Shown here one piece after another: positions 1 to 64,000 of a stretch of DNA of 64,000 nucleotides (position 1 is the stretch's first letter; each line of letters opens with the position of its first letter). This DNA comes from an uncultured virus (IMG/VR IMGVR_UViG_3300029705_000102) (taxonomy: Duplodnaviria > Heunggongvirae > Uroviricota > Caudoviricetes): IMG/VR virus record IMGVR_UViG_3300029705_000102; one strand, 5' to 3'. A program made the position numbers and the translations under genes. The notes beneath the pieces are model-generated. The model was not told where the DNA came from and searched no databases. It saw only the letters and a list, made by a program, of their open reading frames with translations.

Positions 1-6
1 ATTTAT

Positions 7-138
7 AGAAAGCACGAAATATCAGAAAGCACGAAATATCAGAAAGCACGAAATATCAGAAAGCACGAAATATCAGAAAGCACGAAATATCAGAAAGCAC
101 GAAATATCAGAAAGCACGAAATATCAGAAAGCACGAAA
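7..138. repeat. Tandem 17-bp direct repeat AGAAAGCACGAAATATC, 7 full copies plus a 13-bp partial copy
   Basis: Identical units start at 7, 24, 41, 58, 75, 92 and 109; partial copy at 126-138; no spacers. Confidence 0.97.
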
Positions 139-159
139 GGGATCTTTTAGATCCCTTTC
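135..159. repeat. 11-bp inverted repeat closing the tandem array
   Basis: GAAAGGGATCT-ttt-AGATCCCTTTC. Confidence 0.85.
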
Positions 160-224
160 TAGTTAATTTATATAAAAATAAAACATTATATAAGATACAT
201 TTATTCAACTTTAGACTTAGTAAT

Positions 225-237
225 AACACTTAAATAA
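225..237 (+). promoter_or_regulatory. Late-type promoter AACA-N6-TAA
   Basis: AACA CTTAAA TAA; the motif recurs about 25 times upstream of genes in this window. Confidence 0.65.
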
Positions 238-672
238 GAGCTTGCTGAATGGTATCATATAATATATTGTCCACCACGATATATCGCAATGTGTACCCCA
301 AAGCATAACAATTGATACACACTTTCCATAAATTTATTAAATTATAGCAAATTCGCTTATCTGAAGCCTGACGTTGTGTCTTATGAGAAGATTATTTATT
401 TAGGGGCTAAATAGTGATATAGCATTTCTATACTAATAAATTTCGAGAGATACGGGTTTAATCTCTCTAATTCGGATACTGATTGGTTTTTCACTTCCCC
501 AAATCAAGTCCTTTAAATTGTTATCTATTATACACAAAGCCACACCCCCACTGATGATATTGTTCCCATTTTCACAAAATCCCCAGTGAGCTCTTAAGAT
601 CTTTTAAATCCTTCGGCCGAAGGTAATGCAGATAGAGGTTTATTTCTTTTTCCTCTATCTGCATTTTCTTTT
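235..672 (+). ncRNA. Putative structured late ncRNA
   Basis: No ORF; own late promoter; 13-bp closing stem 235-247/584-596 with two G.U pairs on the + strand; terminator at 625-672. Confidence 0.5.
625..672 (+). terminator. Intrinsic terminator
   Basis: 14-bp stem AATGCAGATAGAGG/CCTCTATCTGCATT followed by a T-rich tract. Confidence 0.8.
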
Positions 673-739
673 TATTTTACCAAATTTATGATTTTCTTAT
701 TGGACATAAAAATAAGAAATATTCGAAGGAGGTAACAAT

Positions 740-1465
740 ATGACACCCCAAAGAGAAAAAGCTGAAAACTTAATTTATCAAGTAATGGATAAACTTGATA
801 AAGATGAATATAATTCTTCTCATTATAAAAAACTTTTTGCAGGAATGAGTGATGCACAGTTTATGAATTTCTGTAAAAGACATTTACCATTTAGATTTCA
901 TACTAAACCATTCGTTGTAGAACCGAAATTATATGATATTAAAGAAGCATTAAAAGTACTTAGAGTACCGCTTCTTGAAAAAGTGGCTTTGCCTTATCTT
1001 TATACTGATAAAGATGGAAACCCAGTATGGTCAAAAGAAGCAATGGTAGTTTATATTCATATTAAGAAAATGAAACAATTTATTACAAAGAAAAACTCAA
1101 CACCTTCTGGAATTGATACTCGTGATATGAAATCTGGATTGCTTGTATCTTTTGATAAAGGTGGCAAAACTTCTGATAGAGAAATGGAAGCTCTTGCCGT
1201 TATGGGATTAGACAAGACTATGGCAGAAATGTCTACATGGAGAGCTGACTATATGGATGCAAAATCGGTTGCATACCAGACAATCAGCACAATGGGAAAA
1301 ATTTCAGAAAAAGAAATTCCTATTGAAGAAACGGACTCTATTTCAAAGAATACTTTAAACGCATATATGGTATCTGCTTTACTCAATACAAATATTTTGA
1401 ATAAAGATTATATGCTACCCAAAACATTGGCTGGTAAAAAGGCAAAGATTGAAAGAGAATATTGA
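740..1465 (+). CDS. Virion-type RNA polymerase beta C-terminal subunit (phiKZ gp96-like)
   Basis: KKMKQFITKKNS...GGKTSDREMEALAVMG resembles the RpoB C-terminal KLxH...GGQRFGEMEVWALEAYG region; AGGAGG RBS; late-type promoter variant at 703-715. Confidence 0.75.
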   Translation: MTPQREKAENLIYQVMDKLDKDEYNSSHYKKLFAGMSDAQFMNFCKRHLPFRFHTKPFVVEPKLYDIKEALKVLRVPLLEKVALPYLYTDKDGNPVWSKEAMVVYIHIKKMKQFITKKNSTPSGIDTRDMKSGLLVSFDKGGKTSDREMEALAVMGLDKTMAEMSTWRADYMDAKSVAYQTISTMGKISEKEIPIEETDSISKNTLNAYMVSALLNTNILNKDYMLPKTLAGKKAKIEREY

Positions 1466-1466
1466 T

Positions 1467-1597
1467 AACAATAAAGTAAGGTTCTGTTTCATAGCCTAAA
1501 AACGCGTTTCATTTCAGACTCTATCCTCAAAGAGTCAAAACACCTTCCTTAATTATATAAAATACCGGATAGCGTAAAACGTTATCCGGTATACTTT
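1467..1597 (+). ncRNA. Putative late small RNA with anti-SD loop
   Basis: Promoter AACA ATAAAG TAA at 1467-1479 right after the upstream stop codon; hairpin GACTCT-ATCCTCAA-AGAGTC; terminator stem 1562-1592. Confidence 0.5.
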
Positions 1598-1603
1598 TGA
1601 TTA

Positions 1604-1618
1604 CATATTATATTTATG
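1604..1618 (+). promoter_or_regulatory. Early-type promoter CATATTAT-N5-TG
   Basis: Matches the recurrent motif also at 6781, 9171, 11618, 21088, 43572, 46268, 48542 and 42977 (-). Confidence 0.6.
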
Positions 1619-1688
1619 AACTTAGAAGTAAATGATAAAAAGTTCGACATTTTTATCTCATTAAAATAAAGGAAAGGAGATTATTAAT

Positions 1689-1847
1689 ATGAGTAAAAAT
1701 TATGGCGTAATCAATGAGCAGGGTTTCGTCGCAGGAAATAACCTCGGCTTTAATCCCCTCAGTGAATCCGACAAAAATGCACTTGACCAGAAGCAGAAGG
1801 CTACTGATGATAAAGATCAGAAGTCTAATAAAGAAAACAGCAAGTAA
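1689..1847 (+). CDS. Small 52-aa hypothetical protein (MSKNYGVINEQGFVAGNNLGFNPLSE...), absent from the ORF track
   Basis: AAGGAGA RBS upstream of the ATG at 1689; open frame to TAA at 1845-1847; followed by a hairpin. Confidence 0.7.
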   Translation: MSKNYGVINEQGFVAGNNLGFNPLSESDKNALDQKQKATDDKDQKSNKENSK

Positions 1848-1923
1848 TTCAACTCAAGTAACCCAGACCAGAAGCTACCACAGGCTTCTGGTCTAAAATT
1901 TTATTTAAGGAGAAGAAAAACAA

Positions 1924-2814
1924 ATGAAAACCACAAGAGTACAGAACAAGAAAAAGGCAATTAAAATAACTACAAATTTAATTGCTATCACGCTTTTTGC
2001 ACTTATCGTTACAGTAATAATTCTTTTAGCTTCTTTATTTATTGAGAATAAAGAAATTGAAAGAGATGATAATGATTCGTATATAAAAGCAGAAACAACA
2101 AGCTACAATAATTTTCAAACAGAGCAAGTAGCAAAACCGGAAGTCAAGGCTCAAACTTATTATGTAAAATCTGGAGATTCCTTTTGGTCCATATCTAATG
2201 ATTTTTATGGAACTGGAATTTACTATACAGCTATTGCATACTATAATGAGCTTTCTACCACTTCTATTCTTCATATTGGAGATAAACTTTTAGTACCTAG
2301 TCTTGATGATGAAGCATTTATTAATCTTTATAATAATATTGTTTCTGGCAATCAGACAAAGGTTGAAGAGTTTAATAATTCTATGAAAGGGCAAACAATC
2401 AAAGCAGGAACTAATCATAATTATAAATATGGAAAAAGGATGGATCCTGCAGTAGATATAACGGTCCCTTCTGGTAATGATATGAGAAATTATACTAAAT
2501 CCGTGAATACATCTTCCTTTACATATCTTGGTAGTTATAAGATTACAGGATATACTCCTTCTTGTGAGCATTGCTGTGAAGCTACTGAAGGCATTGGAGC
2601 AAGTGGTGTTCAAATGATTTGCGGATATAGTGTAGCCGCTCCTTATAACCTTCCATTCGGTACAACAATCTATATTGAAGGATATGGATTCTATGTTGTA
2701 GAAGATAGAGGTTATCTTGGAGATAGCACAATAGATATTGCTTGCCCTACGCATAATGATTGTTATGCTATTACAGGAAATAATATCAATGTCTATATCG
2801 TTCCTAATAATTAA
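1924..2814 (+). CDS. Membrane-anchored LysM + 3D-domain protein (YocH/Sps-like cell-wall enzyme)
   Basis: N-terminal hydrophobic helix; LysM YYVKSGDSFWSIS...LHIGDKLLVP; 3D-like domain ITGY...ASG...VAAP..LPFGT.IYIEGYG..VVEDRG....IDI. Confidence 0.85.
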   Translation: MKTTRVQNKKKAIKITTNLIAITLFALIVTVIILLASLFIENKEIERDDNDSYIKAETTSYNNFQTEQVAKPEVKAQTYYVKSGDSFWSISNDFYGTGIYYTAIAYYNELSTTSILHIGDKLLVPSLDDEAFINLYNNIVSGNQTKVEEFNNSMKGQTIKAGTNHNYKYGKRMDPAVDITVPSGNDMRNYTKSVNTSSFTYLGSYKITGYTPSCEHCCEATEGIGASGVQMICGYSVAAPYNLPFGTTIYIEGYGFYVVEDRGYLGDSTIDIACPTHNDCYAITGNNINVYIVPNN

Positions 2815-2843
2815 ATAAAAATCTCAATATGGAGGAAATAATA

Positions 2844-3407
2844 ATGGAAAACAAAATTCATCTCTACATCATTCAGACCGGTGTTATCTCTGAAAAGATT
2901 TGTACAACTGGAGATCATGTATACCTTAGTAGTAGAATTCAGGATAATAATTTTGTCCGTTTCAATTATATGGGAGCGGCAGAATATGAATGGGGAGCAT
3001 CTGGTAGAAGCTTCAAAAGAATCATGGATGAATTCGAAAAGTATTAACTGAATAAATCTAGATTCAAAAATGCAAATGATGTTCCTTTTTATATCTGGTG
3101 CAAGCCTGAAGATCTTGGTAAGATCGAAGATGCTATCCAGGATTATCTTGATTACAAAATCATTAATGGTAATCGTTCTTGGAGAGCACCCGATACAAGA
3201 TTGAAAGAGCCTTGCCATTTAAAAGCTCATCTCTTATATGATGAATATAAGAGCGATGTATGGGCTAGACAGCATAATAATTTCTGGTGGGATTTTGTAA
3301 ATGATTGGATGGGATTCTTTGGAGCTGAAGACAGGGTCAAAGGATTTAATCTTGTCATGAAAAATGAATACCGTAGATATACAACTATAGATACAGAACA
3401 CGTATAA
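2844..3407 (+). pseudogene. Hypothetical gene interrupted by an in-frame TAA at 3045-3047; paralogue of 3435-3923
   Basis: ORFs 2829-3047 and 3201-3407 share a frame with only one stop between them; the read-through product aligns with the next gene over its length. Confidence 0.75.
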
Positions 3408-3434
3408 AATAAAATACAAAGGAGAGTACAGCTT

Positions 3435-3923
3435 ATGTATTTTTACACAGTTCAACCTTGTGAGGTAAAAGCAATATCTGCACCTCAGTCTCTTTATAAA
3501 AATGATAGTCTTCTCTACATCGAATCAATGGATTCTGATGATTTTGAAGAAGCAATGATCGACAACAGCTTCAATAGAATTTTTAATCATTATCAAGAGT
3601 ATGTATACCTTCCTCTTGATGAGTTTGCAAATGTTGATGGTGATATTCCTTATCTTCTTTGCAAACAAGATGACATTGAGGCAATTAAGAAACGTCTTAG
3701 AGACTATCTCAACCATCAATACCCCGATAGAACTACCAAAGCTCCTTGTAGATTTCATTCTCATTATTCTAAAGGTGAAGGCGAAATGTATTGGAGGCAA
3801 AGAAAAACCACATTCTGGTGGGATATTGATAAGGACTTCATGCTAATGTTTATGAATTCTGGTGATATGGCTAGATTTGTAGATATTATGATAAAAGAGC
3901 ATGATAGATTTTTACAAAAATAA
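3435..3923 (+). CDS. Hypothetical protein (FWWD-motif family)
   Basis: AAGGAG RBS; paralogous to the upstream interrupted gene; terminator-like hairpin near 3954-3984. Confidence 0.8.
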   Translation: MYFYTVQPCEVKAISAPQSLYKNDSLLYIESMDSDDFEEAMIDNSFNRIFNHYQEYVYLPLDEFANVDGDIPYLLCKQDDIEAIKKRLRDYLNHQYPDRTTKAPCRFHSHYSKGEGEMYWRQRKTTFWWDIDKDFMLMFMNSGDMARFVDIMIKEHDRFLQK

Positions 3924-4076
3924 TAAAAAACAAACTTTAAAATAATAAAGACTTGAGGATGGATTCGTCTGAGTCCATCCTCAAATTTGTTTAAAATAAT
4001 TTATTTTTTATTTTAAATAGATATTATAATATAGATAAAACAAATCTTTATTATAGAATTAAAGGAGGTAATTATT

Positions 4077-4952
4077 ATGCCTTATCCACTTGAAGATTTC
4101 TTTAAACAGGCTGAGCAGGTTCAGCCTACGAAACCTACACTGATTACAACGAATTTTGATCAGTTGAACAAAAATGTATTTAAAAATAGTATTCCATATA
4201 TCTCTCAAATGGATGATCATAATCTATCAGTATTGATAAAGAATAATATCGATACTATTTCTGCTGATATTTTACAGGAAGATCAAGACTATGCTCCATT
4301 GTTTAGAGATCAAAAGTTTCTATCTTGCTTCATTAGAGCAATAAACTCTATTCCTATTGACTACTCAACCAAATTAGCTTGTAATAAAATCACATATGAT
4401 TACTTTACTTCTGATAATCCTGAAAAGGAAATCAAGCAGCAATGCTTGAATATGAGTAGAATTGTAAACAGAGATGTGATAAATAAGCTTATTGCAATTG
4501 GTCTTGATGAAAATACAGCTTGCAATCTTGCATTAGCTAGATATTCATCTTCTAATGAAAAGACTAATGTAAAAAGATTGAACTTTACAATTTATCATAA
4601 AGATCCTGCTGTGATGAATGAGCAGATGATTGTTTGGATTTACGAAAAGTTCTTTAATAGAATCTCTGACCTTTTCCAAGCTACAATGTTTGAAGTTTAT
4701 ACACCTCAACAGCAGTTAGATTTTGGTGAGAATTTTATGGAAGTATATGGAACAGTGAGTTTAGCTATTCTTACTATTCTTAATAATATGACTTCTGAAA
4801 ATATCAGAAAGGTTCTAATGGGTTATTCTATTGAATGGGAGTATATGCATTTCCCTCAAGTTAGATTCAGTCTACATGCATTGAGTGCTGATTATTCAAG
4901 AATCAGTCGTGTAGTATCTTACTTGACGGAAAACGGAACCAATATTCCGTAA
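4077..4952 (+). CDS. Hypothetical protein
   Basis: 291-aa ORF, AAGGAGG RBS, early-type motif at 4020. Confidence 0.85.
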   Translation: MPYPLEDFFKQAEQVQPTKPTLITTNFDQLNKNVFKNSIPYISQMDDHNLSVLIKNNIDTISADILQEDQDYAPLFRDQKFLSCFIRAINSIPIDYSTKLACNKITYDYFTSDNPEKEIKQQCLNMSRIVNRDVINKLIAIGLDENTACNLALARYSSSNEKTNVKRLNFTIYHKDPAVMNEQMIVWIYEKFFNRISDLFQATMFEVYTPQQQLDFGENFMEVYGTVSLAILTILNNMTSENIRKVLMGYSIEWEYMHFPQVRFSLHALSADYSRISRVVSYLTENGTNIP

Positions 4953-5074
4953 TTGTTGCATATCAAGGCTATCTAGAAGGTTTTCTAGATAGCCTTTCTT
5001 TTTTAGTATTTTATACGGACATTAACTTTTTAATAACTGAATAACTTGTAATAAGCTTACTGGAGGTACTTATT

Positions 5075-5500
5075 ATGGCAATTATTAAAGTAAAAGATTC
5101 TAGAGATTGTCTCCATGAAGGTGAGAATAGAAGTGATATTACACTTATTCTTACTAGATATGCTAACGAGACCAATTTAAATGAAAAATACGATGAAGTT
5201 AATAAGCTATATCGTAGAACTTCTGCAAATCATCATGCACTCAATCATCTTACATATACCATGGATATGGCTAAAAAAGATGGTAACACTGAACTCATTG
5301 CTCAGACTGTAGTGGCTCTAATTTCTATTAGGCCTGAATTAGAGGAGCACTTTATCGATATTATTAATGCATTCATTATGCAGACTGATGATATTGAAAA
5401 TATGAATTTTATTGATGAAGTTAGACGTATTGGAGCAGAACTAAATGAAGATTTTGGTGACTGTGAATCATGTGCTAATTTTGATGAAGAAAGTAAATAA
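5075..5500 (+). CDS. Hypothetical protein
   Basis: GGAGG RBS; late-type promoter at 5024-5036. Confidence 0.8.
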   Translation: MAIIKVKDSRDCLHEGENRSDITLILTRYANETNLNEKYDEVNKLYRRTSANHHALNHLTYTMDMAKKDGNTELIAQTVVALISIRPELEEHFIDIINAFIMQTDDIENMNFIDEVRRIGAELNEDFGDCESCANFDEESK

Positions 5501-5520
5501 ACAATTTGGAGGATAAAAAG

Positions 5521-6765
5521 ATGGCAGGTATTTTATCTCAGCAGTTTAGAGCAACCGTTTCTAAACATAAAGACTTTCGAATGAAAGATGAATCGGCCGC
5601 TGGAGTTGGATACTCTACTGGCTTTCTTAATTTTGATTTCATGAATGGAACTGTTGTTCACGTAAAATCAAAAGAAAGAAATTTTAATTATTATTCAGTA
5701 GGAATTCAAGATGGATGTCTTGTAATGCTTATTGGTAGATCTGGATGTGGTAAAACTACATGGGCAGTTCAGACCGCATCTAATATTGTAAGAAATTTTC
5801 CGACCGCTTGCGTGTTTCATGACGATATTGAAGGTGGTCTTACAGAATATAGAAAAGAACTTCTTAGTGGATTCCATGGAGAAGATCTTCAGCTAAAATA
5901 CCTATCGAGAAATACTGGTATTACGGCTGAAAACTTTTATGAGCGTCTTCGTATGATTCATGATCTTAAGATGGAGAATCGTGAAGACTATGAATACGAT
6001 ACGGGTTACTTTGATTCTCATGGTGAAAGAATTTATAAGCTTGAACCCACTGTATACATTCTAGACTCTGTTGCACTCCTAATGCCTGCACAGTATACTG
6101 AAGAGGAAGAACTCTCTGGTTCTATGAGTGCTACAGCTGCCGCAAAAACAAATTCTATGAGCTTTAAAAGAATCATTCCTATGCTTAAGAGTGCTAATAT
6201 TATTCTTCTTATGATTAATCATATTAATAAGAAAATTGATATTAATCCTATGCAGAGAACAAAAGCTCAGGTATCTTATCTAAAACAGGATGAATCGCTT
6301 CCTGGAGGCAATACAATTATTTATCTCACAAACGTGCTTCTTCGTTTTGATGATAATTCGAAGATGAAAGAAGATGAAGCATTTGGCATTTCTGGAAACT
6401 TGGTAGATGTTACCCTTGTCAAGTCCAGAAATAATAGAGCTGGTAAAACTTGTACCCTTGTTTTTGATCAGAATAAAGGATTTGATCCGGAACTTTCATT
6501 ATTTGTGATGCTGAAAAATGCAAAGAAAATTAATGGAGCTGGTGCATACCTTTATATTGGAGACAAGTCTGAATATAAATTCTCCCAGAAGAACTTTAAA
6601 GAGAAATTAAGAGAAATCCCTGAACTTCGTAATGCATTTATTGAAGAAGTCATGGTAATGCTTAAGGAAGATCTTGATAAGAACGATTCTGGAGATGAAA
6701 ACGATAATTTCGATTATTCGTTGAGCAGCGAAATCTTGTCGAAATTCAATCCGTCTCAAATGTAA
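5521..6765 (+). CDS. uvsX: RecA/UvsX-like recombinase
   Basis: YSTGFLNFD; Walker A GRSGCGKT; Walker B YILDSVA; LLMINH; LPGGN; KSR motif. Confidence 0.85.
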   Translation: MAGILSQQFRATVSKHKDFRMKDESAAGVGYSTGFLNFDFMNGTVVHVKSKERNFNYYSVGIQDGCLVMLIGRSGCGKTTWAVQTASNIVRNFPTACVFHDDIEGGLTEYRKELLSGFHGEDLQLKYLSRNTGITAENFYERLRMIHDLKMENREDYEYDTGYFDSHGERIYKLEPTVYILDSVALLMPAQYTEEEELSGSMSATAAAKTNSMSFKRIIPMLKSANIILLMINHINKKIDINPMQRTKAQVSYLKQDESLPGGNTIIYLTNVLLRFDDNSKMKEDEAFGISGNLVDVTLVKSRNNRAGKTCTLVFDQNKGFDPELSLFVMLKNAKKINGAGAYLYIGDKSEYKFSQKNFKEKLREIPELRNAFIEEVMVMLKEDLDKNDSGDENDNFDYSLSSEILSKFNPSQM

Positions 6766-6853
6766 ATCTCTTCATAGAGATATATTATAGATCTGATGGA
6801 GCGAATAAGTTCCATCAGATCTTTTAGTACTTACAACAAAGGAGAATGAAATT

Positions 6854-9100
6854 ATGGCAAATTTTAATCAAGTTGAAGATATAAAAAATTTAAATATCGA
6901 AAAATCTGATTATATGCTTGGTAAAGGATTGATGATGCCTTTTAATCCTACCAACTCTGGAAGCCGTAAAATAATGTATGGCTCTCAGGCAGAACAGAGA
7001 TTAGGTATAACAAAACCGGACGTTCCTTATGTAGGAACTGGATATGAATCATTATTTGGACAGAACTCTTCGTCTTTCAATAAAGTAGAAGAAGATCTGG
7101 AAGTAATTGGTTGTGTAGCAAAATTTGAATGGTGTCCTATGCATCATTATTTTGTATTTGCAATTAATAGAGATAATGGAGGACTTAGAGTATTTGAAAG
7201 AAAAGAATATAAGCATATTACTGAGAATTATGGTTATCTTCTTAATAATGATATGCTTGATGCTCTTGTCCCTGGAAATATGATTCCGAAAGGAACCGTT
7301 ATTCAGAAAAGCAATGCTTTTGATGAATATGATAATAGAATGGATGGTAAGAATCTTCTCACATTGTATTCTTCTTGTGAAGAAACAATGGAAGATGCTA
7401 TTGTCATCTCTGAGTCAGCATCAAAGAAGCTTTCATCTCCATTAATTAAGAAAGTGAGTATTATTGTTAATGATAATGATATTCCTCTTAATCTTTATGG
7501 AGATATTGAAAATTATAAAGTCTTCCCGGATATTGGAGAAGAAAGTGTAAATAGTATTTTATGTGGTTTCCGCAGAGAGAAGAAAGAGGAAGCACTGTTC
7601 TCACAATCATATGCAAGACTTAGAGAGCTTTCGATCTCTGATGAAAAATACACAGTTGCTGGAAGAGTTGTAGATGTAGACGTATATTGCAACGCTCCTG
7701 AAAAGCTTGGAGAATACGAATACAATACGCAGTTTAAGAAATATTATGATAATAATTTAAGAATGGCTAATCAAATTATAGACATTCTTGATCCTTATAT
7801 TGCAGAAGGTTGCGAAATGGAGTATGATCTTCAAGTTCTATACTATAACTGCAAAGGAATACTTTCTGGAAAGCATTATTTCTCTGAAAGAGAGTTTTCG
7901 AATATTGTTATTAATGTAACTTTAATTGAAGAAATTCCTGTATTAAGAGGTGATAAGCTTTCTAACCGTTATGGCGGTAAAGGTATTACAGCTAGAGTAA
8001 AGCCAGATGAATTAATGCCTAAAACATTAAGTGGAGAAACTGTTGATATTATTTTGAATATGTGTGGCGTTTATGGACGTGAAAATGCTGGACAGCTTTT
8101 TGAAATTACCGTCACATATATTTGCATGAAAATAATTGAATTCATCAATCTTCAGGTTTTGGACATTGATCAGTGTATTGAGCTTTATTTAAATCTTCTT
8201 CGTATTGTATCACCTTCTATGGCTGATTATACAGAAGAACAGTTCACTAAAATGACTGATGATGAATGCATAGCTTATATGGCAGGAATTTGTGCTACAG
8301 AAAAATGTATGTATCTTGCAATTGAGCCTATGAGTGAAGCAATGACACTTGATAAGGTCGAACAGCTTTATCAAGAATTTCCTTGGGCAAAAGCTGAACA
8401 TATGCTGATGCCTATTACAGATTCTGCTGGAGAGATTAAATATATTCCCTCTAGAAGGCCCTTAATTTATGGATACCAATATATCTATAGATTGAAGCAG
8501 TATGCAGAGGAGAAGTTTTCTGTAACTTCATTGTCTGCTACAAATATTCGTAATGAAAATAGTAAGAGCAAGAGTAGCAACAACTATAGAGCTCTATATT
8601 CTAGAACACCGATTCGTTTTGGCGATATGGAAACTGGAAACCTTATACACCTTGGAGCTGAACTTGTTGTTCAAATGCTTATGCTATATTCAACATCTCC
8701 TCATGCAAGACGTCTTGCTCAAGAGATGCTTACTGGCGATGCATTCAATATCGATGTTAAACTGGATGAGGAATCTAAGAATAGAAATGTTGAAATACTA
8801 AATGTTTATCTTAAAACAATGGGATTAAAATTAGTATTCAGCAGAAAACCTAAACAGTACGAACAACCGATGTTGATTGAACCGATGTACTTCTATGATA
8901 ATCCTCATAGACTTGTTGAAGGACTCATTCCGTTAAATAAAGATGAGAAATTTGATATGGAAGCTGAAGTTCTCAGACTTATTAAGGAAAAGAATCATGA
9001 ACAATGGGCTATGGATATCTATCCTATGGAGTTTACAAGAGAGCCTGGAGCTTATGAGAAAGAACTTGCTGCCAAAGAAGCAGCCAAGAAATCTGAATAA
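6854..9100 (+). CDS. Non-virion RNA polymerase beta subunit, C-terminal part
   Basis: RpoB motifs NSGSRKIM, EDAIVISES, GDKLSNRYGGKG, RLKQ...K, RFGDMETG. Confidence 0.92.
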   Translation: MANFNQVEDIKNLNIEKSDYMLGKGLMMPFNPTNSGSRKIMYGSQAEQRLGITKPDVPYVGTGYESLFGQNSSSFNKVEEDLEVIGCVAKFEWCPMHHYFVFAINRDNGGLRVFERKEYKHITENYGYLLNNDMLDALVPGNMIPKGTVIQKSNAFDEYDNRMDGKNLLTLYSSCEETMEDAIVISESASKKLSSPLIKKVSIIVNDNDIPLNLYGDIENYKVFPDIGEESVNSILCGFRREKKEEALFSQSYARLRELSISDEKYTVAGRVVDVDVYCNAPEKLGEYEYNTQFKKYYDNNLRMANQIIDILDPYIAEGCEMEYDLQVLYYNCKGILSGKHYFSEREFSNIVINVTLIEEIPVLRGDKLSNRYGGKGITARVKPDELMPKTLSGETVDIILNMCGVYGRENAGQLFEITVTYICMKIIEFINLQVLDIDQCIELYLNLLRIVSPSMADYTEEQFTKMTDDECIAYMAGICATEKCMYLAIEPMSEAMTLDKVEQLYQEFPWAKAEHMLMPITDSAGEIKYIPSRRPLIYGYQYIYRLKQYAEEKFSVTSLSATNIRNENSKSKSSNNYRALYSRTPIRFGDMETGNLIHLGAELVVQMLMLYSTSPHARRLAQEMLTGDAFNIDVKLDEESKNRNVEILNVYLKTMGLKLVFSRKPKQYEQPMLIEPMYFYDNPHRLVEGLIPLNKDEKFDMEAEVLRLIKEKNHEQWAMDIYPMEFTREPGAYEKELAAKEAAKKSE

Positions 9101-9209
9101 TAATGCTCAAAGCAATAAAGGCATAGTCATATTTGACTATGCCTTTATTTTTTATATTCTTTCTTAGTTATATAATATAATCTTGATAAAAAGAAAGGAG
9201 ATAATTATT

Positions 9210-11504
9210 ATGTATGAAATATTAAACAAAATACTGTCTAGACTATTGTCTGGAGATTTATCTGTATTAAATTCTGAAAATGTTATCATGGTAGCTGATC
9301 AGGCTATTGATTTGTTAAACAAACCCGTTTGGGATGAGCATGATAAAATGTGTGCTAGTATTATTATTAGCATGAGTCAAATTGTTTATAACAATACTGA
9401 TTGTTCTGTATTGTTTCTAGATGATGGAATCTATGATTTACTTCTAGAAAAATACAAAGAATATGATAAAAATTTCATGGTAGGCGCCCCAATAGTGCAA
9501 TTTAATCAGCAAGGGGAAGCCGTTGTTGAAAAAGAGTTTATAGAGCCGATGGTTTTTGTTGAAAATCCTGATATTTTTGAGCAAAACTCATTTTATTTTG
9601 ATGATATTAATAAAAGACCTCCGCTGGATATAAACCTTATTAAAGACATTGATAGAAATTCTGGAAAAGTAATTTCTAAGAAAAATGTTAAGGTTCCTCA
9701 TATGTACCCAAAGCTTGTAGGCTCTCTTGATAAGTGTAAATTTACACTTAATTGTGAAGCTATAGATAGAGGTGCATTTGAAGATGACAATGTTAAAGTC
9801 TTCGAAAGAGACTTTTTAGCAAAGCATTTGCAAATGGGTCTTATAGATATGACTACTCCATTTGAGCTTGTTGCAGAGCTTAAATACGATGGTGTATCTG
9901 TAGAGGCAGATGTCACAAATAAAATTCTAAGTGCAAGATCTCGTGGAGACGTAAATGAAGATATAGCAGCGGATATGACAGAAATATTTGGCGGATATCA
10001 ATTTCCTTATGCTCCTGAGATTCCTGAAACGGAAGCATTTGGAATGAAATTTGAAGCAATAATTAGCTATATTAACCTCGATAAGCTTGGAAGATTAAAG
10101 GGTAAATACTATAAAAACAGCAGAAATGGTATTATTGGTCTTTTGGGATCTTCCGATGCTTATGACTATAGAGATTTAATTACACTTATTCCATTAGCAA
10201 CTTCTATGGAAGATATCGATAGAGTTACAGAAATAGAATTCTTAAATAAGTATTATCATTCTGGAGAATATCTAAGATATTCAGTGCTTAAAGGAAACTA
10301 TACAAGTATTCTTTATCAAGTAAGAAAATTCGTAGAAGAAGCTGAAACTATGAGAAATATGCTTCCGTTTATGTATGATGGAGTAGTTATTTCTTATAGA
10401 GATCCTAAAATAATCAAGGCACTTGGTAGAGAAAATTCTATAAATAAATATAGTATGGCTATCAAGTTCAATCCTCTTGTTCGAGAAGCTGTATTCACAG
10501 GATATACTTACAGCATAGGACAAGATGGAACAGTAACCCCAATGATCCATTACACCCCAGTAGAATTTTATGGAACAATTCATACAAAATCTAGTGGTCA
10601 TTCTTATAAAAGATTTATAGATTTACAGCTTGCTATTGGGGATATAATTCAGGTAGAATACACGAATGACGTTATGCCATACGTGACAAAACCTGAAATT
10701 ATGGCCAATTATAGAAATGCGAATGAGCCAGAGTTATTTCCCGAGTTCTGTCCTTATTGTGGAACAGCACTTATTGTTAATGAGTCTGGTAAATCTGCAA
10801 TTTGTCCTAATAAGCAATGCCCGGAAAGAGTTATTGCTAAAATGGCAAATATGATGTCTAAGCTCAATCTCAAAGATTTTGGAGAGGAGACATTTAGATT
10901 TCTTGGGACTAAGAGCTTGAGTCAACTTCTTAATTACACTTATGAAGATATTAAAGAACTTGGTCCAGCTACTGCTGAAAAACTTCTTGAAAGAATAAAT
11001 GAAGTTAAAACGACTCCATTATATGATTATAAAATTATGGGATCTATCGGATTTACAGGAATAGCTGTAGAAACGTGGAAGAAGATTCTTAATGTAATTC
11101 CTTTAGTAGAAGTGGCAACAGATTCAGATGAAGATCTTTATCTAAAGCTTAAATCTATTAAAGGAATTGGAGAAGTAACAGCAAAAATTATTGTTCATGA
11201 GAGGCATGATTTGGAGAGTGATATATCGGAAATTTTAAGACTACCTAGTTTAATGATTTCTTTTGGAGTTAAATCTGGAAAGATGATTAGATACACTGGT
11301 TGTCGTCCGACTGATGAACTTACAAATTATTTAACCTCTAAAGGTTGTGATGCTAGAGCTGATGCAGGAGTTACAAAAGCTACAGATGTGCTTGTAGTTC
11401 CTTATAACGGATTCTCTAGTTCCAAAACATCAAAAGTTGGAGATAATACTATAATTGTGGATTATGCCGCTTTTAGTGCAGATCCTGATAAGTATATCTC
11501 TTGA
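9210..11504 (+). CDS. ligA: NAD+-dependent DNA ligase
   Basis: ELKYDG adenylation motif, SRGD, YDGVVI, MAIKF, OB domain, Zn finger CPYC...CPNKQC, HhH GIGEVTA, C-terminal BRCT-like domain. Confidence 0.93.
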   Translation: MYEILNKILSRLLSGDLSVLNSENVIMVADQAIDLLNKPVWDEHDKMCASIIISMSQIVYNNTDCSVLFLDDGIYDLLLEKYKEYDKNFMVGAPIVQFNQQGEAVVEKEFIEPMVFVENPDIFEQNSFYFDDINKRPPLDINLIKDIDRNSGKVISKKNVKVPHMYPKLVGSLDKCKFTLNCEAIDRGAFEDDNVKVFERDFLAKHLQMGLIDMTTPFELVAELKYDGVSVEADVTNKILSARSRGDVNEDIAADMTEIFGGYQFPYAPEIPETEAFGMKFEAIISYINLDKLGRLKGKYYKNSRNGIIGLLGSSDAYDYRDLITLIPLATSMEDIDRVTEIEFLNKYYHSGEYLRYSVLKGNYTSILYQVRKFVEEAETMRNMLPFMYDGVVISYRDPKIIKALGRENSINKYSMAIKFNPLVREAVFTGYTYSIGQDGTVTPMIHYTPVEFYGTIHTKSSGHSYKRFIDLQLAIGDIIQVEYTNDVMPYVTKPEIMANYRNANEPELFPEFCPYCGTALIVNESGKSAICPNKQCPERVIAKMANMMSKLNLKDFGEETFRFLGTKSLSQLLNYTYEDIKELGPATAEKLLERINEVKTTPLYDYKIMGSIGFTGIAVETWKKILNVIPLVEVATDSDEDLYLKLKSIKGIGEVTAKIIVHERHDLESDISEILRLPSLMISFGVKSGKMIRYTGCRPTDELTNYLTSKGCDARADAGVTKATDVLVVPYNGFSSSKTSKVGDNTIIVDYAAFSADPDKYIS

Positions 11505-11699
11505 TAGATTAAGGGAGCACTAATGCTCCCTTTTTCTTTTGCATATATTTGTAATAAAATTACATTTAACAAAAACCGTTGTAAAAAGTTACAAAGACTT
11601 AAACTTTTTAGTAATCGTATATTATAAATTTGAAGATAAGTCTCTCAGTGGGAATTGAGAGACTTTCTTATATACAAAAATTTTAGGAGGATTTTTACC

Positions 11700-12311
11700 A
11701 TGAGCAAAACTTTCGAATTCGAGCAGACCAGCATTCCCAGTCAATTTTCTATCAACCTGAAGGATAACTTCGGTATGTTGTGGGTAGACACTAGAAGTGC
11801 TGATCTCTATCGCACCCTGTTTTCTGCAATTGCAGATACTCTTAAGCATAATCAGTCTAAAGAGGCTGGCCGTATCGGAATGATCATGAAAGACGATAAG
11901 GGTCATTTCAAACTCGGTGCTATTCTTACCTATAAGAAGCCTGAGGAAGATTCTGAAGAGGATACCGGTAACTGGTATCTTGAGTTCACGCTCGATCCTG
12001 AAGATATGACGGATCTTGCGCTTGAGATCGATAACCATTCTGACGTATTTATTCGTTGTGCAGCTGAAGAGGCAAACAATATTTGTTATGGCCGTTTCCG
12101 CTCCACCGAAATCATGTACAATATTTTCAACTGTGCAATTGACACCCTTGTACAGTTCCTCGATGTAAATGCAACTGAAGCAGATGATGTTGATGTAAAT
12201 CTTCGTGGCATCTTTACAGCTTCTGTCGCAATCGAAGGCGGTAAGAAAGTGATGTCTATTGTTCCTGGAGAATATATCAAGCAGATTATCAAGAATGATG
12301 CTGCTCTCTGA
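11700..12311 (+). CDS. Probable HU/IHF-fold DNA-binding protein, possibly two tandem domains
   Basis: C-terminal VNLRGIFTA...VMSIVPGEYIKQIIK resembles HU VxLxGFGxF...FKPGKxLKD; codon usage like the highly expressed capsid gene; both promoter types upstream (11602, 11618). Confidence 0.5.
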   Translation: MSKTFEFEQTSIPSQFSINLKDNFGMLWVDTRSADLYRTLFSAIADTLKHNQSKEAGRIGMIMKDDKGHFKLGAILTYKKPEEDSEEDTGNWYLEFTLDPEDMTDLALEIDNHSDVFIRCAAEEANNICYGRFRSTEIMYNIFNCAIDTLVQFLDVNATEADDVDVNLRGIFTASVAIEGGKKVMSIVPGEYIKQIIKNDAAL

Positions 12312-12397
12312 TAAATAATCCAAGATAGAAAACCGGATGGTTTTTGGCCATCCGGTTTATTTTTAAACTATTATTTTATTTTTGGAGGGCGGATATT

Positions 12398-13039
12398 ATG
12401 TCATTAGAAAAAGCAAAAATCGATGATGCGATTTATGACGTTATAACTATTGATGAATTCAATCAGAACCCTAACGCATATGGCGCATATACTGCTATCA
12501 GAGGAAATGATGGCTATGTTTATCCGATTAGATCGAGATCGGATACAAGACCAGGATTTTATCCTACAGGAGGTCTTGATTTCTTTAAGCCTCCGACATT
12601 CGGAGAAGCTCATATCTATACTCAGCAAAATATTATCAATTTTAGGGATGCTACAAATCTTAGAGAAATAATTCAAGCACAGCAGAAGCTTGCAAGTGCT
12701 GAGAGATCTATTCTTACCACTATTGATAATGTATTTGCTCCAGATATTGGAGAAAATGATACGCCTGAGATGAAAGCTCTTAAGCAGGCCATTCTGGATA
12801 AGCATATCGACCTAGATAAGTATGAACCCAGATTTGGTCCTAATTATAATAATGATAAAAGACTTCTTAGGAAGAAGAATATCACATTTGGAAAGCTAAG
12901 ATCTATTTGTAATGCTCTTGATATCAAAGCTACTATTACAATTGAAGATGCTGGGCCTGATGTTCCGAATCCTATTGGTCGAACAATCGTTGCTGAATTA
13001 ACTGGCGGTGGTGCAACTGTTGATGAAGAGGAGGATTAA
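12398..13039 (+). CDS. Protein with a C-terminal XRE/Cro-like helix-turn-helix
   Basis: ITFGKLRSICNALDIKATITI matches XRE-type C-terminal helices; GGAGG RBS. Confidence 0.55.
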   Translation: MSLEKAKIDDAIYDVITIDEFNQNPNAYGAYTAIRGNDGYVYPIRSRSDTRPGFYPTGGLDFFKPPTFGEAHIYTQQNIINFRDATNLREIIQAQQKLASAERSILTTIDNVFAPDIGENDTPEMKALKQAILDKHIDLDKYEPRFGPNYNNDKRLLRKKNITFGKLRSICNALDIKATITIEDAGPDVPNPIGRTIVAELTGGGATVDEEED

Positions 13040-13041
13040 AT

Positions 13042-14820
13042 ATGCTTACTCAGAGAGAACTTGTTGCAAACTTTATCCGAGATAAGAGAGAGCCGTTTAA
13101 TCCTCTCTTTTTCAAACGGGATGAAGATGAAATTGTTACTGAATTGATGAATGTTATTTATTCTTGTGAACGTGAGAATCAATACTTCACAATTAAAGTT
13201 GATTCGTATCGAGTCGTAGATAACTATGAAGAGATTAATAATATCCTTTATCATTATTACGAAGATCTTACGAAAAATAAATCAAAATCAAAGAAAAGGG
13301 ACAATCAATATGCATTCATAAATCTTAATGAATCCTGTATCAGACTTTTGATTGTTCGCTATTATATAAAAGATAGGAATGAAGAAGACTATCTCGACGT
13401 TCTTATCGCAATTCCAAGAGTTATTGATAAGTACTATTTCAAAATAAATGGAATTATGCGTTCCACATTATTTCAGATTGTTGATGGTAGTACCTATAAC
13501 AATGGAACTTCAAATGCGAAAGTCCCTAGTATTACGCTAAAGATTATATTCATGGCAGTACGTGTTAGCAGATACTATAATACATTAAAGACAACAGAAG
13601 GTGAAGAGCTTAGAATGACTTATTACCATTCTAGAATCTTTAATAAAGGTATTGCTGCTGCTAAATATATCTTTGCTAAATTCGGGTATTATGGAGGTCT
13701 AAATTTCCTTGGTCTTGAGGGATCTATCTATCTTACTAGAGAAGACCCGCATGATTCAGATATGTACACCTTCAAAGTGCATGAAAATGCATATATAAGC
13801 AGTCCTAAGTTTCTTGTAGATAGAAATGTAATGCTGCAATCTGTAATTGTAACCCTTTATAATAGTATTATTGAAGGAATTCCTTTTGAAACTCTATTTG
13901 ATAATCTTTATTGGGTTAGAAATCTCGGTGCTGAATTTAGTGGTGGTGATGAACGACTTGTATCAGTATATGATGAAGAAGATGATACCACCCCTGATAC
14001 TTTAGACAAAGGATATAGCATTCTTGACTCGTTTGAGTCCATTTATGATATCAGTACAAAACGTTCTATCAAACTTCCTGAAGAGGATAAAGAAACAACG
14101 TATCATGTACTAAGATGGATTATGAGAGAATTTAATGCTCTTCGTCTTAAAGATAACCTTGATATTAGATGCAAAAAGATTCGTTTTGCTGAGTATATTG
14201 CATCTCTTTATGCATTTAAGATTGCAAGAGGTATTTATCGTGTTTCTGATATGAATAAGAAAGCTAGTATTCTTAGCATTCGTAAAGCTATTAGAACCGA
14301 CCCTAATTATCTTCTTGTGGCAATTACCAAATCCAAAATGGTATCATATAGAAACATGGTTTCTGATCTTGATGCTATGCAGGCTCTTAAGTACACTTAC
14401 AAAGGTGTATCTGGCCTTGGAGAAAATTCAAATAATTCTATTCCTGATATCTATCGTTCTATCCATCCTAGTCATATTGGTCGTGTAGATCTTGATGCAT
14501 CTAGCGATGGAAATCCTGGTATTACAGGAACTCTTTGCCCCTATGCTCCAGTGTATGATGGATTCTTTGAAGACTATCATGAACCAAATGCATGGGCATC
14601 AGAGTTTATGGAAACTATGGAAGAATATAAGAAAGCTCAAAATCTTAAAGATGCTTTGATCTTTGAAGAGAGAATTTTGGGTAAAGATAAGACGGAAGAG
14701 ATAGAAGTGACGTCTGAAATCATTGCCTCGATGCAACAAATTATTAAACCAATGATTTTTGCAGATCAAGGCGAAGAAATCAGTATGGAGGACGTGCTCT
14801 ATGGCTCAAACAAAAATTAA
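13042..14820 (+). CDS. Non-virion RNA polymerase beta subunit, N-terminal part
   Basis: YFKING...FQIVD; RSIHPSHIGRVDLDASSDGNPG corresponds to RpoB [23 protein letters not shown]. Confidence 0.88.
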   Translation: MLTQRELVANFIRDKREPFNPLFFKRDEDEIVTELMNVIYSCERENQYFTIKVDSYRVVDNYEEINNILYHYYEDLTKNKSKSKKRDNQYAFINLNESCIRLLIVRYYIKDRNEEDYLDVLIAIPRVIDKYYFKINGIMRSTLFQIVDGSTYNNGTSNAKVPSITLKIIFMAVRVSRYYNTLKTTEGEELRMTYYHSRIFNKGIAAAKYIFAKFGYYGGLNFLGLEGSIYLTREDPHDSDMYTFKVHENAYISSPKFLVDRNVMLQSVIVTLYNSIIEGIPFETLFDNLYWVRNLGAEFSGGDERLVSVYDEEDDTTPDTLDKGYSILDSFESIYDISTKRSIKLPEEDKETTYHVLRWIMREFNALRLKDNLDIRCKKIRFAEYIASLYAFKIARGIYRVSDMNKKASILSIRKAIRTDPNYLLVAITKSKMVSYRNMVSDLDAMQALKYTYKGVSGLGENSNNSIPDIYRSIHPSHIGRVDLDASSDGNPGITGTLCPYAPVYDGFFEDYHEPNAWASEFMETMEEYKKAQNLKDALIFEERILGKDKTEEIEVTSEIIASMQQIIKPMIFADQGEEISMEDVLYGSNKN

Positions 14821-15034
14821 ATACTTTATCTATTCTGCAGAACAATTGCAGATGATGCGCTCAGTTGAATCTAGGCTAGGAAAGAAATTTCAGGTTGGAC
14901 AAGTAATAGTAAATGGTGTTAAAAAGCCTTTTACAGAATTATCTCTAACTGATAAATCTCGATATAGTGATGCTAAAATTGTAGCGCAAGGCGATCCTGA
15001 TAAAATGAGCTATACACTTCCTGGTGGGAGGTAA
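14801..15034 (+). CDS. Small hypothetical protein (77 aa)
   Basis: GGAGG RBS before the ATG at 14801; overlaps the end of the RNAP gene. Confidence 0.7.
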   Translation: MAQTKIKYFIYSAEQLQMMRSVESRLGKKFQVGQVIVNGVKKPFTELSLTDKSRYSDAKIVAQGDPDKMSYTLPGGR

Positions 15035-15036
15035 AT

Positions 15037-15378
15037 ATGCAGATTAAAGAACCGCTGATAGAACCAATGATTTATCACGGTCCAGGTGGCTGCCCAAAGT
15101 GCAGCGGACCAATTACTGTAGCTGATAGCGAACTTACTATCATGGACTTAAACCAAGATGGTGATCCTATTAGTTCAGAAACGACAATCCGCTGCATGGG
15201 TTGCTGCATGCACTGTGGCAACAAAATTCCTATGATGAGATTTAAAGGTTCCTATATTCCATATAGTGAATCTTCGAAAATCATCAGAACCATGGAATTC
15301 AAAGATGAAATGGCTCAGCGAATAGCTGAAATCAATAAAAATTCTAATGGCAAAAATCCATTTGCCATAGAATCGTAG
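15037..15378 (+). CDS. Zinc-ribbon protein
   Basis: CPKC...CMHC pairs; N-terminal LIEPMIY motif. Confidence 0.75.
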   Translation: MQIKEPLIEPMIYHGPGGCPKCSGPITVADSELTIMDLNQDGDPISSETTIRCMGCCMHCGNKIPMMRFKGSYIPYSESSKIIRTMEFKDEMAQRIAEINKNSNGKNPFAIES

Positions 15379-15387
15379 GAGGAAAAC

Positions 15388-16023
15388 ATGTTAAATATTT
15401 ATGGGAAGTTAAAATTCCATTACGACAACTTGTTAACACGTCCTGCACCACCTCAGAATACTTTTGATAGCATTAGAACTGTATATGAAGAAGCTTTTGA
15501 TATTAAAATTCCGAGGTATGACGTTTATAGATCCAAAATAGAAGTTGACAACTGTCCAATATCGGACATTGTTACTTTAGTTGGGCCTAAAGAAAAAGAT
15601 ACAAGAAAACTTCCAAGTGGTGTCATTACTTGCCACAATTCAATTGTATATGTCGATATAATTGATGAAAGATTTCTTGATATTGGCTCTAATGAAGAAG
15701 CAGATGAATATATTAAGCATGTTTATAACGTGATTAATGAAATAATCTCTTATGATCATATGAGCATGAGTGTAACAAAGGCAGCAAAAAATCCGCATGG
15801 AATGCTGTTAAAAATGTTACCATTTTATTATACTTTGCATCATGCATGCTCGATTTTTCCAGCTTATGTTAATGAGGAGTTGTTTATAGAAATTCTTCTA
15901 AATAATAAGCTAGTCAAATCTAAAAATGAAGCCGAAACGGTTATCAATCAGGTCGTTATGAATGCATTTTCTGATATTCCGCCTATTATATATTCGCTTA
16001 TCAGAATGCATATGAGTGAGTGA
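15388..16023 (+). CDS. Hypothetical protein
   Basis: AGGAGG RBS; 211-aa ORF in the operon. Confidence 0.8.
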   Translation: MLNIYGKLKFHYDNLLTRPAPPQNTFDSIRTVYEEAFDIKIPRYDVYRSKIEVDNCPISDIVTLVGPKEKDTRKLPSGVITCHNSIVYVDIIDERFLDIGSNEEADEYIKHVYNVINEIISYDHMSMSVTKAAKNPHGMLLKMLPFYYTLHHACSIFPAYVNEELFIEILLNNKLVKSKNEAETVINQVVMNAFSDIPPIIYSLIRMHMSE

Positions 16024-16028
16024 TAATT

Positions 16029-16361
16029 ATGGCATTCTCATTTGAACAAGAACCGCGCTCAAATCCGGAAGGGCTTATTGATCCTTTTATAATTACCGAG
16101 CGTTATGATATCTGCCCTAAATGCAGAGCTCAAAGAGTCGAACTTTATAGCTTCAATAATATACCTCAAAATTATAGCGATGCTGTTAATGCATATCTTA
16201 GAGGATATGAGGTAAATTATAATAAATACGAAATTCATATGATGAAATGTAAATCATGTAATCATGAATTTGTAATAGATTGGACTATGGGGTTTCCAGT
16301 TCCATTGAAAAATAGCTATAGAACAAATAGATTCTTTTCTGAATTTGTACGAGGGTACTAA
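16029..16361 (+). CDS. Zinc-ribbon protein
   Basis: CPKC...CKSC pairs; LIDPFII motif near the N-terminus. Confidence 0.75.
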   Translation: MAFSFEQEPRSNPEGLIDPFIITERYDICPKCRAQRVELYSFNNIPQNYSDAVNAYLRGYEVNYNKYEIHMMKCKSCNHEFVIDWTMGFPVPLKNSYRTNRFFSEFVRGY

Positions 16362-16484
16362 GAATACTGCTACTTCCTGTAGGAGTAGCAGTATTTATTT
16401 TTGTCATAAGAGTTTATTTTTATACAAATATAGACTCTTCAACAACATAATAAGACAATATCGAATGATATGGAGGTGTTTTTA

Positions 16485-19199
16485 ATGAAATTCGCATCTA
16501 TATATCTTTCAAATTATATAGGAATTTATAATGGTATGGGTTTATATGAAATCCATATCGATATGAGTAAGTGTAAAAATCGTATAACCATTATACGTGG
16601 TGATAATGGATCCGGAAAATCTACACTATCAAAGGCAATGAGCCTTTTCCCAGATCCTACAGATTCATTTATTCCTGGAATGCCGGCTAGAAAAGAGATA
16701 GTTCTTGTTGATGGAACTACTCTTTATAAACTTTCTTTTGTTCACGGTGTAACAAAAAATGGTGATAGAGAGCCAACAAAAGCATACATTACCAAAACAT
16801 TTGGTGATCAAATTATTGAATTAAATGAGAATGGTAATGTAACCTCATTTAAAGATATTCTTTATTCTGAGCTTGGACTTGATGCTAATTTTGCAGCTCT
16901 ATCTCAATTAAGTAACGATGATAGAGGTTTAGCAGATAAACGTCCTGCTGACAGAAAAAGATTTGTAAATTCTATTATTTCATCTTTAGATGTGTATAAT
17001 GGTATTTATAAAACTTTAACAAAAAGGTCTTCAAATTATAAATCTATGATAAATGCTGTTGTTGGAAAACTTAATGTATTGGGTGACGAAAATTCGCTTA
17101 ATGCAAATTTAGAAGCTCTTGAAGAAAAAATAAATGAGTTTCAAAATAGAAAAGATGCTGCAGTTGCTGCTCTTGCAAAAGAGCAATCAACGATACAGCT
17201 TCTTGATCCTGATGGCTCAATTCAAAATGCTAATGCTTTAGTTATTGCGGAGCTTGAATTAGCTGAAAAAGATGCGCGCCAGATTCAGTCTATTATAGAT
17301 GGACTTGTCATAGATAATGGTATTAAAGTATCTGATTATTATAAAGGATATAAAATAACTGTGGATAACAAGAATTCATTAATTATAGAAAACCAAATTG
17401 CTAGAAATAGTATCGAGTCTTTGATGCGGCAAAAAGAGCAAGAAGCTGAAGAGCTCTCTGGAAAGATCCAAAAACTTAATTCTTTACAGAGCGGTTATAA
17501 ATATGAGACTCTAAAATCTAAAGTAGATGAGTATGCAAAAGAACTTGGCACTATTGAAGCAACGTTTAGAGAAATTGGAATTCTAGATATGAATTCTATA
17601 AATAAAGAAGAGTATATTCTTGCGCTAGAGACCTTAAAAGATCTAGATATGTATATTTCTTCTTTTAAAGATTCTGTAAGATTAGAAGTATTAGAATCTA
17701 TTGTAAATGAATATATGCAAACTGGAATTATTCCAGAAAGAAAGAATCCTGCTATGATTAGTCGCGAAATTAAGAATGCAGAAAATGAAATCGATGGCTG
17801 CAATCTTGAAAAAGCGGCTATTAATTCTAGAATTGGTTTGCTCGATAAATTAAAACTCAGACCTGAAGGATGTGTTGATAATACTTGTCCATTTATAAAA
17901 GATGCATTAGAATTTTCTGCTGGAAATCCTAAAGATCGATTAGATAGTCTTGATGCTCTTATATATTCATTAAAAGGATTTATTAATATAGAGAATGAAA
18001 AGCTTACAGATGTAGAAGAGTATAATAATGCAATAAATCAATTTGCTATTATTGTACGAGAAATTGATAAGAATGGGGCTGTACTGTCCAAGATGCCAGA
18101 AGGAGAAATGTTTAAAAATAAATCTATCTTCTTTAGTCGACTTATTCAAGGTTATAGTTTTGAGTACATGCGTCATATTTATAAATATATTGATATGGCT
18201 AATCTATTCGATACCTATAAACAATATAAAACTATTTATGATAGTTATAATGAAGAGCTTAAATCTTATGAAGGAAAAGTTGAAATCATTATTGCATTAA
18301 ATGAAGATATTGATAATATCAATAAAACTATTAACGCTATAATGGACAAGATAGATCCTATAAATAAAGAAATTCTTGAAAGAGAAATAAAGATAGCTCA
18401 ACTTCAAGAGCTAGAAGGTGTCTATAATGCTATTATAATTCAATTAGAAAAGAAAGCCCCTATTGAAGCTAAAATAGCGGATTGTCGTTCTAAACTTCTA
18501 GATAATAATAGAAAAATGAATGACATTAATTCTGCATTAGCAAGAGCGGAAACAGCAAAAGAAAGTATTAATCAATGTAACTTTGCTTTAGCTCCTCTCA
18601 TGAAAGAAAGAGATAAGGTATCGCATTCTGTACAAATGATGAAAGATTATCTTACTGAAAAAGAAGAACTACAAGCAAATTATGACTTTATAGAAACCAT
18701 TAAATACTACTCGTCTCCTACAACAGGAATACAATTGGTATTTATGGAACTTTATATGGGTAAAATCATTGCATTAGCTAATGAACTATTGTCATTACTA
18801 TTTAATGGGCAATTTAAAATTCAGCCGTTTGTTATTAATGAATCCGAATTTAGAATACCTTGTTTAGGAAATGGATATTTAAATGATGATATATCCTCTA
18901 TGAGTAGTTCTCAGATTGGTATGATATCTATGATTCTTAGTTTTGCATTATTGCATCATTCTAGTTCTAAATATAATATTATTAAGCTTGATGAGATTGA
19001 TGGTCCTTTAGACTATAACAATCGTATGTATTTTACAGAAGTTCTTAATAGTATAATGGATATTATGGGAACAGAACAATGCATAATGATTTCTCATAAC
19101 TCAGAACTTCAAATTGATAATTCCGATGTAATCCTTCTCAGACATGATGAAAATAATATGGATTATGAAAGAGGAAATGTTATTTGGAGATTTCAGTAA
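16485..19199 (+). CDS. sbcC: SbcC/Rad50-like ATPase
   Basis: Walker A GDNGSGKS, long coiled coils, zinc-hook-like CVDNTCP, signature MSSSQ, Walker B/D-loop KLDEIDGPLD, ISH. Confidence 0.92.
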   Translation: MKFASIYLSNYIGIYNGMGLYEIHIDMSKCKNRITIIRGDNGSGKSTLSKAMSLFPDPTDSFIPGMPARKEIVLVDGTTLYKLSFVHGVTKNGDREPTKAYITKTFGDQIIELNENGNVTSFKDILYSELGLDANFAALSQLSNDDRGLADKRPADRKRFVNSIISSLDVYNGIYKTLTKRSSNYKSMINAVVGKLNVLGDENSLNANLEALEEKINEFQNRKDAAVAALAKEQSTIQLLDPDGSIQNANALVIAELELAEKDARQIQSIIDGLVIDNGIKVSDYYKGYKITVDNKNSLIIENQIARNSIESLMRQKEQEAEELSGKIQKLNSLQSGYKYETLKSKVDEYAKELGTIEATFREIGILDMNSINKEEYILALETLKDLDMYISSFKDSVRLEVLESIVNEYMQTGIIPERKNPAMISREIKNAENEIDGCNLEKAAINSRIGLLDKLKLRPEGCVDNTCPFIKDALEFSAGNPKDRLDSLDALIYSLKGFINIENEKLTDVEEYNNAINQFAIIVREIDKNGAVLSKMPEGEMFKNKSIFFSRLIQGYSFEYMRHIYKYIDMANLFDTYKQYKTIYDSYNEELKSYEGKVEIIIALNEDIDNINKTINAIMDKIDPINKEILEREIKIAQLQELEGVYNAIIIQLEKKAPIEAKIADCRSKLLDNNRKMNDINSALARAETAKESINQCNFALAPLMKERDKVSHSVQMMKDYLTEKEELQANYDFIETIKYYSSPTTGIQLVFMELYMGKIIALANELLSLLFNGQFKIQPFVINESEFRIPCLGNGYLNDDISSMSSSQIGMISMILSFALLHHSSSKYNIIKLDEIDGPLDYNNRMYFTEVLNSIMDIMGTEQCIMISHNSELQIDNSDVILLRHDENNMDYERGNVIWRFQ

Positions 19200-19265
19200 A
19201 TATTAAAGGCATGGATATACTCCATGCCTTTATTTTTTTTACTTATGACAATTATAACAAAATAT

Positions 19266-19665
19266 TAATCAGGCTTGCGTATTGGAGTTCGCCGTGGGCG
19301 CGCAGTTGGGTTCTTTTTCATTTTGTTTCCTTTCGGGTGAAAGTTTTCCATATATACCTCTGAAGTGTTTTTACGTTTTTGCCATGCGTTGAAACTCCAT
19401 TTTTTATATATCCTTTGTGAAATTTTTGCAAATCATAAAAAACTCCGTTTTTTAATATTTCTCCATACGCATTCTTTTTATCAGCCTGATTACTTACTAA
19501 GATAATAGGTCATCTGAGTCTGTCGATCTTCCTAGTCTTAGTTTGTATAATCCAAAGATCGCCAGGACGCAGCGAACCTTCAATTTTCCATTTGATTGGG
19601 GGAGGGGCGTCAATATATCATACAAAAAATGGATACAGCAGCATCTAAGAATAGATGCTGCTGTA
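19266..19665 (+). ncRNA. Putative late ncRNA carrying an array of anti-(SD+AUG) modules
   Basis: Promoter at 19256-19268; 5' end pairs with 19461-19492; five antisense translation-initiation modules at 19311-19446; terminator stem 19634-19665. Confidence 0.6.
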
Positions 19666-19670
19666 CGCTT

Positions 19671-20630
19671 TTAATATTCATTAATCGGAACATTTCCACC
19701 TTCCATAACAAGAGGCCAAACTTGATTGATATTTCTATTTCTGGCAATACCAGCATGAATATCAATAGTAGTATCTTCAAGTAGGAATGCATCAGGCCTC
19801 GGATAGTTAGGAATGCTTGCCCCAGTACTTCTATCAATTACATCGAAATATCTTTGACCCGTGGCCTGGTTGTATTTAACAACAACCTGTATATTAGGAT
19901 TCGATTCCATCCTCATTCTATTTTGTTCAGGGGTAAGTGCGGAACCACCTCCAATATTACTAGCAATCATTTCGACAGGAGCCACTCCAGGATTCTGTGA
20001 ATTTACTCCGATAGTAATATCCTGAATAGAAGGAACGGCAGGGGTATAACTTCCAACAGGAGTGTTGACAAACGATGAATACATATCCATAATACGCATA
20101 TCATCATTTTCATTTTGCTTATCAAGTTTAAGAGCTTTCATTCTATTAAGCTCAAGATTATGAGCCTGAGTAATTGTAGAATTAAGCTCTTTAATAGCAG
20201 AGATCTTTGTAGTAATAAGAGAGCTTGCTGATGCTGTAAGATTAGTAAGATACGTGAATTTATTCTTTAGTGTTTTACTAGAACGAACAGAATCAATATC
20301 CTGCTTAATTTCTGCATTAAGTTCATCTGCCTGAGCAATTGCTCCACGAATAAGAGCATTTGTTTCAGCATAAGATTTAGCATAATCAACTTCAACAACA
20401 GAAGTTGGTCCTTGAGGAGCTGGCTCGGAATCAACTCTTCCATCTATATTGAGTTTGGCTTTAACACGAGGATTAGACTTCTTTTTGTCATCTCCAGGCT
20501 TATTTCCTGAATCGATTTTTGAAGCATCATCACTATAGAAGAATCCGAAATCGACTCCTATTCCAGAGTCTTCTTTGTTTGCTGTCGTGTTGGTATCATT
20601 CATGATAAAGGGATCAATTAATTGTCTCAT
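19671..20630 (-). CDS. Hypothetical coiled-coil protein
   Basis: GGAGG RBS before MRQLIDPFIM; central heptad-rich helical region. Confidence 0.85.
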   Translation of the reverse strand: MRQLIDPFIMNDTNTTANKEDSGIGVDFGFFYSDDASKIDSGNKPGDDKKKSNPRVKAKLNIDGRVDSEPAPQGPTSVVEVDYAKSYAETNALIRGAIAQADELNAEIKQDIDSVRSSKTLKNKFTYLTNLTASASSLITTKISAIKELNSTITQAHNLELNRMKALKLDKQNENDDMRIMDMYSSFVNTPVGSYTPAVPSIQDITIGVNSQNPGVAPVEMIASNIGGGSALTPEQNRMRMESNPNIQVVVKYNQATGQRYFDVIDRSTGASIPNYPRPDAFLLEDTTIDIHAGIARNRNINQVWPLVMEGGNVPINEY

Positions 20631-20644
20631 TTTACTTTCCTCCA

Positions 20645-20883
20645 TTACTTTGATTTATTAAATGTGCATAGCATATAAACCCAGTAGCATATGCTTATTG
20701 GTAAAAATCCTATATTAGCAACTATAGCAAAAACCAAGATCCTAGCAAATTAGTACTTCCTTCTTCATATATTATTATAGGATTCAATACTTCACTTGCA
20801 GTTACATGCTGTGTTACAAGAATCCAAAAGAATGAAGTTAGTATATAAAATGCTATTGTAAAAGAAATAAAAACTTCAGCCAT
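20645..20883 (-). pseudogene. Small membrane protein gene, apparently frameshifted at a T5 run (20729-20733)
   Basis: MAEVFISF...GSWF stops early, while the shifted frame continues AIVANIGFLPISICYWVYMLCTFNKSK* up to the next gene's RBS. Confidence 0.5.
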
Positions 20884-20940
20884 CTTTTTCCTCCATTTTA
20901 TATTTATCAAAATGTTCTAGTAATAAATAATAACGAGATA

Positions 20941-21066
20941 AACATAAAAATAAATGCACTGATTTGCTCAAAGGGCATTTATATTTTCCTTTTATTTTTG
21001 TATGTACTAAGAATGGTAACTCCTAAAGACGAGGCATGTACTCTTGTAGTACATGCCTTTGTTTTT
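20941..21066 (+). ncRNA. Putative late small RNA with an anti-(SD+AUG) module
   Basis: AACA TAAAAA TAA promoter; 5' hairpin TAAATGC/GCATTTA; CATTTATATTTTCCTTTT; terminator near 21032-21066. Confidence 0.45.
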
Positions 21067-21145
21067 TCTCAAATAAAAGGATAAGTGTATATTATAATAG
21101 TGCCAAAAACAAAATATTAATTAAAAAGAATAGGAGGGCAATCCT

Positions 21146-23098
21146 ATGATTAAAGGACGACAACCTGGAGATAATATTACCTTAATGAATACAATGTTCT
21201 TTAGGAGAATGGATCCAAAAGATGAGAAGTTTAAAGAATTCTTAGCTCTTATCTATAAGGATGCTGATACCGGAATAAAGTATATTGAGGAAAAAGTAGA
21301 TCCTGATTATGAATATTATATGATTAATCCTGATAAAAGGGTTGATTATAATAGATTATTTGTTTCGGCTGATGATGTAGAAGCCGTTCAAGTTCCTTAT
21401 AAAGAACTTGAAAAAGATATTGCAAAACGTGTTGGTTGCCTTGATTATTTTTATGAAAATATTAAAAATGGTAACCGTACAGAAAATAGAAAAATACATC
21501 AGCACCCGGATGTATTTAATAGTGATATGAATATTGAAGATCACTATAGATTTAGATTCGATAAAATGTATAAAAATGATACAGTTCCGATTACTAAATC
21601 TTTCTTCGATATTGAGGTTGATTCCATTAATATGGTAGGCGATTTCCCAGAGCCTGGAGAATGCCCAGTTAATGCCATCACATTAATACTGCAAGAACAG
21701 CAGCAGGTCTATACGTTCTTGCTTAGAAATAAGGCCAATCCTTTAATTGCAGAATTTGAAAATTCTGTATTAGACGGATCCATCTTTCCCGAACTTGAAG
21801 CATTTGTAGTAAATGCTGTAGGCGGACCGGAGATGGCTGCGAAATATAATATTAATTTCAAATATAACTTTCTTTTTTATGATGAAGACGATGAAATTAA
21901 TCTCATCAAGGACTTATTTAATGCCTTAAACAATTTTAAACCAGACTTTGTATTGGCATGGAATATGGGATTCGACGTTCCATACCTTATTGCAAGATGC
22001 CAAAAGCTCGGATATGCTCCTGAAGATATTATGTGTCATCCTGATTTTAAGAATAAAATTGCACAATATTTTGTAGATGAAAGAATGAAAAGTGAATTCG
22101 CAGAACGTGGAGACTTTGCTTTAATCTCATCATATTCCGTATTCCTAGATCAGATGATACAATTCGCTTCTAGACGTAAAGGACAAAGTAGATTTATCTC
22201 ATTTACACTTGACTTTATTGGTGAAGCCGTAGCTAAAGTACGAAAACTTGATTATAAGCATATTACTACAAACATTGCTGAGCTTCCGTATAAAGATTAT
22301 AAAACATTCGTGTTCTATAATATTATCGATACCATTGTTCAGCATTGCATTGAATGTATGACTGGTGATATTGATTATGTATTTGGAAAGTCTCTTCTTA
22401 ATAATACCAGATATTCTAAAACTCATAGACAAACTGTCTATTTGACAAATAGAGGTTGTAAAGAATTTAGAAAAGAAGGATTTATAATTGGAAACAATGT
22501 CAATAAGTTTAATCCGCCACCGACCGAAAAATTCCCAGGTGCTTATGTAGCGGATCCTACTAAATTGGATAATACAAGTAGGCTTACTATATTTGGAAGA
22601 TTCGTAGATCTGTTTAATAATCTAGATGACTTCGACTATGCAAGCCTTTATCCATCTATTCTTCGTCAGTTTAATATAGCAGCTCACACCCAAATTGGAA
22701 AGCTCCTGTTGCCCAATAAGGTTCATGATAAAGAGAATCCTGCGAATAGAGATGACTGGAGTAGAGCTGGAGCATTTATGGAAGATATGCAGTCTCAGGT
22801 TTGGCTAGAGGTCGCTTCTAGATGGTTTAGCCTAGCAGACTATACTAAACTATATTTTGAAGTTATAGAGTTCTTTAGAGAAATGGCTGTAGCTTTAAAT
22901 GGAGTTCAGAAGTATACTAAAGATGGATTAATCATTCCAATGATTGATGTAATTGATATAACGAAAAATAGACTATACGAGCCTATGATATTTAATGATA
23001 GTCGTAGAGTTATTGATGAGCGCTATGTAGCGTATGATATTCAAAGATGGGAGGCATGGAGAAATGCTGCAATTACAAATCCAAACCAGCACTACTAA
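21146..23098 (+). CDS. Family B DNA polymerase, N-terminal subunit (3'-5' exonuclease plus motif A)
   Basis: ExoI FFDIEVD, ExoII AWNMGFDVPYL, ExoIII YNIID; FPGAYV; motif A DFDYASLYPSI; no motif B or C. Confidence 0.9.
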   Translation: MIKGRQPGDNITLMNTMFFRRMDPKDEKFKEFLALIYKDADTGIKYIEEKVDPDYEYYMINPDKRVDYNRLFVSADDVEAVQVPYKELEKDIAKRVGCLDYFYENIKNGNRTENRKIHQHPDVFNSDMNIEDHYRFRFDKMYKNDTVPITKSFFDIEVDSINMVGDFPEPGECPVNAITLILQEQQQVYTFLLRNKANPLIAEFENSVLDGSIFPELEAFVVNAVGGPEMAAKYNINFKYNFLFYDEDDEINLIKDLFNALNNFKPDFVLAWNMGFDVPYLIARCQKLGYAPEDIMCHPDFKNKIAQYFVDERMKSEFAERGDFALISSYSVFLDQMIQFASRRKGQSRFISFTLDFIGEAVAKVRKLDYKHITTNIAELPYKDYKTFVFYNIIDTIVQHCIECMTGDIDYVFGKSLLNNTRYSKTHRQTVYLTNRGCKEFRKEGFIIGNNVNKFNPPPTEKFPGAYVADPTKLDNTSRLTIFGRFVDLFNNLDDFDYASLYPSILRQFNIAAHTQIGKLLLPNKVHDKENPANRDDWSRAGAFMEDMQSQVWLEVASRWFSLADYTKLYFEVIEFFREMAVALNGVQKYTKDGLIIPMIDVIDITKNRLYEPMIFNDSRRVIDERYVAYDIQRWEAWRNAAITNPNQHY

Positions 23099-23099
23099 T

Positions 23100-23861
23100 A
23101 TGATTCCCATTAAAGATTTTCAGTATATATGCGATCTAGCAAAATGCAGTAAATGCAATTTATTTGTATTGCTTAAAGCTACAAATAAACTTTATGGAGC
23201 TAATGATGATTGCTGTTGTATACATGAAATCGATGTACCATTCTTGGTAGATACTGATTTAATATTTAGAATGGATGAAGTAGATAAAGAACTATTAGCT
23301 TCTTATAAAAATTTCTTTGTCCCAGACAGATTCAATTGGGTCATTCTACCAGACTATTATTGGGAAATGTACGTTTCTGGAGATCTGGTGACTAAGTATA
23401 TTGATGAAAGATATTTTATCATAGATCGCACAACAGGTCTCCCGATTCAACAAATTCAGATGTTTAGAAGCAATCCTGAATTCGATTTATCCAAAGCTGC
23501 TATTTTAAGACAGTTGGAGGGATATTTGCTAAGAATAAAACAACTATCATATCCAGAGTTCTTTACAAATGTAGAGCAAGATCCTAAGATCAGACAAGCA
23601 TTTGATAGTAAAGCGGCTATGGGAAGATTCCTATGCAACTTTAAAAATGAGAATATTAATGTACTATTCTATTTCTACAAAGGAATGTTTTCGTTGGCTA
23701 AAGCAGACACATTAGATCTTGAAATTCGCACAGATTTATATAATAGAAACTGTTTTATGGCAACATTCAAACCTAAAAAGAAAAAGAACCCATTAACGTT
23801 TAATACGTATGGAGTAGCTTTTCAAGAGAAAATCCATTGTATGTATATTAATATGGCTTAA
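23100..23861 (+). CDS. Hypothetical protein translationally coupled to the polymerase subunit
   Basis: ATG at 23100, one base after the polymerase stop; about 253 aa. Confidence 0.75.
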   Translation: MIPIKDFQYICDLAKCSKCNLFVLLKATNKLYGANDDCCCIHEIDVPFLVDTDLIFRMDEVDKELLASYKNFFVPDRFNWVILPDYYWEMYVSGDLVTKYIDERYFIIDRTTGLPIQQIQMFRSNPEFDLSKAAILRQLEGYLLRIKQLSYPEFFTNVEQDPKIRQAFDSKAAMGRFLCNFKNENINVLFYFYKGMFSLAKADTLDLEIRTDLYNRNCFMATFKPKKKKNPLTFNTYGVAFQEKIHCMYINMA

Positions 23862-23973
23862 TCTAAACCCCTCTAGACCTTATATCTAGAGGGGTTTATT
23901 TTTTTTTATACAGCATTAGCTCAACATCTAAATAAGTTGAAATACGTCAAAATACTATAGCGAGGTGATATTT

Positions 23974-26367
23974 ATGGCAAAAGATAATAAAGCTATAGCT
24001 AGAGCTAATCGCAATATTCAAAACCTTGCTAATGGCATTAATCAAGGTATGGACGATCTCTATAGGAGCACATATCTAACAACGCCACAGCAAGGAAAGG
24101 ATCTTAGAGATCTCGGTAGTCGGATTAACTCTAGTATTGATAATATTGTAAATAGAAATATGGATACAATTGGCATGCCAAGCGTATCCAAATTGTATAC
24201 GCGTATTGCAGCTACTCAAGGAAGAGGTACAAAGAATAATAGAGTCATTAGTGAGCTTGAAAGCCTATTTGATAATGGTCTTATTAACGATGATATCTAT
24301 AGCTTGTTTATGAGTAATAGATATTTGAAAGAGCTTGATAATGAAATTGATACTGTTTGTAAGTACATGCCCAAACTCGAAGAAGCACTTCTAGTACAAA
24401 AGGATTGTGTTCTTTCAGCAGATCATTTCTCTAAAGATTTTATTAATATCACTAGTGCAGCAGGTTCCACAGAACTTGATGGAAGTACTTTTGCAGAAAG
24501 AATATCTGATCTTAAGAAAAAGTATAAACTTGCTGAATTAGTTGATCATATTTATGAAGAAACTTCTAAATATGGTGAAAAATTTGTATATAGGGTTCCT
24601 TATAGTACTGCAATTGCAAGACTTCTTGCAACTAAAGCAAATACTACTCTTGTGAAAAATGAAAGCACAGGCGAAACAAGAGAATTTGAAATGAATACTT
24701 ACTTTACTATTCATATGGATAATAAATCATTTGCTATCAAAGAAGCTACAATTGGAACTGAGATGGTTAATGAAAGTGCTACTCATATAGTAAAGAAAGA
24801 GAATAAGAAGACTGGAACGTTTTCTGAAGTAGAGTCTGCAATTCTTGGTGAAAAAGAACAGTTTGATCTTAATATTGAAATTTGTAAGTCTGGTATTATA
24901 GAATCTGCTGTTGCAAATGTAAAAGCAGCTTTTAAGAAAAAGATGAAATTCTCTGCAGACTCCATGAACAAAATTTATGAGCAAACCATTTTAAGAGAGT
25001 CTGGAAATTCAAAGACACCAGAAGCGAAAGGAAATCTTGAATTTGACGATAAGAACCCTTTAGATGCAAGGTTGATTGCTAATGATGGATTAGTCACAGG
25101 AGAAGCACCATCGCTTCCTGATGTTAAAGCTCCCGGATGCGTAATCCAGAAGTTGCCTAGAGAAAATACTATTCCCATCTATATAGATGATATGTGTATG
25201 GGATACTATTATTTCGAGGTAAGAACTGTAGATGATTCTGAATCATTCTTTGGATTTAAGAATATTCTTGGTGACCCTCTAACAAATATGCGTGGAGATA
25301 AGCGTAATACATTTAATTCTGTAGATACACAAAGGCAAGATGACGCGATAAAATATGTTGCAGGTCAGCTGTCTGGCTTTATTGATAAGCAATTTGTAAA
25401 TAATAATCAGGATCTTGCTAAAGAGATTTATATGATTCTTAAATACAATGATCTTTTCAATACGCCATCGATTGATAGAATTAAAGTTACATTTGTACCT
25501 CCGGAAGATATGGTTCATTTCTATTTTAGACTTGATCCACAAACTCACAGAGGTATCTCAGATCTTGATAAGTCCCTTATACCTGCAAAGATTTATTCGA
25601 GCTTGTATATAACAAACTCTATTGGAATTCTTACAAGAGGTCAAGACAAGAGAGCATATTATGTAAAACAAACAGTTGATACCAATATTGCTCAAACACT
25701 GCTTAATACTATTGCACAGATTAAGCAAGGTAACTTTGGAATTAGGCAGTTCCAAAATATAAACAATATCCTTAATATTACAGGTCGTTTCAATGACTTT
25801 GTAATTCCCACAAATGCTTCAGGCGATCCTCCTATTAGTGTAGAAGTTATACCTGGGCAAGAGTTTAACACTTATGAAGATTTGCTTGATAAGCTTGAAG
25901 AAATGGCTATCAATAGTACTGGAATACCGATAGAGATTATTCAGGCGAGACAGTCTGTTGATTATGCTATGCAACTTACAATGTCTTCTAGCAAAGTTCT
26001 AAGATTCTGTTATAAGAGACAGGAGCTATTTGAAGATGATCTTGCTGAATTGATCGGTCCTCTATATAATTATGAATATAGAGATACCGCAAGTATAGAA
26101 GTTAAACTTCCGCCTCCTAGTTTCATAAATGTAACAAATACAAATCAGCTTGTTGATAATACTAAAACATTTGTAAATTCTATTGTAGAAGTCGAATTGG
26201 CTAATGAGGATAATGAGGCTCTTAAGAATGAGTACACCATGGAATTAATTAAACATTATCTTGGAAGCCATTTGGATATTAAGTCTCATGAAGATATACT
26301 CAATAGATGTAGGTTAAAGGTTGCTGCAAAAGCTGATGAATCCCACACGGATGATGGTGGATTTTAA
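23974..26367 (+). CDS. Portal protein
   Basis: KRAYYV...DFVIPTNASGDPPISVEVIPG...AINSTGIP resembles the T4 gp20-type portal core; late-type promoter at 23923-23935. Confidence 0.75.
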   Translation: MAKDNKAIARANRNIQNLANGINQGMDDLYRSTYLTTPQQGKDLRDLGSRINSSIDNIVNRNMDTIGMPSVSKLYTRIAATQGRGTKNNRVISELESLFDNGLINDDIYSLFMSNRYLKELDNEIDTVCKYMPKLEEALLVQKDCVLSADHFSKDFINITSAAGSTELDGSTFAERISDLKKKYKLAELVDHIYEETSKYGEKFVYRVPYSTAIARLLATKANTTLVKNESTGETREFEMNTYFTIHMDNKSFAIKEATIGTEMVNESATHIVKKENKKTGTFSEVESAILGEKEQFDLNIEICKSGIIESAVANVKAAFKKKMKFSADSMNKIYEQTILRESGNSKTPEAKGNLEFDDKNPLDARLIANDGLVTGEAPSLPDVKAPGCVIQKLPRENTIPIYIDDMCMGYYYFEVRTVDDSESFFGFKNILGDPLTNMRGDKRNTFNSVDTQRQDDAIKYVAGQLSGFIDKQFVNNNQDLAKEIYMILKYNDLFNTPSIDRIKVTFVPPEDMVHFYFRLDPQTHRGISDLDKSLIPAKIYSSLYITNSIGILTRGQDKRAYYVKQTVDTNIAQTLLNTIAQIKQGNFGIRQFQNINNILNITGRFNDFVIPTNASGDPPISVEVIPGQEFNTYEDLLDKLEEMAINSTGIPIEIIQARQSVDYAMQLTMSSSKVLRFCYKRQELFEDDLAELIGPLYNYEYRDTASIEVKLPPPSFINVTNTNQLVDNTKTFVNSIVEVELANEDNEALKNEYTMELIKHYLGSHLDIKSHEDILNRCRLKVAAKADESHTDDGGF

Positions 26368-26372
26368 AACAA

Positions 26373-26406
26373 ATAAGAGTATGGAGATTTCTCTCCATAC
26401 TCTTAT
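26373..26406. terminator. Bidirectional terminator between the convergent portal and tail tube genes
   Basis: 15-bp inverted repeat flanked by A- and T-rich tracts. Confidence 0.8.
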
Positions 26407-26418
26407 ATTTTTTTCTTC

Positions 26419-27264
26419 TTACTTCTTGGTATCAGGAGCAAGCTTGTTCTGAGCAAGACCAGTATTGGTATCATCAACACCAGCATACTTGTAAGTCCAG
26501 CTATTACGCTGTACCTGCTTAGCATTGCTGGAGCTGTTCATCCAGTCAAGGATCTTCTTAGCACGAGCATTTACTGCTGCACCACGAATCGGGAAGCCAG
26601 AGAACTCACAAGTGAGCTCCTGGAAGTTAACTTCGCCCTTAGAACCATTGTAGATCTGAAGCTCAGCAGTCGTAGGCATTGCACCAACGATGTAAGCTGC
26701 ATTCTCTACGAGCAAACCGGTATTATCGGTATGCATGTAAAGGAAGCTGAAGCACTCCTTATTTACGCCGGCATCCTGAGGATTAATCTGATCATTATTG
26801 AAACCAATAAGACCATTATAAGTCTTGAAGCCAGAGCTGGGGTCTCTTACAGATCTGAGGTAAAGCTCATGCATCTTAGTAAGAATAGAACCAGCCTTCT
26901 CGTAATATCTCATCGAGAACGTAGAACCACCCTGAGCCGTAGTCTTAGTAATGAGGTTAAGGCTCTGGAGACCATTAGTGATATCCTGAGTTTCACCAGT
27001 CATGTTCTCAAGACCAGAATCAAGTCCACGGAACTCGTACTCGAGAATGTGAATATAGGTATTAAGCAATCCAGCAATCTCTTCGTCACGGTCAGCCATT
27101 TTCTTAAGGAAATCAGGAACCGAAACTACTACGAGATAGGGATAACCACTCTCATACAGGTCAAACTGCTTGAGCTGAGAAAAGTCCGTAGTACCACGGA
27201 ACAGCGTATAAGCAGTAAGATCTCTAGGAGTTTTGAGATCGGTAAACATATTATAAGCGCCCAT
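26419..27264 (-). CDS. Tail tube protein
   Basis: 281 aa directly downstream of the sheath gene; highly expressed codon bias. Confidence 0.7.
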   Translation of the reverse strand: MGAYNMFTDLKTPRDLTAYTLFRGTTDFSQLKQFDLYESGYPYLVVVSVPDFLKKMADRDEEIAGLLNTYIHILEYEFRGLDSGLENMTGETQDITNGLQSLNLITKTTAQGGSTFSMRYYEKAGSILTKMHELYLRSVRDPSSGFKTYNGLIGFNNDQINPQDAGVNKECFSFLYMHTDNTGLLVENAAYIVGAMPTTAELQIYNGSKGEVNFQELTCEFSGFPIRGAAVNARAKKILDWMNSSSNAKQVQRNSWTYKYAGVDDTNTGLAQNKLAPDTKK

Positions 27265-27288
27265 AAATCAAATTCTCCTTTCTATAAA

Positions 27289-29160
27289 TTACTGCTCGGT
27301 TTGAATTGCAGTAACCTTGAACCACTCTGTCTGAACAAAGTTCTTGTATGCAACATTAAGGATAGCATAGAAGATCTTGTTAGCAGCGTAAGTAGCATTG
27401 CTGATATACTCAAGCTCAAGGGTAGCGAAGTTGCTTCTATAAGCATCGAGAATTTCATCAACATCTGCCTTATAATTCTCAAGATCATCGCCAGTGATGA
27501 AGGAATAACGAATAGCAGGGCACTTGGTACGGATAGCCTTAACGACTTCCTGAATACCCATTACGTTATTGATATAAGACCACTGAGTATACTTCTCCTG
27601 AGAGGTATAAAGGGTTTCGATAACAAGCTGGTTATCAATGTACGAAGCATAGTTAACACGCATGTCATCAAGGATCTCCTTCTGATTCTCCTCAGGGCAA
27701 ATCGTAGGAGCAAAGGAAAGAGTTCCATATACAGCATCACCAATAACCATGCCGAACTTCATACCTGCAGAAGGAAGAATCGAACCATTGTTAAGGTGAG
27801 CAACAAGTAGTTTAGCCAAGCTATAACCAACCGTAACGGAGATCTGTCTCTTCGTATAAGGATCGATTACATCATAGGACTGGGGATAGGTTGCGCAGAA
27901 CATGCTCTTAACTTCGGACTCACACTTAGCCTCGATAAGAGAAATAGAGTTCTGGCCAAGACCCTGGTCACGGAAGTACATAAAGTCCTCACGGAATACT
28001 GCAAGGGTCTCGATAACACGCTTAACAGCATCGGGATAGTTAGCGTCGATAATAGCGCTAATCTTATACTGCTCAACGTTAAAGATAACGGGGTCAAACT
28101 TACCGTTGAATGCAGCGGTAGCCTGCTTAACCCACTCAGTTTCGTTACCAATAGGTCTATTGCCAAACGAACCATTGTCACCGTTAAGGAGAGTAATGCC
28201 ATATGCATACTGAAGATCCTCAGATCCCTCAGCAATAACAAAATTATCCATAGCGGTTCCACGATAGTCATAGCCAAAGAGAAGGTCAAGGCCATAGCCC
28301 TCACCAGCCTCAAGGCCAAGAGCATTCTCTACAGCAGCAACAAAGTTATCCATGTCCTCATCAGATGCATAGCAGGAGATCTGAGTAGCATTGGTATCGA
28401 TCATTGCCTTAAGAGAAATATTGATGTTGTACTGAATAGTACTGGGGTTGAGTGCAAACGAGAAGCTCTCAGTCTCACCGCTATCCTCAATAACTGCAAA
28501 AGTATAGTAGGTATAGCCAAGATTCTTAGAAAGCTTGTAATTAGGAACGATCTTGATTCTCTTCTTGCTAGAACCACGACCATTGTCTGCAATCATATAA
28601 ATAAGGTACTCACCCTCTGCAAGATTAGCTTTAACTTTCTCATAAGCATCCTTTGCATCGGAAGCACCAACTGCAGACTCAGTGCGATAACTTACCGTGT
28701 TAACGGCAACGGACTTCTCTACCATTACAGGATAAGCGGTAACAGTGGTGACCTCAGTGGTCGTAGCTGCACCCTGCTCATCTACTTCATAGTAGAGGGG
28801 CTTTCCATCTGCATCAGTCTTCTGCTCGGTAACGGTCTTTTCCGTCGTACCCAGTTTTGCGATAATACCGATATTTGCAAGAGTTGCATCGTCAGCAACA
28901 AGTCTCTTACAAAGCAACTCAGCACCAGCGCTAATGCTGGCAGCAGCCTGAAGCAACGGCTGACCATGGCGACTGAACGAGATAGATTTACCATACATAT
29001 TAAAGAAGCTCTCACCAGAAATACGAGTCCATTTCTCAGTACCCTTATCTGATGTAAAGACCGCACAAAACAGCGGTGTATTTCTAACTTCAGTTGTTTC
29101 TACGACGACACTGGCAATATTACTCTGGTCCTCGTAATCAACAATAACACCAGGATACAT
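27289..29160 (-). CDS. Tail sheath protein
   Basis: N-terminal MYPGV; F...YG; LLNGDNG; IIDANYP; sheath-like C-terminal domain. Confidence 0.82.
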   Translation of the reverse strand: MYPGVIVDYEDQSNIASVVVETTEVRNTPLFCAVFTSDKGTEKWTRISGESFFNMYGKSISFSRHGQPLLQAAASISAGAELLCKRLVADDATLANIGIIAKLGTTEKTVTEQKTDADGKPLYYEVDEQGAATTTEVTTVTAYPVMVEKSVAVNTVSYRTESAVGASDAKDAYEKVKANLAEGEYLIYMIADNGRGSSKKRIKIVPNYKLSKNLGYTYYTFAVIEDSGETESFSFALNPSTIQYNINISLKAMIDTNATQISCYASDEDMDNFVAAVENALGLEAGEGYGLDLLFGYDYRGTAMDNFVIAEGSEDLQYAYGITLLNGDNGSFGNRPIGNETEWVKQATAAFNGKFDPVIFNVEQYKISAIIDANYPDAVKRVIETLAVFREDFMYFRDQGLGQNSISLIEAKCESEVKSMFCATYPQSYDVIDPYTKRQISVTVGYSLAKLLVAHLNNGSILPSAGMKFGMVIGDAVYGTLSFAPTICPEENQKEILDDMRVNYASYIDNQLVIETLYTSQEKYTQWSYINNVMGIQEVVKAIRTKCPAIRYSFITGDDLENYKADVDEILDAYRSNFATLELEYISNATYAANKIFYAILNVAYKNFVQTEWFKVTAIQTEQ

Positions 29161-29256
29161 AACGTTTCCTCCTTTTTATAGTATAATTTGTAAATAGCTC
29201 GAATGCTTTTACGAATGGGCATTAGTAGCTTTTAATTCTATGTTCTTTAAGACCAC

Positions 29257-29991
29257 TCAGTCATGGTTTCCCATCAACAACTTTTCCATAGGAGAATTTG
29301 TATCTGTAGGATTCATAATTGCACCAATTACGCCCAGATCCCAGTTCTCACTACCAATAGAAGAGCTCGGAGAAATATACTTAGGTAGGTCTTTAATACT
29401 AATAGCACGATAAGACATTTGATCTTTAAAATTAGTGTGTCTAAATGCTTTAGAAGGATCCTTGGCATCTCTACACATTTCGCTAATAACAACTCCAAAC
29501 ATTTGAAGCGTCATATCATAAGAAGATCCATTTAATTCCATAGCATCTACAAAATAATTTTGCAGTTTATCATAAGGAATTGTAGTAGGAAGTTTGCCAG
29601 TTAAAAATATTCTATAGAAATCTTCAACATTAGCAATATTTTGAGGAACTTTAACTGATACTACTACAGCATCGCCCTTTTCAAAAATAAGCAATCTATA
29701 GTCCATCGGTTCTGTGGCCTCTTTTAATTTCAAATTTTTAGCCTTCTCTGTTCTAGAAGGCTTGCACAAGAAGACTGTAGGAAAGTTGAATCGTTTTAAT
29801 CCTATATTTGTGCCATTTGGATTATAAATAGTATAATCAAGAATGCCAAGAAGATTAATATATTCTCCTTTAATTTGAGCATCACCTCTATCAAAATACA
29901 ATTCTGGTACATAAAATACGAACTGACCATCTTGATTGAATAGCAATGAGTCTCCATCACGTTTTAAAAATTTAGGCACATTATATGCCAT
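29257..29991 (-). CDS. Probable virion RNA polymerase beta' extreme C-terminal piece
   Basis: MFGVVISEMCRD resembles RpoC HIEVIVRQM; SSSIGSENWDLGVIGAI...SPMEKLLMG resembles SFLSAASFxET...LKENVIIG. Confidence 0.55.
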   Translation of the reverse strand: MAYNVPKFLKRDGDSLLFNQDGQFVFYVPELYFDRGDAQIKGEYINLLGILDYTIYNPNGTNIGLKRFNFPTVFLCKPSRTEKAKNLKLKEATEPMDYRLLIFEKGDAVVVSVKVPQNIANVEDFYRIFLTGKLPTTIPYDKLQNYFVDAMELNGSSYDMTLQMFGVVISEMCRDAKDPSKAFRHTNFKDQMSYRAISIKDLPKYISPSSSIGSENWDLGVIGAIMNPTDTNSPMEKLLMGNHD

Positions 29992-30018
29992 ATTCACACC
30001 TCCTTATTTGATTCAGAA

Positions 30019-30510
30019 TTAGTTATTGATATAAACCGTTCCTGTAATAGGATAAGAAGAAGTGATAGATACTGTAACAGATCCATTAGCGCATGTTGCA
30101 GTAGATGCAGTACAAAGATCTGCCATAGTAAGATCAGGAATAAATATGGCTTTATCTGATGCAAGAATTCTAGCATCATCGATAGTAATAGATCCACCAG
30201 CTTCAATATAAACGTTTACGAAAGTAAATCTAGGACGACTACCAAATTGATGCCATGCATTATCTAGATAGATATACATACATCCGCTTTCAAGAATACA
30301 ATAAATCTTTCCGGGGATAGGAGTAAGTAGAGCTGTTCGTGCAGATTCAGTAGCAAGAATAATTGTATCATAACTAATCTGTTTACGTGTTTGCTCATTT
30401 ACGCTATCTACATAAAAGTTACCTGTATCCATGCAAAAGTAGATTGCCTCAGCTTCAAATGCTTTACTGGCCAATGAAGCTTCCATAGGCACATCATAAA
30501 ACTTAAACAT
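30019..30510 (-). CDS. Hypothetical virion-associated protein
   Basis: AIYFCMDTGNFY and GKIYCILESG short modules like those in neighbouring fibre-like genes. Confidence 0.7.
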   Translation of the reverse strand: MFKFYDVPMEASLASKAFEAEAIYFCMDTGNFYVDSVNEQTRKQISYDTIILATESARTALLTPIPGKIYCILESGCMYIYLDNAWHQFGSRPRFTFVNVYIEAGGSITIDDARILASDKAIFIPDLTMADLCTASTATCANGSVTVSITSSYPITGTVYINN

Positions 30511-30616
30511 AAATGGTACCACCTTTCTTAAAATTATTTAATATAATGTGAATAAAAATAAAAACTAAGAAGAGGCCACGAAGGACCTCTTCTCGTTTAT
30601 TTTTAAGAAACTTCTA

Positions 30617-32257
30617 TTAGAACGAAGTCTTCCAAGTAAGAGCTGCAACAGTAGCCTTCTCGGAAACAACCTTCTCATCAGAAGCAGCTGCAACAGTAGT
30701 AGCCATAGCACCATTTGCAACAACATTGGTCTTAGCAACAGCATAAGCCTCAGTATATGCAACAACACCAGCCTCGGTTGCAACGGTATTAGCATTGGGA
30801 GCAGCGCCAAAAGTAGCACCACCGATAGCCTTACCAGAGAGAGAAGCTCCGCCATCAGCAGCAGCAATAAGAATCTGGCCAGCATTGCCAGTAGCAACCT
30901 TAGCCATCTTGCCATCAATAGAAGTCTGGAGAGCAGATCTAATCTGTTCAACCTCGTTATCGGTTGCATAATCACTAAGAGACTCATTAATAGCAGCGAT
31001 ATCCTCAGCATTCTTATCAGCCTTGTCCTCTACAGCCCCAACACTTTCAACAACACCATCGATACGCTGGCCAAGAGCCGTATCAGCATTCTCAAGCGTA
31101 GTCTTAGCAGCTGCAAGAGCACCAGCAGCCGTAGCTTCAGCAGCACTCTGAGCAGCAGAAGCCTTCTCTTCAGCATACTTCTTAGCACCATAAATGGTAT
31201 CTGCAGAAGAAGCATTTCCGGAAACACCAATTACTGCTGCCTTAGCAGTATCGGTATAGCCCTTAGCCTCAGTAAGCTTATTACCAGCATCGGTCTTGGT
31301 CTCATAGGTATTAGCATCAGTTGCAGCCTGAGCAGCAATCTTAGCTGCAACAGAACCAGCAGTCTCTGCATCGCCATTAAGAGTTGCAAGCGCCTTAGTA
31401 TTAGCATCTACCTCACCAACAAGCTCAGTAAACTCAGAACCATGCTCTGCAGCATAATCGATAAGCTCCTTGTAGGTATTAACAGTTCCATCATCGCTAA
31501 GCTTAGTAGCAAAGTCATTAAGAGCATCTGCTACCTTCTTATCAACAGAACCTTCAGTAGAAGAATTACCATTAAGGACTGCAATAGCATTGGTGTTAGC
31601 ACTTACTGCAGCATCATTGGCAGTCTTATAATCGCCAAGCTCTTCAGAAACAGCCTGAACCTCAGTCTTAAGAGCATGATTGGGAGCATCAGCTTCAAGA
31701 GCACCTACACGATTCTGAAGATCGGAATCATCATAAGTAGCAGCTTCCTGAGCATCTGCAATCATCTGAACAACAGTCTTGCCATCGGTTACGGTACCGA
31801 TAGAATCGGTAATAGCCTTATCTGCAGCTTCGCGTGCCGACTTCTCACCAGCAACAGCATTCTCAGCCGCAGTCTTATTAGCAGCAACAGTCTGCTCAAG
31901 AGCAGTTACATTAGCCTGAGCCTTTGCAACTTCAGTAGCAACATAGTCAGCAACGGCCTTACCGGAAACAGGATCAGCACCATCGGCAGTTACTGTAGCT
32001 GCAACACCTCTGATAACCTGAGTCCATCCGGAGGTTCCATAAACATGACCAGCAAGAGTAGACTTGATCACGTAGAGTTTACCATAGGCACCAGTATCGG
32101 GCAGGCTATCAACAAGAATAACTGCCTCGGTAAACGGAACAGTACCACGATAAATCTCCTTAGTATCACTGATAAATACAAGCATGTCATCCGTTACTTT
32201 GCCAGCAGAAACTGCAGCATCAAAAACGGATCTTGTGACAAAATACCAGTTAAGCAT
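30617..32257 (-). CDS. Fibre/whisker-like structural protein (Ala-rich coiled coil)
   Basis: AGGAGG RBS; repeated LNG...GSV; N-terminal domain shared with 34038-36011 and C-terminus shared with 32418-34019. Confidence 0.7.
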   Translation of the reverse strand: MLNWYFVTRSVFDAAVSAGKVTDDMLVFISDTKEIYRGTVPFTEAVILVDSLPDTGAYGKLYVIKSTLAGHVYGTSGWTQVIRGVAATVTADGADPVSGKAVADYVATEVAKAQANVTALEQTVAANKTAAENAVAGEKSAREAADKAITDSIGTVTDGKTVVQMIADAQEAATYDDSDLQNRVGALEADAPNHALKTEVQAVSEELGDYKTANDAAVSANTNAIAVLNGNSSTEGSVDKKVADALNDFATKLSDDGTVNTYKELIDYAAEHGSEFTELVGEVDANTKALATLNGDAETAGSVAAKIAAQAATDANTYETKTDAGNKLTEAKGYTDTAKAAVIGVSGNASSADTIYGAKKYAEEKASAAQSAAEATAAGALAAAKTTLENADTALGQRIDGVVESVGAVEDKADKNAEDIAAINESLSDYATDNEVEQIRSALQTSIDGKMAKVATGNAGQILIAAADGGASLSGKAIGGATFGAAPNANTVATEAGVVAYTEAYAVAKTNVVANGAMATTVAAASDEKVVSEKATVAALTWKTSF

Positions 32258-32417
32258 AAGAAAAATTCCTCCTATAAAAATATTTTTATTTAAATTTTGC
32301 TTATACAAGATAAGTCAAATTTTACTACTATGTTGACTTACCTTAATGAATTTGGGCTTTTGGACTTTAAAAAAGGCTAGAGAACCAAAGTAGCTCTCTA
32401 GCCTAAATTAGTTTAAA

Positions 32418-34019
32418 TTACATCGTGGTCTTCCAAGTAAAGAGTTCCATAATGGTCTTCTCGGAAACAACCTTCTCACCAGAAGCTTCATCAACAGTAG
32501 CTGCAAGTCCGGACTGATCAGCAACTACATTTGCCTTAGCAACTGCATTGTCATCAGTATATTCCTTTGCAGCTGCTTCAGCAGCCTGCTGAGTTGCCGT
32601 AAGCTGAGTATCAAGGCCAGTAACCTTGGTATAATCAACAGCCGAAACGGATGCTACACCCTCGTCGTTAGTAATGATAGAAGCACCATCGGGCTTAATA
32701 CCACCAAGCTGGTTAACCTTAGCAGCCGGAAGCTCATATACTTTAACTTTGTCATTATCTACAGCCACATATCCATTGTCACTAGAAACAACAGACTGAA
32801 CTGCAGTATCGGCAAGAGCACCCTGAGCAGCGGTAGCAAACTCTTCAACATTTTTCGATGCAGCCGTACCGAGACCCTCAATTGCTTCTTCAGTAGCATC
32901 AAGACGATCAGAAAGATCCTTTTCAGCAGCAAGAGCACGAGTTTCTTCGGCAGCAACAGCTTCTGCAATATAAGCAATAACAGTAGTAGCAGTTACACCC
33001 TCGGGAAGAGCATCGCCAAGAAGAGTACGAAGAGCACTAATATCAGTCTTGTTCTGCTGGATCTGATTATCCATAGCAATGACATCATCAGAATGCTCAT
33101 TAGCCCATTCGACAAGCTCAGTAAGAGAGTCAATAGTCTCTGCTGTACCATCACCTACAAGAGCAGTAAGAATCTTATTTACAGTATGGGTCACAGATCC
33201 CTCGGTTTCAGCATTGCCATTAAGAACTGCAATATCAGCAGTATTCTTAGCAATCTTTCCATCAAGAGCGGTATCTGCAGCCTTACGCTCAGCAACCTCA
33301 GTATCAAGATTTGCTTTAGCTTCAGCCTTATTATCGGTAACAGCCTTAGCAAGATTATCAACACTGGTCTGAACGCCAGAAACGATCGAAGTAAGTCCTT
33401 CAACAGTCGTAGAGGAAGGCTCATACCAAGCAAGTTCGTAACCATCGCCAGAAGCAGAAGCTACGACCTTAGGCTCAAGACCAGTCTTCCAACCAGTTGT
33501 AAGAACATGCTTAGCCTCAGTATTAGGAGTGAAGCTAGCATCAACAGCAGTCCAAGTAGAACCGCTAAACATATAGTACGTCTCACCAACGAGAGCATAC
33601 TCTCCAGCATTAACGCCGGATGTAGGAAGCTCGTCTGCCGTAGCAAACTCACCTTCGATAACTACATCTACGGGGATATATGCATAATACTCTTTACCAA
33701 AAGCCTTAAGGCTAAGAACGCCATTATCGCCAAGGGTAATAGTCTTATTATCTCCAAGAGTAGCGGAACCAACTTCCTTAAGAGTATTGTCAGTCTGAAT
33801 GAGGTAGGTAGTGACAACATCATTCTCTACAACATAAAGCTGCTGACCATAGAAATATACAGATTCGGTAGAACCTGCAGGCTTAGCACTCTGAGCAGCA
33901 ACATGTGCAGCATCATAAGAACCGAAGTAAACTCTCGCATCAAGCGGGAATGCAGCATCGGGGCTAAGAGCAACAGCATAGCTCAGAATATTAGCAATTT
34001 GTTCATAACTGTATGCCAT
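32418..34019 (-). CDS. Fibre-like structural protein
   Basis: FPLDAR N-terminal module; coiled coils; LGGIK; C-terminal EKVVSEK...TWKT. Confidence 0.7.
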   Translation of the reverse strand: MAYSYEQIANILSYAVALSPDAAFPLDARVYFGSYDAAHVAAQSAKPAGSTESVYFYGQQLYVVENDVVTTYLIQTDNTLKEVGSATLGDNKTITLGDNGVLSLKAFGKEYYAYIPVDVVIEGEFATADELPTSGVNAGEYALVGETYYMFSGSTWTAVDASFTPNTEAKHVLTTGWKTGLEPKVVASASGDGYELAWYEPSSTTVEGLTSIVSGVQTSVDNLAKAVTDNKAEAKANLDTEVAERKAADTALDGKIAKNTADIAVLNGNAETEGSVTHTVNKILTALVGDGTAETIDSLTELVEWANEHSDDVIAMDNQIQQNKTDISALRTLLGDALPEGVTATTVIAYIAEAVAAEETRALAAEKDLSDRLDATEEAIEGLGTAASKNVEEFATAAQGALADTAVQSVVSSDNGYVAVDNDKVKVYELPAAKVNQLGGIKPDGASIITNDEGVASVSAVDYTKVTGLDTQLTATQQAAEAAAKEYTDDNAVAKANVVADQSGLAATVDEASGEKVVSEKTIMELFTWKTTM

Positions 34020-34037
34020 TATATTCTACCTCCTTCC

Positions 34038-36011
34038 TTAAATAGTAACCTTATAGGTATTAGCTGCAGTAACGGCTTCAGCCCAATCCTTAACAAATAC
34101 CTTATAAGCTTTAGCTTCATAACCATTTGCACCCTCAACATCAATCTGCATAAGAGTGAAAGCAGTATTAATCTGCGCATCAGACGCATTAGCATCCTTA
34201 ACAGAAGAGAGCTGATTAAGAGAAGTTGCATCAGCAGGATATGCGATAACAGCTCTCATACAGCCAACGGGAATAGGCATATTAAATGCGCTTCCAGCAG
34301 CCACAGCCTTACCGGTCTTCGTCAAGCTACGAATAAGAGCAGACGTAAGATCGGTTTTGCTAGTAAATGTACCATAGAAGCAGTTACGATATGCCGTAAT
34401 AGCAGCAGTAGTCTTAGACTTAGATCCAGCAGCAATACCGGCCTTAGAACAAGCTTTCTTAAAGTTTGTTGCAGGGGTATATGCGGATGCATCATAGGAA
34501 GCTTCTGCAGTAACCTTGTAGTTAATACCATCGGTAACCTCGATAGTACCGAAGTCTGCCGTATTGCCATCAGTAAATTCAGTACCCTTAGTATCGGAGA
34601 TCTTCCAAGACTTAGCAGCAATGCCAGCCGAAGTAGAAGCTTCGAACTTGCCATCTCCATCGATTCTACCGTACTGATAGGTACCAGCACTAAGTGCAGC
34701 AGTTACAGCCACAGCAACTTCCGTACCAGCCTCATAAGCCTTGAACTCACTATCGGAGCTACTAGAGAAACTTACAGCAGGCTGAGTAACATCAGGATCA
34801 GTATCTTCCTTTGCAGTAAGCTGATTGAGTGCCGTAGCAATATCAGTACCAGCATTTGCAATAGTAGCCTGACCATTAGTCAGCGTCTGATGAACACCGA
34901 TTTTGCTAGTGGTAATCCAATCTGCAGGCAGAATGATCTTGCTAGCATCATAATCGGAATCAAATGCCTTCCACTGTTCACCATCAAACTGATAAACAGT
35001 CTTCTGAACCTTCCCGGTTGTTCCGATAGGCTCAGATACGATAGCCACATCTCCCTTAACAGGAGTATGACCAGTTACGGCCTCTTCCAGAGAAGCGCCT
35101 TCATAAACGCTAGTATTAGGAATGAGGTCTTCAAACTTCTTGCCAGAATCAACAACATTACCTTCAGCATCAAGAATAGCGATATCGCCATCAACAGCAT
35201 CGGCAACCTTATCCATCTTGCCAGAAATATCAATAGGAGCTACATAGAGACCATTTTCATCGCAAGTAATCAGGTTTCCAGCAGCAGTCGAAATCTTGAT
35301 AGAGCCCTTAATAACGCTTCCTTCAACAGTAAGGCTAAGTGCCTTTCCATCACCCTCAGCAGTATATGTGTCAACAAGATCTCCAACAGGAATGGTTACA
35401 GAGTCGGTCTTCTCAGCATCGAAATAGAGAACAATGTTCTTATTCTCAGCATCATATTCACCGGCAGTAACGAAACGCTCAAGATCGAGCGAAATAGGAT
35501 CGCCAATGGCATTTCCAGAAGCATCAGCAAGCTGAAGTTTGCCAGTAGCAGCCTCATAGGTAAGGGTTACACCAAGACCATCAAATACGATAGTTTCAGT
35601 ATCTTTATTACCCTTAGTTACGGTAAGGAGATGCTCAGCACTATCCCAAGACAGCGAGCTTACAACACCATCCGAACCAACAGCTTTAGCAATCTCTGCA
35701 GCGACAAAAGCAGCAACTGCCTTTGCAGATACAGGATTGGTACCATCTGCAGTAACATCATCTACAACGGGCTTAATTACAGTGGTCCACTTAGAACCAT
35801 CGTAAATACGACCCTCAAGAGTAGTGGAGTTAATATACAGACGATTTCTTGCAATACTGGTAGTAGGCAGTTCTGTATAAAGAACTACACTCTCAGTAAA
35901 CGGTTCAGCACCACGGTAAATCTCACGAGTATCGCTCAAGAAGTACATATGACCATCCTGAGGAGTACCGGCATGATACATAGCCGAGGTGACAATATGC
36001 CACATCATCAT
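34038..36011 (-). CDS. Structural protein with a beta-rich C-terminal region
   Basis: AAGGAGG RBS; strong codon bias; N-terminus paralogous to 30617-32257. Confidence 0.75.
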   Translation of the reverse strand: MMMWHIVTSAMYHAGTPQDGHMYFLSDTREIYRGAEPFTESVVLYTELPTTSIARNRLYINSTTLEGRIYDGSKWTTVIKPVVDDVTADGTNPVSAKAVAAFVAAEIAKAVGSDGVVSSLSWDSAEHLLTVTKGNKDTETIVFDGLGVTLTYEAATGKLQLADASGNAIGDPISLDLERFVTAGEYDAENKNIVLYFDAEKTDSVTIPVGDLVDTYTAEGDGKALSLTVEGSVIKGSIKISTAAGNLITCDENGLYVAPIDISGKMDKVADAVDGDIAILDAEGNVVDSGKKFEDLIPNTSVYEGASLEEAVTGHTPVKGDVAIVSEPIGTTGKVQKTVYQFDGEQWKAFDSDYDASKIILPADWITTSKIGVHQTLTNGQATIANAGTDIATALNQLTAKEDTDPDVTQPAVSFSSSSDSEFKAYEAGTEVAVAVTAALSAGTYQYGRIDGDGKFEASTSAGIAAKSWKISDTKGTEFTDGNTADFGTIEVTDGINYKVTAEASYDASAYTPATNFKKACSKAGIAAGSKSKTTAAITAYRNCFYGTFTSKTDLTSALIRSLTKTGKAVAAGSAFNMPIPVGCMRAVIAYPADATSLNQLSSVKDANASDAQINTAFTLMQIDVEGANGYEAKAYKVFVKDWAEAVTAANTYKVTI

Positions 36012-36186
36012 AAGAGTATAAATCCTCCTTATTATAAGATTTTAAAGCTAATTACTAGGAACCCAAATCCCTAATATTAAACCTTTACTTAATTTGTTCG
36101 ATCTGAAAATTCTATCAGATCTTATATTTTAGCATTTCACTGATGCAATAAAAGAGGGGCAGAATTATAAATTCTGCCCCAGTATA

Positions 36187-37275
36187 TTACATACCATCCG
36201 ACCAGGAAGAAGATGCTTTAAGATCTTCAACATCTTGCTCAAGCACAGTAACAGTCTGATGAATAATTACAGTATCACCATTTTTAGCAAACCATTCTTC
36301 CTCAGTACCTTCAAATCCATGCTCTAGTGCAAGCTCATATGCACTTTTTCCGTCAGCACCTCTAAGAGAATTTAACCATTCTTGGACAGTGCCCTCAAAG
36401 CCATTATCGCAGGCTAGTTCATAGGCACTTTTTCCATTAGTTCCTCTAAGAGAAGCAAGCCATTCAGCTTCTGTACCTTCAAATCCATGCTCTACGTCAA
36501 GTTCATAGGCACTCTTTCCAGGATTGCCATCTTCTCCAGGTTCACCCTTAAGAGATTCAAGCCATTCCTCTTCAGTACCTTCAAATCCATGATCACAAGC
36601 AATCTGGTATGCGCTCTTACCATCTTTTCCAGGAGCTCCAGAGCCTCCACCCTCTCCACCTCCATGGAGAGATTCAAGCCACTCTTCTACAGTCCCTTCA
36701 AAGCCATAATCGCAAGCAATTTCATAAGCACTCTTTCCAGGAGCACCCTTAAGAGATTCAAGCCACTCTTCTTCAGTGCCTTCAAATCCATTATTCACAG
36801 CAATCTGATAAGCACTAAATCCAGGAGTTCCTTGGCACTCTTTTACCCAATCTTCACGAGTTCCTTCATAACCGCATTCGACGGCGATCTCATAATTATC
36901 TTTTCCAGGATAGCCTCTCATAGACTCTAGCCAATCAGTTACAGTTCCAACAAATCCATGTTGGAGAGCAATCTGATAAGCATCATTTGGTGTCACATCC
37001 TTAATATACTGAATCTGATGGAAATAGATTCTTTCTTTACGACTAGAATTGTCCTCAGACCAGTCAAACAGTACATAGCTATTATGGGGCATAGCTCTAT
37101 TTTGTACTACATTAACAATCTTACCCGTACGGTTAATGCTCTTACCATTAGAAATGTAGTATATATCATAAATACCATCATCTGTAACAACGAGATTTTC
37201 AACCATACCATTTCCAAGAGTTACACAAATTCTGTAAATCTTTTTATCTACACATTCGGCAGAAATAATAGGCAT
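36187..37275 (-). CDS. Structural protein with eight GKSAYExA...GFEGTEEEWLxSL repeats
   Basis: About 28-aa repeats typical of collagen-associated phage tail proteins; late-type promoter at 37305-37317. Confidence 0.85.
   Translation of the reverse strand: MPIISAECVDKKIYRICVTLGNGMVENLVVTDDGIYDIYYISNGKSINRTGKIVNVVQNRAMPHNSYVLFDWSEDNSSRKERIYFHQIQYIKDVTPNDAYQIALQHGFVGTVTDWLESMRGYPGKDNYEIAVECGYEGTREDWVKECQGTPGFSAYQIAVNNGFEGTEEEWLESLKGAPGKSAYEIACDYGFEGTVEEWLESLHGGGEGGGSGAPGKDGKSAYQIACDHGFEGTEEEWLESLKGEPGEDGNPGKSAYELDVEHGFEGTEAEWLASLRGTNGKSAYELACDNGFEGTVQEWLNSLRGADGKSAYELALEHGFEGTEEEWFAKNGDTVIIHQTVTVLEQDVEDLKASSSWSDGM
36277..36984 (-). repeat. Eight degenerate coding repeats of about 84 bp
   Basis: Repeated GxSAY(E/Q)xA xxx GFEGT xEEW units in the translation. 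Confidence 0.9.
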
Positions 37276-37367
37276 ATCTAATCTACCTCCTTAATTTATA
37301 TCGATTATTAAATAGTTACAAAAGGCAAACCCCTATGCCCGAAAGCATAGGGGTTATTTAAGGCATT

Positions 37368-38492
37368 TTATCCAATGCCTAGATAGAACTTGACTAGATC
37401 ATCAAGTGATAGATCGGTCTTAGAACCATTAACTACTAGTGATACATTATCGCCATTAATAATAGCTTTAGACCCATCTTCATACTTATATTCAAACTTC
37501 TGATTCTTATCGCAGCATTCACAGCAATTCGGTTCAGAAGTATCTTCAATAACTCCTTCTCCATTCTCTGAAGGAGAATATACAGTACTGCATCCTCTAA
37601 TCTGATCAAGCATAATGGTTTCATATCTACCTTCAAAGGTATCAGAAGTATCCATTACAATTTTCACAGGAGGTGCTGGAGGTTGTTTCATGAAATCATG
37701 CTTTGTTGTACAGCAATCATCCTCATAACCAGCATATACAGAATTCTTTGCTCCAATATTTTCTCTAACTACGGTAGGACCGTGATGATGAGGAGCATGA
37801 TCTGGATGAGGGAGCTCAGTGATTTCAGCAATCTTTGCCCTTACCTCAAATATAGTACCATTTCTAGACATGTATGTAATATCATAAATACCATCTTTTT
37901 CAAGATTTACGTATTTAACAGCATTCTCAATACTGTCATCGAAGAACTCTAGATGAATAACAATGGCCTTAACCATTGTAGCAGAAATTCCAAGTAACAA
38001 AACTTTTGTTCCTCCTTTTGGTTTTTTATTTTGACCATTGTCACTGAGTATGTAAGATACATCTATCAAATTGGCCAGCGGAATAAAGATAATTTCAGTC
38101 TCATTATACTTACTTGTATCAGGTGGATTAAGAACACAATTACAAGTAGGCATAGGAGGCTGATTAGTTTTCATGAATAAATGATAATCTTTGCAATTAT
38201 GCTTTTTATCGCATGAATTGCAGTTTGGCTTCTTTTTATCACTATTATGAATTGTCTTTACCTTAATTTGATCTGTAAATACGTCTAATACTAAACCAGT
38301 AATAGAACGCCTAGATCCAGTAGAAGCATCATAAAATGTAAAGTTATATTCCATATTAGTAAATACCTTTACATCTTTCATTTTTGCCCCTAAATCATTA
38401 GAAATAGTTACGTTTAAATAGGAAAGCAGCTCAGCGTTTGTTAGCCTTGTTTGAATGAAGCTTCTTTCCAGACTGTACGTTTGTCGTCCCAT
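37368..38492 (-). CDS. Hypothetical Cys/His-rich protein
   Basis: AAGGAGG RBS before MGRQTYS; GIYDITY domain resembles GIYDIYY in the neighbouring gene. Confidence 0.8.
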   Translation of the reverse strand: MGRQTYSLERSFIQTRLTNAELLSYLNVTISNDLGAKMKDVKVFTNMEYNFTFYDASTGSRRSITGLVLDVFTDQIKVKTIHNSDKKKPNCNSCDKKHNCKDYHLFMKTNQPPMPTCNCVLNPPDTSKYNETEIIFIPLANLIDVSYILSDNGQNKKPKGGTKVLLLGISATMVKAIVIHLEFFDDSIENAVKYVNLEKDGIYDITYMSRNGTIFEVRAKIAEITELPHPDHAPHHHGPTVVRENIGAKNSVYAGYEDDCCTTKHDFMKQPPAPPVKIVMDTSDTFEGRYETIMLDQIRGCSTVYSPSENGEGVIEDTSEPNCCECCDKNQKFEYKYEDGSKAIINGDNVSLVVNGSKTDLSLDDLVKFYLGIG

Positions 38493-39690
38493 AGAATTCG
38501 GCCTCCTTATTACGTATAAATGCAATCATATCGCAAATATTATTAATAAGTTCAACGCTAAAGTCTGTTTTAGCTTCCTGAGTAAGTCTGAGGACGGCAA
38601 TATTCTTAACCAGATAATACATATATGCTGCATCGATTACATCATCAGGGTTAAGACCTCTAGTTGTAATAGTAATAAGAATACAGAATTTCTTAATGTC
38701 TACTTCTGTAACTTTAAGATCTCTAATTTTATTATAAAGATCTACATTTGTTACAAATTCTTCTGCATTCAATACATTAATTGCAGCAGCATCATCAATA
38801 AGAATCTTTCTAAGAGCAATGGGCATTTCTTTTGCATCTGTCATTTTAAATTGAGATTTAGAGTTGCAATAATTGTAATTATCAAGGCATCTCTTAAACT
38901 CGAGCTCATAACGACGAACAGCTTTTCTAGTATGACTAGAATTTTCAAAGCATTCCTTAGCATAAGAGAATGTATAAGATCTCTTAAATGCATCACGAAC
39001 TTTTTCAAGAGTTTCTGCCTTATCAGGAAATTCATCCTTAATTTTTTCGATCATTGCAGGAATACGAACTTCCATAGTTTCCCTTGTATGCTCGCTATAA
39101 AGGTCAGAAATGCTAGGCATATTCAGAGCTTCATCAATAGATTTCTGGAAGTCAATAAATGCCTGCTCAACATCTGCATCTTGAACGAATTCATTCATGA
39201 CAAATCTAGCCACATCTTCCTTTCTATTTACAGGAATATTGTTTGCGGCCATAAGAGCATCAATATTATCCTGGAAGAATTTAGGCAAATTATCATAAAC
39301 CTTATACTTACCATCTTTCATCTTAGTTACAACTTCAAGAATCTGGTACGTATCTTCATCAGAAATATTAAAATCTCCTTTGATTTTATCAACTGCACGA
39401 TTTCTAACAGCTTCTTCTACAGCCTCTTTATTATCAACATCAAAAATGCTTACATCAGCAGCAGGAAAATGATCGATTTCTTGAGCAATAAGATCAATTT
39501 CATTTTCTTCATTGAGAGTTGCATCGACAGTTTCGGCTTCAAGAGGCGCATCGGGATTTACAGTAGTTTCTTCAGCAATTTTGCGAATATCAACTACATC
39601 CTTATCTACAGAATCTTCTGCAGCTTTAGCAAGTTCATCAACCTGCTCATCTGTTAGGGTTGTGTTTTTAATTTCATTTGTGTTTTCCAT
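38431..39690 (-). CDS. Hypothetical protein with an acidic N-terminus
   Basis: AAGGAG RBS; 419-aa ORF. Confidence 0.85.
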   Translation of the reverse strand: MENTNEIKNTTLTDEQVDELAKAAEDSVDKDVVDIRKIAEETTVNPDAPLEAETVDATLNEENEIDLIAQEIDHFPAADVSIFDVDNKEAVEEAVRNRAVDKIKGDFNISDEDTYQILEVVTKMKDGKYKVYDNLPKFFQDNIDALMAANNIPVNRKEDVARFVMNEFVQDADVEQAFIDFQKSIDEALNMPSISDLYSEHTRETMEVRIPAMIEKIKDEFPDKAETLEKVRDAFKRSYTFSYAKECFENSSHTRKAVRRYELEFKRCLDNYNYCNSKSQFKMTDAKEMPIALRKILIDDAAAINVLNAEEFVTNVDLYNKIRDLKVTEVDIKKFCILITITTRGLNPDDVIDAAYMYYLVKNIAVLRLTQEAKTDFSVELINNICDMIAFIRNKEAEFYGTTNVQSGKKLHSNKANKR

Positions 39691-39702
39691 GTCATTTTCT
39701 CC

Positions 39703-40530
39703 TTAATTTTCAGAATCTGAAACTTCAGATGCCTGCATATTAGAATCTACATCAGCTGCTGTTATAGTCTGATCATGATGCATAGCTAGCTCTTGAAGCT
39801 TAAATCTAATACTAGTAATTACATCAGCTCTGATATCACTATGCAATATACTAATATAAGCTTTTTCAAAGAAATTAGAATTAGCAGAAACAATATTTAG
39901 GAAATATCTTTTCATTTCCGAATTGTTTCCGCAGATTAGAGAAATAATAAGATGGAAAGGCATTTCCATTCCACATACTTCTGTGATAACCTTATCAATA
40001 TTTGCATTGATAATTGCAAGCTTAATATCTTTATATACACGCTTGCTATAAATTGTGCTACTATCTTTATTCTTTTTAAGGTCAGTCAACCCAAGAGAAT
40101 CGTAAAGATAACTACGTTCACGATAAATAAAATTAGCGAAGAAAGATACCATATTATTGGTAAATTCGCATACCATCAAGTTATAAAGATGGAAAGCTGC
40201 AGAATAAAGATCGATATCAGGATCTATAGTAAAATTCAAATCAAATTCTCTACAAATAATATCAATGATTTCTTTATACGTCTCGTTTCTTACTCTAAGA
40301 ACTTCATCGCGACTATCTGCTCCATATCTTGCAATAATAGCCTTAAAGTTCTGCTCCCAAGCTCCTACGACATTTGGTTTTGTAAGTACATGGACTCCAG
40401 AAAACCTGCTTTTAAGAGCTTCATCGACAATAGTAAATACAAATTCTGAATTGTAATGAGACAATACATCTGCAAGTTCATTTTCTGTTGTAATATTAAA
40501 AGACTGCAGATTTGCATTAAAACTACTCAT
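39703..40530 (-). CDS. Hypothetical protein
   Basis: AAAGGAG RBS before MSSFNAN. Confidence 0.85.
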   Translation of the reverse strand: MSSFNANLQSFNITTENELADVLSHYNSEFVFTIVDEALKSRFSGVHVLTKPNVVGAWEQNFKAIIARYGADSRDEVLRVRNETYKEIIDIICREFDLNFTIDPDIDLYSAAFHLYNLMVCEFTNNMVSFFANFIYRERSYLYDSLGLTDLKKNKDSSTIYSKRVYKDIKLAIINANIDKVITEVCGMEMPFHLIISLICGNNSEMKRYFLNIVSANSNFFEKAYISILHSDIRADVITSIRFKLQELAMHHDQTITAADVDSNMQASEVSDSEN

Positions 40531-40632
40531 AAGTATGAAATCTCCTTTCATAAATTCTTATGTTTAAGTTCGCCTAAAAATAAAGATGAAAAAAAAATAA
40601 AGAGGAACGATATAATCGTTCCTCTTTTTAAT

Positions 40633-42885
40633 TTATTCATCATCACAATCATCAGGAATTGAAGCAGAGGCTGTAACCTTATCAGGATCTTCAAAGAAGA
40701 TCATAGGCTCATAGAATTCTCCAGGATTTGGCTTGAATTCTTCTTCCTTAGGCGGTTCTATTCCTTGAATTGCATACTGAGGTTTTTCCATAAAGAATAG
40801 ATCCATAAATGATGAACCATTCTTTTTGAAGGTTAGCGGATTATAAAGAAGTTTTCCTACTTTTTGATAGCTCATAGATACCGTGATACTAGGATTGCAA
40901 GTCAATGCTCTGTTGAGTGACAAAATCTCATAATTAGGATCATAGAGAAACCACTTCGGCTTCTTTAAAATATCCTCAGGATCTCTTAATTGATTGGACA
41001 CAATAACTTCAATATGAGTTGAAGATATTCCTAAACCACCGTCATTAGCTGTCTCCAGAAGTGCTTGAAGAAGTTGGTGGATATCCATTCCTTTAATCGT
41101 ACTATTTTTATTCAGTAGATTATTCAAGTGATTAAGAGTCTTAGAAAGTTCATTATTCTCGATAGGAACAATAAACAATGTCATTTCTGCAAGTTCAGAA
41201 AAGTCTACATGAATACATCCATCAATAGGCTCACCTTTCTTTCTAATAACAGAATTAAATTCATTAGAAATATAAAGCTTTGCTCCTTTGTCATTGGATA
41301 TATGGAATGTTTCTCCATTCTGAATTACATCAAATTCTGTAATATATTCATTATAAATAGAAGGTCCATCATCGTCATCTCCCCCGAGATCATCGTCTTC
41401 TTCGTTTTCAAGTTCAATGAACTCCGGATCAAGAACGAAAGTACAATTCTTAGATTCGGCATCGGAATTAATACGAATCATGTTTCCTTCAACTTCAAAG
41501 AGCTCTGCAAATTTATCAACCCAAACAAGTTTTTCAACAAATGTTTCAAGAAGATGCTTTGCAGAAAGAAGCTTCTGAGTAAGGCTAGATGACAATGTTT
41601 CACTAGCGATACGTCCTACATTAACACCAAAATTAATTGCAGCATCATAAACTGTATATGCAAGATCCCCATAGCATTTATAACAAATACCTTGTCCTCT
41701 TGCTGCTGATGCACAAGTAATAGGCGAACGTAATAGAATTTCTTTACCGATAAGATGCTTATCTTTAGGAGTAATAAGCATTTCAACCCCATGAGGATCT
41801 AATCTATAATATCTATTACGAAGCATTTTTAATGTTTTAGCGTCCTTAATAGTAATTCTGACAAAATTAGGACTGCAGCAATCATAGTTGGGATCAGGAT
41901 TCAAAAACGAATCCATATTATTCAAACCAAGAAGACGTGCAAAGTGTCCAGAAGAACCAACGTTATTATATTTAATAATTTGCGCTGTTCTACCTGTAGA
42001 TGATTCAATGAAATAATCAATGGGATTTGCTACACCGCCATTGATAAATGAGTTATAAATCGGAACAGGGAAAATGCCTCCATGACCATCAGGCTTGCTT
42101 CCGATATTAATTGTAAATTCTTTAAACTGCTTCGGGTTTATTCCTTCAGAAGCTCTACAAGCATCTGCAAGACAATGATCATAACCCAAATATTGTTTTG
42201 CATTTTTCATAATATCGATTGCTCTGTTAGCGAATTTCATACCTTCTGCTTTAACATCTTCAATCGGTACATTATGAAGATCTGCATGCATACATTCATA
42301 GAATTCAGGGCATTTCTGCATAAGCAAAACATTATCTTCAAGATTAACTGTATTTGCCAAAAAGAGTGCAAATTCATCTATATCATGAATACGATGCAGC
42401 GTATCATCAATGATATTATTAAGCTCTTTATTAGAGAATTTTTTGCGGCTAGTATCGATAAGAAATTTATCAATATAATCTTTAATTGTATCTTTCTTTA
42501 TCTCATTTGCAAAGAATACATGCTTTGATTCTACAGGAACCCCTGTCTGAATTAGCATATCCCACATAATAAGATTTAACAAATAATCTGGAACCATCAA
42601 ATCCAAAACTTTCTTATCATAAAAATTTACGACAATAAATGATTTTTGAATTAATTCTGTTTCGATTCCATCTCTAAGAAGATTTAAGACAGAATCATAA
42701 TGACTCTGCCAGTTTGCTTTTGTAATGTCTTTTGTTTTGACAAAGACTTGCTCACCATTAACTAATGGGGCATAAATACCATAATTTTCTGGGTGGCCTA
42801 ATGCGGATGAGCCACAATCCTGAACGAAATAACCCTGCTCAAGGCGCATTCGTTCAATTTTTTCGTTGATTGTTTGTTTTGCCAT
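40633..42885 (-). CDS. Non-virion RNA polymerase beta' subunit, C-terminal part
   Basis: GRTA...VGSSGHFARLL (bridge-helix region), LRSPITC...ICYKCYG, TQKLLSAKH, HIEVIVSNQLRD. Confidence 0.9.
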   Translation of the reverse strand: MAKQTINEKIERMRLEQGYFVQDCGSSALGHPENYGIYAPLVNGEQVFVKTKDITKANWQSHYDSVLNLLRDGIETELIQKSFIVVNFYDKKVLDLMVPDYLLNLIMWDMLIQTGVPVESKHVFFANEIKKDTIKDYIDKFLIDTSRKKFSNKELNNIIDDTLHRIHDIDEFALFLANTVNLEDNVLLMQKCPEFYECMHADLHNVPIEDVKAEGMKFANRAIDIMKNAKQYLGYDHCLADACRASEGINPKQFKEFTINIGSKPDGHGGIFPVPIYNSFINGGVANPIDYFIESSTGRTAQIIKYNNVGSSGHFARLLGLNNMDSFLNPDPNYDCCSPNFVRITIKDAKTLKMLRNRYYRLDPHGVEMLITPKDKHLIGKEILLRSPITCASAARGQGICYKCYGDLAYTVYDAAINFGVNVGRIASETLSSSLTQKLLSAKHLLETFVEKLVWVDKFAELFEVEGNMIRINSDAESKNCTFVLDPEFIELENEEDDDLGGDDDDGPSIYNEYITEFDVIQNGETFHISNDKGAKLYISNEFNSVIRKKGEPIDGCIHVDFSELAEMTLFIVPIENNELSKTLNHLNNLLNKNSTIKGMDIHQLLQALLETANDGGLGISSTHIEVIVSNQLRDPEDILKKPKWFLYDPNYEILSLNRALTCNPSITVSMSYQKVGKLLYNPLTFKKNGSSFMDLFFMEKPQYAIQGIEPPKEEEFKPNPGEFYEPMIFFEDPDKVTASASIPDDCDDE

Positions 42886-42984
42886 TTTCATTCTCCTTTT
42901 ATGTGTATTTTGCTTTTCGTTGTTATTACTTTGTTTTTGAAACATTAACAACTTATTTTTATCATAATTATAATATGTATCTAA

Positions 42985-43092
42985 AAAGAAATATGCGATA
43001 GTCCGAAGACTATCGCATACGTACTTTATTACAATGAAAGGAGATAAACAAAATGAACTTCAACCGAAAACATCTTTGTTTATATAGATGTT
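42985..43092 (-). ncRNA. Putative late small RNA with a complete anti-(SD+AUG) module
   Basis: Promoter AACA TCTATA TAA at 43092-43080; UUCAUUUUGUUUAUCUCCUUUC; terminator with a cUUCGg loop at 42991-43020. Confidence 0.55.
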
Positions 43093-43093
43093 A

Positions 43094-43525
43094 TTACTTT
43101 CTGAAATATTCAGGAATAGAAGCTTCAACAAATTCTTTATCGATAGCTTTCATAACAACAGCAGATTTATCGCCATATTTAGCAATGAGATCATTCATTA
43201 CTCTACGTTCCTGAATACGAAGAGATACAAGCTCATCCCAAAGGGGATCATCCTCTTCCTTTGCCATATGGCAAACTGTAGTTCTGAGAAGAGTATTCAC
43301 ATTACCGTCAGCAAGTCTATCAATCATATCCTGATTGATAACTCCAGCTTCCATCATAGCTTTGGCTTCATCAGATTTAATAAATTCTTTAATCTTCGCA
43401 GAAGGAAGATTGCTCAAAGTTTCAAAAACAACTGCCTCACGAAACTGATTAGGGTTCTTGAGGGCACTTTCTAACTTGACATCAGCAGATCCAAAGATCT
43501 TGCTGTTTACCATTTCCATAAACAT
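43094..43525 (-). CDS. Hypothetical late protein
   Basis: AGGAGG RBS; late-type promoter at 43550-43562. Confidence 0.8.
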   Translation of the reverse strand: MFMEMVNSKIFGSADVKLESALKNPNQFREAVVFETLSNLPSAKIKEFIKSDEAKAMMEAGVINQDMIDRLADGNVNTLLRTTVCHMAKEEDDPLWDELVSLRIQERRVMNDLIAKYGDKSAVVMKAIDKEFVEASIPEYFRK

Positions 43526-43653
43526 ATCATGAGTCCTCCTAATTGATATTTATATAAATGTTGCTTGATTAGATATTATCATTATGAGCATAATATGAAC
43601 TTTCATAATGCCAAAAACAAAATTATAATATATTAAATGGAGGTATATTAGAA

Positions 43654-44103
43654 ATGCGAATTCCAGACACATTAACAAGACAGCAAGCAATGTATTTGCT
43701 TGAAAAATATTTATTAGACGAAGAATCAACCCCTAATTTATCACTAGACCAGTTAACAAATGGCTATATAAAAGCAGATCTTGTGCAGCAAGTAAACTGT
43801 GATAGAGTTCATAGAATTTTATATAAGCATAGTAAAAAATATAGAAATCAATCGCCTCATAAGTCTGAGCTTTTAAATTATGAACAAGCTATAGGCAAAA
43901 TAATGGGATATTTGCTTGGAGACAATTATTATATCGTAGATCCAGTAAATATGGAGCAAGGAAATTCTGTAATTGTACATGACATTTTAAAGCAATATTC
44001 TAAGCGTTATAGAAAAGAGCTTAGAGAAGAGTCTAAAATGGATACTTACTTTAGATTATTTGGCCGTACTATAATAATCAAAAAGAAGGAGAAGCGTAAA
44101 TGA
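43654..44103 (+). CDS. Hypothetical protein
   Basis: GGAGGT RBS; coupled to the downstream polymerase gene; both promoter types upstream. Confidence 0.8.
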   Translation: MRIPDTLTRQQAMYLLEKYLLDEESTPNLSLDQLTNGYIKADLVQQVNCDRVHRILYKHSKKYRNQSPHKSELLNYEQAIGKIMGYLLGDNYYIVDPVNMEQGNSVIVHDILKQYSKRYRKELREESKMDTYFRLFGRTIIIKKKEKRK

Positions 44104-46205
44104 AAGATAATATGCGAACTTCATTAGCAAGATATCCAGAAAGTGATATCTTGTATAATTATAAGAAAGTAGCAATGGAAATGCTACATTTTAATTTTCC
44201 GTCATTGAGTGAGGTTGAGTTAGCAGCGGCTGTTGATAACTCTATTTCTAAGCATTTTAAAGATACTGCCGTTCAGATTGATAATAATTATAAAAAGAAA
44301 ACAATTGATATGACATTAAGAGGTCTTGCAGATTATATAATCTCAAGAGAACCAATTATAACCTCTTATGGAGTTCTATTTAACAGACACGGTGTATTGC
44401 CGAATCCTATATATACAATGGTCGATGGATTTATTAATGACCGTAAGAAAATGAAAAAAGAAATGTTTAAGTATCCGAAAGGATCTGAAGATTTCGAGAA
44501 ATACAATTTGCTTCAGTTACTTTTGAAGATAGACAGTAATGGATTCTATGGCGCCACAGGCCAGTATAGTTGTATATATTATAACCTCTATACTGCATCT
44601 AGTGTAACAACTCAAGGAAGATCTTGTAACTCTGCAGCTGCTCTATTCTTTGAAAGCTTCTTAAATAATAATGTTCCTCATGCATCTATGAATGAGCTTA
44701 TTACATTCATTCATAATGTGCTTAATGAGAAGCATCATTATAACAGCAATGATATTATTACCAACCATGCAACTCTTGATGAAACATTCTTCCAGTTAAT
44801 GTCCACTACTGGATTCGGATGGGTACCTTCGTATGATGAGATGTATATCGTTTGGGATATTCTTGCTAAATTAAATCAAGATGAATTAGATAGGCTTTTC
44901 TACAAGAATAATCTATTCCACTTTATCGATAATATTCCAGTAAAACAGTCTATTTTGTTTATTCTTCAGCAATTATCTGCTCCCTTCATGGATCCGAATG
45001 AGCCGCCAGAGGAAATTCAAGAAGCACTTGATGAATTTTTGGCAGTTGTTCAAGAGTATGTTTATTATGATAAACAAATTACAGATCGTATTGAGAAGAT
45101 GGCATCCCTAGTTCGTTCCGTATCTATTATTCAAGACACAGACTCTGCTATCATTAGCCTTGATGGTTGGTATCAGTATGTAAGACAATTATGTGTCGGT
45201 GTGCCGATGAATATTAAGAATGAAGTTGTTGATGCTCTTGAATTTATTGAAAGCGGAGAAGTTAAAACATCTGAATCTAAACAAAAGATTATGGACTATA
45301 GCTTCTTAGACGATGATATGATTGAAATGGATAGACTGATAGATCCTATGGTTATCACACCTCAGGATGGACTCAGATACTCTATTATCAATATTCTGGC
45401 ATACTGTATTGGTAAGCTTGTCAATGATTATATGGAAAAGTATGCAAGAAATGCTCATAGTGATAATGAACGTCCTTGCCTACTTGTTCTCAAGAACGAA
45501 TTCCTATTTAAGCGTGTTCTTATTACAGATGCTAAAAAGCACTATGCATCAAAGATGGAACTTCAGGAAGGAAATATTATTCCTGAAGATAAATCCCTTG
45601 ATATTAAGGGCATGGATGCATTTGTTAAATCCAGTACTAATAATGCAATTAAAGAAAGATTGAAAAAGATTCTTTATGATGATATTCTTAATTCAGAATC
45701 TATAGATCAGATTAGGGTTTTAAAGGATATAGCTATCGTTGAAAAAGAAATCTTTGATTCTATCAATAATGGCGAAAAGAGATTCTTTAAACCTGTAAAG
45801 GTAAAGTCTCTTTCTTCTTATGAAAATCCTATGCGTATTCAGGGTATTGTAGCTTCCTATGCATATAATGCATTGCATGAACCTGGAACTGAAGCATTGG
45901 ATATGAGCATAAGAAATTCTGTTGATATCGCAAAAGTTGATATTAATATGAAAAATATCGATCGTATTAGAGAGTCATTTCCTTATGTATATGAGAAGGC
46001 TATACAACTTATGAAGACAAAGGAATTTTCTACAGGAATATCTTCTATAGCTATTCCTTCTAACGAGCCTGTTCCTGGATGGATTCTGCCATTTATTGAA
46101 TACGCTCCCATTATTAAGGACAATGTATCAGGATTCCCGATTGAGTCTATAGGGCTATTTAGAGGTCCAGATACAAATAATTCTACTAATATAATTAAAT
46201 TTTAA
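44100..46205 (+). CDS. Family B DNA polymerase, C-terminal catalytic subunit
   Basis: Motif B QLLLKIDSNGFYG, VTTQGR, motif C QDTDS, KKHYA, DIKG. Confidence 0.9.
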   Translation: MKDNMRTSLARYPESDILYNYKKVAMEMLHFNFPSLSEVELAAAVDNSISKHFKDTAVQIDNNYKKKTIDMTLRGLADYIISREPIITSYGVLFNRHGVLPNPIYTMVDGFINDRKKMKKEMFKYPKGSEDFEKYNLLQLLLKIDSNGFYGATGQYSCIYYNLYTASSVTTQGRSCNSAAALFFESFLNNNVPHASMNELITFIHNVLNEKHHYNSNDIITNHATLDETFFQLMSTTGFGWVPSYDEMYIVWDILAKLNQDELDRLFYKNNLFHFIDNIPVKQSILFILQQLSAPFMDPNEPPEEIQEALDEFLAVVQEYVYYDKQITDRIEKMASLVRSVSIIQDTDSAIISLDGWYQYVRQLCVGVPMNIKNEVVDALEFIESGEVKTSESKQKIMDYSFLDDDMIEMDRLIDPMVITPQDGLRYSIINILAYCIGKLVNDYMEKYARNAHSDNERPCLLVLKNEFLFKRVLITDAKKHYASKMELQEGNIIPEDKSLDIKGMDAFVKSSTNNAIKERLKKILYDDILNSESIDQIRVLKDIAIVEKEIFDSINNGEKRFFKPVKVKSLSSYENPMRIQGIVASYAYNALHEPGTEALDMSIRNSVDIAKVDINMKNIDRIRESFPYVYEKAIQLMKTKEFSTGISSIAIPSNEPVPGWILPFIEYAPIIKDNVSGFPIESIGLFRGPDTNNSTNIIKF

Positions 46206-46267
46206 GAAAATGGAGGGTAGTAATACCCTCCATTCTTTTTTTTTGTAATTTAAAGGTTTTTTAATTG

Positions 46268-46542
46268 TATATCATTACAATGAGAAAGAGAAGCATTAGA
46301 ATCTCTTAATCCTTTTATTCGTAGACATCTGATCTGCGCGCAATTGGATGTCGATTCGAAGCTACTTATTCTCATATAATATGCAGGAGGTGGTGAATTC
46401 AACCATTCTCCTTATTCAAAGCCTCCTGTGGTCATGTGGGACCCGGGATCATTCTGCTACTAGCACTAGCAGTCTGACCGTTATTAACCTCGAAAGAGTT
46501 TAATATATAAAACAAAAATTTTACGCAAAGGAGAATGGTAAA
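46268..46542 (+). promoter_or_regulatory. Long structured 5' leader containing an anti-RBS element
   Basis: Early-type motif at 46268; several stems with G.U pairs; 46402-46413 is the exact complement of the downstream RBS at 46528-46539. Confidence 0.55.
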
Positions 46543-46875
46543 ATGGCACACGACAATACCGGCAGCAATTTTGCAGCAGAAGAGGATCTTATGAATAAAG
46601 AGTTCAGAAAGAATAACCTCAACAACATCAACAAAAAAGAGTTTGAAAAGGATATCAATCCGGAAAATCCTGCAAGCGAAATCAATAAGAAAAATGAAGA
46701 GCTTATTGATCCCATGGCTTGCGAAGCAAGTCCTGAAGAGCTCGAAGCTAAAAAGAAGAAATGGATGGACATCTTCCAAAGATGCCCTGATTTCGCAAAT
46801 TGGATTCTTGAAATCTATGAAGGAGTCGGATCTGCCGGCCTTGATGATATCATGAATGCATATTTCCATAACTAA
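46543..46875 (+). CDS. Small acidic hypothetical protein
   Basis: AAGGAG RBS; contains LIDPM; terminator follows. Confidence 0.8.
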   Translation: MAHDNTGSNFAAEEDLMNKEFRKNNLNNINKKEFEKDINPENPASEINKKNEELIDPMACEASPEELEAKKKKWMDIFQRCPDFANWILEIYEGVGSAGLDDIMNAYFHN

Positions 46876-46986
46876 TTTAAATTAGTTATGGAAAAGAAAG
46901 AGCTTTATAAAGCTCTTTCTTTTTTTTAATTACCTCATGTTAGCTTTATATAGAATCTAGAACGAAATATTAAGGGGTGATGAATT

Positions 46987-48522
46987 ATGAATAAAATCGT
47001 TGTTTATCGAACTCATATAGAAATAAACAATTATAGAAGAGGGGATTGCCCTCAATTAGAAAAAACATTCTCTGTTTATGATAGACTTTATCATAGACGA
47101 TTTCCGAAAGGAATGATATATGATGAAGAGAGAGGAGTACTCATGCTCCCTAGAGGTATTGATATCGGATATGTAGAAAGGCTTCTACAGTCCGAACCTG
47201 TTGTTGATGGAACTATAGATCCAATAGGAGATGTGGGTCCAATTATGCTTAAATATAAACCTAGAGATACTACACAACAAGAAGCTATAAGATTTATGCT
47301 TAGTATGGATAAATATAAAAGAAATGAAAATAGCACAATGCTGTCAGTAAACTTAAATACTGGTAAAGGTAAAACATATTGTGCTATTGCAACTGCTGCA
47401 TATCTGGGATATAGATCTATAGTTATCACAGATAATATTGGTTGGTTAGAGCAGTGGAAAAATTTCTTTATTGAATACACAGATATTACAGCTGACGAGA
47501 TCTATATGATTTCAGGAGCTCCTTCATTAATGAAGCTCTTTAATAGAGACATTTCAAAATATAAAGTTATTCTTTCAACTCATTCTACTATTAAGAGTAT
47601 TGGAGATAAGCAAGGATGGGATAAGATTAGATCATTCTTCACTCATTGTCAGATAGGAATCAAATACTATGATGAGGCTCATTTGAATTTTGACAATATG
47701 TTTCAGATTGATTGTTATTCAAATACATTTTTGACTTATTATTTAACAGCTACTCCTGGTAGAAGCGATGCCGGGGAAGATGCAATATTTAGTTTATATT
47801 TCAAAAATGTGCCGTCAATCAATCTATTCAATATCGAATCAGATCCGCATACGAAATATGCTGCAATTAGATTCAATTCTAATCCGACCCCAGTTAATGC
47901 AGCTAGCTGTAAAAATAAATATGGATTAAACAGAATTGCATATACCGATTATCTAGTTAGAAATGATAATTTTCAGCAATTACTAATTATTTTGGTCAAT
48001 ATGGCAATTCGAAAACCTGGAAAACATTTGTTCTATATCGGAACTAATGAAGCAATTCTTTATGTAAGAGACTTAATATATCAGAATTTTCCAGAATTGA
48101 TAGGACAGATAGGAATTTATACAAGTATAATTCCTCCTGATAAAAAGCCTAGAGAACTTGAAAAGAAGATAATATTAAGTACGACTAAAAGTGCTGGAGC
48201 CGCAATGGATATAAAAGGTCTTGTAGAAACAGTTAATCTTGCAGAGCCTTTTAAATCCAAAGTTTTGGCTCAGCAAACTCTTGGTAGAACTAGAGCAGCA
48301 AATACACTATATAAAGATATTGTAGACACAGGATTCTATTATACAAAGAAATTCTATGATTTTAAGAAGCCTGTATTTAAAAAATATGCATCTGAATGCG
48401 TAGAAATTAATATGAATAAAGATGATATTGATAAACGAGTTCTGGGTATAATGGATAATAGAAGCAAAATGATTCAACCAATGGAATTTGCTGATAATCC
48501 ATTTAAATCCGAAGAATCGTAA
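46987..48522 (+). CDS. Superfamily 2 (UvsW-like, DEAH) helicase
   Basis: NTGKGKT, YYDEAH, LTATPGR, QTLGRT. Confidence 0.9.
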   Translation: MNKIVVYRTHIEINNYRRGDCPQLEKTFSVYDRLYHRRFPKGMIYDEERGVLMLPRGIDIGYVERLLQSEPVVDGTIDPIGDVGPIMLKYKPRDTTQQEAIRFMLSMDKYKRNENSTMLSVNLNTGKGKTYCAIATAAYLGYRSIVITDNIGWLEQWKNFFIEYTDITADEIYMISGAPSLMKLFNRDISKYKVILSTHSTIKSIGDKQGWDKIRSFFTHCQIGIKYYDEAHLNFDNMFQIDCYSNTFLTYYLTATPGRSDAGEDAIFSLYFKNVPSINLFNIESDPHTKYAAIRFNSNPTPVNAASCKNKYGLNRIAYTDYLVRNDNFQQLLIILVNMAIRKPGKHLFYIGTNEAILYVRDLIYQNFPELIGQIGIYTSIIPPDKKPRELEKKIILSTTKSAGAAMDIKGLVETVNLAEPFKSKVLAQQTLGRTRAANTLYKDIVDTGFYYTKKFYDFKKPVFKKYASECVEINMNKDDIDKRVLGIMDNRSKMIQPMEFADNPFKSEES

Positions 48523-48611
48523 ATAAAGGATTCTTTAACGATATACTATAAAAGTGAATGAGAGAAGGAATAAATCCTTCTCTCATAATTTTTATAAGGA
48601 GGTACAGAATA

Positions 48612-49982
48612 ATGAAAGGAAAGGCAATTTTTAATCCTTTAGTTACGATGTACAAGTACGGAGCAGATAAAACAGCTCCACTCGCGAAAGACCGTGTAGC
48701 CGGTATTATCAATGATAATGAGAGTGAAACCACTCGTAAAGATAATACAGCTACAACCACCACCAAAGTTGACGAAACTGTCAACGCAACAGATGTAGGA
48801 GAAGCAGCAAAGACTGCTGGCTCCGAATCCGCAGGATCTGATGGAGTCCTTGACTTTAGCATGTTTGGTGTCAAAATTGATACCGATGCAATGTCTGGAG
48901 CAGTCAGATTTGAATCGCAGGAAGAAGAGAAAGCCTGTGCAAGACGTATGGTAGACGATGCCATTCGTCGAAACGGCATCAATACAAATCCTGCGGCAAA
49001 TCCCATTTTTGGTAATCAGCCTATGAACAAAGGAGCTCCTATGCAGGGTGCAAGTCAGCAGCCTGTTGTTGGAAGAGGTAGACATAAGGTTGATAACCCG
49101 ACTCAGCAGAAGCCCAAGCCTCCTAAGGCAGAAGCGGATAATGTTGAGTTTACTCCCGGCGTTCTCAATATTGAAGTAGAGCCACCTAAGCCTCCTAAGA
49201 CTTGGCCTGATCCTACGAACAATGTTCTTGAGAATGCAGAGCCCATTCCCGAAACTGCTCAGTCCTTTGATAATTCTGCAGTGATTGCTCAGTTCAATCA
49301 ATGTGCAGGACTTTTGAGGGATATTGAGAAGATTGCATCTGAGGTCGGAGTCCATGTCCAGATGATTTCGAAGCCCGGAAGCAATGGCCAGCCCAGTGGT
49401 TTGATCGAATGCTATGTGTATACAGGTCAGCCTACTCCGAATCCTTTCAAGGGATTCACAATCGACACCGGTGCTATCATCGATCGTCGAGTAAAGATCT
49501 TCCCTGCAATTGTTGAAGCAGGTTATGAGGATCTTCCCGCATATCCTGTAATGATTTCCAGAGATGGAAAGGAAGAATCTGACAATAAGAAGAAGGTTGT
49601 CGATGCTAAGTTGATTAAAACTCTTCTTGTCGGAGGTGCACAAATGCTTACTCCTAGCTCTATGTACACAAAAGATTATATGGAGCTTAATAAGCATGTA
49701 GCAATCATTACTATGCCTACAAGTCACATGAATTCTGAGACTCGTAAGGCCGTTCGAGATCGCCTGCTCAATGCAATGAGATCTGGTCTCTTCGAAGAAG
49801 CAGCGAAAATCGATCAGTTCGCAAGATTCCGCTTTGTACCTAAGTCGTACAATAAGCAGACCCTTGAGTTCGAACTCTCTAGCCAGGGTGTTCCTTACAG
49901 ATTCTGTGGTCCTTGCATGAGCAAGAAAAATATCACAATCAAGTTTGGAAAAGATGGCAAGGCAACAATGTCTCATGAATAA
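48612..49982 (+). CDS. Early hypothetical protein with a long Pro-rich, probably disordered N-terminal half
   Basis: AAGGAGG RBS; early-type motif at 48542. Confidence 0.85.
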   Translation: MKGKAIFNPLVTMYKYGADKTAPLAKDRVAGIINDNESETTRKDNTATTTTKVDETVNATDVGEAAKTAGSESAGSDGVLDFSMFGVKIDTDAMSGAVRFESQEEEKACARRMVDDAIRRNGINTNPAANPIFGNQPMNKGAPMQGASQQPVVGRGRHKVDNPTQQKPKPPKAEADNVEFTPGVLNIEVEPPKPPKTWPDPTNNVLENAEPIPETAQSFDNSAVIAQFNQCAGLLRDIEKIASEVGVHVQMISKPGSNGQPSGLIECYVYTGQPTPNPFKGFTIDTGAIIDRRVKIFPAIVEAGYEDLPAYPVMISRDGKEESDNKKKVVDAKLIKTLLVGGAQMLTPSSMYTKDYMELNKHVAIITMPTSHMNSETRKAVRDRLLNAMRSGLFEEAAKIDQFARFRFVPKSYNKQTLEFELSSQGVPYRFCGPCMSKKNITIKFGKDGKATMSHE

Positions 49983-50082
49983 TCATTGGGCATTTGCCGA
50001 TCCCAGGTACCTTTTGGTACCTGGGATTATTTTTTAATGCTTCGGCAACTTTTAAGTAACAGTTTTAAGGAGAATGAAAATC

Positions 50083-50868
50083 ATGCCGAATGAATTAATA
50101 GAACCAATGGAGTTCTTTAAAATAGATAAAGTTTCAGATGATGTTTATGCTATTGGTCCTAATGTCATTCTGAAGTTTAATGTATCTCTATCCAAAATGT
50201 CAAATGGAAAGAGATTTCATTTTCATAAAGAATATGAATATCCGTCGAGAGGCGTTCCGGGCCTTTCGACTCTTGTAACTATAAAAAGAAGTTTTGACTA
50301 TTATCTTTCGATAGAAAATATGACAAAAGATAATAGTGGAAATAAATTATTTATAAGAATTGGTCCTCAAGAATATATGATATTTAAAAGAGGACTTGAA
50401 GAAGCTATTTCCTGGTTTACTGATAATAAATATGCAAAACTATTTGCAAGAGATAGAGGTAAACTAATTCTGATGCCTCCAGTACCAGAATTTGTAATGC
50501 AAAATCTTCCAATGCAAAAGTATATACACATTCAGCCAATTATTATTGATAGAGGTATGGCCAATGATGATAAAGAACCCGGTATTAGATTAACACTGGG
50601 TGATAATTCGAATGTAATTGACATTAATCTTGATAGATTGATGGGATTATACTATACAATTTCTTGCTTTAATATGTATCAAGCAGCTTTGATCATGGTC
50701 AACTATATTCAAAGACCTGAATTTGGTACAAATCGCTTTGTGATGGAGCCTTCACATCTAATGGGTCAAGAATCTGGCGTAAGGTATGGCTCATCTGGAA
50801 TAGAAGGAAGATTTGTAACTCCTCAAGGAAGTCCAGACAATATAAAAACCTTGGAAGGAGGACAATAA
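50083..50868 (+). CDS. Hypothetical protein
   Basis: AAGGAG RBS; N-terminal LIEPMEFF; late-type promoter at 50047-50059. Confidence 0.85.
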   Translation: MPNELIEPMEFFKIDKVSDDVYAIGPNVILKFNVSLSKMSNGKRFHFHKEYEYPSRGVPGLSTLVTIKRSFDYYLSIENMTKDNSGNKLFIRIGPQEYMIFKRGLEEAISWFTDNKYAKLFARDRGKLILMPPVPEFVMQNLPMQKYIHIQPIIIDRGMANDDKEPGIRLTLGDNSNVIDINLDRLMGLYYTISCFNMYQAALIMVNYIQRPEFGTNRFVMEPSHLMGQESGVRYGSSGIEGRFVTPQGSPDNIKTLEGGQ

Positions 50869-50870
50869 CA

Positions 50871-51506
50871 ATGTTTAATCCAAATATGCATTTATTTTTC
50901 GATAAAGATGAAAGAGAGCCTGCTCTTAGATATCTTGTTATGAAATTCTTCAACGGAATGGAAAATAAAATGGATACAAGAGCATTGGCTGCTATGATTG
51001 ATATGATGTATGGTGTAAATACAGTAAAGATGGCAAATTATCTGGCTGTAGAAACCACTATAGTTGAAAAATATGAAAAAGCAATATTAGAATATTGCTC
51101 ATTCGTAGATATTGATGCTGAGATTATGTCATATAATCCAGGACAATTTGTTGTTAAGTCAATAGTCAATCAGGCTTTAAAAGGTCCAGAATCTTTTGCA
51201 CCATTAATGTACTGGGATCCTGGTAGAGAGTGGAATTTTAATAATGTGCCAAAAGAAGGAGCTTTAATGAATCCTTTAAATCATTACGTTCATTCTTCTC
51301 TTACTTTAAAGAATGTAGAATACCAAAAACTTCGCAATTTTGCTGTAAAAGCTTTACGTGAAGATTTTAAACTACTTAATAAAGCTTTTAATGATTTAGA
51401 TAAGCAGAATACGAATAAAACTGCTACTCTAACAATTGAGCTTTTACCATGTGATACTTATAAAAATATAATAAATATCACAGATACATTACATTTGTAT
51501 TTTTAA
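50871..51506 (+). CDS. Hypothetical protein
   Basis: AGGAGG RBS; operon spacing. Confidence 0.8.
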   Translation: MFNPNMHLFFDKDEREPALRYLVMKFFNGMENKMDTRALAAMIDMMYGVNTVKMANYLAVETTIVEKYEKAILEYCSFVDIDAEIMSYNPGQFVVKSIVNQALKGPESFAPLMYWDPGREWNFNNVPKEGALMNPLNHYVHSSLTLKNVEYQKLRNFAVKALREDFKLLNKAFNDLDKQNTNKTATLTIELLPCDTYKNIINITDTLHLYF

Positions 51507-51520
51507 GGAGGAGAAAAAAA

Positions 51521-51883
51521 ATGGATTACTTGATAGAGCATTTTATAAGAGTTCTAGATTCTTATAAGACCTTGAGAAAGGAATATACAAGAAATAGTGA
51601 TGGTAGCTATACCATTGATATTTATGATATCCCTCCAGAACTAGATCTAGAGCTTTCTAGACTTAGCTACGATGAGGTTATAGGACAGAAAGAGACTAAA
51701 GATAAACATGGACGTGTTATTGGAGTAGAAAAGATTACTCAAACTACAATGTGTTTTGTTGGTATCGGAGAAGGACTTAATCTTAGGCTTGTTCTCGATA
51801 AAGATACATATGCTAAAAAGATGAATCTAATAGATCCAATTCTTAGGAGATATTTTGCAGCACATCGAAACCTCGGCTTTTAA
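51521..51883 (+). CDS. Hypothetical protein
   Basis: GGAGG RBS. Confidence 0.8.
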   Translation: MDYLIEHFIRVLDSYKTLRKEYTRNSDGSYTIDIYDIPPELDLELSRLSYDEVIGQKETKDKHGRVIGVEKITQTTMCFVGIGEGLNLRLVLDKDTYAKKMNLIDPILRRYFAAHRNLGF

Positions 51884-51928
51884 AAATGATAAGGATAGAA
51901 CGAAAATCGTTCTATCCTTATCATTTTT
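51882..51928. terminator. Bidirectional terminator
   Basis: 22-bp perfect inverted repeat between convergent genes. Confidence 0.85.
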
Positions 51929-52694
51929 ATACAGTAAAGATAAGAGGCTGATGCGCATTAGCAGCAGAAACATGAGCATCATCTAGTCTTTCTATAATCT
52001 CATCTCTCTTAGAAGCCTTACTCTCAAGATCCCCAATCTTAATATCGATATTTGCAAATACAGTTTCTAATCCTTCATAATACTTTAAATTTTCATACAA
52101 GAATTTAGCTACATCTGCTTCAGCCAATTCTTCAAAAATTTCCATCATAGAAGGGGGAATAGTCATAAGATTAGGAGCATGTTTAATAAATATTTCTAAT
52201 GGAAAAGAATTCATTCCTCTCGTAATGTCTGCTCCAGTAACAGTTGAAATCTTAACCATATTAGGAGGTCTATATTCTACAAAGATCTGGTTGTTGAATA
52301 GCGACATATGGTCAGCTCTCATTTGTAGGAGAGCAATATCATCTAAACCATAATTATTTGTCATAAAATCATAAGTTCCATATCCTTGTGCTTCTTGCAG
52401 CCTTAAACTATCTCTTGAAAATAGAGACCAGTCTATATCTCTTACTCCTATAACTTCAACACCCTCTGGTACATATTCATCGATAAGGTAATAGCCATCT
52501 CTTCTTCTTTGAGCTAGGCTAATTTGTATATGCATAGAATTTGGAAAATATCTACTAAAAGTATCAAGTGTTTCGTTAGCTATAACTTCTTCGGCCCAAA
52601 CAGATTTGCATATATCTTCAGGAAGATTTAGCTGTTTAGTGCCAAGACGACGCTCTATTTTATTCAATAAGGCGTTCATTTTATTCATTGGCAT
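51927..52694 (-). CDS. Hypothetical late protein, possibly neck/head-completion
   Basis: GGAGGTG RBS; next to terminase; N-terminal IERRLG reminiscent of T4 gp13-like neck proteins. Confidence 0.55.
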   Translation of the reverse strand: MPMNKMNALLNKIERRLGTKQLNLPEDICKSVWAEEVIANETLDTFSRYFPNSMHIQISLAQRRRDGYYLIDEYVPEGVEVIGVRDIDWSLFSRDSLRLQEAQGYGTYDFMTNNYGLDDIALLQMRADHMSLFNNQIFVEYRPPNMVKISTVTGADITRGMNSFPLEIFIKHAPNLMTIPPSMMEIFEELAEADVAKFLYENLKYYEGLETVFANIDIKIGDLESKASKRDEIIERLDDAHVSAANAHQPLIFTV

Positions 52695-52780
52695 AATGAT
52701 AACACCTCCATATAAACTTTATTTATTATAAATGTTAAACGATTAAGAGGAGCATGAACAACATGCTCCTCCAATCTATA

Positions 52781-54958
52781 TTACCAATATTTACTTAAAT
52801 TACCGACATTAATAGTATCCTTCATATACTCTTCTTCAGGATCGCTGTTAAAGTTTAAAAATACATCTGTTGGGATAGTTTGCACAGTAGTCTGTGCCTG
52901 AGGAACTACAACATGATACCTATCAGCCAAAGTCTTCTGAACTAGTTTATCATTTAATAGTCTATCCATAGCAGCTTGATCTCTTGCTGTTTCAGACTTC
53001 ATCCAATCTTCATATAATTGACGACCAGGAGCATTTTCCAACTCTTCGAGCTGTTCATTAATCTCCTCATTATCAGAAATATCAAGAGTTTGAGTCATAT
53101 CAGACTGGGGTTCACGAATATCGGTTACGGCTTCTTCCAGATCTGCATCTGTTCTAAGCACACGTCTTGTGATACCCCAGTTGTTCATTAAGTCTCCACC
53201 TTTATAATATACATAAAGCGCCCATAGCCATGAAAATACTTGGTCGTCGTGAGTATTGGAACTGTGTTCGACTTTACCATTCTTTTTAACTTCCATGCCG
53301 CAGAGTTCTTCATATATTGTAGGTGAAATAATTTTATCTTTATGGTATTCTACACGATCTCTTAATATCTCAACGAGTTCTTCACGCTCTGCTTTTGTAG
53401 AATCAGATCCGTAAACTTTAGTTTTCTGTGTTCTCTTATGAATAGCAGATCCCATTATTCTTTCTTCAACAACCTTATCCTTAATTGTATAGAATAGATT
53501 TTTCTTGATTGAAGTTTGTAATAGGCGTGCTATAACACTAGATCCAAAACCGCCGTTACGTTCTATATTTACTACAGCATTGGGCAACCATTGAGAAACG
53601 ATGTGGTGAATAACCATTGCTAATTCTGGTGTAGAAATAAAGTTGCTATTGAGTTCTGCAACTACTCTTGTACTATAAGAGTCTACTACCGTAATAGCAG
53701 ATGAGTCTCTTTGATATCCTCCAGATACGTCAACACCAATAATCGGAGGATATTGAATATTGAATCTTTCAAATATCTTTAATTCATACTTGTTGAATAG
53801 AAGTATTGTATTAATCGGCTGTCTCAATAGACCTTTAATAGTATCAAGATCTTCAGCTCTAAAGGGAGAATTTTCAGAAGAATTCGACCATTCGAGAAGA
53901 ACCTCGCGGCGGATATCATCCCACTTCTTATTCATCGCCATGCAAAGCTGCTTGAACCACTGTTCAGTCTTACCAAGCTGCTGATATGTATACTTAATAT
54001 ATACGAATGTAGAATTCGTATTTGTCTCAATAATATTTTGAATTTGTTCCTTGCTAAGATCATACCATCTTTCGCTAAACGGAGTTGCAGCCTCTTTAAG
54101 GTTGAATGCCTCAATACCCTCATCTGTTGTAAGCATACCAGGAGTTGTTGTAATTAGCATACCATAAGGAGTTCCATTACGTCTAGCATTATTAGATGCA
54201 GTATTAAATGCAGGGACCATGTTTGTATAAATAATCGTATTATACTGAATAAAGCCATACTCGTCTATATAAATTAAAGGCGTTGTACGACCACGCATTA
54301 GGCTGGCTGCTGCAACTTTGTTTCTTGCAGATGCTACTGTTCTAATACGGTTATTATTAACTGGGTGCTGCATAGTCTCTACGTTATTCTTTCCTCTAAC
54401 CTTTACACCATCCGGTCCAAAGGCCTGGTCCATAACAAGATAACTTGGTAGCAGTTCACGTATATCTTTAATACGCTGCAAGTTTAATTTAGAGTCTTCA
54501 AATTTCTTATTTAAGAATGTCATTTCAGCATTTGCCGTTCCAAAATTAAACAAATACAAATACCATGCAAGACTCGAAATAGTTTTACCTGTCTGACGAG
54601 GCTGCTCTAAGAAAATATTCAAATTCATCATCAGACAGAAAAGAAGAGCTAAATTTCCACGGGTTAATTCGAATTTAACACCAGTCTTTTGACCAGAGTC
54701 TGGAATACGAACAACTTCTCTGAAAAAGTACCATGGATTATATATACATTCTCGTAAAACTTTTTGTTTCATGATCGAATTTAAATTAGGATCATGAGGA
54801 TCAATTCTGGCCAAATCAGGATCTAGCAATACGAGCATAAATCTATAGTTTCCTATACCAGTTTCTTTCAAATAATTTGAAACTTCCAGGAAACTTTTAT
54901 TAGTCGTACTCATATGATAGTAGATTGTGGTCTGTGTTTTACCATACATTACGGCCAT
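52781..54958 (-). CDS. terL: Terminase large subunit
   Basis: Walker A PRQTGKT, Walker B YIDEYGF, ITTTPG, nuclease GVDVSGG, IERN, HDD. Confidence 0.93.
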   Translation of the reverse strand: MAVMYGKTQTTIYYHMSTTNKSFLEVSNYLKETGIGNYRFMLVLLDPDLARIDPHDPNLNSIMKQKVLRECIYNPWYFFREVVRIPDSGQKTGVKFELTRGNLALLFCLMMNLNIFLEQPRQTGKTISSLAWYLYLFNFGTANAEMTFLNKKFEDSKLNLQRIKDIRELLPSYLVMDQAFGPDGVKVRGKNNVETMQHPVNNNRIRTVASARNKVAAASLMRGRTTPLIYIDEYGFIQYNTIIYTNMVPAFNTASNNARRNGTPYGMLITTTPGMLTTDEGIEAFNLKEAATPFSERWYDLSKEQIQNIIETNTNSTFVYIKYTYQQLGKTEQWFKQLCMAMNKKWDDIRREVLLEWSNSSENSPFRAEDLDTIKGLLRQPINTILLFNKYELKIFERFNIQYPPIIGVDVSGGYQRDSSAITVVDSYSTRVVAELNSNFISTPELAMVIHHIVSQWLPNAVVNIERNGGFGSSVIARLLQTSIKKNLFYTIKDKVVEERIMGSAIHKRTQKTKVYGSDSTKAEREELVEILRDRVEYHKDKIISPTIYEELCGMEVKKNGKVEHSSNTHDDQVFSWLWALYVYYKGGDLMNNWGITRRVLRTDADLEEAVTDIREPQSDMTQTLDISDNEEINEQLEELENAPGRQLYEDWMKSETARDQAAMDRLLNDKLVQKTLADRYHVVVPQAQTTVQTIPTDVFLNFNSDPEEEYMKDTINVGNLSKYW

Positions 54959-55066
54959 AAGATTAGCCTCCTTTCTTATAAAATGAAAAGAGAAATTTTA
55001 TATTAATTATAAGTTGGCTGCTAAAGAAAATATGAGGAGTCCGAAGACTCCTCATATCGTGTGTGT

Positions 55067-55888
55067 TTAGACCTTCTTTTTCAGACAATAATTCTGAATC
55101 TCATTTGCAATATGATTTTCGAGATTTACTATAAAAATATCTCCAGTTTTAGCTACAAGCCTAACCTGACTGCCATTATTAATAACAGTTGCAGACTCGT
55201 ACAAGAAATCAATCTGATTGATCAAAGATCTGATATTAGCAGATTCATTCTTAATATAGCTAAGCACGCTAGCATTTGTAATAGGAATAAGCAGTCCATT
55301 TTTATTCATAGATTCGATAGGCTTATTAGCAAATCCTGCAGATTCTGTTACAAGCTTCGTAGTATATGCATGAGGATGAGAAGGATAGATAACTCTATCC
55401 CAAGTAATAACTTTAAGATTTTGAACGACATTACGACCCTTAATAGTTTCAAGAGATCCAAGAGCTCTCAAAGACCAGCTAGGAAGAACTCCTTCTCTAA
55501 GATCCTGGTCAAATTCTTCACCAAGAGCATTATTTGTACCCTTAAAATGAGCCATAACATTATTTCCATCCATCCAAATCTTAAGGAAACGAGCTACGGT
55601 ATTATTGGGATCAATAGTCTGCTGACGAATCATAGCACTATCCATAGGATGACCATTCTCGGACAGCATATTTCCCGTACTAAGCAATTCTTTTGTTCTT
55701 GCGCAATTTATTTCACGAAGAAGATCGTTATGAAGATAGCAGCGGCCATTTCTATTTTCTTCTTCTGCAGTTTGAATAATTCCTTCTCCAATTACTCTTT
55801 TGCCATTCTCAGAAATAACCTTTGCTTCCTGAGCTTCCAAAGGAGCACTTTCGAGGATTACATATCCAATCGTTTTATTCATAGGCAT
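55067..55888 (-). CDS. Prohead core protease (T4 gp21-like)
   Basis: NRNGRCY, ENGHP, WSLRALGS, WDRVIYPS.PHAY. Confidence 0.9.
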   Translation of the reverse strand: MPMNKTIGYVILESAPLEAQEAKVISENGKRVIGEGIIQTAEEENRNGRCYLHNDLLREINCARTKELLSTGNMLSENGHPMDSAMIRQQTIDPNNTVARFLKIWMDGNNVMAHFKGTNNALGEEFDQDLREGVLPSWSLRALGSLETIKGRNVVQNLKVITWDRVIYPSHPHAYTTKLVTESAGFANKPIESMNKNGLLIPITNASVLSYIKNESANIRSLINQIDFLYESATVINNGSQVRLVAKTGDIFIVNLENHIANEIQNYCLKKKV

Positions 55889-55955
55889 TGTATACGCACC
55901 TCCTAGTTTCATTTATCGATATGTTGGCAGTTTAAGACTTTTTAGGCATTAAAAA

Positions 55956-56330
55956 GATATTACAAAGCCAACGATATAATGAGAGATTATTTCGATTACG
56001 GGTATGTAAGCGTGTGGATACAGGTGATCGATACTTTTATCAAAATGTATTTTGCATTTGATAAGAGGACATCTCTTATATAAGTTTATTAAGAACTCGA
56101 GAGCTTAATAAACTTTGGGAGGATATGAAAGCTGAAGAAGTATATTTCGTAAATATATAGACCCTAAACTATATATTTGCTATAGCGATATATACGTCTT
56201 TTCTAGATTTGGAGGTGATGGCCCAAATCTAGAGAAAATAATGAGATGACTAATGAATGAAATGTATGTAAGGTCCCTTTATACAGGGCCCGGCCTATAG
56301 GCTGAGTCTAAGCAGCCTATAGGTTTTACT
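55956..56330 (+). ncRNA. Candidate structured non-coding region made of serial hairpins
   Basis: No long ORF; five or more inverted repeats; terminator-like stem ending near 56328. Confidence 0.35.
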
Positions 56331-56511
56331 TTTTAAAAATAACATATATTTGAAGCTCGTGAGATTTTTTCTTTTCTGGTTTTATTCCTTTCACCCGTGT
56401 ACTCAGTCCTAGAGTGCACGGGGCTTTTATTTTATATAATAGCTATATATTATAAAAATAAGAAGTACGAAACTTCTTAATAAAAAAAAATAAATTTTGG
56501 AGGACTACGAA

Positions 56512-57102
56512 ATGGAACACATTGTAAGTTTTAAGAACAACAAGAAGCATGAATGTGATTGTGGCGAAAACTGTTCTTGTAATAAAAATACAGCTGTTGC
56601 TGCAAAAATCACATATCAAGAAGTAGCTATGGGCAAGATCAATCAGCTCATGGACTATGAGCAGACTCTATTCGAAGGAGTTCTTCCTAGAATGGAAGAA
56701 GCTCAGTTTAGAATTAGTGATGAAGGATATTTTGTAAGACCTAAGAATTGCGAAGCTCCGCAGCTTGCGGCTTATTTTCCTGCAATGGCTCTTCATGGTG
56801 TTAGCCACGAACCTCATAGTTGCGCAATGACTATGATTGCTGCTACGGATAAAGGTCTTAGGTATGCACTTCCTGAAGAAGATGGTAAGATTGCAGATGG
56901 TGGGCTTGTTTGTACACCTTGTATGATTGGAAATGCTCAGAGACCTAGTGCTCTTCTTATTCCTCTTGCTCATCCTGATATTGTTAGAGATGGCGTTGAG
57001 ATTGCTATGCAGATTCATAATAATATGCTGGATCAGATTGACGCTATGAAAAATGGATTGAGCGATAATGCGGAGCATATTGCTGTAAACATTCCTGATT
57101 AA
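56512..57102 (+). CDS. Early hypothetical protein with an N-terminal Cys cluster
   Basis: GGAGG RBS; TATATTAT at 56446; HECDCGENCSC. Confidence 0.85.
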   Translation: MEHIVSFKNNKKHECDCGENCSCNKNTAVAAKITYQEVAMGKINQLMDYEQTLFEGVLPRMEEAQFRISDEGYFVRPKNCEAPQLAAYFPAMALHGVSHEPHSCAMTMIAATDKGLRYALPEEDGKIADGGLVCTPCMIGNAQRPSALLIPLAHPDIVRDGVEIAMQIHNNMLDQIDAMKNGLSDNAEHIAVNIPD

Positions 57103-57227
57103 GCTTTTATCATAAAGGCAGAAGTAGAAAAGGCTTCTGCCTTTATTTTTTTTTCTAAAGTCATTGAATTACTTTACTTGACGTCTAACTTATAAATAAT
57201 CAAAAATAGAGGGAGGCGGCAACTAGC

Positions 57228-59639
57228 ATGAAACAAGCACAAGTTAAAGATATTAATAATAGATTGCATTGTCTTACCAAAATCAATAATGCTCAGTCAC
57301 AGAATAAGAATCGTTCTTTTCTAGAAGGAGCACAATTTGTTTTGAAACAAAACAGACCAGGAGATATTAAGCGGCACATTGAGGCGGCCGCTTATTCAAA
57401 TCGTGAAGTTCCATTTTATGCAGTAATGGAACTATTCGATGCTTTAGCTATAAATGGGACTCCTAGCGATATTTCTAAAATGGCAAGCATTATTGCAGAA
57501 AATATTGTTCCTAAAACCAGAAATGCTAAAGAGATGCAAACTTTGATGAAACGCAAAAATACTTCTATTGCTCATAAAGTATATGCTAATTATGATCGTA
57601 AAGATGGCCATACAAGCGGAGGAATAAATTCTTCTAAAGCCGTAGCTGATCAGAAAAAAGCAGAACAAAATACTGCTGCTATCAAAGAAGGGTATCAAAC
57701 CATTCTTGATGAAATCAATATTTGTATTGCTTGCGATAGAGTTCTAGAAAACTATAATAGGATTTCGAAAAGATTTAATCTTGAGTATCTTATTAATGAA
57801 AATACAAAGCATAATGGTGTTAAAGACACCATAGTCGAATTATGCACAAGAATTGATACATATGAAATGCCAAATGCTGTAAAATTTAATACAGTTATTG
57901 AAACAGCGCTATATGGATTCAGTCAGAATAATATTGAATTCAATAAATCTGATATTATAGAAACTGCATTGAATTACTTTGCGTTCAAGCCAAATGGTTT
58001 AAAAGAATGCGGAGAAGTTATGGATGCTACTATTTTCTATGATAAGGAATCTGATAGCAATGATAATATTAAAATGCTAATGGAAGATCAACCGGAAGAT
58101 GATAGAAACGATATTCAAGAGCAGATTTCTGCATTTTATGCTGGAACAATTTCTGAATCTGTTGAATTCTCAGAATTATTCAATAAATTTAAGAAAGAAG
58201 AAGCATCTAAAGATGAAAAAACTCTTATGACTCGTTTTAAGTCATTAATTTCTAAGCTTTATGCTAGAAACGTAAATAGCGTTGTAGAAGACACCCCTGA
58301 TCTTTTACAGTGGATTAGATCTTTCTTTATTATTGGATCTGCTGCAATTCCGATCGTTGGCCCTATTTGTATGATTATAGGGTTTATTGCAGATAGATTT
58401 ATTTCTATTCATATGAATAGAGAAGAGTCTGAAAAAATGGCTAAATACTTTGCTAATGAAATAAAAGCTAGTAAAGCAAAATTGGAGAGCTCTAATAATG
58501 CTGAAGATAAGGAGAGACTTGAAAAATATATTAAATCTCTTGAAGAAGCTCATGAAAAGATTACTATGTATTACATGGATCTTCGTGGGGATAATGAAGA
58601 GTACGAAATTCCTAGTGCTGAATCTAATAAAGATGAATTTGATTTCGATGATGATTTCTTCGATGATGAATTCGAAGATGATGATCTTTTAGAGTCGGTT
58701 TTCTTTAAGAAAAGTGCTAAATTAACAGAAGCTGTTGGAGAGTTCGTGCTCGATAATCCGCTTTCTGATTCTTCTATTTATAATCTTGCTTCAGAAGCAG
58801 ATGATGAAGATCTTATAAACCTATGTAGTCTCGCTACAATGTATCCTGATGAATTCCACAAGGATTCAATTTGCCAGGCTATTAGAGATAAATTAGTAGA
58901 TATCAGATCTGATAAAATAGTTTTCGAATCTACAATATCTAGAGTTACAAAGATTGCTGCACTATATGATGCTCTCAATATTCTTGAGTCTAATTCTATA
59001 TCAACTAATGATCCACATTCGTTGAAAGATATGATGATGAAAGTTTATTACTTTGGAGAGGCATATCAAGCAGTTGTAAGAATGAGTAATGCAATTGCTG
59101 AGAAGAATAATTCTATTCTTGAAGCATCTTTTGGTAATAGTATTAAGCTTGCATCGTTAAAACTTAAACAGGCTATGACAAAGCTAAAAGATAAGGATAA
59201 GCAAATTTCTCGAAATATCGATATTAGCATGAATAACTTTAAGAAATCGGCAGAAAGAGCACTTACAAATGATAATAGAGAAGCCATTATCAAAGGAAGT
59301 GTATTGCCTTCTGCATCAAAGATTGTAAAGATAGCACTTGCTACTGGAATCACGGCTCTCATTAATCCCGTAATTGCAGTAATTGGCCTACTTGGATATC
59401 TCGGATGCTCTGCTAAATTTAAAGCAAAAGAGCGTCAGATGATTATTGATGAGCTAGAGATCGAGTTGAAAATGTGTCAAAAGTATATTGATATTGCTGA
59501 GCAGAAAAATGATATGAAGGCTCTTAAACAGTTGCTTCAAACTCAGAGAGAGCTTGAGCGTCAGAAACAGCGTATTAAATATAAAATGCAAGTTGACTTT
59601 GGTCAAAAGTATTATGATGCTAAGTCTGATGATGACTAA
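57228..59639 (+). CDS. Probable internal head/virion protein
   Basis: Late-type promoter at 57187-57199; near the capsid gene; many (L/I)xE-(S/A) sites; two hydrophobic hairpins. Confidence 0.6.
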   Translation: MKQAQVKDINNRLHCLTKINNAQSQNKNRSFLEGAQFVLKQNRPGDIKRHIEAAAYSNREVPFYAVMELFDALAINGTPSDISKMASIIAENIVPKTRNAKEMQTLMKRKNTSIAHKVYANYDRKDGHTSGGINSSKAVADQKKAEQNTAAIKEGYQTILDEINICIACDRVLENYNRISKRFNLEYLINENTKHNGVKDTIVELCTRIDTYEMPNAVKFNTVIETALYGFSQNNIEFNKSDIIETALNYFAFKPNGLKECGEVMDATIFYDKESDSNDNIKMLMEDQPEDDRNDIQEQISAFYAGTISESVEFSELFNKFKKEEASKDEKTLMTRFKSLISKLYARNVNSVVEDTPDLLQWIRSFFIIGSAAIPIVGPICMIIGFIADRFISIHMNREESEKMAKYFANEIKASKAKLESSNNAEDKERLEKYIKSLEEAHEKITMYYMDLRGDNEEYEIPSAESNKDEFDFDDDFFDDEFEDDDLLESVFFKKSAKLTEAVGEFVLDNPLSDSSIYNLASEADDEDLINLCSLATMYPDEFHKDSICQAIRDKLVDIRSDKIVFESTISRVTKIAALYDALNILESNSISTNDPHSLKDMMMKVYYFGEAYQAVVRMSNAIAEKNNSILEASFGNSIKLASLKLKQAMTKLKDKDKQISRNIDISMNNFKKSAERALTNDNREAIIKGSVLPSASKIVKIALATGITALINPVIAVIGLLGYLGCSAKFKAKERQMIIDELEIELKMCQKYIDIAEQKNDMKALKQLLQTQRELERQKQRIKYKMQVDFGQKYYDAKSDDD

Positions 59640-59731
59640 TACAAAAGGAAGGATCTTTTTGATCCTTCCTTTTTATTTATGCTGGTTCAACATTAAATTA
59701 AATATTTTTCAGAAAAGGAGGAAAACTTTAT

Positions 59732-60454
59732 ATGGGTCTTTTCTTTCCAAGATATAAGGTAAAACCACTTAATGAAGTAGAATTAGACGGTCAATCTTCT
59801 GAAAATGAAGATGGTACTGAAGGTACTACAGACTATAGTGCTCAAGCTGAAGATGGAGACAATACTACAGCTACTACGGAAGAGCCTACCGATAATAATG
59901 ATAATCCCCCTGAAGACCAAAGCACTTCTAATAATGAAGAGGATAATACTTCAGCAGATGATACTGGTTTAGGTGATGGTATGGAAAATCCAGAGGATGA
60001 TTCTACAGATTATTCTGCCATGGGAGATGAGGGAAGTAATGATAATACTAATGATAATAACAGTAATAGTACACCCTCGACAAATAACGATGGCGAACAA
60101 AGTTCTATAGATGAACTTAAACGTCAAGAAGAAGAAATGTACGCAGATTTAACTCCTGAGCAATTAGATATCAAACATCGTGAACTGAAGACTCAATTCT
60201 TATCAATGTTTGATTTGACAACTCAGATTATTGAAAGAATTAATGATGCTGCAACAACAGAAGAAAATATGCCTATTATAGAATTTGTATCTAATAAGCT
60301 CTCTTCGCTTAGAGACATGATGACAGATTATATAAATAGTGTATATAAAACTAAGTCTTATATTGAAAATTCCATTAATTATAATAAATTTCTTGCTATT
60401 TTGAACGGAATTAATAAAATTCTAGAGGAAATGAATCAAAAAGAAGTTAAATAA
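59732..60454 (+). CDS. Acidic low-complexity protein, possible scaffold/core protein
   Basis: D/E/N/T-rich N-terminal half and helical C-terminus; directly upstream of the capsid gene. Confidence 0.6.
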   Translation: MGLFFPRYKVKPLNEVELDGQSSENEDGTEGTTDYSAQAEDGDNTTATTEEPTDNNDNPPEDQSTSNNEEDNTSADDTGLGDGMENPEDDSTDYSAMGDEGSNDNTNDNNSNSTPSTNNDGEQSSIDELKRQEEEMYADLTPEQLDIKHRELKTQFLSMFDLTTQIIERINDAATTEENMPIIEFVSNKLSSLRDMMTDYINSVYKTKSYIENSINYNKFLAILNGINKILEEMNQKEVK

Positions 60455-60560
60455 TGTTTTTCAATTCTGACTTATCATAACATCATGGTAAAAATATTGT
60501 CCGTAATCAGGGCGTATTTGAAACATCTTATATTAAGCTTAATAGAAAGGAGCATTTAAT

Positions 60561-62348
60561 ATGCCTGTAATTGGTAATCGCAGATCCACGGCTTCCATGG
60601 GCGACGGTTATATGCATGATTCCATTTATGCATTTGCCGAGAGCTTTAGAGAAGTCGCTAAGGATATTTACAACGAAGGCGTAGATCTGTTCCTGGAGCC
60701 CTATAAGGCTCTTCAGAACGGAGCTACCAAGAATGCACTTAAGAATTTCTATATGGAGAATTCTTTCGATGCAAACGAGTTTTCCGCAGTTAACCCTGGT
60801 CATGCAGCAGAGCTTGCTGAAGATGCTCAGGCTATGATGGAGGCTCAGTTCGAGAATGACCTCGAAGCTATCTACGAGCACACTAACGTTGGTGCTATGA
60901 ACCCTGTTATCGGTATGACGTTCCCGCTTCATAAGAATATCCTTATGAACAACGTATTCGATAAGGGCGCTATTCCGAAGTTTGTTGCTCGTGAACCTAA
61001 GTTCACCATTTCCCTTGAGCAGAGAATTCTTCAGACTCCCGATGGTCAGGAGATCGATATGTTCAAGGAGCAGTACAAGATCCATGACGCGATCGCTGCT
61101 ACTGCACCCTACAAGGAAGTAGAGATGACTCTTCCTCAGACCGAGGGCGCTACTGATGTTCTTGCTGAGATCGGTGCTACCGGTGAGGATAATCTCTCTA
61201 TCGAGACTCACATTTCGGCTGTTAAGGTTACTGGCGTTCATCTTGAGGCTGGTGACTACAACCCCGAGACTGGTGAGGAGATCACCACTGCTGGCGAGTA
61301 CTCTTTCTGGGCACCCGTTAAGCTCGAGTTCACTCCTTCTTACGGCGAGATTGACCGCATCATCGCTTCTCAGGTAGTTATTATCGGTAAGGATGCTGCA
61401 AATGCTGGCCAGAAGAAAGAGTATAAGGACGTTATCACCGGCTTTATGCGTAACAACAAGTTCATGCTGAACGGTTCTACCGGTCTCGTAACTGCTGTTA
61501 AGCTTAACGCTCGTATCGATACTTCTTCCGCAATGCTCAAGACCTGCAGCGTTCGTTGGAAGGTTAACACCGATATCGTTGAAATCGGTTCGGCTACTCC
61601 TATCAACACGACTGTATCTCCTGAGGAAGTTAAGGACGTTGGAGCTCTTTACAATGTAAATCAGCTCTCTAAGGTTCTCTCCCTCATGAAGACTGTTCTT
61701 GGCGAGTACAAGGATACTTCTATCAAGAATCAGCTTGATCAGTCCTTCCTCCGTATGCCCGAGACCAACAAGTTCTCGACTACGTTTGACTTCGCTCCTC
61801 GTCAGGGCTATGCTCTTGATCACGTTGAGTGGCGTCATAAGACGTTCATGGACTACCTTGACAGTGTTTGCACTGGTCTCTTCCAGGTTCTGAACGATCC
61901 TAATATGACGGTTTCTATCTTCGGTGCTCCTGATCTTATTCGTAAGATCACTCCTACCGAGTATACTTATCAGACTCCTTCTAACATCGGTCCTGTTGAG
62001 CTTGACTTCGTAAAGACCGTTGTTACTTCGGACAAGAGAGTATATCAGTTCATCGCATCTGATAAGCTCCGTGGTAACGCAAACCTCATCATCGTACTCT
62101 GCCCCAGAAATACGAATCGTATTGTATATCGTATTTACGACTACCAGCTGTACGTATCGAATGAGATCCGTAACATGGTTAACCCTGCACTTCCCGCTGT
62201 ACATGCGTTCGAGCGTTGGAAGTTCGTAGAGTATCAGCCTGTTCAGGGTCGTATCCAGATTAAGCATCCTACCGGCCTTGCTGAGATCGCTCCTAACGAG
62301 GATCCTATCGGCGGTCGTTTCATGAATGACTTTAATCTTCTTAAGTAA
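60561..62348 (+). CDS. Major capsid protein
   Basis: 595 aa; very strong codon bias; head-module context; acidic propeptide-like N-terminus; late-type promoter at 60479-60491. Confidence 0.8.
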   Translation: MPVIGNRRSTASMGDGYMHDSIYAFAESFREVAKDIYNEGVDLFLEPYKALQNGATKNALKNFYMENSFDANEFSAVNPGHAAELAEDAQAMMEAQFENDLEAIYEHTNVGAMNPVIGMTFPLHKNILMNNVFDKGAIPKFVAREPKFTISLEQRILQTPDGQEIDMFKEQYKIHDAIAATAPYKEVEMTLPQTEGATDVLAEIGATGEDNLSIETHISAVKVTGVHLEAGDYNPETGEEITTAGEYSFWAPVKLEFTPSYGEIDRIIASQVVIIGKDAANAGQKKEYKDVITGFMRNNKFMLNGSTGLVTAVKLNARIDTSSAMLKTCSVRWKVNTDIVEIGSATPINTTVSPEEVKDVGALYNVNQLSKVLSLMKTVLGEYKDTSIKNQLDQSFLRMPETNKFSTTFDFAPRQGYALDHVEWRHKTFMDYLDSVCTGLFQVLNDPNMTVSIFGAPDLIRKITPTEYTYQTPSNIGPVELDFVKTVVTSDKRVYQFIASDKLRGNANLIIVLCPRNTNRIVYRIYDYQLYVSNEIRNMVNPALPAVHAFERWKFVEYQPVQGRIQIKHPTGLAEIAPNEDPIGGRFMNDFNLLK

Positions 62349-62376
62349 TTAAGAAAGATACACTCTAAATAAAAAT

Positions 62377-62410
62377 AAGACAAGAGGGCTTCGGCTCTCT
62401 TGTCTTTTTC
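62377..62410 (+). terminator. Intrinsic terminator after the capsid gene
   Basis: 13-bp stem with cUUCGg loop and T tract. Confidence 0.85.
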
Positions 62411-62488
62411 TTTTATTAGCTGTCAACTATTAAATAATCTTATATTTACGATATAATGAAAAATCCCAAGATTGGAGGAAACACAATC

Positions 62489-63661
62489 ATGAATAAAATA
62501 AATTATGATTTCGGTGAATTTCATAATGTGTTCGAAAGCATGCGCACGAAATCTAATGCTACTCCCGATGAATTGAAAACTCTGAAATATGAGCTTAATA
62601 GATTCTTCGATGATTCTACGTGTAAAGATGTACTTTATACAAATAATCTTGACAATATGTTTTTCGGTATCAAGATAATTCCTATGATCGATGCAGACGA
62701 AATTTATGAATATCTGGCAGACAATGAGAAGATTCGTATTGAGAGCTACATCGTAGAGATCGATTCCAAACTTCTTAATCCTATTATTGATCTTAATAAG
62801 TTTGAGCTTACTGCCATTCTCCTCGAAGAGGTTGCTAAGATGGTTGGCGACTCTACTCCTATGGAAAATGCTCGCAATGCTCTTACACTCTATCTCTCTT
62901 CTAATAGAACTCATATTAAGATTTCTCAGTCTGTTCATTATAAGGAACTTCTTGCTTATGGCTTGAAAGACTATTTGTCGAAGTGTACCTCGCTATTCTA
63001 TAAAGATGATATTACCGATGTTAATAGTGATGAATTTGCGATCAGTTATTGTCTCGTAGACCATCTGATTTCAGGATATAACAAGATCAAGGGTGATAAT
63101 CTCAAACTATATCAGGATAGCGAAATCAGTAAGTTTATTGTATTTAGCTGGGCTTTGAGCTTGTATAATAATATTAAAATTCATAGAGTTGGTGCTCTTA
63201 AGACATTGGCTAGATCTAAGTCTCTTACTGGTTCTAGACTTGAAAAGATGGAAATAGATAACGTTATTCGTAGAATTCAGAGAATTGATGATAGCGTTGT
63301 TCTGGAAGCTGCTGAAACGACGAGTGGCATCCGCCTTAAGATTAAGGAAAAACTTAAGAAGGCTCGTTTGAATAATCTTCGTACTATTGACAGCACTTTT
63401 TATGAGCTGTCTATGCAGGTAAGAAATGTAGAAGATGAGCATGATGCTCTCTATCTCATGAGACAGATTAACAACTGTATTTCTATTATCGATGAGTACA
63501 AGAATCTTCAAGACTGTGATGAGTATGAGCAAAATAAGTGGAAAGAAGCATATGATAAGTTCGTACAGCTTCGTGACAAACTTTCCAGTACTGTCGTATA
63601 TAAGAATAAACACTACGGAATTTTCGTAAATTACCCGGATATTGTAGAGAATCGTTATTAA
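62489..63661 (+). CDS. Hypothetical late (probably virion) protein
   Basis: GGAGG RBS; late-type promoter at 62425-62437. Confidence 0.8.
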   Translation: MNKINYDFGEFHNVFESMRTKSNATPDELKTLKYELNRFFDDSTCKDVLYTNNLDNMFFGIKIIPMIDADEIYEYLADNEKIRIESYIVEIDSKLLNPIIDLNKFELTAILLEEVAKMVGDSTPMENARNALTLYLSSNRTHIKISQSVHYKELLAYGLKDYLSKCTSLFYKDDITDVNSDEFAISYCLVDHLISGYNKIKGDNLKLYQDSEISKFIVFSWALSLYNNIKIHRVGALKTLARSKSLTGSRLEKMEIDNVIRRIQRIDDSVVLEAAETTSGIRLKIKEKLKKARLNNLRTIDSTFYELSMQVRNVEDEHDALYLMRQINNCISIIDEYKNLQDCDEYEQNKWKEAYDKFVQLRDKLSSTVVYKNKHYGIFVNYPDIVENRY

Positions 63662-63812
63662 CAATAAAGTAAAAGTTACTATCTCCCTGCCGTGATGGAA
63701 CTTTGCCGTAAACCGCGTGTTTGTGTTTTCATGTTGTTGTTCGATTTTCTCCTCCGTGTAAGTTTATATTTAAAATACCAGTAGAGGCATAGCCTCTACT
63801 GGTATGATTTTT
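63660..63812 (+). ncRNA. Putative late small RNA with an anti-(SD+AUG) module
   Basis: Promoter AACA ATAAAG TAA, identical to 1467-1479; TTTTCAT...TTCTCCTCC; terminator stem 63775-63805. Confidence 0.5.
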
Positions 63813-63813
63813 G

Positions 63814-63999
63814 TTACTCTATATATCTTCCAATAATTTGTGGTTTAGTTATGTCCCCTCCAATAAATACAACTATCCACTTTGAGCCTGCTGGAATATA
63901 ATCAGAATAATCATCAATGCATAATGCTTTATTAAGCGGTATTTCAACATAATTACTTATAGTAATATTAGAAATTTCTAGGGCTGTCTTTTTTGTATT
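63814..63999 (-). CDS. 3' end of a gene with a gp5/VgrG-type OB-fold motif (truncated by the window edge)
   Basis: Translation ...YIPAGSKWIVVFIGGDITKPQIIGRYIE* matches the PxxGxxVxVxFxxGDxxxPxxxG pattern. Confidence 0.6.
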   Translation of the reverse strand, partial: NTKKTALEISNITISNYVEIPLNKALCIDDYSDYIPAGSKWIVVFIGGDITKPQIIGRYIE

Positions 64000-64000
64000 T

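What the first reader, a model, noticed from the sequence alone, without database searches (positions are those of the whole stretch)
19256..19665. Late ncRNA carrying a tandem array of five antisense translation-initiation modules
Seen: this ORF-free gap starts with the late promoter AACA-AAATAT-TAA. Its 5' end pairs with a downstream segment (19266-19275/19483-19492 and 19276-19287/19461-19471). Inside are five back-to-back segments whose reverse complements read as SD + spacer + ATG + first codons: GAAAGGAaacaaaATGAAAAAG (19311-19334), GAGGTatatATGGAAAAC (19343-19360), GGAGtttcaacgcATGGCAAAA (19376-19398), AAAGGAtatataaaaaATGGAG (19395-19416) and GGAGttttttATGATTTGC (19428-19446). Each has different spacer and codon sequence, like separate guides. 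Inference: a multi-target antisense RNA that blocks translation of several specific mRNAs (host genes or phage early genes). I found no exact target in this window. I do not recognise this architecture as described.
Basis: partly seen in the sequence, partly recalled or inferred. Interest (0 to 1): 0.88.

Follow-up and report, generated by a model that had tools for sequence, protein, structure and literature searches.

The report
Phage late RNA with anti-start-site array
An uncultured giant gut phage carries, between two converging genes, what looks like a late-made, protein-less RNA of about 400 bases whose clamped middle part holds five mirror images of ribosome start sites; it may silence several messages at once, but neither the RNA nor a convincing target has been shown.

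Summary
The gap 19200-19670 lies between convergent genes of a 224-kb AR9-like jumbo phage. Five SD+spacer+ATG motifs lie on its minus strand within 140 nt. No other place in the genome, on either strand, is this dense. None of 5000 dinucleotide shuffles reached five. The closing stem and both flanking terminators are real.

The plus strand is the better candidate transcript. An AACA-N6-TA site scores like the phage's own gene-proximal sites and puts the start on the second base of the closing stem. Five units in related phages show the same layout of terminator, about 25 nt, promoter-like motif and 5' closing helix, but with unrelated interiors.

The multi-target antisense reading is only partly supported. 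Phage start regions match no better than start regions match each other. A 22/22 match of module 2 to the GyrB-type gene start of three rumen Lachnospiraceae is a lead, not evidence, because equally strong hits occur in 2 of 120 other family genomes. Relatives lack the array. Translated minus-strand mini-ORFs remain a live rival. No RNA data exist. The scan noted the same RNA earlier on near-identical DNA.

The parts
19204..19232 (.). Terminator hairpin after the SbcC-like gene (12-bp stem, then T8 on the + strand); also flagged on the minus strand
   Evidence: (I2)
19256..19267 (+). Late-type promoter-like motif AACA-AAATAT-TA; predicted transcription start at A19267
   Evidence: AR9 consensus AACA-(6N)-TA/G with the last base as start (PMC5312081). 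75 of 220 such sites lie in the 10.2% of the genome that is intergenic. Core matrix score 13.0, rank 37 of 220. The 14-mer AACAAAATATTAAT recurs with its predicted start 27 nt upstream of the polymerase gene start at 21146.
19266..19287 (+). 5' arm of the closing helix
19461..19492 (+). 3' arm of the closing helix (19461-19471 and 19483-19492, with an 11-nt internal bulge 19472-19482)
19311..19334 (+). Module 1; complement reads GAAAGGAAACAAAATGAAAAAGAA (ATG at 19321, internal to mini-ORF 3)
19343..19364 (+). Module 2; complement reads TTCAGAGGTATATATGGAAAAC (ATG at 19351). 22/22 identical to the SD, start and first three codons of a GyrB-type gene in three rumen Lachnospiraceae genomes (a lead only)
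19376..19398 (+). Module 3; complement reads GGAGTTTCAACGCATGGCAAAAA (ATG at 19385, internal to mini-ORF 2)
   Evidence: 20-mer scan found 0 matches in genome contigs
19395..19416 (+). Module 4; complement reads AAAGGATATATAAAAAATGGAG (ATG at 19400)
19428..19446 (+). Module 5; complement reads GGAGTTTTTTATGATTTGC (ATG at 19436). Its anti-SD CUCC sits in the loop of a predicted A/U hairpin
19392..19454 (+). Two copies of a 15-nt direct repeat AAACTCC(A/G)TTTTTTA, 48 nt apart (19392-19406 and 19440-19454), each carrying an anti-SD
   Evidence: D1
19496..19632 (+). 3' domain. Three collinear blocks are shared with the second unit of the L009/L012 lineage: TCTGTCGATC (19519-19528), GATCGnnAGGACGCAG (19557-19572) and GGCGTCA (19606-19612). 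They form CGATC/GATCG and GACGC/GCGTC helices around variable hairpins
   Evidence: MAFFT did not align the blocks; found in only two lineages
19634..19665 (.). Bidirectional terminator hairpin (14-15 bp). The T-run is better on the minus strand (CCATTTTTTG) than on the plus strand (CGCTTTTAAT)
19404..19436 (-). Rival reading: mini-ORF 1, MICKNFTKDI*
19371..19400 (-). Rival reading: mini-ORF 2, MEFQRMAKT*. It starts 3 nt after the stop of mini-ORF 1, in the same frame
19265..19351 (-). Rival reading: mini-ORF 3, MENFHPKGNKMKKNPTARPRRTPIRKPD* (28 aa, basic)
   Evidence: no Pfam or PHROG match

Best explanation
The gap encodes a plus-strand non-coding RNA of about 400 nt. The phage's own non-virion-type RNA polymerase would make it from an AR9-type late promoter, starting at A19267 and ending at the hairpin 19634-19665.

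The first 22 nt pair with 19461-19492. This clamps a 172-nt A/U-rich interior, a natural 'paired-termini' design. The interior carries five different sequences complementary to SD + spacer + AUG + first codons. A second domain (19496-19632) is shared with one related lineage, and a terminator follows.

The most likely action is base-pairing of the modules with translation-initiation regions of mRNAs, which would block 30S binding. Host messages are more likely targets than phage messages.

Shown: the motifs, their rarity, the stem, the terminators, the promoter-like site and the layout shared with relatives. Inferred: transcription, the strand, the antisense action and the targets.
For: (1) The array is unique in the genome and was reached by 0 of 5000 shuffles.

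(2) The AACA-N6-T[AG] motif is enriched in intergenic DNA: 75 of 220 sites lie in 10.2% of the genome, many 22-70 nt before gene starts. The 19256 site has a core score of 13.0 against a training median of 13.3; 1 of 144 coding-region sites scores as high.

(3) The phage has an RNA polymerase beta-like ORF at 6854-9100. Its nearest cultured relatives by SbcC are Listeria phage LPJP1 and Bacillus phages AR9 and PBS1.

(4) In 6 of 9 related gaps examined, this one included, an AAC[AT]-N6-T[AG] motif lies 17-28 nt after a plus-strand terminator, and the RNA from that start opens with a helix that closes a 100-300-nt domain. Across the nine gaps the motif occurs 9 times on the plus strand and 3 times on the minus strand.

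(5) No late-type motif lies on the minus strand of this gap.

(6) The plus RNA folds better than shuffles: z = -4.10, with 0 of 100 shuffles as good. Mean unpaired probability is 0.51-0.56 for modules 1-4, above the whole-RNA mean of 0.40. The anti-SDs of modules 2, 3 and 5 fall in unpaired stretches or loops.

(7) A second late-promoter sRNA candidate in the same window (56352-56440) exposes UCCUUUC between a 5' hairpin and its terminator.

(8) There is precedent for the design: csRNAs carry sequences that can pair with ribosome-binding sites and AUG (PMC4507080, passages), and engineered paired-termini antisense RNAs exist (PMC1635301, abstract).
Against: No expression data exist.

The full-context matrix score of the promoter site is mediocre: 7.7, rank 78 of 220, near the 90th percentile of coding-region sites. 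Three of the six 'promoters' in the related units are AACT, not AACA. I relaxed the pattern after seeing the data.

Both strands of 19262-19495 fold equally well (z = -4.14 and -4.66), so folding does not choose a strand. The plus-strand tail of the terminator is weak.

No phage target stands above the null. The host lead is not corroborated. In G001-G003 the hits of modules 1, 4 and 5 (33.7, 34.6 and 31 bits) are typical of what 103 of 121 Lachnospiraceae genomes give. In other genomes the hits fall on unrelated genes.

Related units carry 6 antisense start sites against 4.0 expected, so there is no enrichment. The array is lineage-specific and has no comparative support.

Module 5 is mostly paired (unpaired probability 0.35).
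Confidence: 0.4

Rival explanations
1. The minus strand is the functional one. It would be a small mRNA with three tightly packed, translated mini-ORFs of 10, 9 and 28 codons, giving micropeptides or drop-off-type minigenes. The plus-strand late RNA, if made, would be its cis-antisense switch.
For: All five motifs have SD cores and spacings like the phage's real genes. Mini-ORF 2 starts 3 nt after the stop of mini-ORF 1 in the same frame, like coupled genes. The minus strand is A-rich, like coding strands here. The module-2 20-mer occurs in six bacterial genomes, each time at the start of an ORF, so it is a working start-site sequence. The minus strand also has paired ends and folds as well (z = -4.66). 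A weak sigma-70-like site (TCGACA-16-TATCTT, 19526-19499) would start a minus-strand RNA near the stem.
Against: No late-type promoter lies on the minus strand. The sigma-70-like site is one of 4 found where shuffles give 5.3. A strong terminator lies between the 324-aa gene and the mini-ORFs. The peptides match no Pfam or PHROG family. Relatives have no equivalent ORFs. Two of the five start sites are internal and redundant for coding.
Confidence: 0.2
2. The plus-strand RNA is real but acts generically, not through five specific guides. It would be a decoy that pairs with the SD and AUG of many mRNAs, or competes with 16S rRNA for SD sequences, and so dampens SD-led translation late in infection.
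For: What the modules share is exactly the generic part of a start region: anti-SD plus CAU, at spacers of 5, 6, 6, 9 and 10 nt. Their matches to real start regions are at background level. A second late sRNA candidate exposes the 16S-like UCCUUUC. Two modules share a 15-nt repeat.
Against: The phage's own late mRNAs use the same strong SDs and would be hit too. Related units are not enriched in anti-SD or anti-start motifs. A generic decoy would not need CAU at a fixed spacing.
Confidence: 0.15
3. The stretch has no function of its own. It would be fast-evolving filler in an insertion hot spot between convergent genes, with the start-site-like motifs being scars of lost small genes or of captured DNA.
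For: The gap is hypervariable. It is 34-46 nt (a single terminator) in distant relatives, 120 to about 1400 nt of unrelated sequence in closer ones, and holds small genes in others. The array occurs in one lineage only.
Against: 0 of 5000 shuffles reach five motifs. The ATGs are 15-36 nt apart, too close to be scars of ordinary genes. No protein family or homologue was found for the minus-strand frames and there is no DNA match in phage records. The promoter, clamp and terminator layout is kept across lineages. Near-identical copies occur in contigs of all four runs laid on the stretch (4 studies).
Confidence: 0.15
4. It is a DNA-level element, such as a replication origin, packaging site or cruciform, and not an RNA.
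For: It sits in the replication-gene neighbourhood (SbcC, polymerase) and has a long inverted repeat.
Against: There are no iterons or repeats beyond one 15-nt pair. Terminators and a promoter-like motif frame it. This reading does not explain the start-site pattern.
Confidence: 0.03

Closest known systems
csRNAs (cia-dependent small RNAs) of Streptococcus pneumoniae (PMC4507080; passages read)
   Same: Firmicute sRNAs that carry sequences able to pair with both the ribosome-binding site and the AUG of target mRNAs. Several act additively on one or more targets.
   Different: csRNAs are 87-151 nt siblings with one anti-start region each, encoded by the host. Here five different regions sit on one phage RNA of about 400 nt inside a closing helix. 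There is no Rfam match.
Engineered paired-termini antisense RNAs (PTasRNA; PMC1635301; abstract read)
   Same: Flanking inverted repeats create a double-stranded clamp around an antisense insert; in the paper this made antisense RNAs abundant, stable and effective.
   Different: PTasRNAs are man-made and carry one long antisense insert. This one is natural, with five short modules, a second 3' domain and an unknown target.
RNAIII of Staphylococcus aureus
   Same: A large multi-domain regulatory RNA that blocks several mRNAs by pairing C-rich loops with their SD regions.
   Different: It has no sequence or Rfam relation. RNAIII also encodes a peptide and is a host quorum-sensing effector.
Late transcription units of Bacillus phage AR9 (PMC5312081; passages read)
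   Same: Promoter AACA-(6N)-TA/G with the start at the last base. AR9 also has late promoters that drive antisense transcripts.
   Different: AR9 has small genes, not an RNA locus, downstream of its SbcC gene. SbcC identity is only 25.6%.
Lambda bar minigenes
   Same: For the rival reading: very short SD-led ORFs in a phage whose translation, not whose product, matters.
   Different: bar ORFs are two codons long. Translation is not shown here.

Membership tests
AR9-type late (non-virion RNA polymerase) transcription unit | Promoter AACA-(6N)-T[A/G] directly upstream of the start | tested here: met
   19256-19267 is AACA-AAATAT-TA. Core matrix score 13.0 against a training median of 13.3. The full-context score is only 7.7.
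AR9-type late (non-virion RNA polymerase) transcription unit | The phage encodes multisubunit RNA polymerase subunits and uses the motif genome-wide | tested here: met
   RNA_pol_Rpb2_6 hit in ORF 6854-9100. 75 of 220 motif sites lie in the 10.2% of the genome that is intergenic.
AR9-type late (non-virion RNA polymerase) transcription unit | Mapped 5' end and late timing of the transcript | not testable with these tools
   No RNA holder was listed.
Trans-acting antisense sRNA that blocks translation initiation | Complementarity to the SD/AUG region of a target beyond what controls give | tested here: inconclusive
   Phage: best substrings 10, 11, 10, 9 and 15 nt against a null median of 11. 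Host lead: 22/22 to a GyrB-type start in G001-G003, but hits of 41 bits or more occur in 2 of 120 other family genomes.
Trans-acting antisense sRNA that blocks translation initiation | Pairing regions accessible in the folded RNA | tested here: met
   Mean unpaired probabilities 0.56, 0.53, 0.54, 0.51 and 0.35 against 0.40 overall; the anti-SDs of modules 2, 3 and 5 lie in loops or linkers. This is a prediction only.
Catalogued RNA families (csRNA, RNAIII, 6S, tmRNA, ROOL/GOLLD and the rest of Rfam 15) | Covariance-model match at or near the gathering score | tested here: not met
   0 matches at gathering score in the window. The best score in 19100-19800 is 22.9 bits against a threshold of 60. 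None in the relatives' gaps. No tRNA or tmRNA.
Type I toxin-antitoxin locus (small toxin mRNA plus antisense RNA) | A small hydrophobic membrane peptide encoded opposite an antisense RNA | tested here: not met
   The 28-aa peptide is basic and hydrophilic and the 9- and 10-aa peptides are not hydrophobic. No family match.
MITE or other mobile element with terminal inverted repeats | Several copies in the genome | tested here: not met
   Apart from itself, only two 32-35-nt reverse-strand matches at 88-89% identity, over the two palindromic terminator hairpins. No match in phage records.

The most novel reading that the evidence does not exclude
Related rumen jumbo phages keep a fixed 'chassis' at this spot: late promoter, 5'-3' clamp and terminator. 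They swap its interior. In this phage the interior is a natural multi-guide antisense cassette that shuts off several host messages at once late in infection. One of them would be the GyrB-type topoisomerase subunit of a rumen Lachnospiraceae host, whose start region matches module 2 at 22 of 22 bases.
Probability: 0.2. Interest if true: 0.85.

Novelty: new variant of a known kind. Interest (0 to 1): 0.6.

Why it matters
If the reading holds, this would be a natural phage RNA that packs several independent anti-start-site guides into one clamped transcript. Engineers reached a similar design on their own, with paired-termini antisense RNAs. It would also belong to a fast-evolving RNA locus in a large and barely studied group of AR9-like gut phages.

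It would give a way to read host targets, and perhaps hosts, directly from phage sequence. It would also add an RNA layer to host shut-off by jumbo phages.

If the mini-ORF rival holds instead, the locus would be an unusually dense cluster of translated micro-ORFs.

Tried and rejected
- **RNA and tRNA searches.** Rfam at gathering and E-value thresholds on the window and on relatives gave nothing relevant. The tRNA/tmRNA scan found none.
- **Phage records.** blastn of the gap gave no match. tblastn of the 324-aa neighbour gave no match.
- **Minus-strand frames.** Pfam and PHROGs on the 63-residue stop-to-stop frame and on the 28-aa ORF gave nothing. The homologue search of the 63-residue frame gave no candidate. 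The 28-aa peptide is too short for that tool.
- **Sequencing runs.** No RNA holder was listed. Contigs of four DNA runs cover the gap with 0-5 substitutions each. Every indel listed in the gap lies in a homopolymer run or in the terminator-hairpin loop (19217, 19232, 19233, 19448, 19475, 19624). The substitution table was cut, so this is too little variation for a covariation or coding test.
- **More family members.** An 18-mer of the stem found only the twin contig. My domain-2 pattern was mis-specified for the window and returned 75 stretches; after filtering only the two known L009-lineage contigs remained. MAFFT did not align the shared blocks of domain 2, so I built no covariance model.
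- **Host link.** Three 20-kb pieces of the window (bases 1-60000) were searched against G001-G003. They gave no spacer-like exact match, only 33-nt (91%) and 42-nt (88%) matches inside large ORFs. The remaining ~164 kb of the phage genome (window 60001-64000 and everything outside the window) was not tested.
- **AR9.** It has small genes, not an RNA locus, after its SbcC gene.
- **SD-like 4-mers alone.** They are not significantly enriched in the gaps; only 1 of 5 gaps has p < 0.05.
- **Strand by folding energy.** It gave no discrimination.
- **Literature.** Two full-text searches listed no paper describing a phage RNA with an array of anti-start-site modules. I read listings only.

Full report
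**Setting.** The window is bases 37583-101582 of a 223,865-bp IMG/VR virus record. The genome is 35% G+C and uses strong AGGAGG-type Shine-Dalgarno (SD) sequences: 158 of 198 long ORFs have an SD-like core upstream. It encodes an RNA polymerase beta-like protein (6854-9100), a split family-B DNA polymerase, a NAD-dependent ligase and a RecA-like protein. By SbcC similarity its nearest cultured relatives are Listeria phage LPJP1 and Bacillus phages AR9 and PBS1, at 25-26% identity. Near-identical DNA occurs in cattle-gut and faecal metagenome runs of 13 studies; none of the runs is RNA. The finding lies in the 471-bp gap between the convergent SbcC-like gene (16470-19199, +) and a 324-aa gene of unknown family (19671-20645, -). 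Each gene is followed by a hairpin that scores as a terminator on both strands.

The inverted repeat 19266-19275/19483-19492 is perfect, and 19276-19287 pairs with 19461-19471 with one bulge. The minimum-energy fold uses both. I counted ATGs preceded by GGAG, GAGG or AGGA at a spacer of 4-10 nt. The genome has 1.65 such sites per kb on the + strand and 1.0 per kb on the - strand. The only 140-nt windows with five are on the minus strand at 19261-19490. None of 5000 dinucleotide shuffles of the stretch reached five; the means were 0.10 and 0.22 and the maxima 2 and 3. Read on the minus strand, the five motifs form three mini-ORFs. These are MICKNFTKDI, MEFQRMAKT (with an internal SD-led M) and the 28-aa MENFHPKGNKMKKNPTARPRRTPIRKPD (also with an internal SD-led M).

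**Which strand?** The motif AACA-N6-T[A/G] is the late-promoter consensus of AR9, with the last base as the start (PMC5312081, passages). In this genome 75 of its 220 occurrences lie in the 10.2% that is intergenic, many of them 22-70 nt before gene starts. I trained a matrix on 39 such gene-proximal sites, leaving this gap out; it gives AACAT-nnn-A-n-TAA. On the core positions the 19256 site scores 13.0. The training median is 13.3, the site ranks 37 of 220, and 1 of 144 coding-region sites scores as high. With 8 nt of upstream and 16 nt of downstream context it scores only 7.7, rank 78. Its 14-mer AACAAAATATTAAT recurs at 21108, with its predicted start 27 nt upstream of the polymerase gene start. 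The predicted start, A19267, is the second base of the closing helix. No such motif lies on the minus strand of the gap. A weak sigma-70-like site on the minus strand (19526-19499) is one of four found where shuffles give 5.3. Folding does not choose a strand: for 19262-19495, z is -4.14 on the plus strand and -4.66 on the minus strand.

**Relatives.** I used an alignment of the 324-aa protein to fetch the same gap from viral and metagenome contigs. In distant relatives (37-44% identity) the gap is a single terminator of 34-46 nt or holds small genes. In closer ones (52-75%) it holds 120 to about 1400 nt of ORF-poor, G+C-richer sequence that does not align between lineages and matches no Rfam family.

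The layout recurs even though the sequence does not. In 6 of 9 gaps examined (this one, L011, L012 unit 2, L013, L030 and L033) an AAC[AT]-N6-T[AG] motif lies 17-28 nt after a plus-strand terminator. The RNA that would start there opens with a helix closing a domain of 100-300 nt, and it ends at a terminator. Across the nine gaps the motif occurs 9 times on the plus strand and 3 times on the minus strand. One caveat applies: three of the six motifs read AACT, and I widened the pattern after seeing the data.

The 3' domain of this RNA shares three collinear blocks with unit 2 of the L009/L012 lineage: TCTGTCGATC, GATCGnnAGGACGCAG and GGCGTCA. They form two helices around hairpins of different sequence. 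I found these blocks in those two lineages only.

The anti-start-site array itself is not shared. Nine related units carry 6 such motifs on the complement against 4.0 expected.

**Targets in the phage.** For each module I took the longest common substring with 193 SD-led gene starts of the phage. The values are 10, 11, 10, 9 and 15 nt. Real start regions compared with each other give a median of 11 and reach 15 or more in 13 of 193. The 15-mer is the start of an ORF at genome position 112312. Four modules at or below the null median and one in its top 7% is what five random start-site-like sequences would give.

**Targets in hosts.** I scanned one genome for each of 185,579 species with 20-mers of two modules. 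Module 3 gave 0 matches. Module 2 gave 6, all at ORF starts. Three of these are Lachnospiraceae: the record titled 'Lachnospiraceae bacterium G41', a water-buffalo rumen MAG and another MAG. In all three the match extends to 22 of 22 bases and covers the SD, the ATG and three codons of a type IIA topoisomerase B subunit (Pfam DNA_gyraseB, HATPase_c and Toprim). In the same three genomes:
- module 4 matches 23 of 26 bases at the start of an ABC-F-type ATPase;
- module 1 matches 18 of 18 at a solute-binding lipoprotein (two of the three genomes);
- module 5 matches 18 of 19 over the SD region of ATP synthase epsilon, with the ATG 2 nt out of register.

These genomes were chosen through module 2, so only the other modules could corroborate, and they do not. 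The same 239-nt query finds a match at E <= 0.3 in 103 of 121 Lachnospiraceae genomes. It finds hits of 41 bits or more in 2 of the 120 others, and an exact 21-mer for module 1 in one of them. Of 20 such places fetched from 19 genomes (one of them G001 itself), 19 gave an alignment, and those that begin an ORF begin unrelated genes, none of them gyrB or the ABC-F gene. Ordinary 20-kb pieces of the window also give 47-53-bit matches to G001-G003. The GyrB-type match is therefore a lead that fits the habitat. It is not evidence.

**Mechanism.** I put about 0.7 on a real plus-strand late RNA and about 0.4 on the full reading, in which its clamped interior pairs with start regions of mRNAs and blocks initiation. 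The predicted fold leaves the anti-SDs of modules 2, 3 and 5 in linkers or loops. A second late-promoter sRNA candidate at 56352-56440 exposes UCCUUUC between a 5' hairpin and its terminator (z = -4.40). This suggests that anti-SD display is a theme in this phage. The design has two precedents. csRNAs pair with ribosome-binding sites and AUG (PMC4507080). Engineered paired-termini antisense RNAs are made stable and effective by a terminal clamp (PMC1635301, abstract).

**Rivals.** There are four:
- translated minus-strand mini-ORFs, perhaps with the late RNA as their antisense switch;
- a generic anti-SD decoy;
- functionless hypervariable filler;
- a DNA-level element.

The mini-ORF rival is the serious one. 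The motifs are, by construction, good start sites. Mini-ORF 2 follows mini-ORF 1 like a coupled gene. Nothing here shows which strand is transcribed.

**Novelty.** Antisense sRNAs against start regions and late ncRNAs in AR9-like phages are known kinds. An array of five different anti-start modules inside a terminal clamp, sitting in a locus whose interior is swapped between related phages, is a new variant. Two full-text searches listed no description of it (listings only). Earlier notes of this scan describe the same RNA on near-identical DNA and reached a similar reading without a target. They are not independent evidence. New here are the genome-wide and shuffle statistics, the start-region null, the shared layout in relatives, and the GyrB-type lead together with the family-wide null that deflates it.

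Noticed in passing
window 56341-56440 (+): A second late-promoter sRNA candidate: AACATATATTTG, then an RNA of about 85 nt with a 5' hairpin, a single-stranded UUAUUCCUUUCA (16S-like anti-SD) and an 11-bp terminator hairpin with a U tail. z = -4.40, with 0 of 200 shuffles as good.
   Followed up: partly
window 55913-56340: A stretch of about 430 bp with few ORFs, upstream of that sRNA candidate, holding G+C-rich hairpins (for example ggcctataggctgagtctaagcagcctatagg). It is unexplained.
   Followed up: no
window 7-138: A perfect tandem array: 7.8 copies of the 17-nt unit AGAAAGCACGAAATATC.
   Followed up: no
genome-wide, e.g. window 4022, 21099, 100386, 162247: The near-palindromic word TATTATAATAT occurs at 7 places, mostly intergenic, 45-60 nt before several gene starts. 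It overlaps the AR9 early-promoter consensus AAATATATATTAT in TATATTAT and is a candidate early promoter.
   Followed up: partly
L030:1002-2400 (metagenome contig; 62% identical neighbour gene): Here the same gap is about 1.4 kb with no long ORF and at least four terminator-bounded units. Two of the units are diverged paralogues, sharing ...GAATTTGCACTTGACAGATATCATATCACTTGAAAATCAAGCTA....
   Followed up: partly
L005:1090-1256 (-): A group I intron model hit below threshold (36.4 bits against a gathering score of 50; E = 6e-6) in a related phage, about 2.7 kb from the gap.
   Followed up: no
window 21146-23098 and 44100-46205: The family-B DNA polymerase appears split into two ORFs 21 kb apart. 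The first matches polymerase PHROGs and the second matches divDNApol/DNA_pol_B.
   Followed up: no
window 25877-25909 and 58641-58682: A 33-nt (91%) and a 42-nt (88%) match to all three Lachnospiraceae genomes G001-G003, inside large ORFs of unknown family. They may be conserved-motif coding sequence.
   Followed up: no
genome position 112302-112316 (window-equivalent 74720-74734, outside the window): The best phage match of any module: 15 of 15 bases of module 1 over the SD and ATG of an ORF that starts MNNNENPFVEK. It lies within the null range.
   Followed up: partly

Follow-up and report, generated by a model that had tools for sequence, protein, structure and literature searches.

The gap behind gene 43094-43525 of a gut-type AR9-like jumbo phage probably holds, judging by its sequence, a clade-restricted gene for a late anti-start RNA, i.e. 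an RNA that mirrors a translation initiation region. The putative unit has its own promoter and terminator and contains no conserved ORF, which is the make-up of a small RNA gene. That this RNA would act in trans, late in infection, as an antisense RNA against a non-self mRNA (from the host or else from a co-infecting element) we regard as an evenly balanced proposition, and about half of the weight of this reading comes from one small ORF of gokushoviruses.

The window, which is the whole 64-kb stretch of DNA analysed, is the first part of a 71-kb virus record. It was assigned to an AR9-like jumbo phage because the RNA polymerase beta-prime subunit encoded downstream of the gap (40633-42891, minus strand) is about 30% identical to those of the Bacillus phages AR9 and PBS1; the non-virion RNA polymerase of this phage is thus of the AR9 type. 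The site (121 nt) is identical in the near-identical 224-kb genome G001, which is 90% complete, and in three further contigs (4/4). The relatives G003 (75% complete) and G004 (89% complete) were used for comparison. With a custom ORF-plus-SD script, 214, 166 and 205 genes of at least 50 aa were called in G001, G003 and G004, respectively. The gene upstream of the gap (43094-43525, minus strand, 143 aa, function unassigned) gave no family match in a domain search and is conserved in the jumbo-phage clade, with 175 homologues. A late promoter of its own precedes it (43562-43551, minus strand), and its mRNA would therefore also carry the anti-start module in the 3' UTR. Elsewhere in these genomes, window positions 43654-44103 (plus strand) match the Pfam family Tad8, an inhibitor of type II Thoeris, with an E value of 3.5e-20; this match is present in G003 too and was not found in G004. 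G001 encodes a reverse transcriptase (RVT_1) at 147630-149117 (L023:7630-9117, minus strand), which from its likeness we take as a possible part of a diversity-generating retroelement, and G004 carries at about 97400-107400 (minus strand) nine repeated ORFs of 18-20 codons with a strong SD and a common M-x-x-Y-x-N-I-G/D-like start.

The late promoter of the unit, of the AACA-N6-TA type attributed to the non-virion RNA polymerase, lies on the minus strand at 43092-43081 (AACA 43092-43089, T 43082, A 43081). It follows the stop codon TAA of the upstream gene (43096-43094) after a single base, in keeping with a preliminary description of this DNA that had placed a late promoter right behind this stop. 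In AR9, late promoters have the consensus AACA-6N-TA/G with the transcription start on the last base (PMC5312081), and by this rule the predicted +1 is 43081. The same description had put the terminator about 65 nt behind the promoter; the intrinsic terminator is present (42983-43020, with a 13-bp stem 43020-42991, a cUUCGg loop and a U-tract), at a distance of 61 nt after +1. A terminator scan gave 2 terminator-like sites compared to a shuffle mean of 0.2. The gap was said to be free of ORFs, and the sole minus-strand ORF that touches it is a 23-aa TTG ORF (43131-43060) starting within the upstream gene. Between promoter and terminator lies the anti-initiation core at 43036-43058, which comprises an anti-SD (43036-43043), an anti-spacer and an anti-AUG (43053-43055). 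The 23-mer complementary to this core was found on the plus strand as described before, and its start does lead to a short antisense ORF of 53 aa, at 43053-43214, which overlaps the upstream gene. Translation of this ORF is unlikely, given its non-conserved length and frame. The next gene, for beta-prime, has its own late promoter (42935-42924) and an early-type AT-rich promoter motif at 42965-42978 (minus strand), which inspection by eye showed to be conserved in every full-length relative examined and is of a type that matches the early promoter consensus of AR9 (PMC5312081). A strong sigma-70-like promoter (11/12 positions) on the plus strand at 42945-42974 overlaps this early motif and faces the terminator hairpin.

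The late promoter motif is not enriched across the whole window (82 observed, 88 expected). In G001, 49 of the 71 AACA-N6-TAA sites are intergenic, intergenic DNA making up 10% of the genome, and 39/71 have a gene of the same strand starting in the next 120 nt, compared to 4/159 and 7/171 for control spacers of 5 and 7 nt. The AACT-N6-TA version is enriched as well (31/170 sense-upstream). AACA-N6-TA is thus a mark of gene starts in this phage. Few 3' UTRs have an anti-start motif in their first 75 nt: three cases were found among the 305 3' UTRs of three related genomes. In a census of late promoters, an anti-start was found at most 110 nt behind 19 of the 106 intergenic promoters that lead into no gene, a count that is too high because palindromic terminators and promoters facing the starts of real genes were left in, and behind only 1 of the 197 that do lead into a gene. 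Some of the census matches are real small genes or palindromic terminators. The census shows several late anti-start units per genome, including 19256-19665 and 20952 in the window. The RNA of the gap had been placed in the same antisense family as 19256-19665; the two share the design (late promoter, anti-SD, anti-AUG-AA and a common 12-nt core), a likeness that falls short of demonstrated homology. A second single-module candidate at 20941-21070 (plus strand) has a late promoter, anti-AUG, anti-SD and terminator, and a homologous late-promoter anti-start unit is found at G001 195313-195412 and G003 25367-25481, the mirrored ATG being lost in G003.

We examined the same site in relatives through homologues of gene 43094-43525, which gave 12 loci, with 9 lineages read at the site. 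In the three closest lineages (the window, G003 at 60% and L079 at 59% protein identity) the promoter, anti-AUG-AA, anti-SD and terminator are all present, the promoter of L079 and G003 being an AACA or AACT version at the equivalent place, and the sequences behind the promoter differ among the three. In four lineages that are further removed (L096/L081, L083-85, L086 and L087) the site is empty, the stop being directly followed by the terminator; L082 is ambiguous at the site and L080 is cut off. The locus thus resembles a slot that four lineages leave empty and three others fill with three different anti-start sequences. That two relatives have a promoter and an anti-start of other sequence at this very place supports the earlier proposal of a separate late unit. 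It also bears on the possibility that there is no separate regulator here, the anti-start being the remnant of a small gene on the opposite strand or a cis-acting element of the 3' UTR. A decayed gene would leave an SD and an ATG on the opposite strand, and the real small genes and palindromic terminators among the census matches point the same way. We nevertheless hold this to be decidedly unlikely: the late promoter is kept in 3/3 lineages while the sequence behind it changes, and the hairpins of G003 and L079 have U-tracts on both sides, so that sense transcription would be cut off. A cis-acting role fits poorly with the computed pairing of the RNA in G001, in which the upstream gene's own mRNA start ranks 107/214 and that of beta-prime, the next gene, 58/214.

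The relatives speak as well to the plus-strand ORF 43053-43214 being real and the minus-strand RNA being its cis-antisense regulator, as in a type I toxin-antitoxin-like pair. The sigma-70-like promoter on the plus strand would serve such an ORF, and in the window the T-run behind the plus-strand hairpin is weak. Such promoters, however, are hardly more frequent than in shuffled sequence (6 compared to 4.1), and the -35 element is not evident by eye in G003 or L079. Moreover, the mirrored ORFs of the three lineages are 53, 16 and 42 aa long, have no common frame and are unrelated past the first codons, and that of the window runs 121 nt into a real gene. A toxin-antitoxin-like pair is consequently most improbable.

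The predicted fold is alike in the three RNAs, each of which pairs its anti-AUG arm with the 5'-terminal 11-12 nt and leaves the anti-SD open. In the window the 5' hairpin spans 43046-43081, with the first 11 nt paired to the anti-AUG arm, and the computed unpaired probability of the anti-SD is about 0.9. Compared with shuffled sequences, the 5' hairpin alone gave fractions of 0.24, 0.037 and 0.56, shuffles being beaten in one of the three RNAs; with composition-kept shuffles of the arm the fractions were 0.17, 0.10 and 0.0075 (clearly better in one of three), and with arms taken from intergenic DNA 0.054, 0.034 and 0.0035. The 5' arm is common to G003 and L079, so that these two folds are not independent. 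Taken together, the models give moderate support to a free anti-SD with the 5' arm over the anti-AUG in all three RNAs. This arrangement is relevant to a generic anti-SD decoy that would damp many mRNAs with a GAAAGGA-type SD and AUG-AA, as a form of host shut-off. The anti-SD and the anti-AUG-AA are the sole parts common to all versions, as expected of a decoy, and the anti-SD presumably resembles the 3' tail of Firmicutes 16S rRNA, which we count in its favour. On the other hand, a folded-away anti-AUG, if the prediction is right, favours specificity, spacer lengths differ between the versions, and GAAAGG-type SDs also stand on the phage's own late genes (6/57). A decoy function is therefore very unlikely in our estimation.

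No target in the phage's own genome stands out. With up to 3 mismatches allowed, the window has a single copy of the 23-mer, and as a candidate exact target in IMG/VR it was discarded, all four matches being the locus itself; the word exact, used earlier for the anti-start, thus applies to its own opposite strand and to no other IMG/VR copy. The 21-nt core at up to 3 mismatches gave only itself in five related records, including the 90%-complete G001, and the search for near variants proposed in the preliminary description accordingly turned up no second copy in G001 at this threshold. Over the 214 genes of G001, pairing of the RNA with own start regions had a mean of -21.5 kcal/mol (sd 4.3). 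The best, at -35.6 kcal/mol, was the start of a ThyX-like thymidylate synthase gene of the Thy1 family (G001 112312-113712). Pairing of a late small RNA of this kind, imperfect and lowering a gene of its own phage (a ThyX-like gene, or one in the missing tenth of the genome), would be an alternative to a foreign target. A mild point for it is that the ThyX-like start ranks 1/214 for the window RNA and its orthologue 3/166 for the G003 RNA; an own target may also be missed because G001 is only 90% complete. Against it, the energy of -35.6 kcal/mol is equalled by the best non-cognate starts, of G003 (-36.7 kcal/mol) and G004 (-36.4 kcal/mol), and the registers of the window and G003 ThyX pairings differ. 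Furthermore, early and late genes of G001 pair alike with the RNA (p 0.41), and among 19 candidate units none had an own-genome match above the non-cognate level. We consider regulation of an own gene to be unlikely.

For non-self targets, positions 43026-43081 were compared by blastn with GenBank phages, which returned 106 records, the best 30 of which were inspected. The top record among these (MT838395) was set aside, being no microvirus and having an ATG followed by a stop. The second among the best 30 of the 106, with E = 1, is Gokushovirus WZ-2015a (KT264784), where the matching stretch spans the start of a 35-aa ORF that is unannotated and lies between VP4 and an M15 endolysin. The computed duplex between window positions 43031-43073 and the start of this gokushovirus ORF (L051 4330-4370) has 41 base pairs, 35 of them Watson-Crick and 6 G-U, with two 1-nt bulges and no mismatch, at -51.9 kcal/mol. 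After the cost of both folds, net binding is -38.2 kcal/mol for the gokushovirus compared to -25.7 kcal/mol for ThyX, the best own gene. All the substitutions in the gokushovirus match (6/6) are G-U compatible, which is extra information because blastn does not reward G-U pairs. The 35-aa ORF gave no family match in domain searches. It is conserved in a gut gokushovirus clade of 5.5-5.8-kb contigs, where it usually lies just before the M15 endolysin, and it stays where the endolysin is absent. M15 peptidases of gokushoviruses have been linked to Faecalibacterium, with a suggested role in lysis (PMC3394797).

In IMG/VR, a scan with a fully wobble-degenerate core found 50 loci, namely 4 self, 14 of the gokushovirus clade and 32 others that fall by eye into about 18-22 families. 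Among the 46 non-self loci, a wobble-aware alignment score of 76 was reached by the clade (13/14, the other scoring 71), and the next best was 62. In a simulation of 19.8 million start regions, 174 matched the core and none reached 76; the extrapolated tail, about 0.8, corresponds to about 0.1 chance matches expected in IMG/VR, under a model whose training set was 393 start regions, most of them belonging to these phages, and with the position of the core gap seen beforehand. Another scan returned 14 non-self matches, all from the one gokushovirus clade, with a pattern that is post hoc and hence no independent evidence. The margin in duplex energy is thin, chance matches reaching -48.6 and -47.8 kcal/mol and, for another module, -53.0 kcal/mol. 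In other collections, blastn against plasmids gave 18 weak records, and two matches in GTDB, in gammaproteobacterial and Ignavibacteriaceae genomes, were dismissed as chance, in a single scan with a pattern built after the gokushovirus match, which a host target with other mismatches could escape. Five of the 30 scanned wobble-core genes outside the clade (L166, L170, L183, L197 and L177) encode holins or an endolysin, which probably reflects common MDF/MDL starts.

Covariation of RNA and target across lineages was not seen, the orthologous RNAs having neither a gokushovirus match nor a clear IMG/VR outlier. When the search was replicated with the G003 RNA, none of 29 non-self IMG/VR loci stood out (best score 52). 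None of 12 candidate RNAs besides that of the gap matched the 62 gokushovirus loci, the G003 and L079 RNAs scoring 38 and 46. In blastn, the G003, L079, 19256-array and 20952 RNAs gave only chance-level matches among the 4 records that were compared (Smith-Waterman scores 48-59), and no target was found for the 20941-21070 module. For the G003 RNA (L092:1952-2003), matches of 25 nt, at chance level, were seen in the porcine microvirus MT135429, where VP1 starts, and in MT836875, where a gene for a penicillin-binding protein starts. The first module of the 19256 array (19286-19345) agrees at 23/23 nt with the start of a gene in satellite phages of Streptococcus pyogenes, a match also rated as chance level; satellites are still a plausible class of target. 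We thus treat the gokushovirus 35-aa ORF as a lead, and its being the target of the window RNA as a tentative idea that is more doubtful than probable.

In the trans-acting reading, an RNA of about 95 nt would be made late by the non-virion RNA polymerase, and the upstream mRNA would carry the same sequence at its 3' end. Its anti-SD would be an open toehold, with the anti-AUG held beneath the 5' arm. Upon pairing with the SD of a target, the toehold would displace the 5' arm, and the resulting long duplex over the SD, the start codon and the first codons would block ribosome loading. Late timing would fit the prevention of lysis of a shared cell by a fast competitor. More generally, a lytic jumbo phage of this kind may use exchangeable, protein-free antisense RNAs to silence gene starts of co-infecting viruses unrelated to it, here through the gokushovirus pre-endolysin ORF, so that the fast ssDNA phage would neither complete its cycle nor lyse the cell until the jumbo phage has matured; this is a speculative proposal, which we put forward with low confidence. 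Very little has been charted of the small RNAs that lytic jumbo phages make. Should the gokushovirus match prove true, it would mean protein-free RNA silencing of one phage by another, it would predict that two uncultured phages share a host, and an unannotated 35-aa gene of microviruses would gain in importance.

Comparison with Rfam gave no match in the window at the gathering score, c4 included, and 9 weak matches far below threshold. In a literature search that covered few subscription journals, we found no description of a phage RNA against a microvirus, nor, outside the AR9 start-site tables, of late anti-start RNAs in AR9-like phages. The closest late units are those of AR9 itself, a phage of the same group with the same promoter consensus, in which seven late promoters are reported to drive antisense RNA (PMC5312081). 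As far as they are described there, the AR9 antisense RNAs lie opposite real genes, in cis (PMC5312081), whereas the window RNA would come from a 3' UTR and mirror a start absent from its own genome. Several RNAs of phages are known to pair with the ribosome-binding site or its surroundings and so prevent translation, namely c4 of P1/P7, STnc6030 of BTP1 and DicF of Qin, c4 and STnc6030 acting in immunity or exclusion (PMC12197685). According to the accounts given in that source, these three belong to temperate phages and target mRNA of their own or a closely related phage, or host ftsZ, and none comes from a lytic jumbo phage or is directed against an unrelated ssDNA phage (PMC12197685). PreS/LPR1 of lambda is a trans-acting phage small RNA that acts on a non-self mRNA during infection, as proposed here; it is described as an E. 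coli small RNA of the Hfq network that enhances dnaN translation (10.1101/2024.10.31.621285), while a long and nearly continuous anti-start duplex is predicted for the window RNA. VIPR, finally, is a programmable phage RNA directed against a competing mobile element, which is like the purpose proposed here (10.64898/2026.10.15.759431). As reported, it depends on a protein, its guides are non-contiguous, and it acts on DNA by repressing transcription, whereas the anti-start of the window RNA is contiguous.
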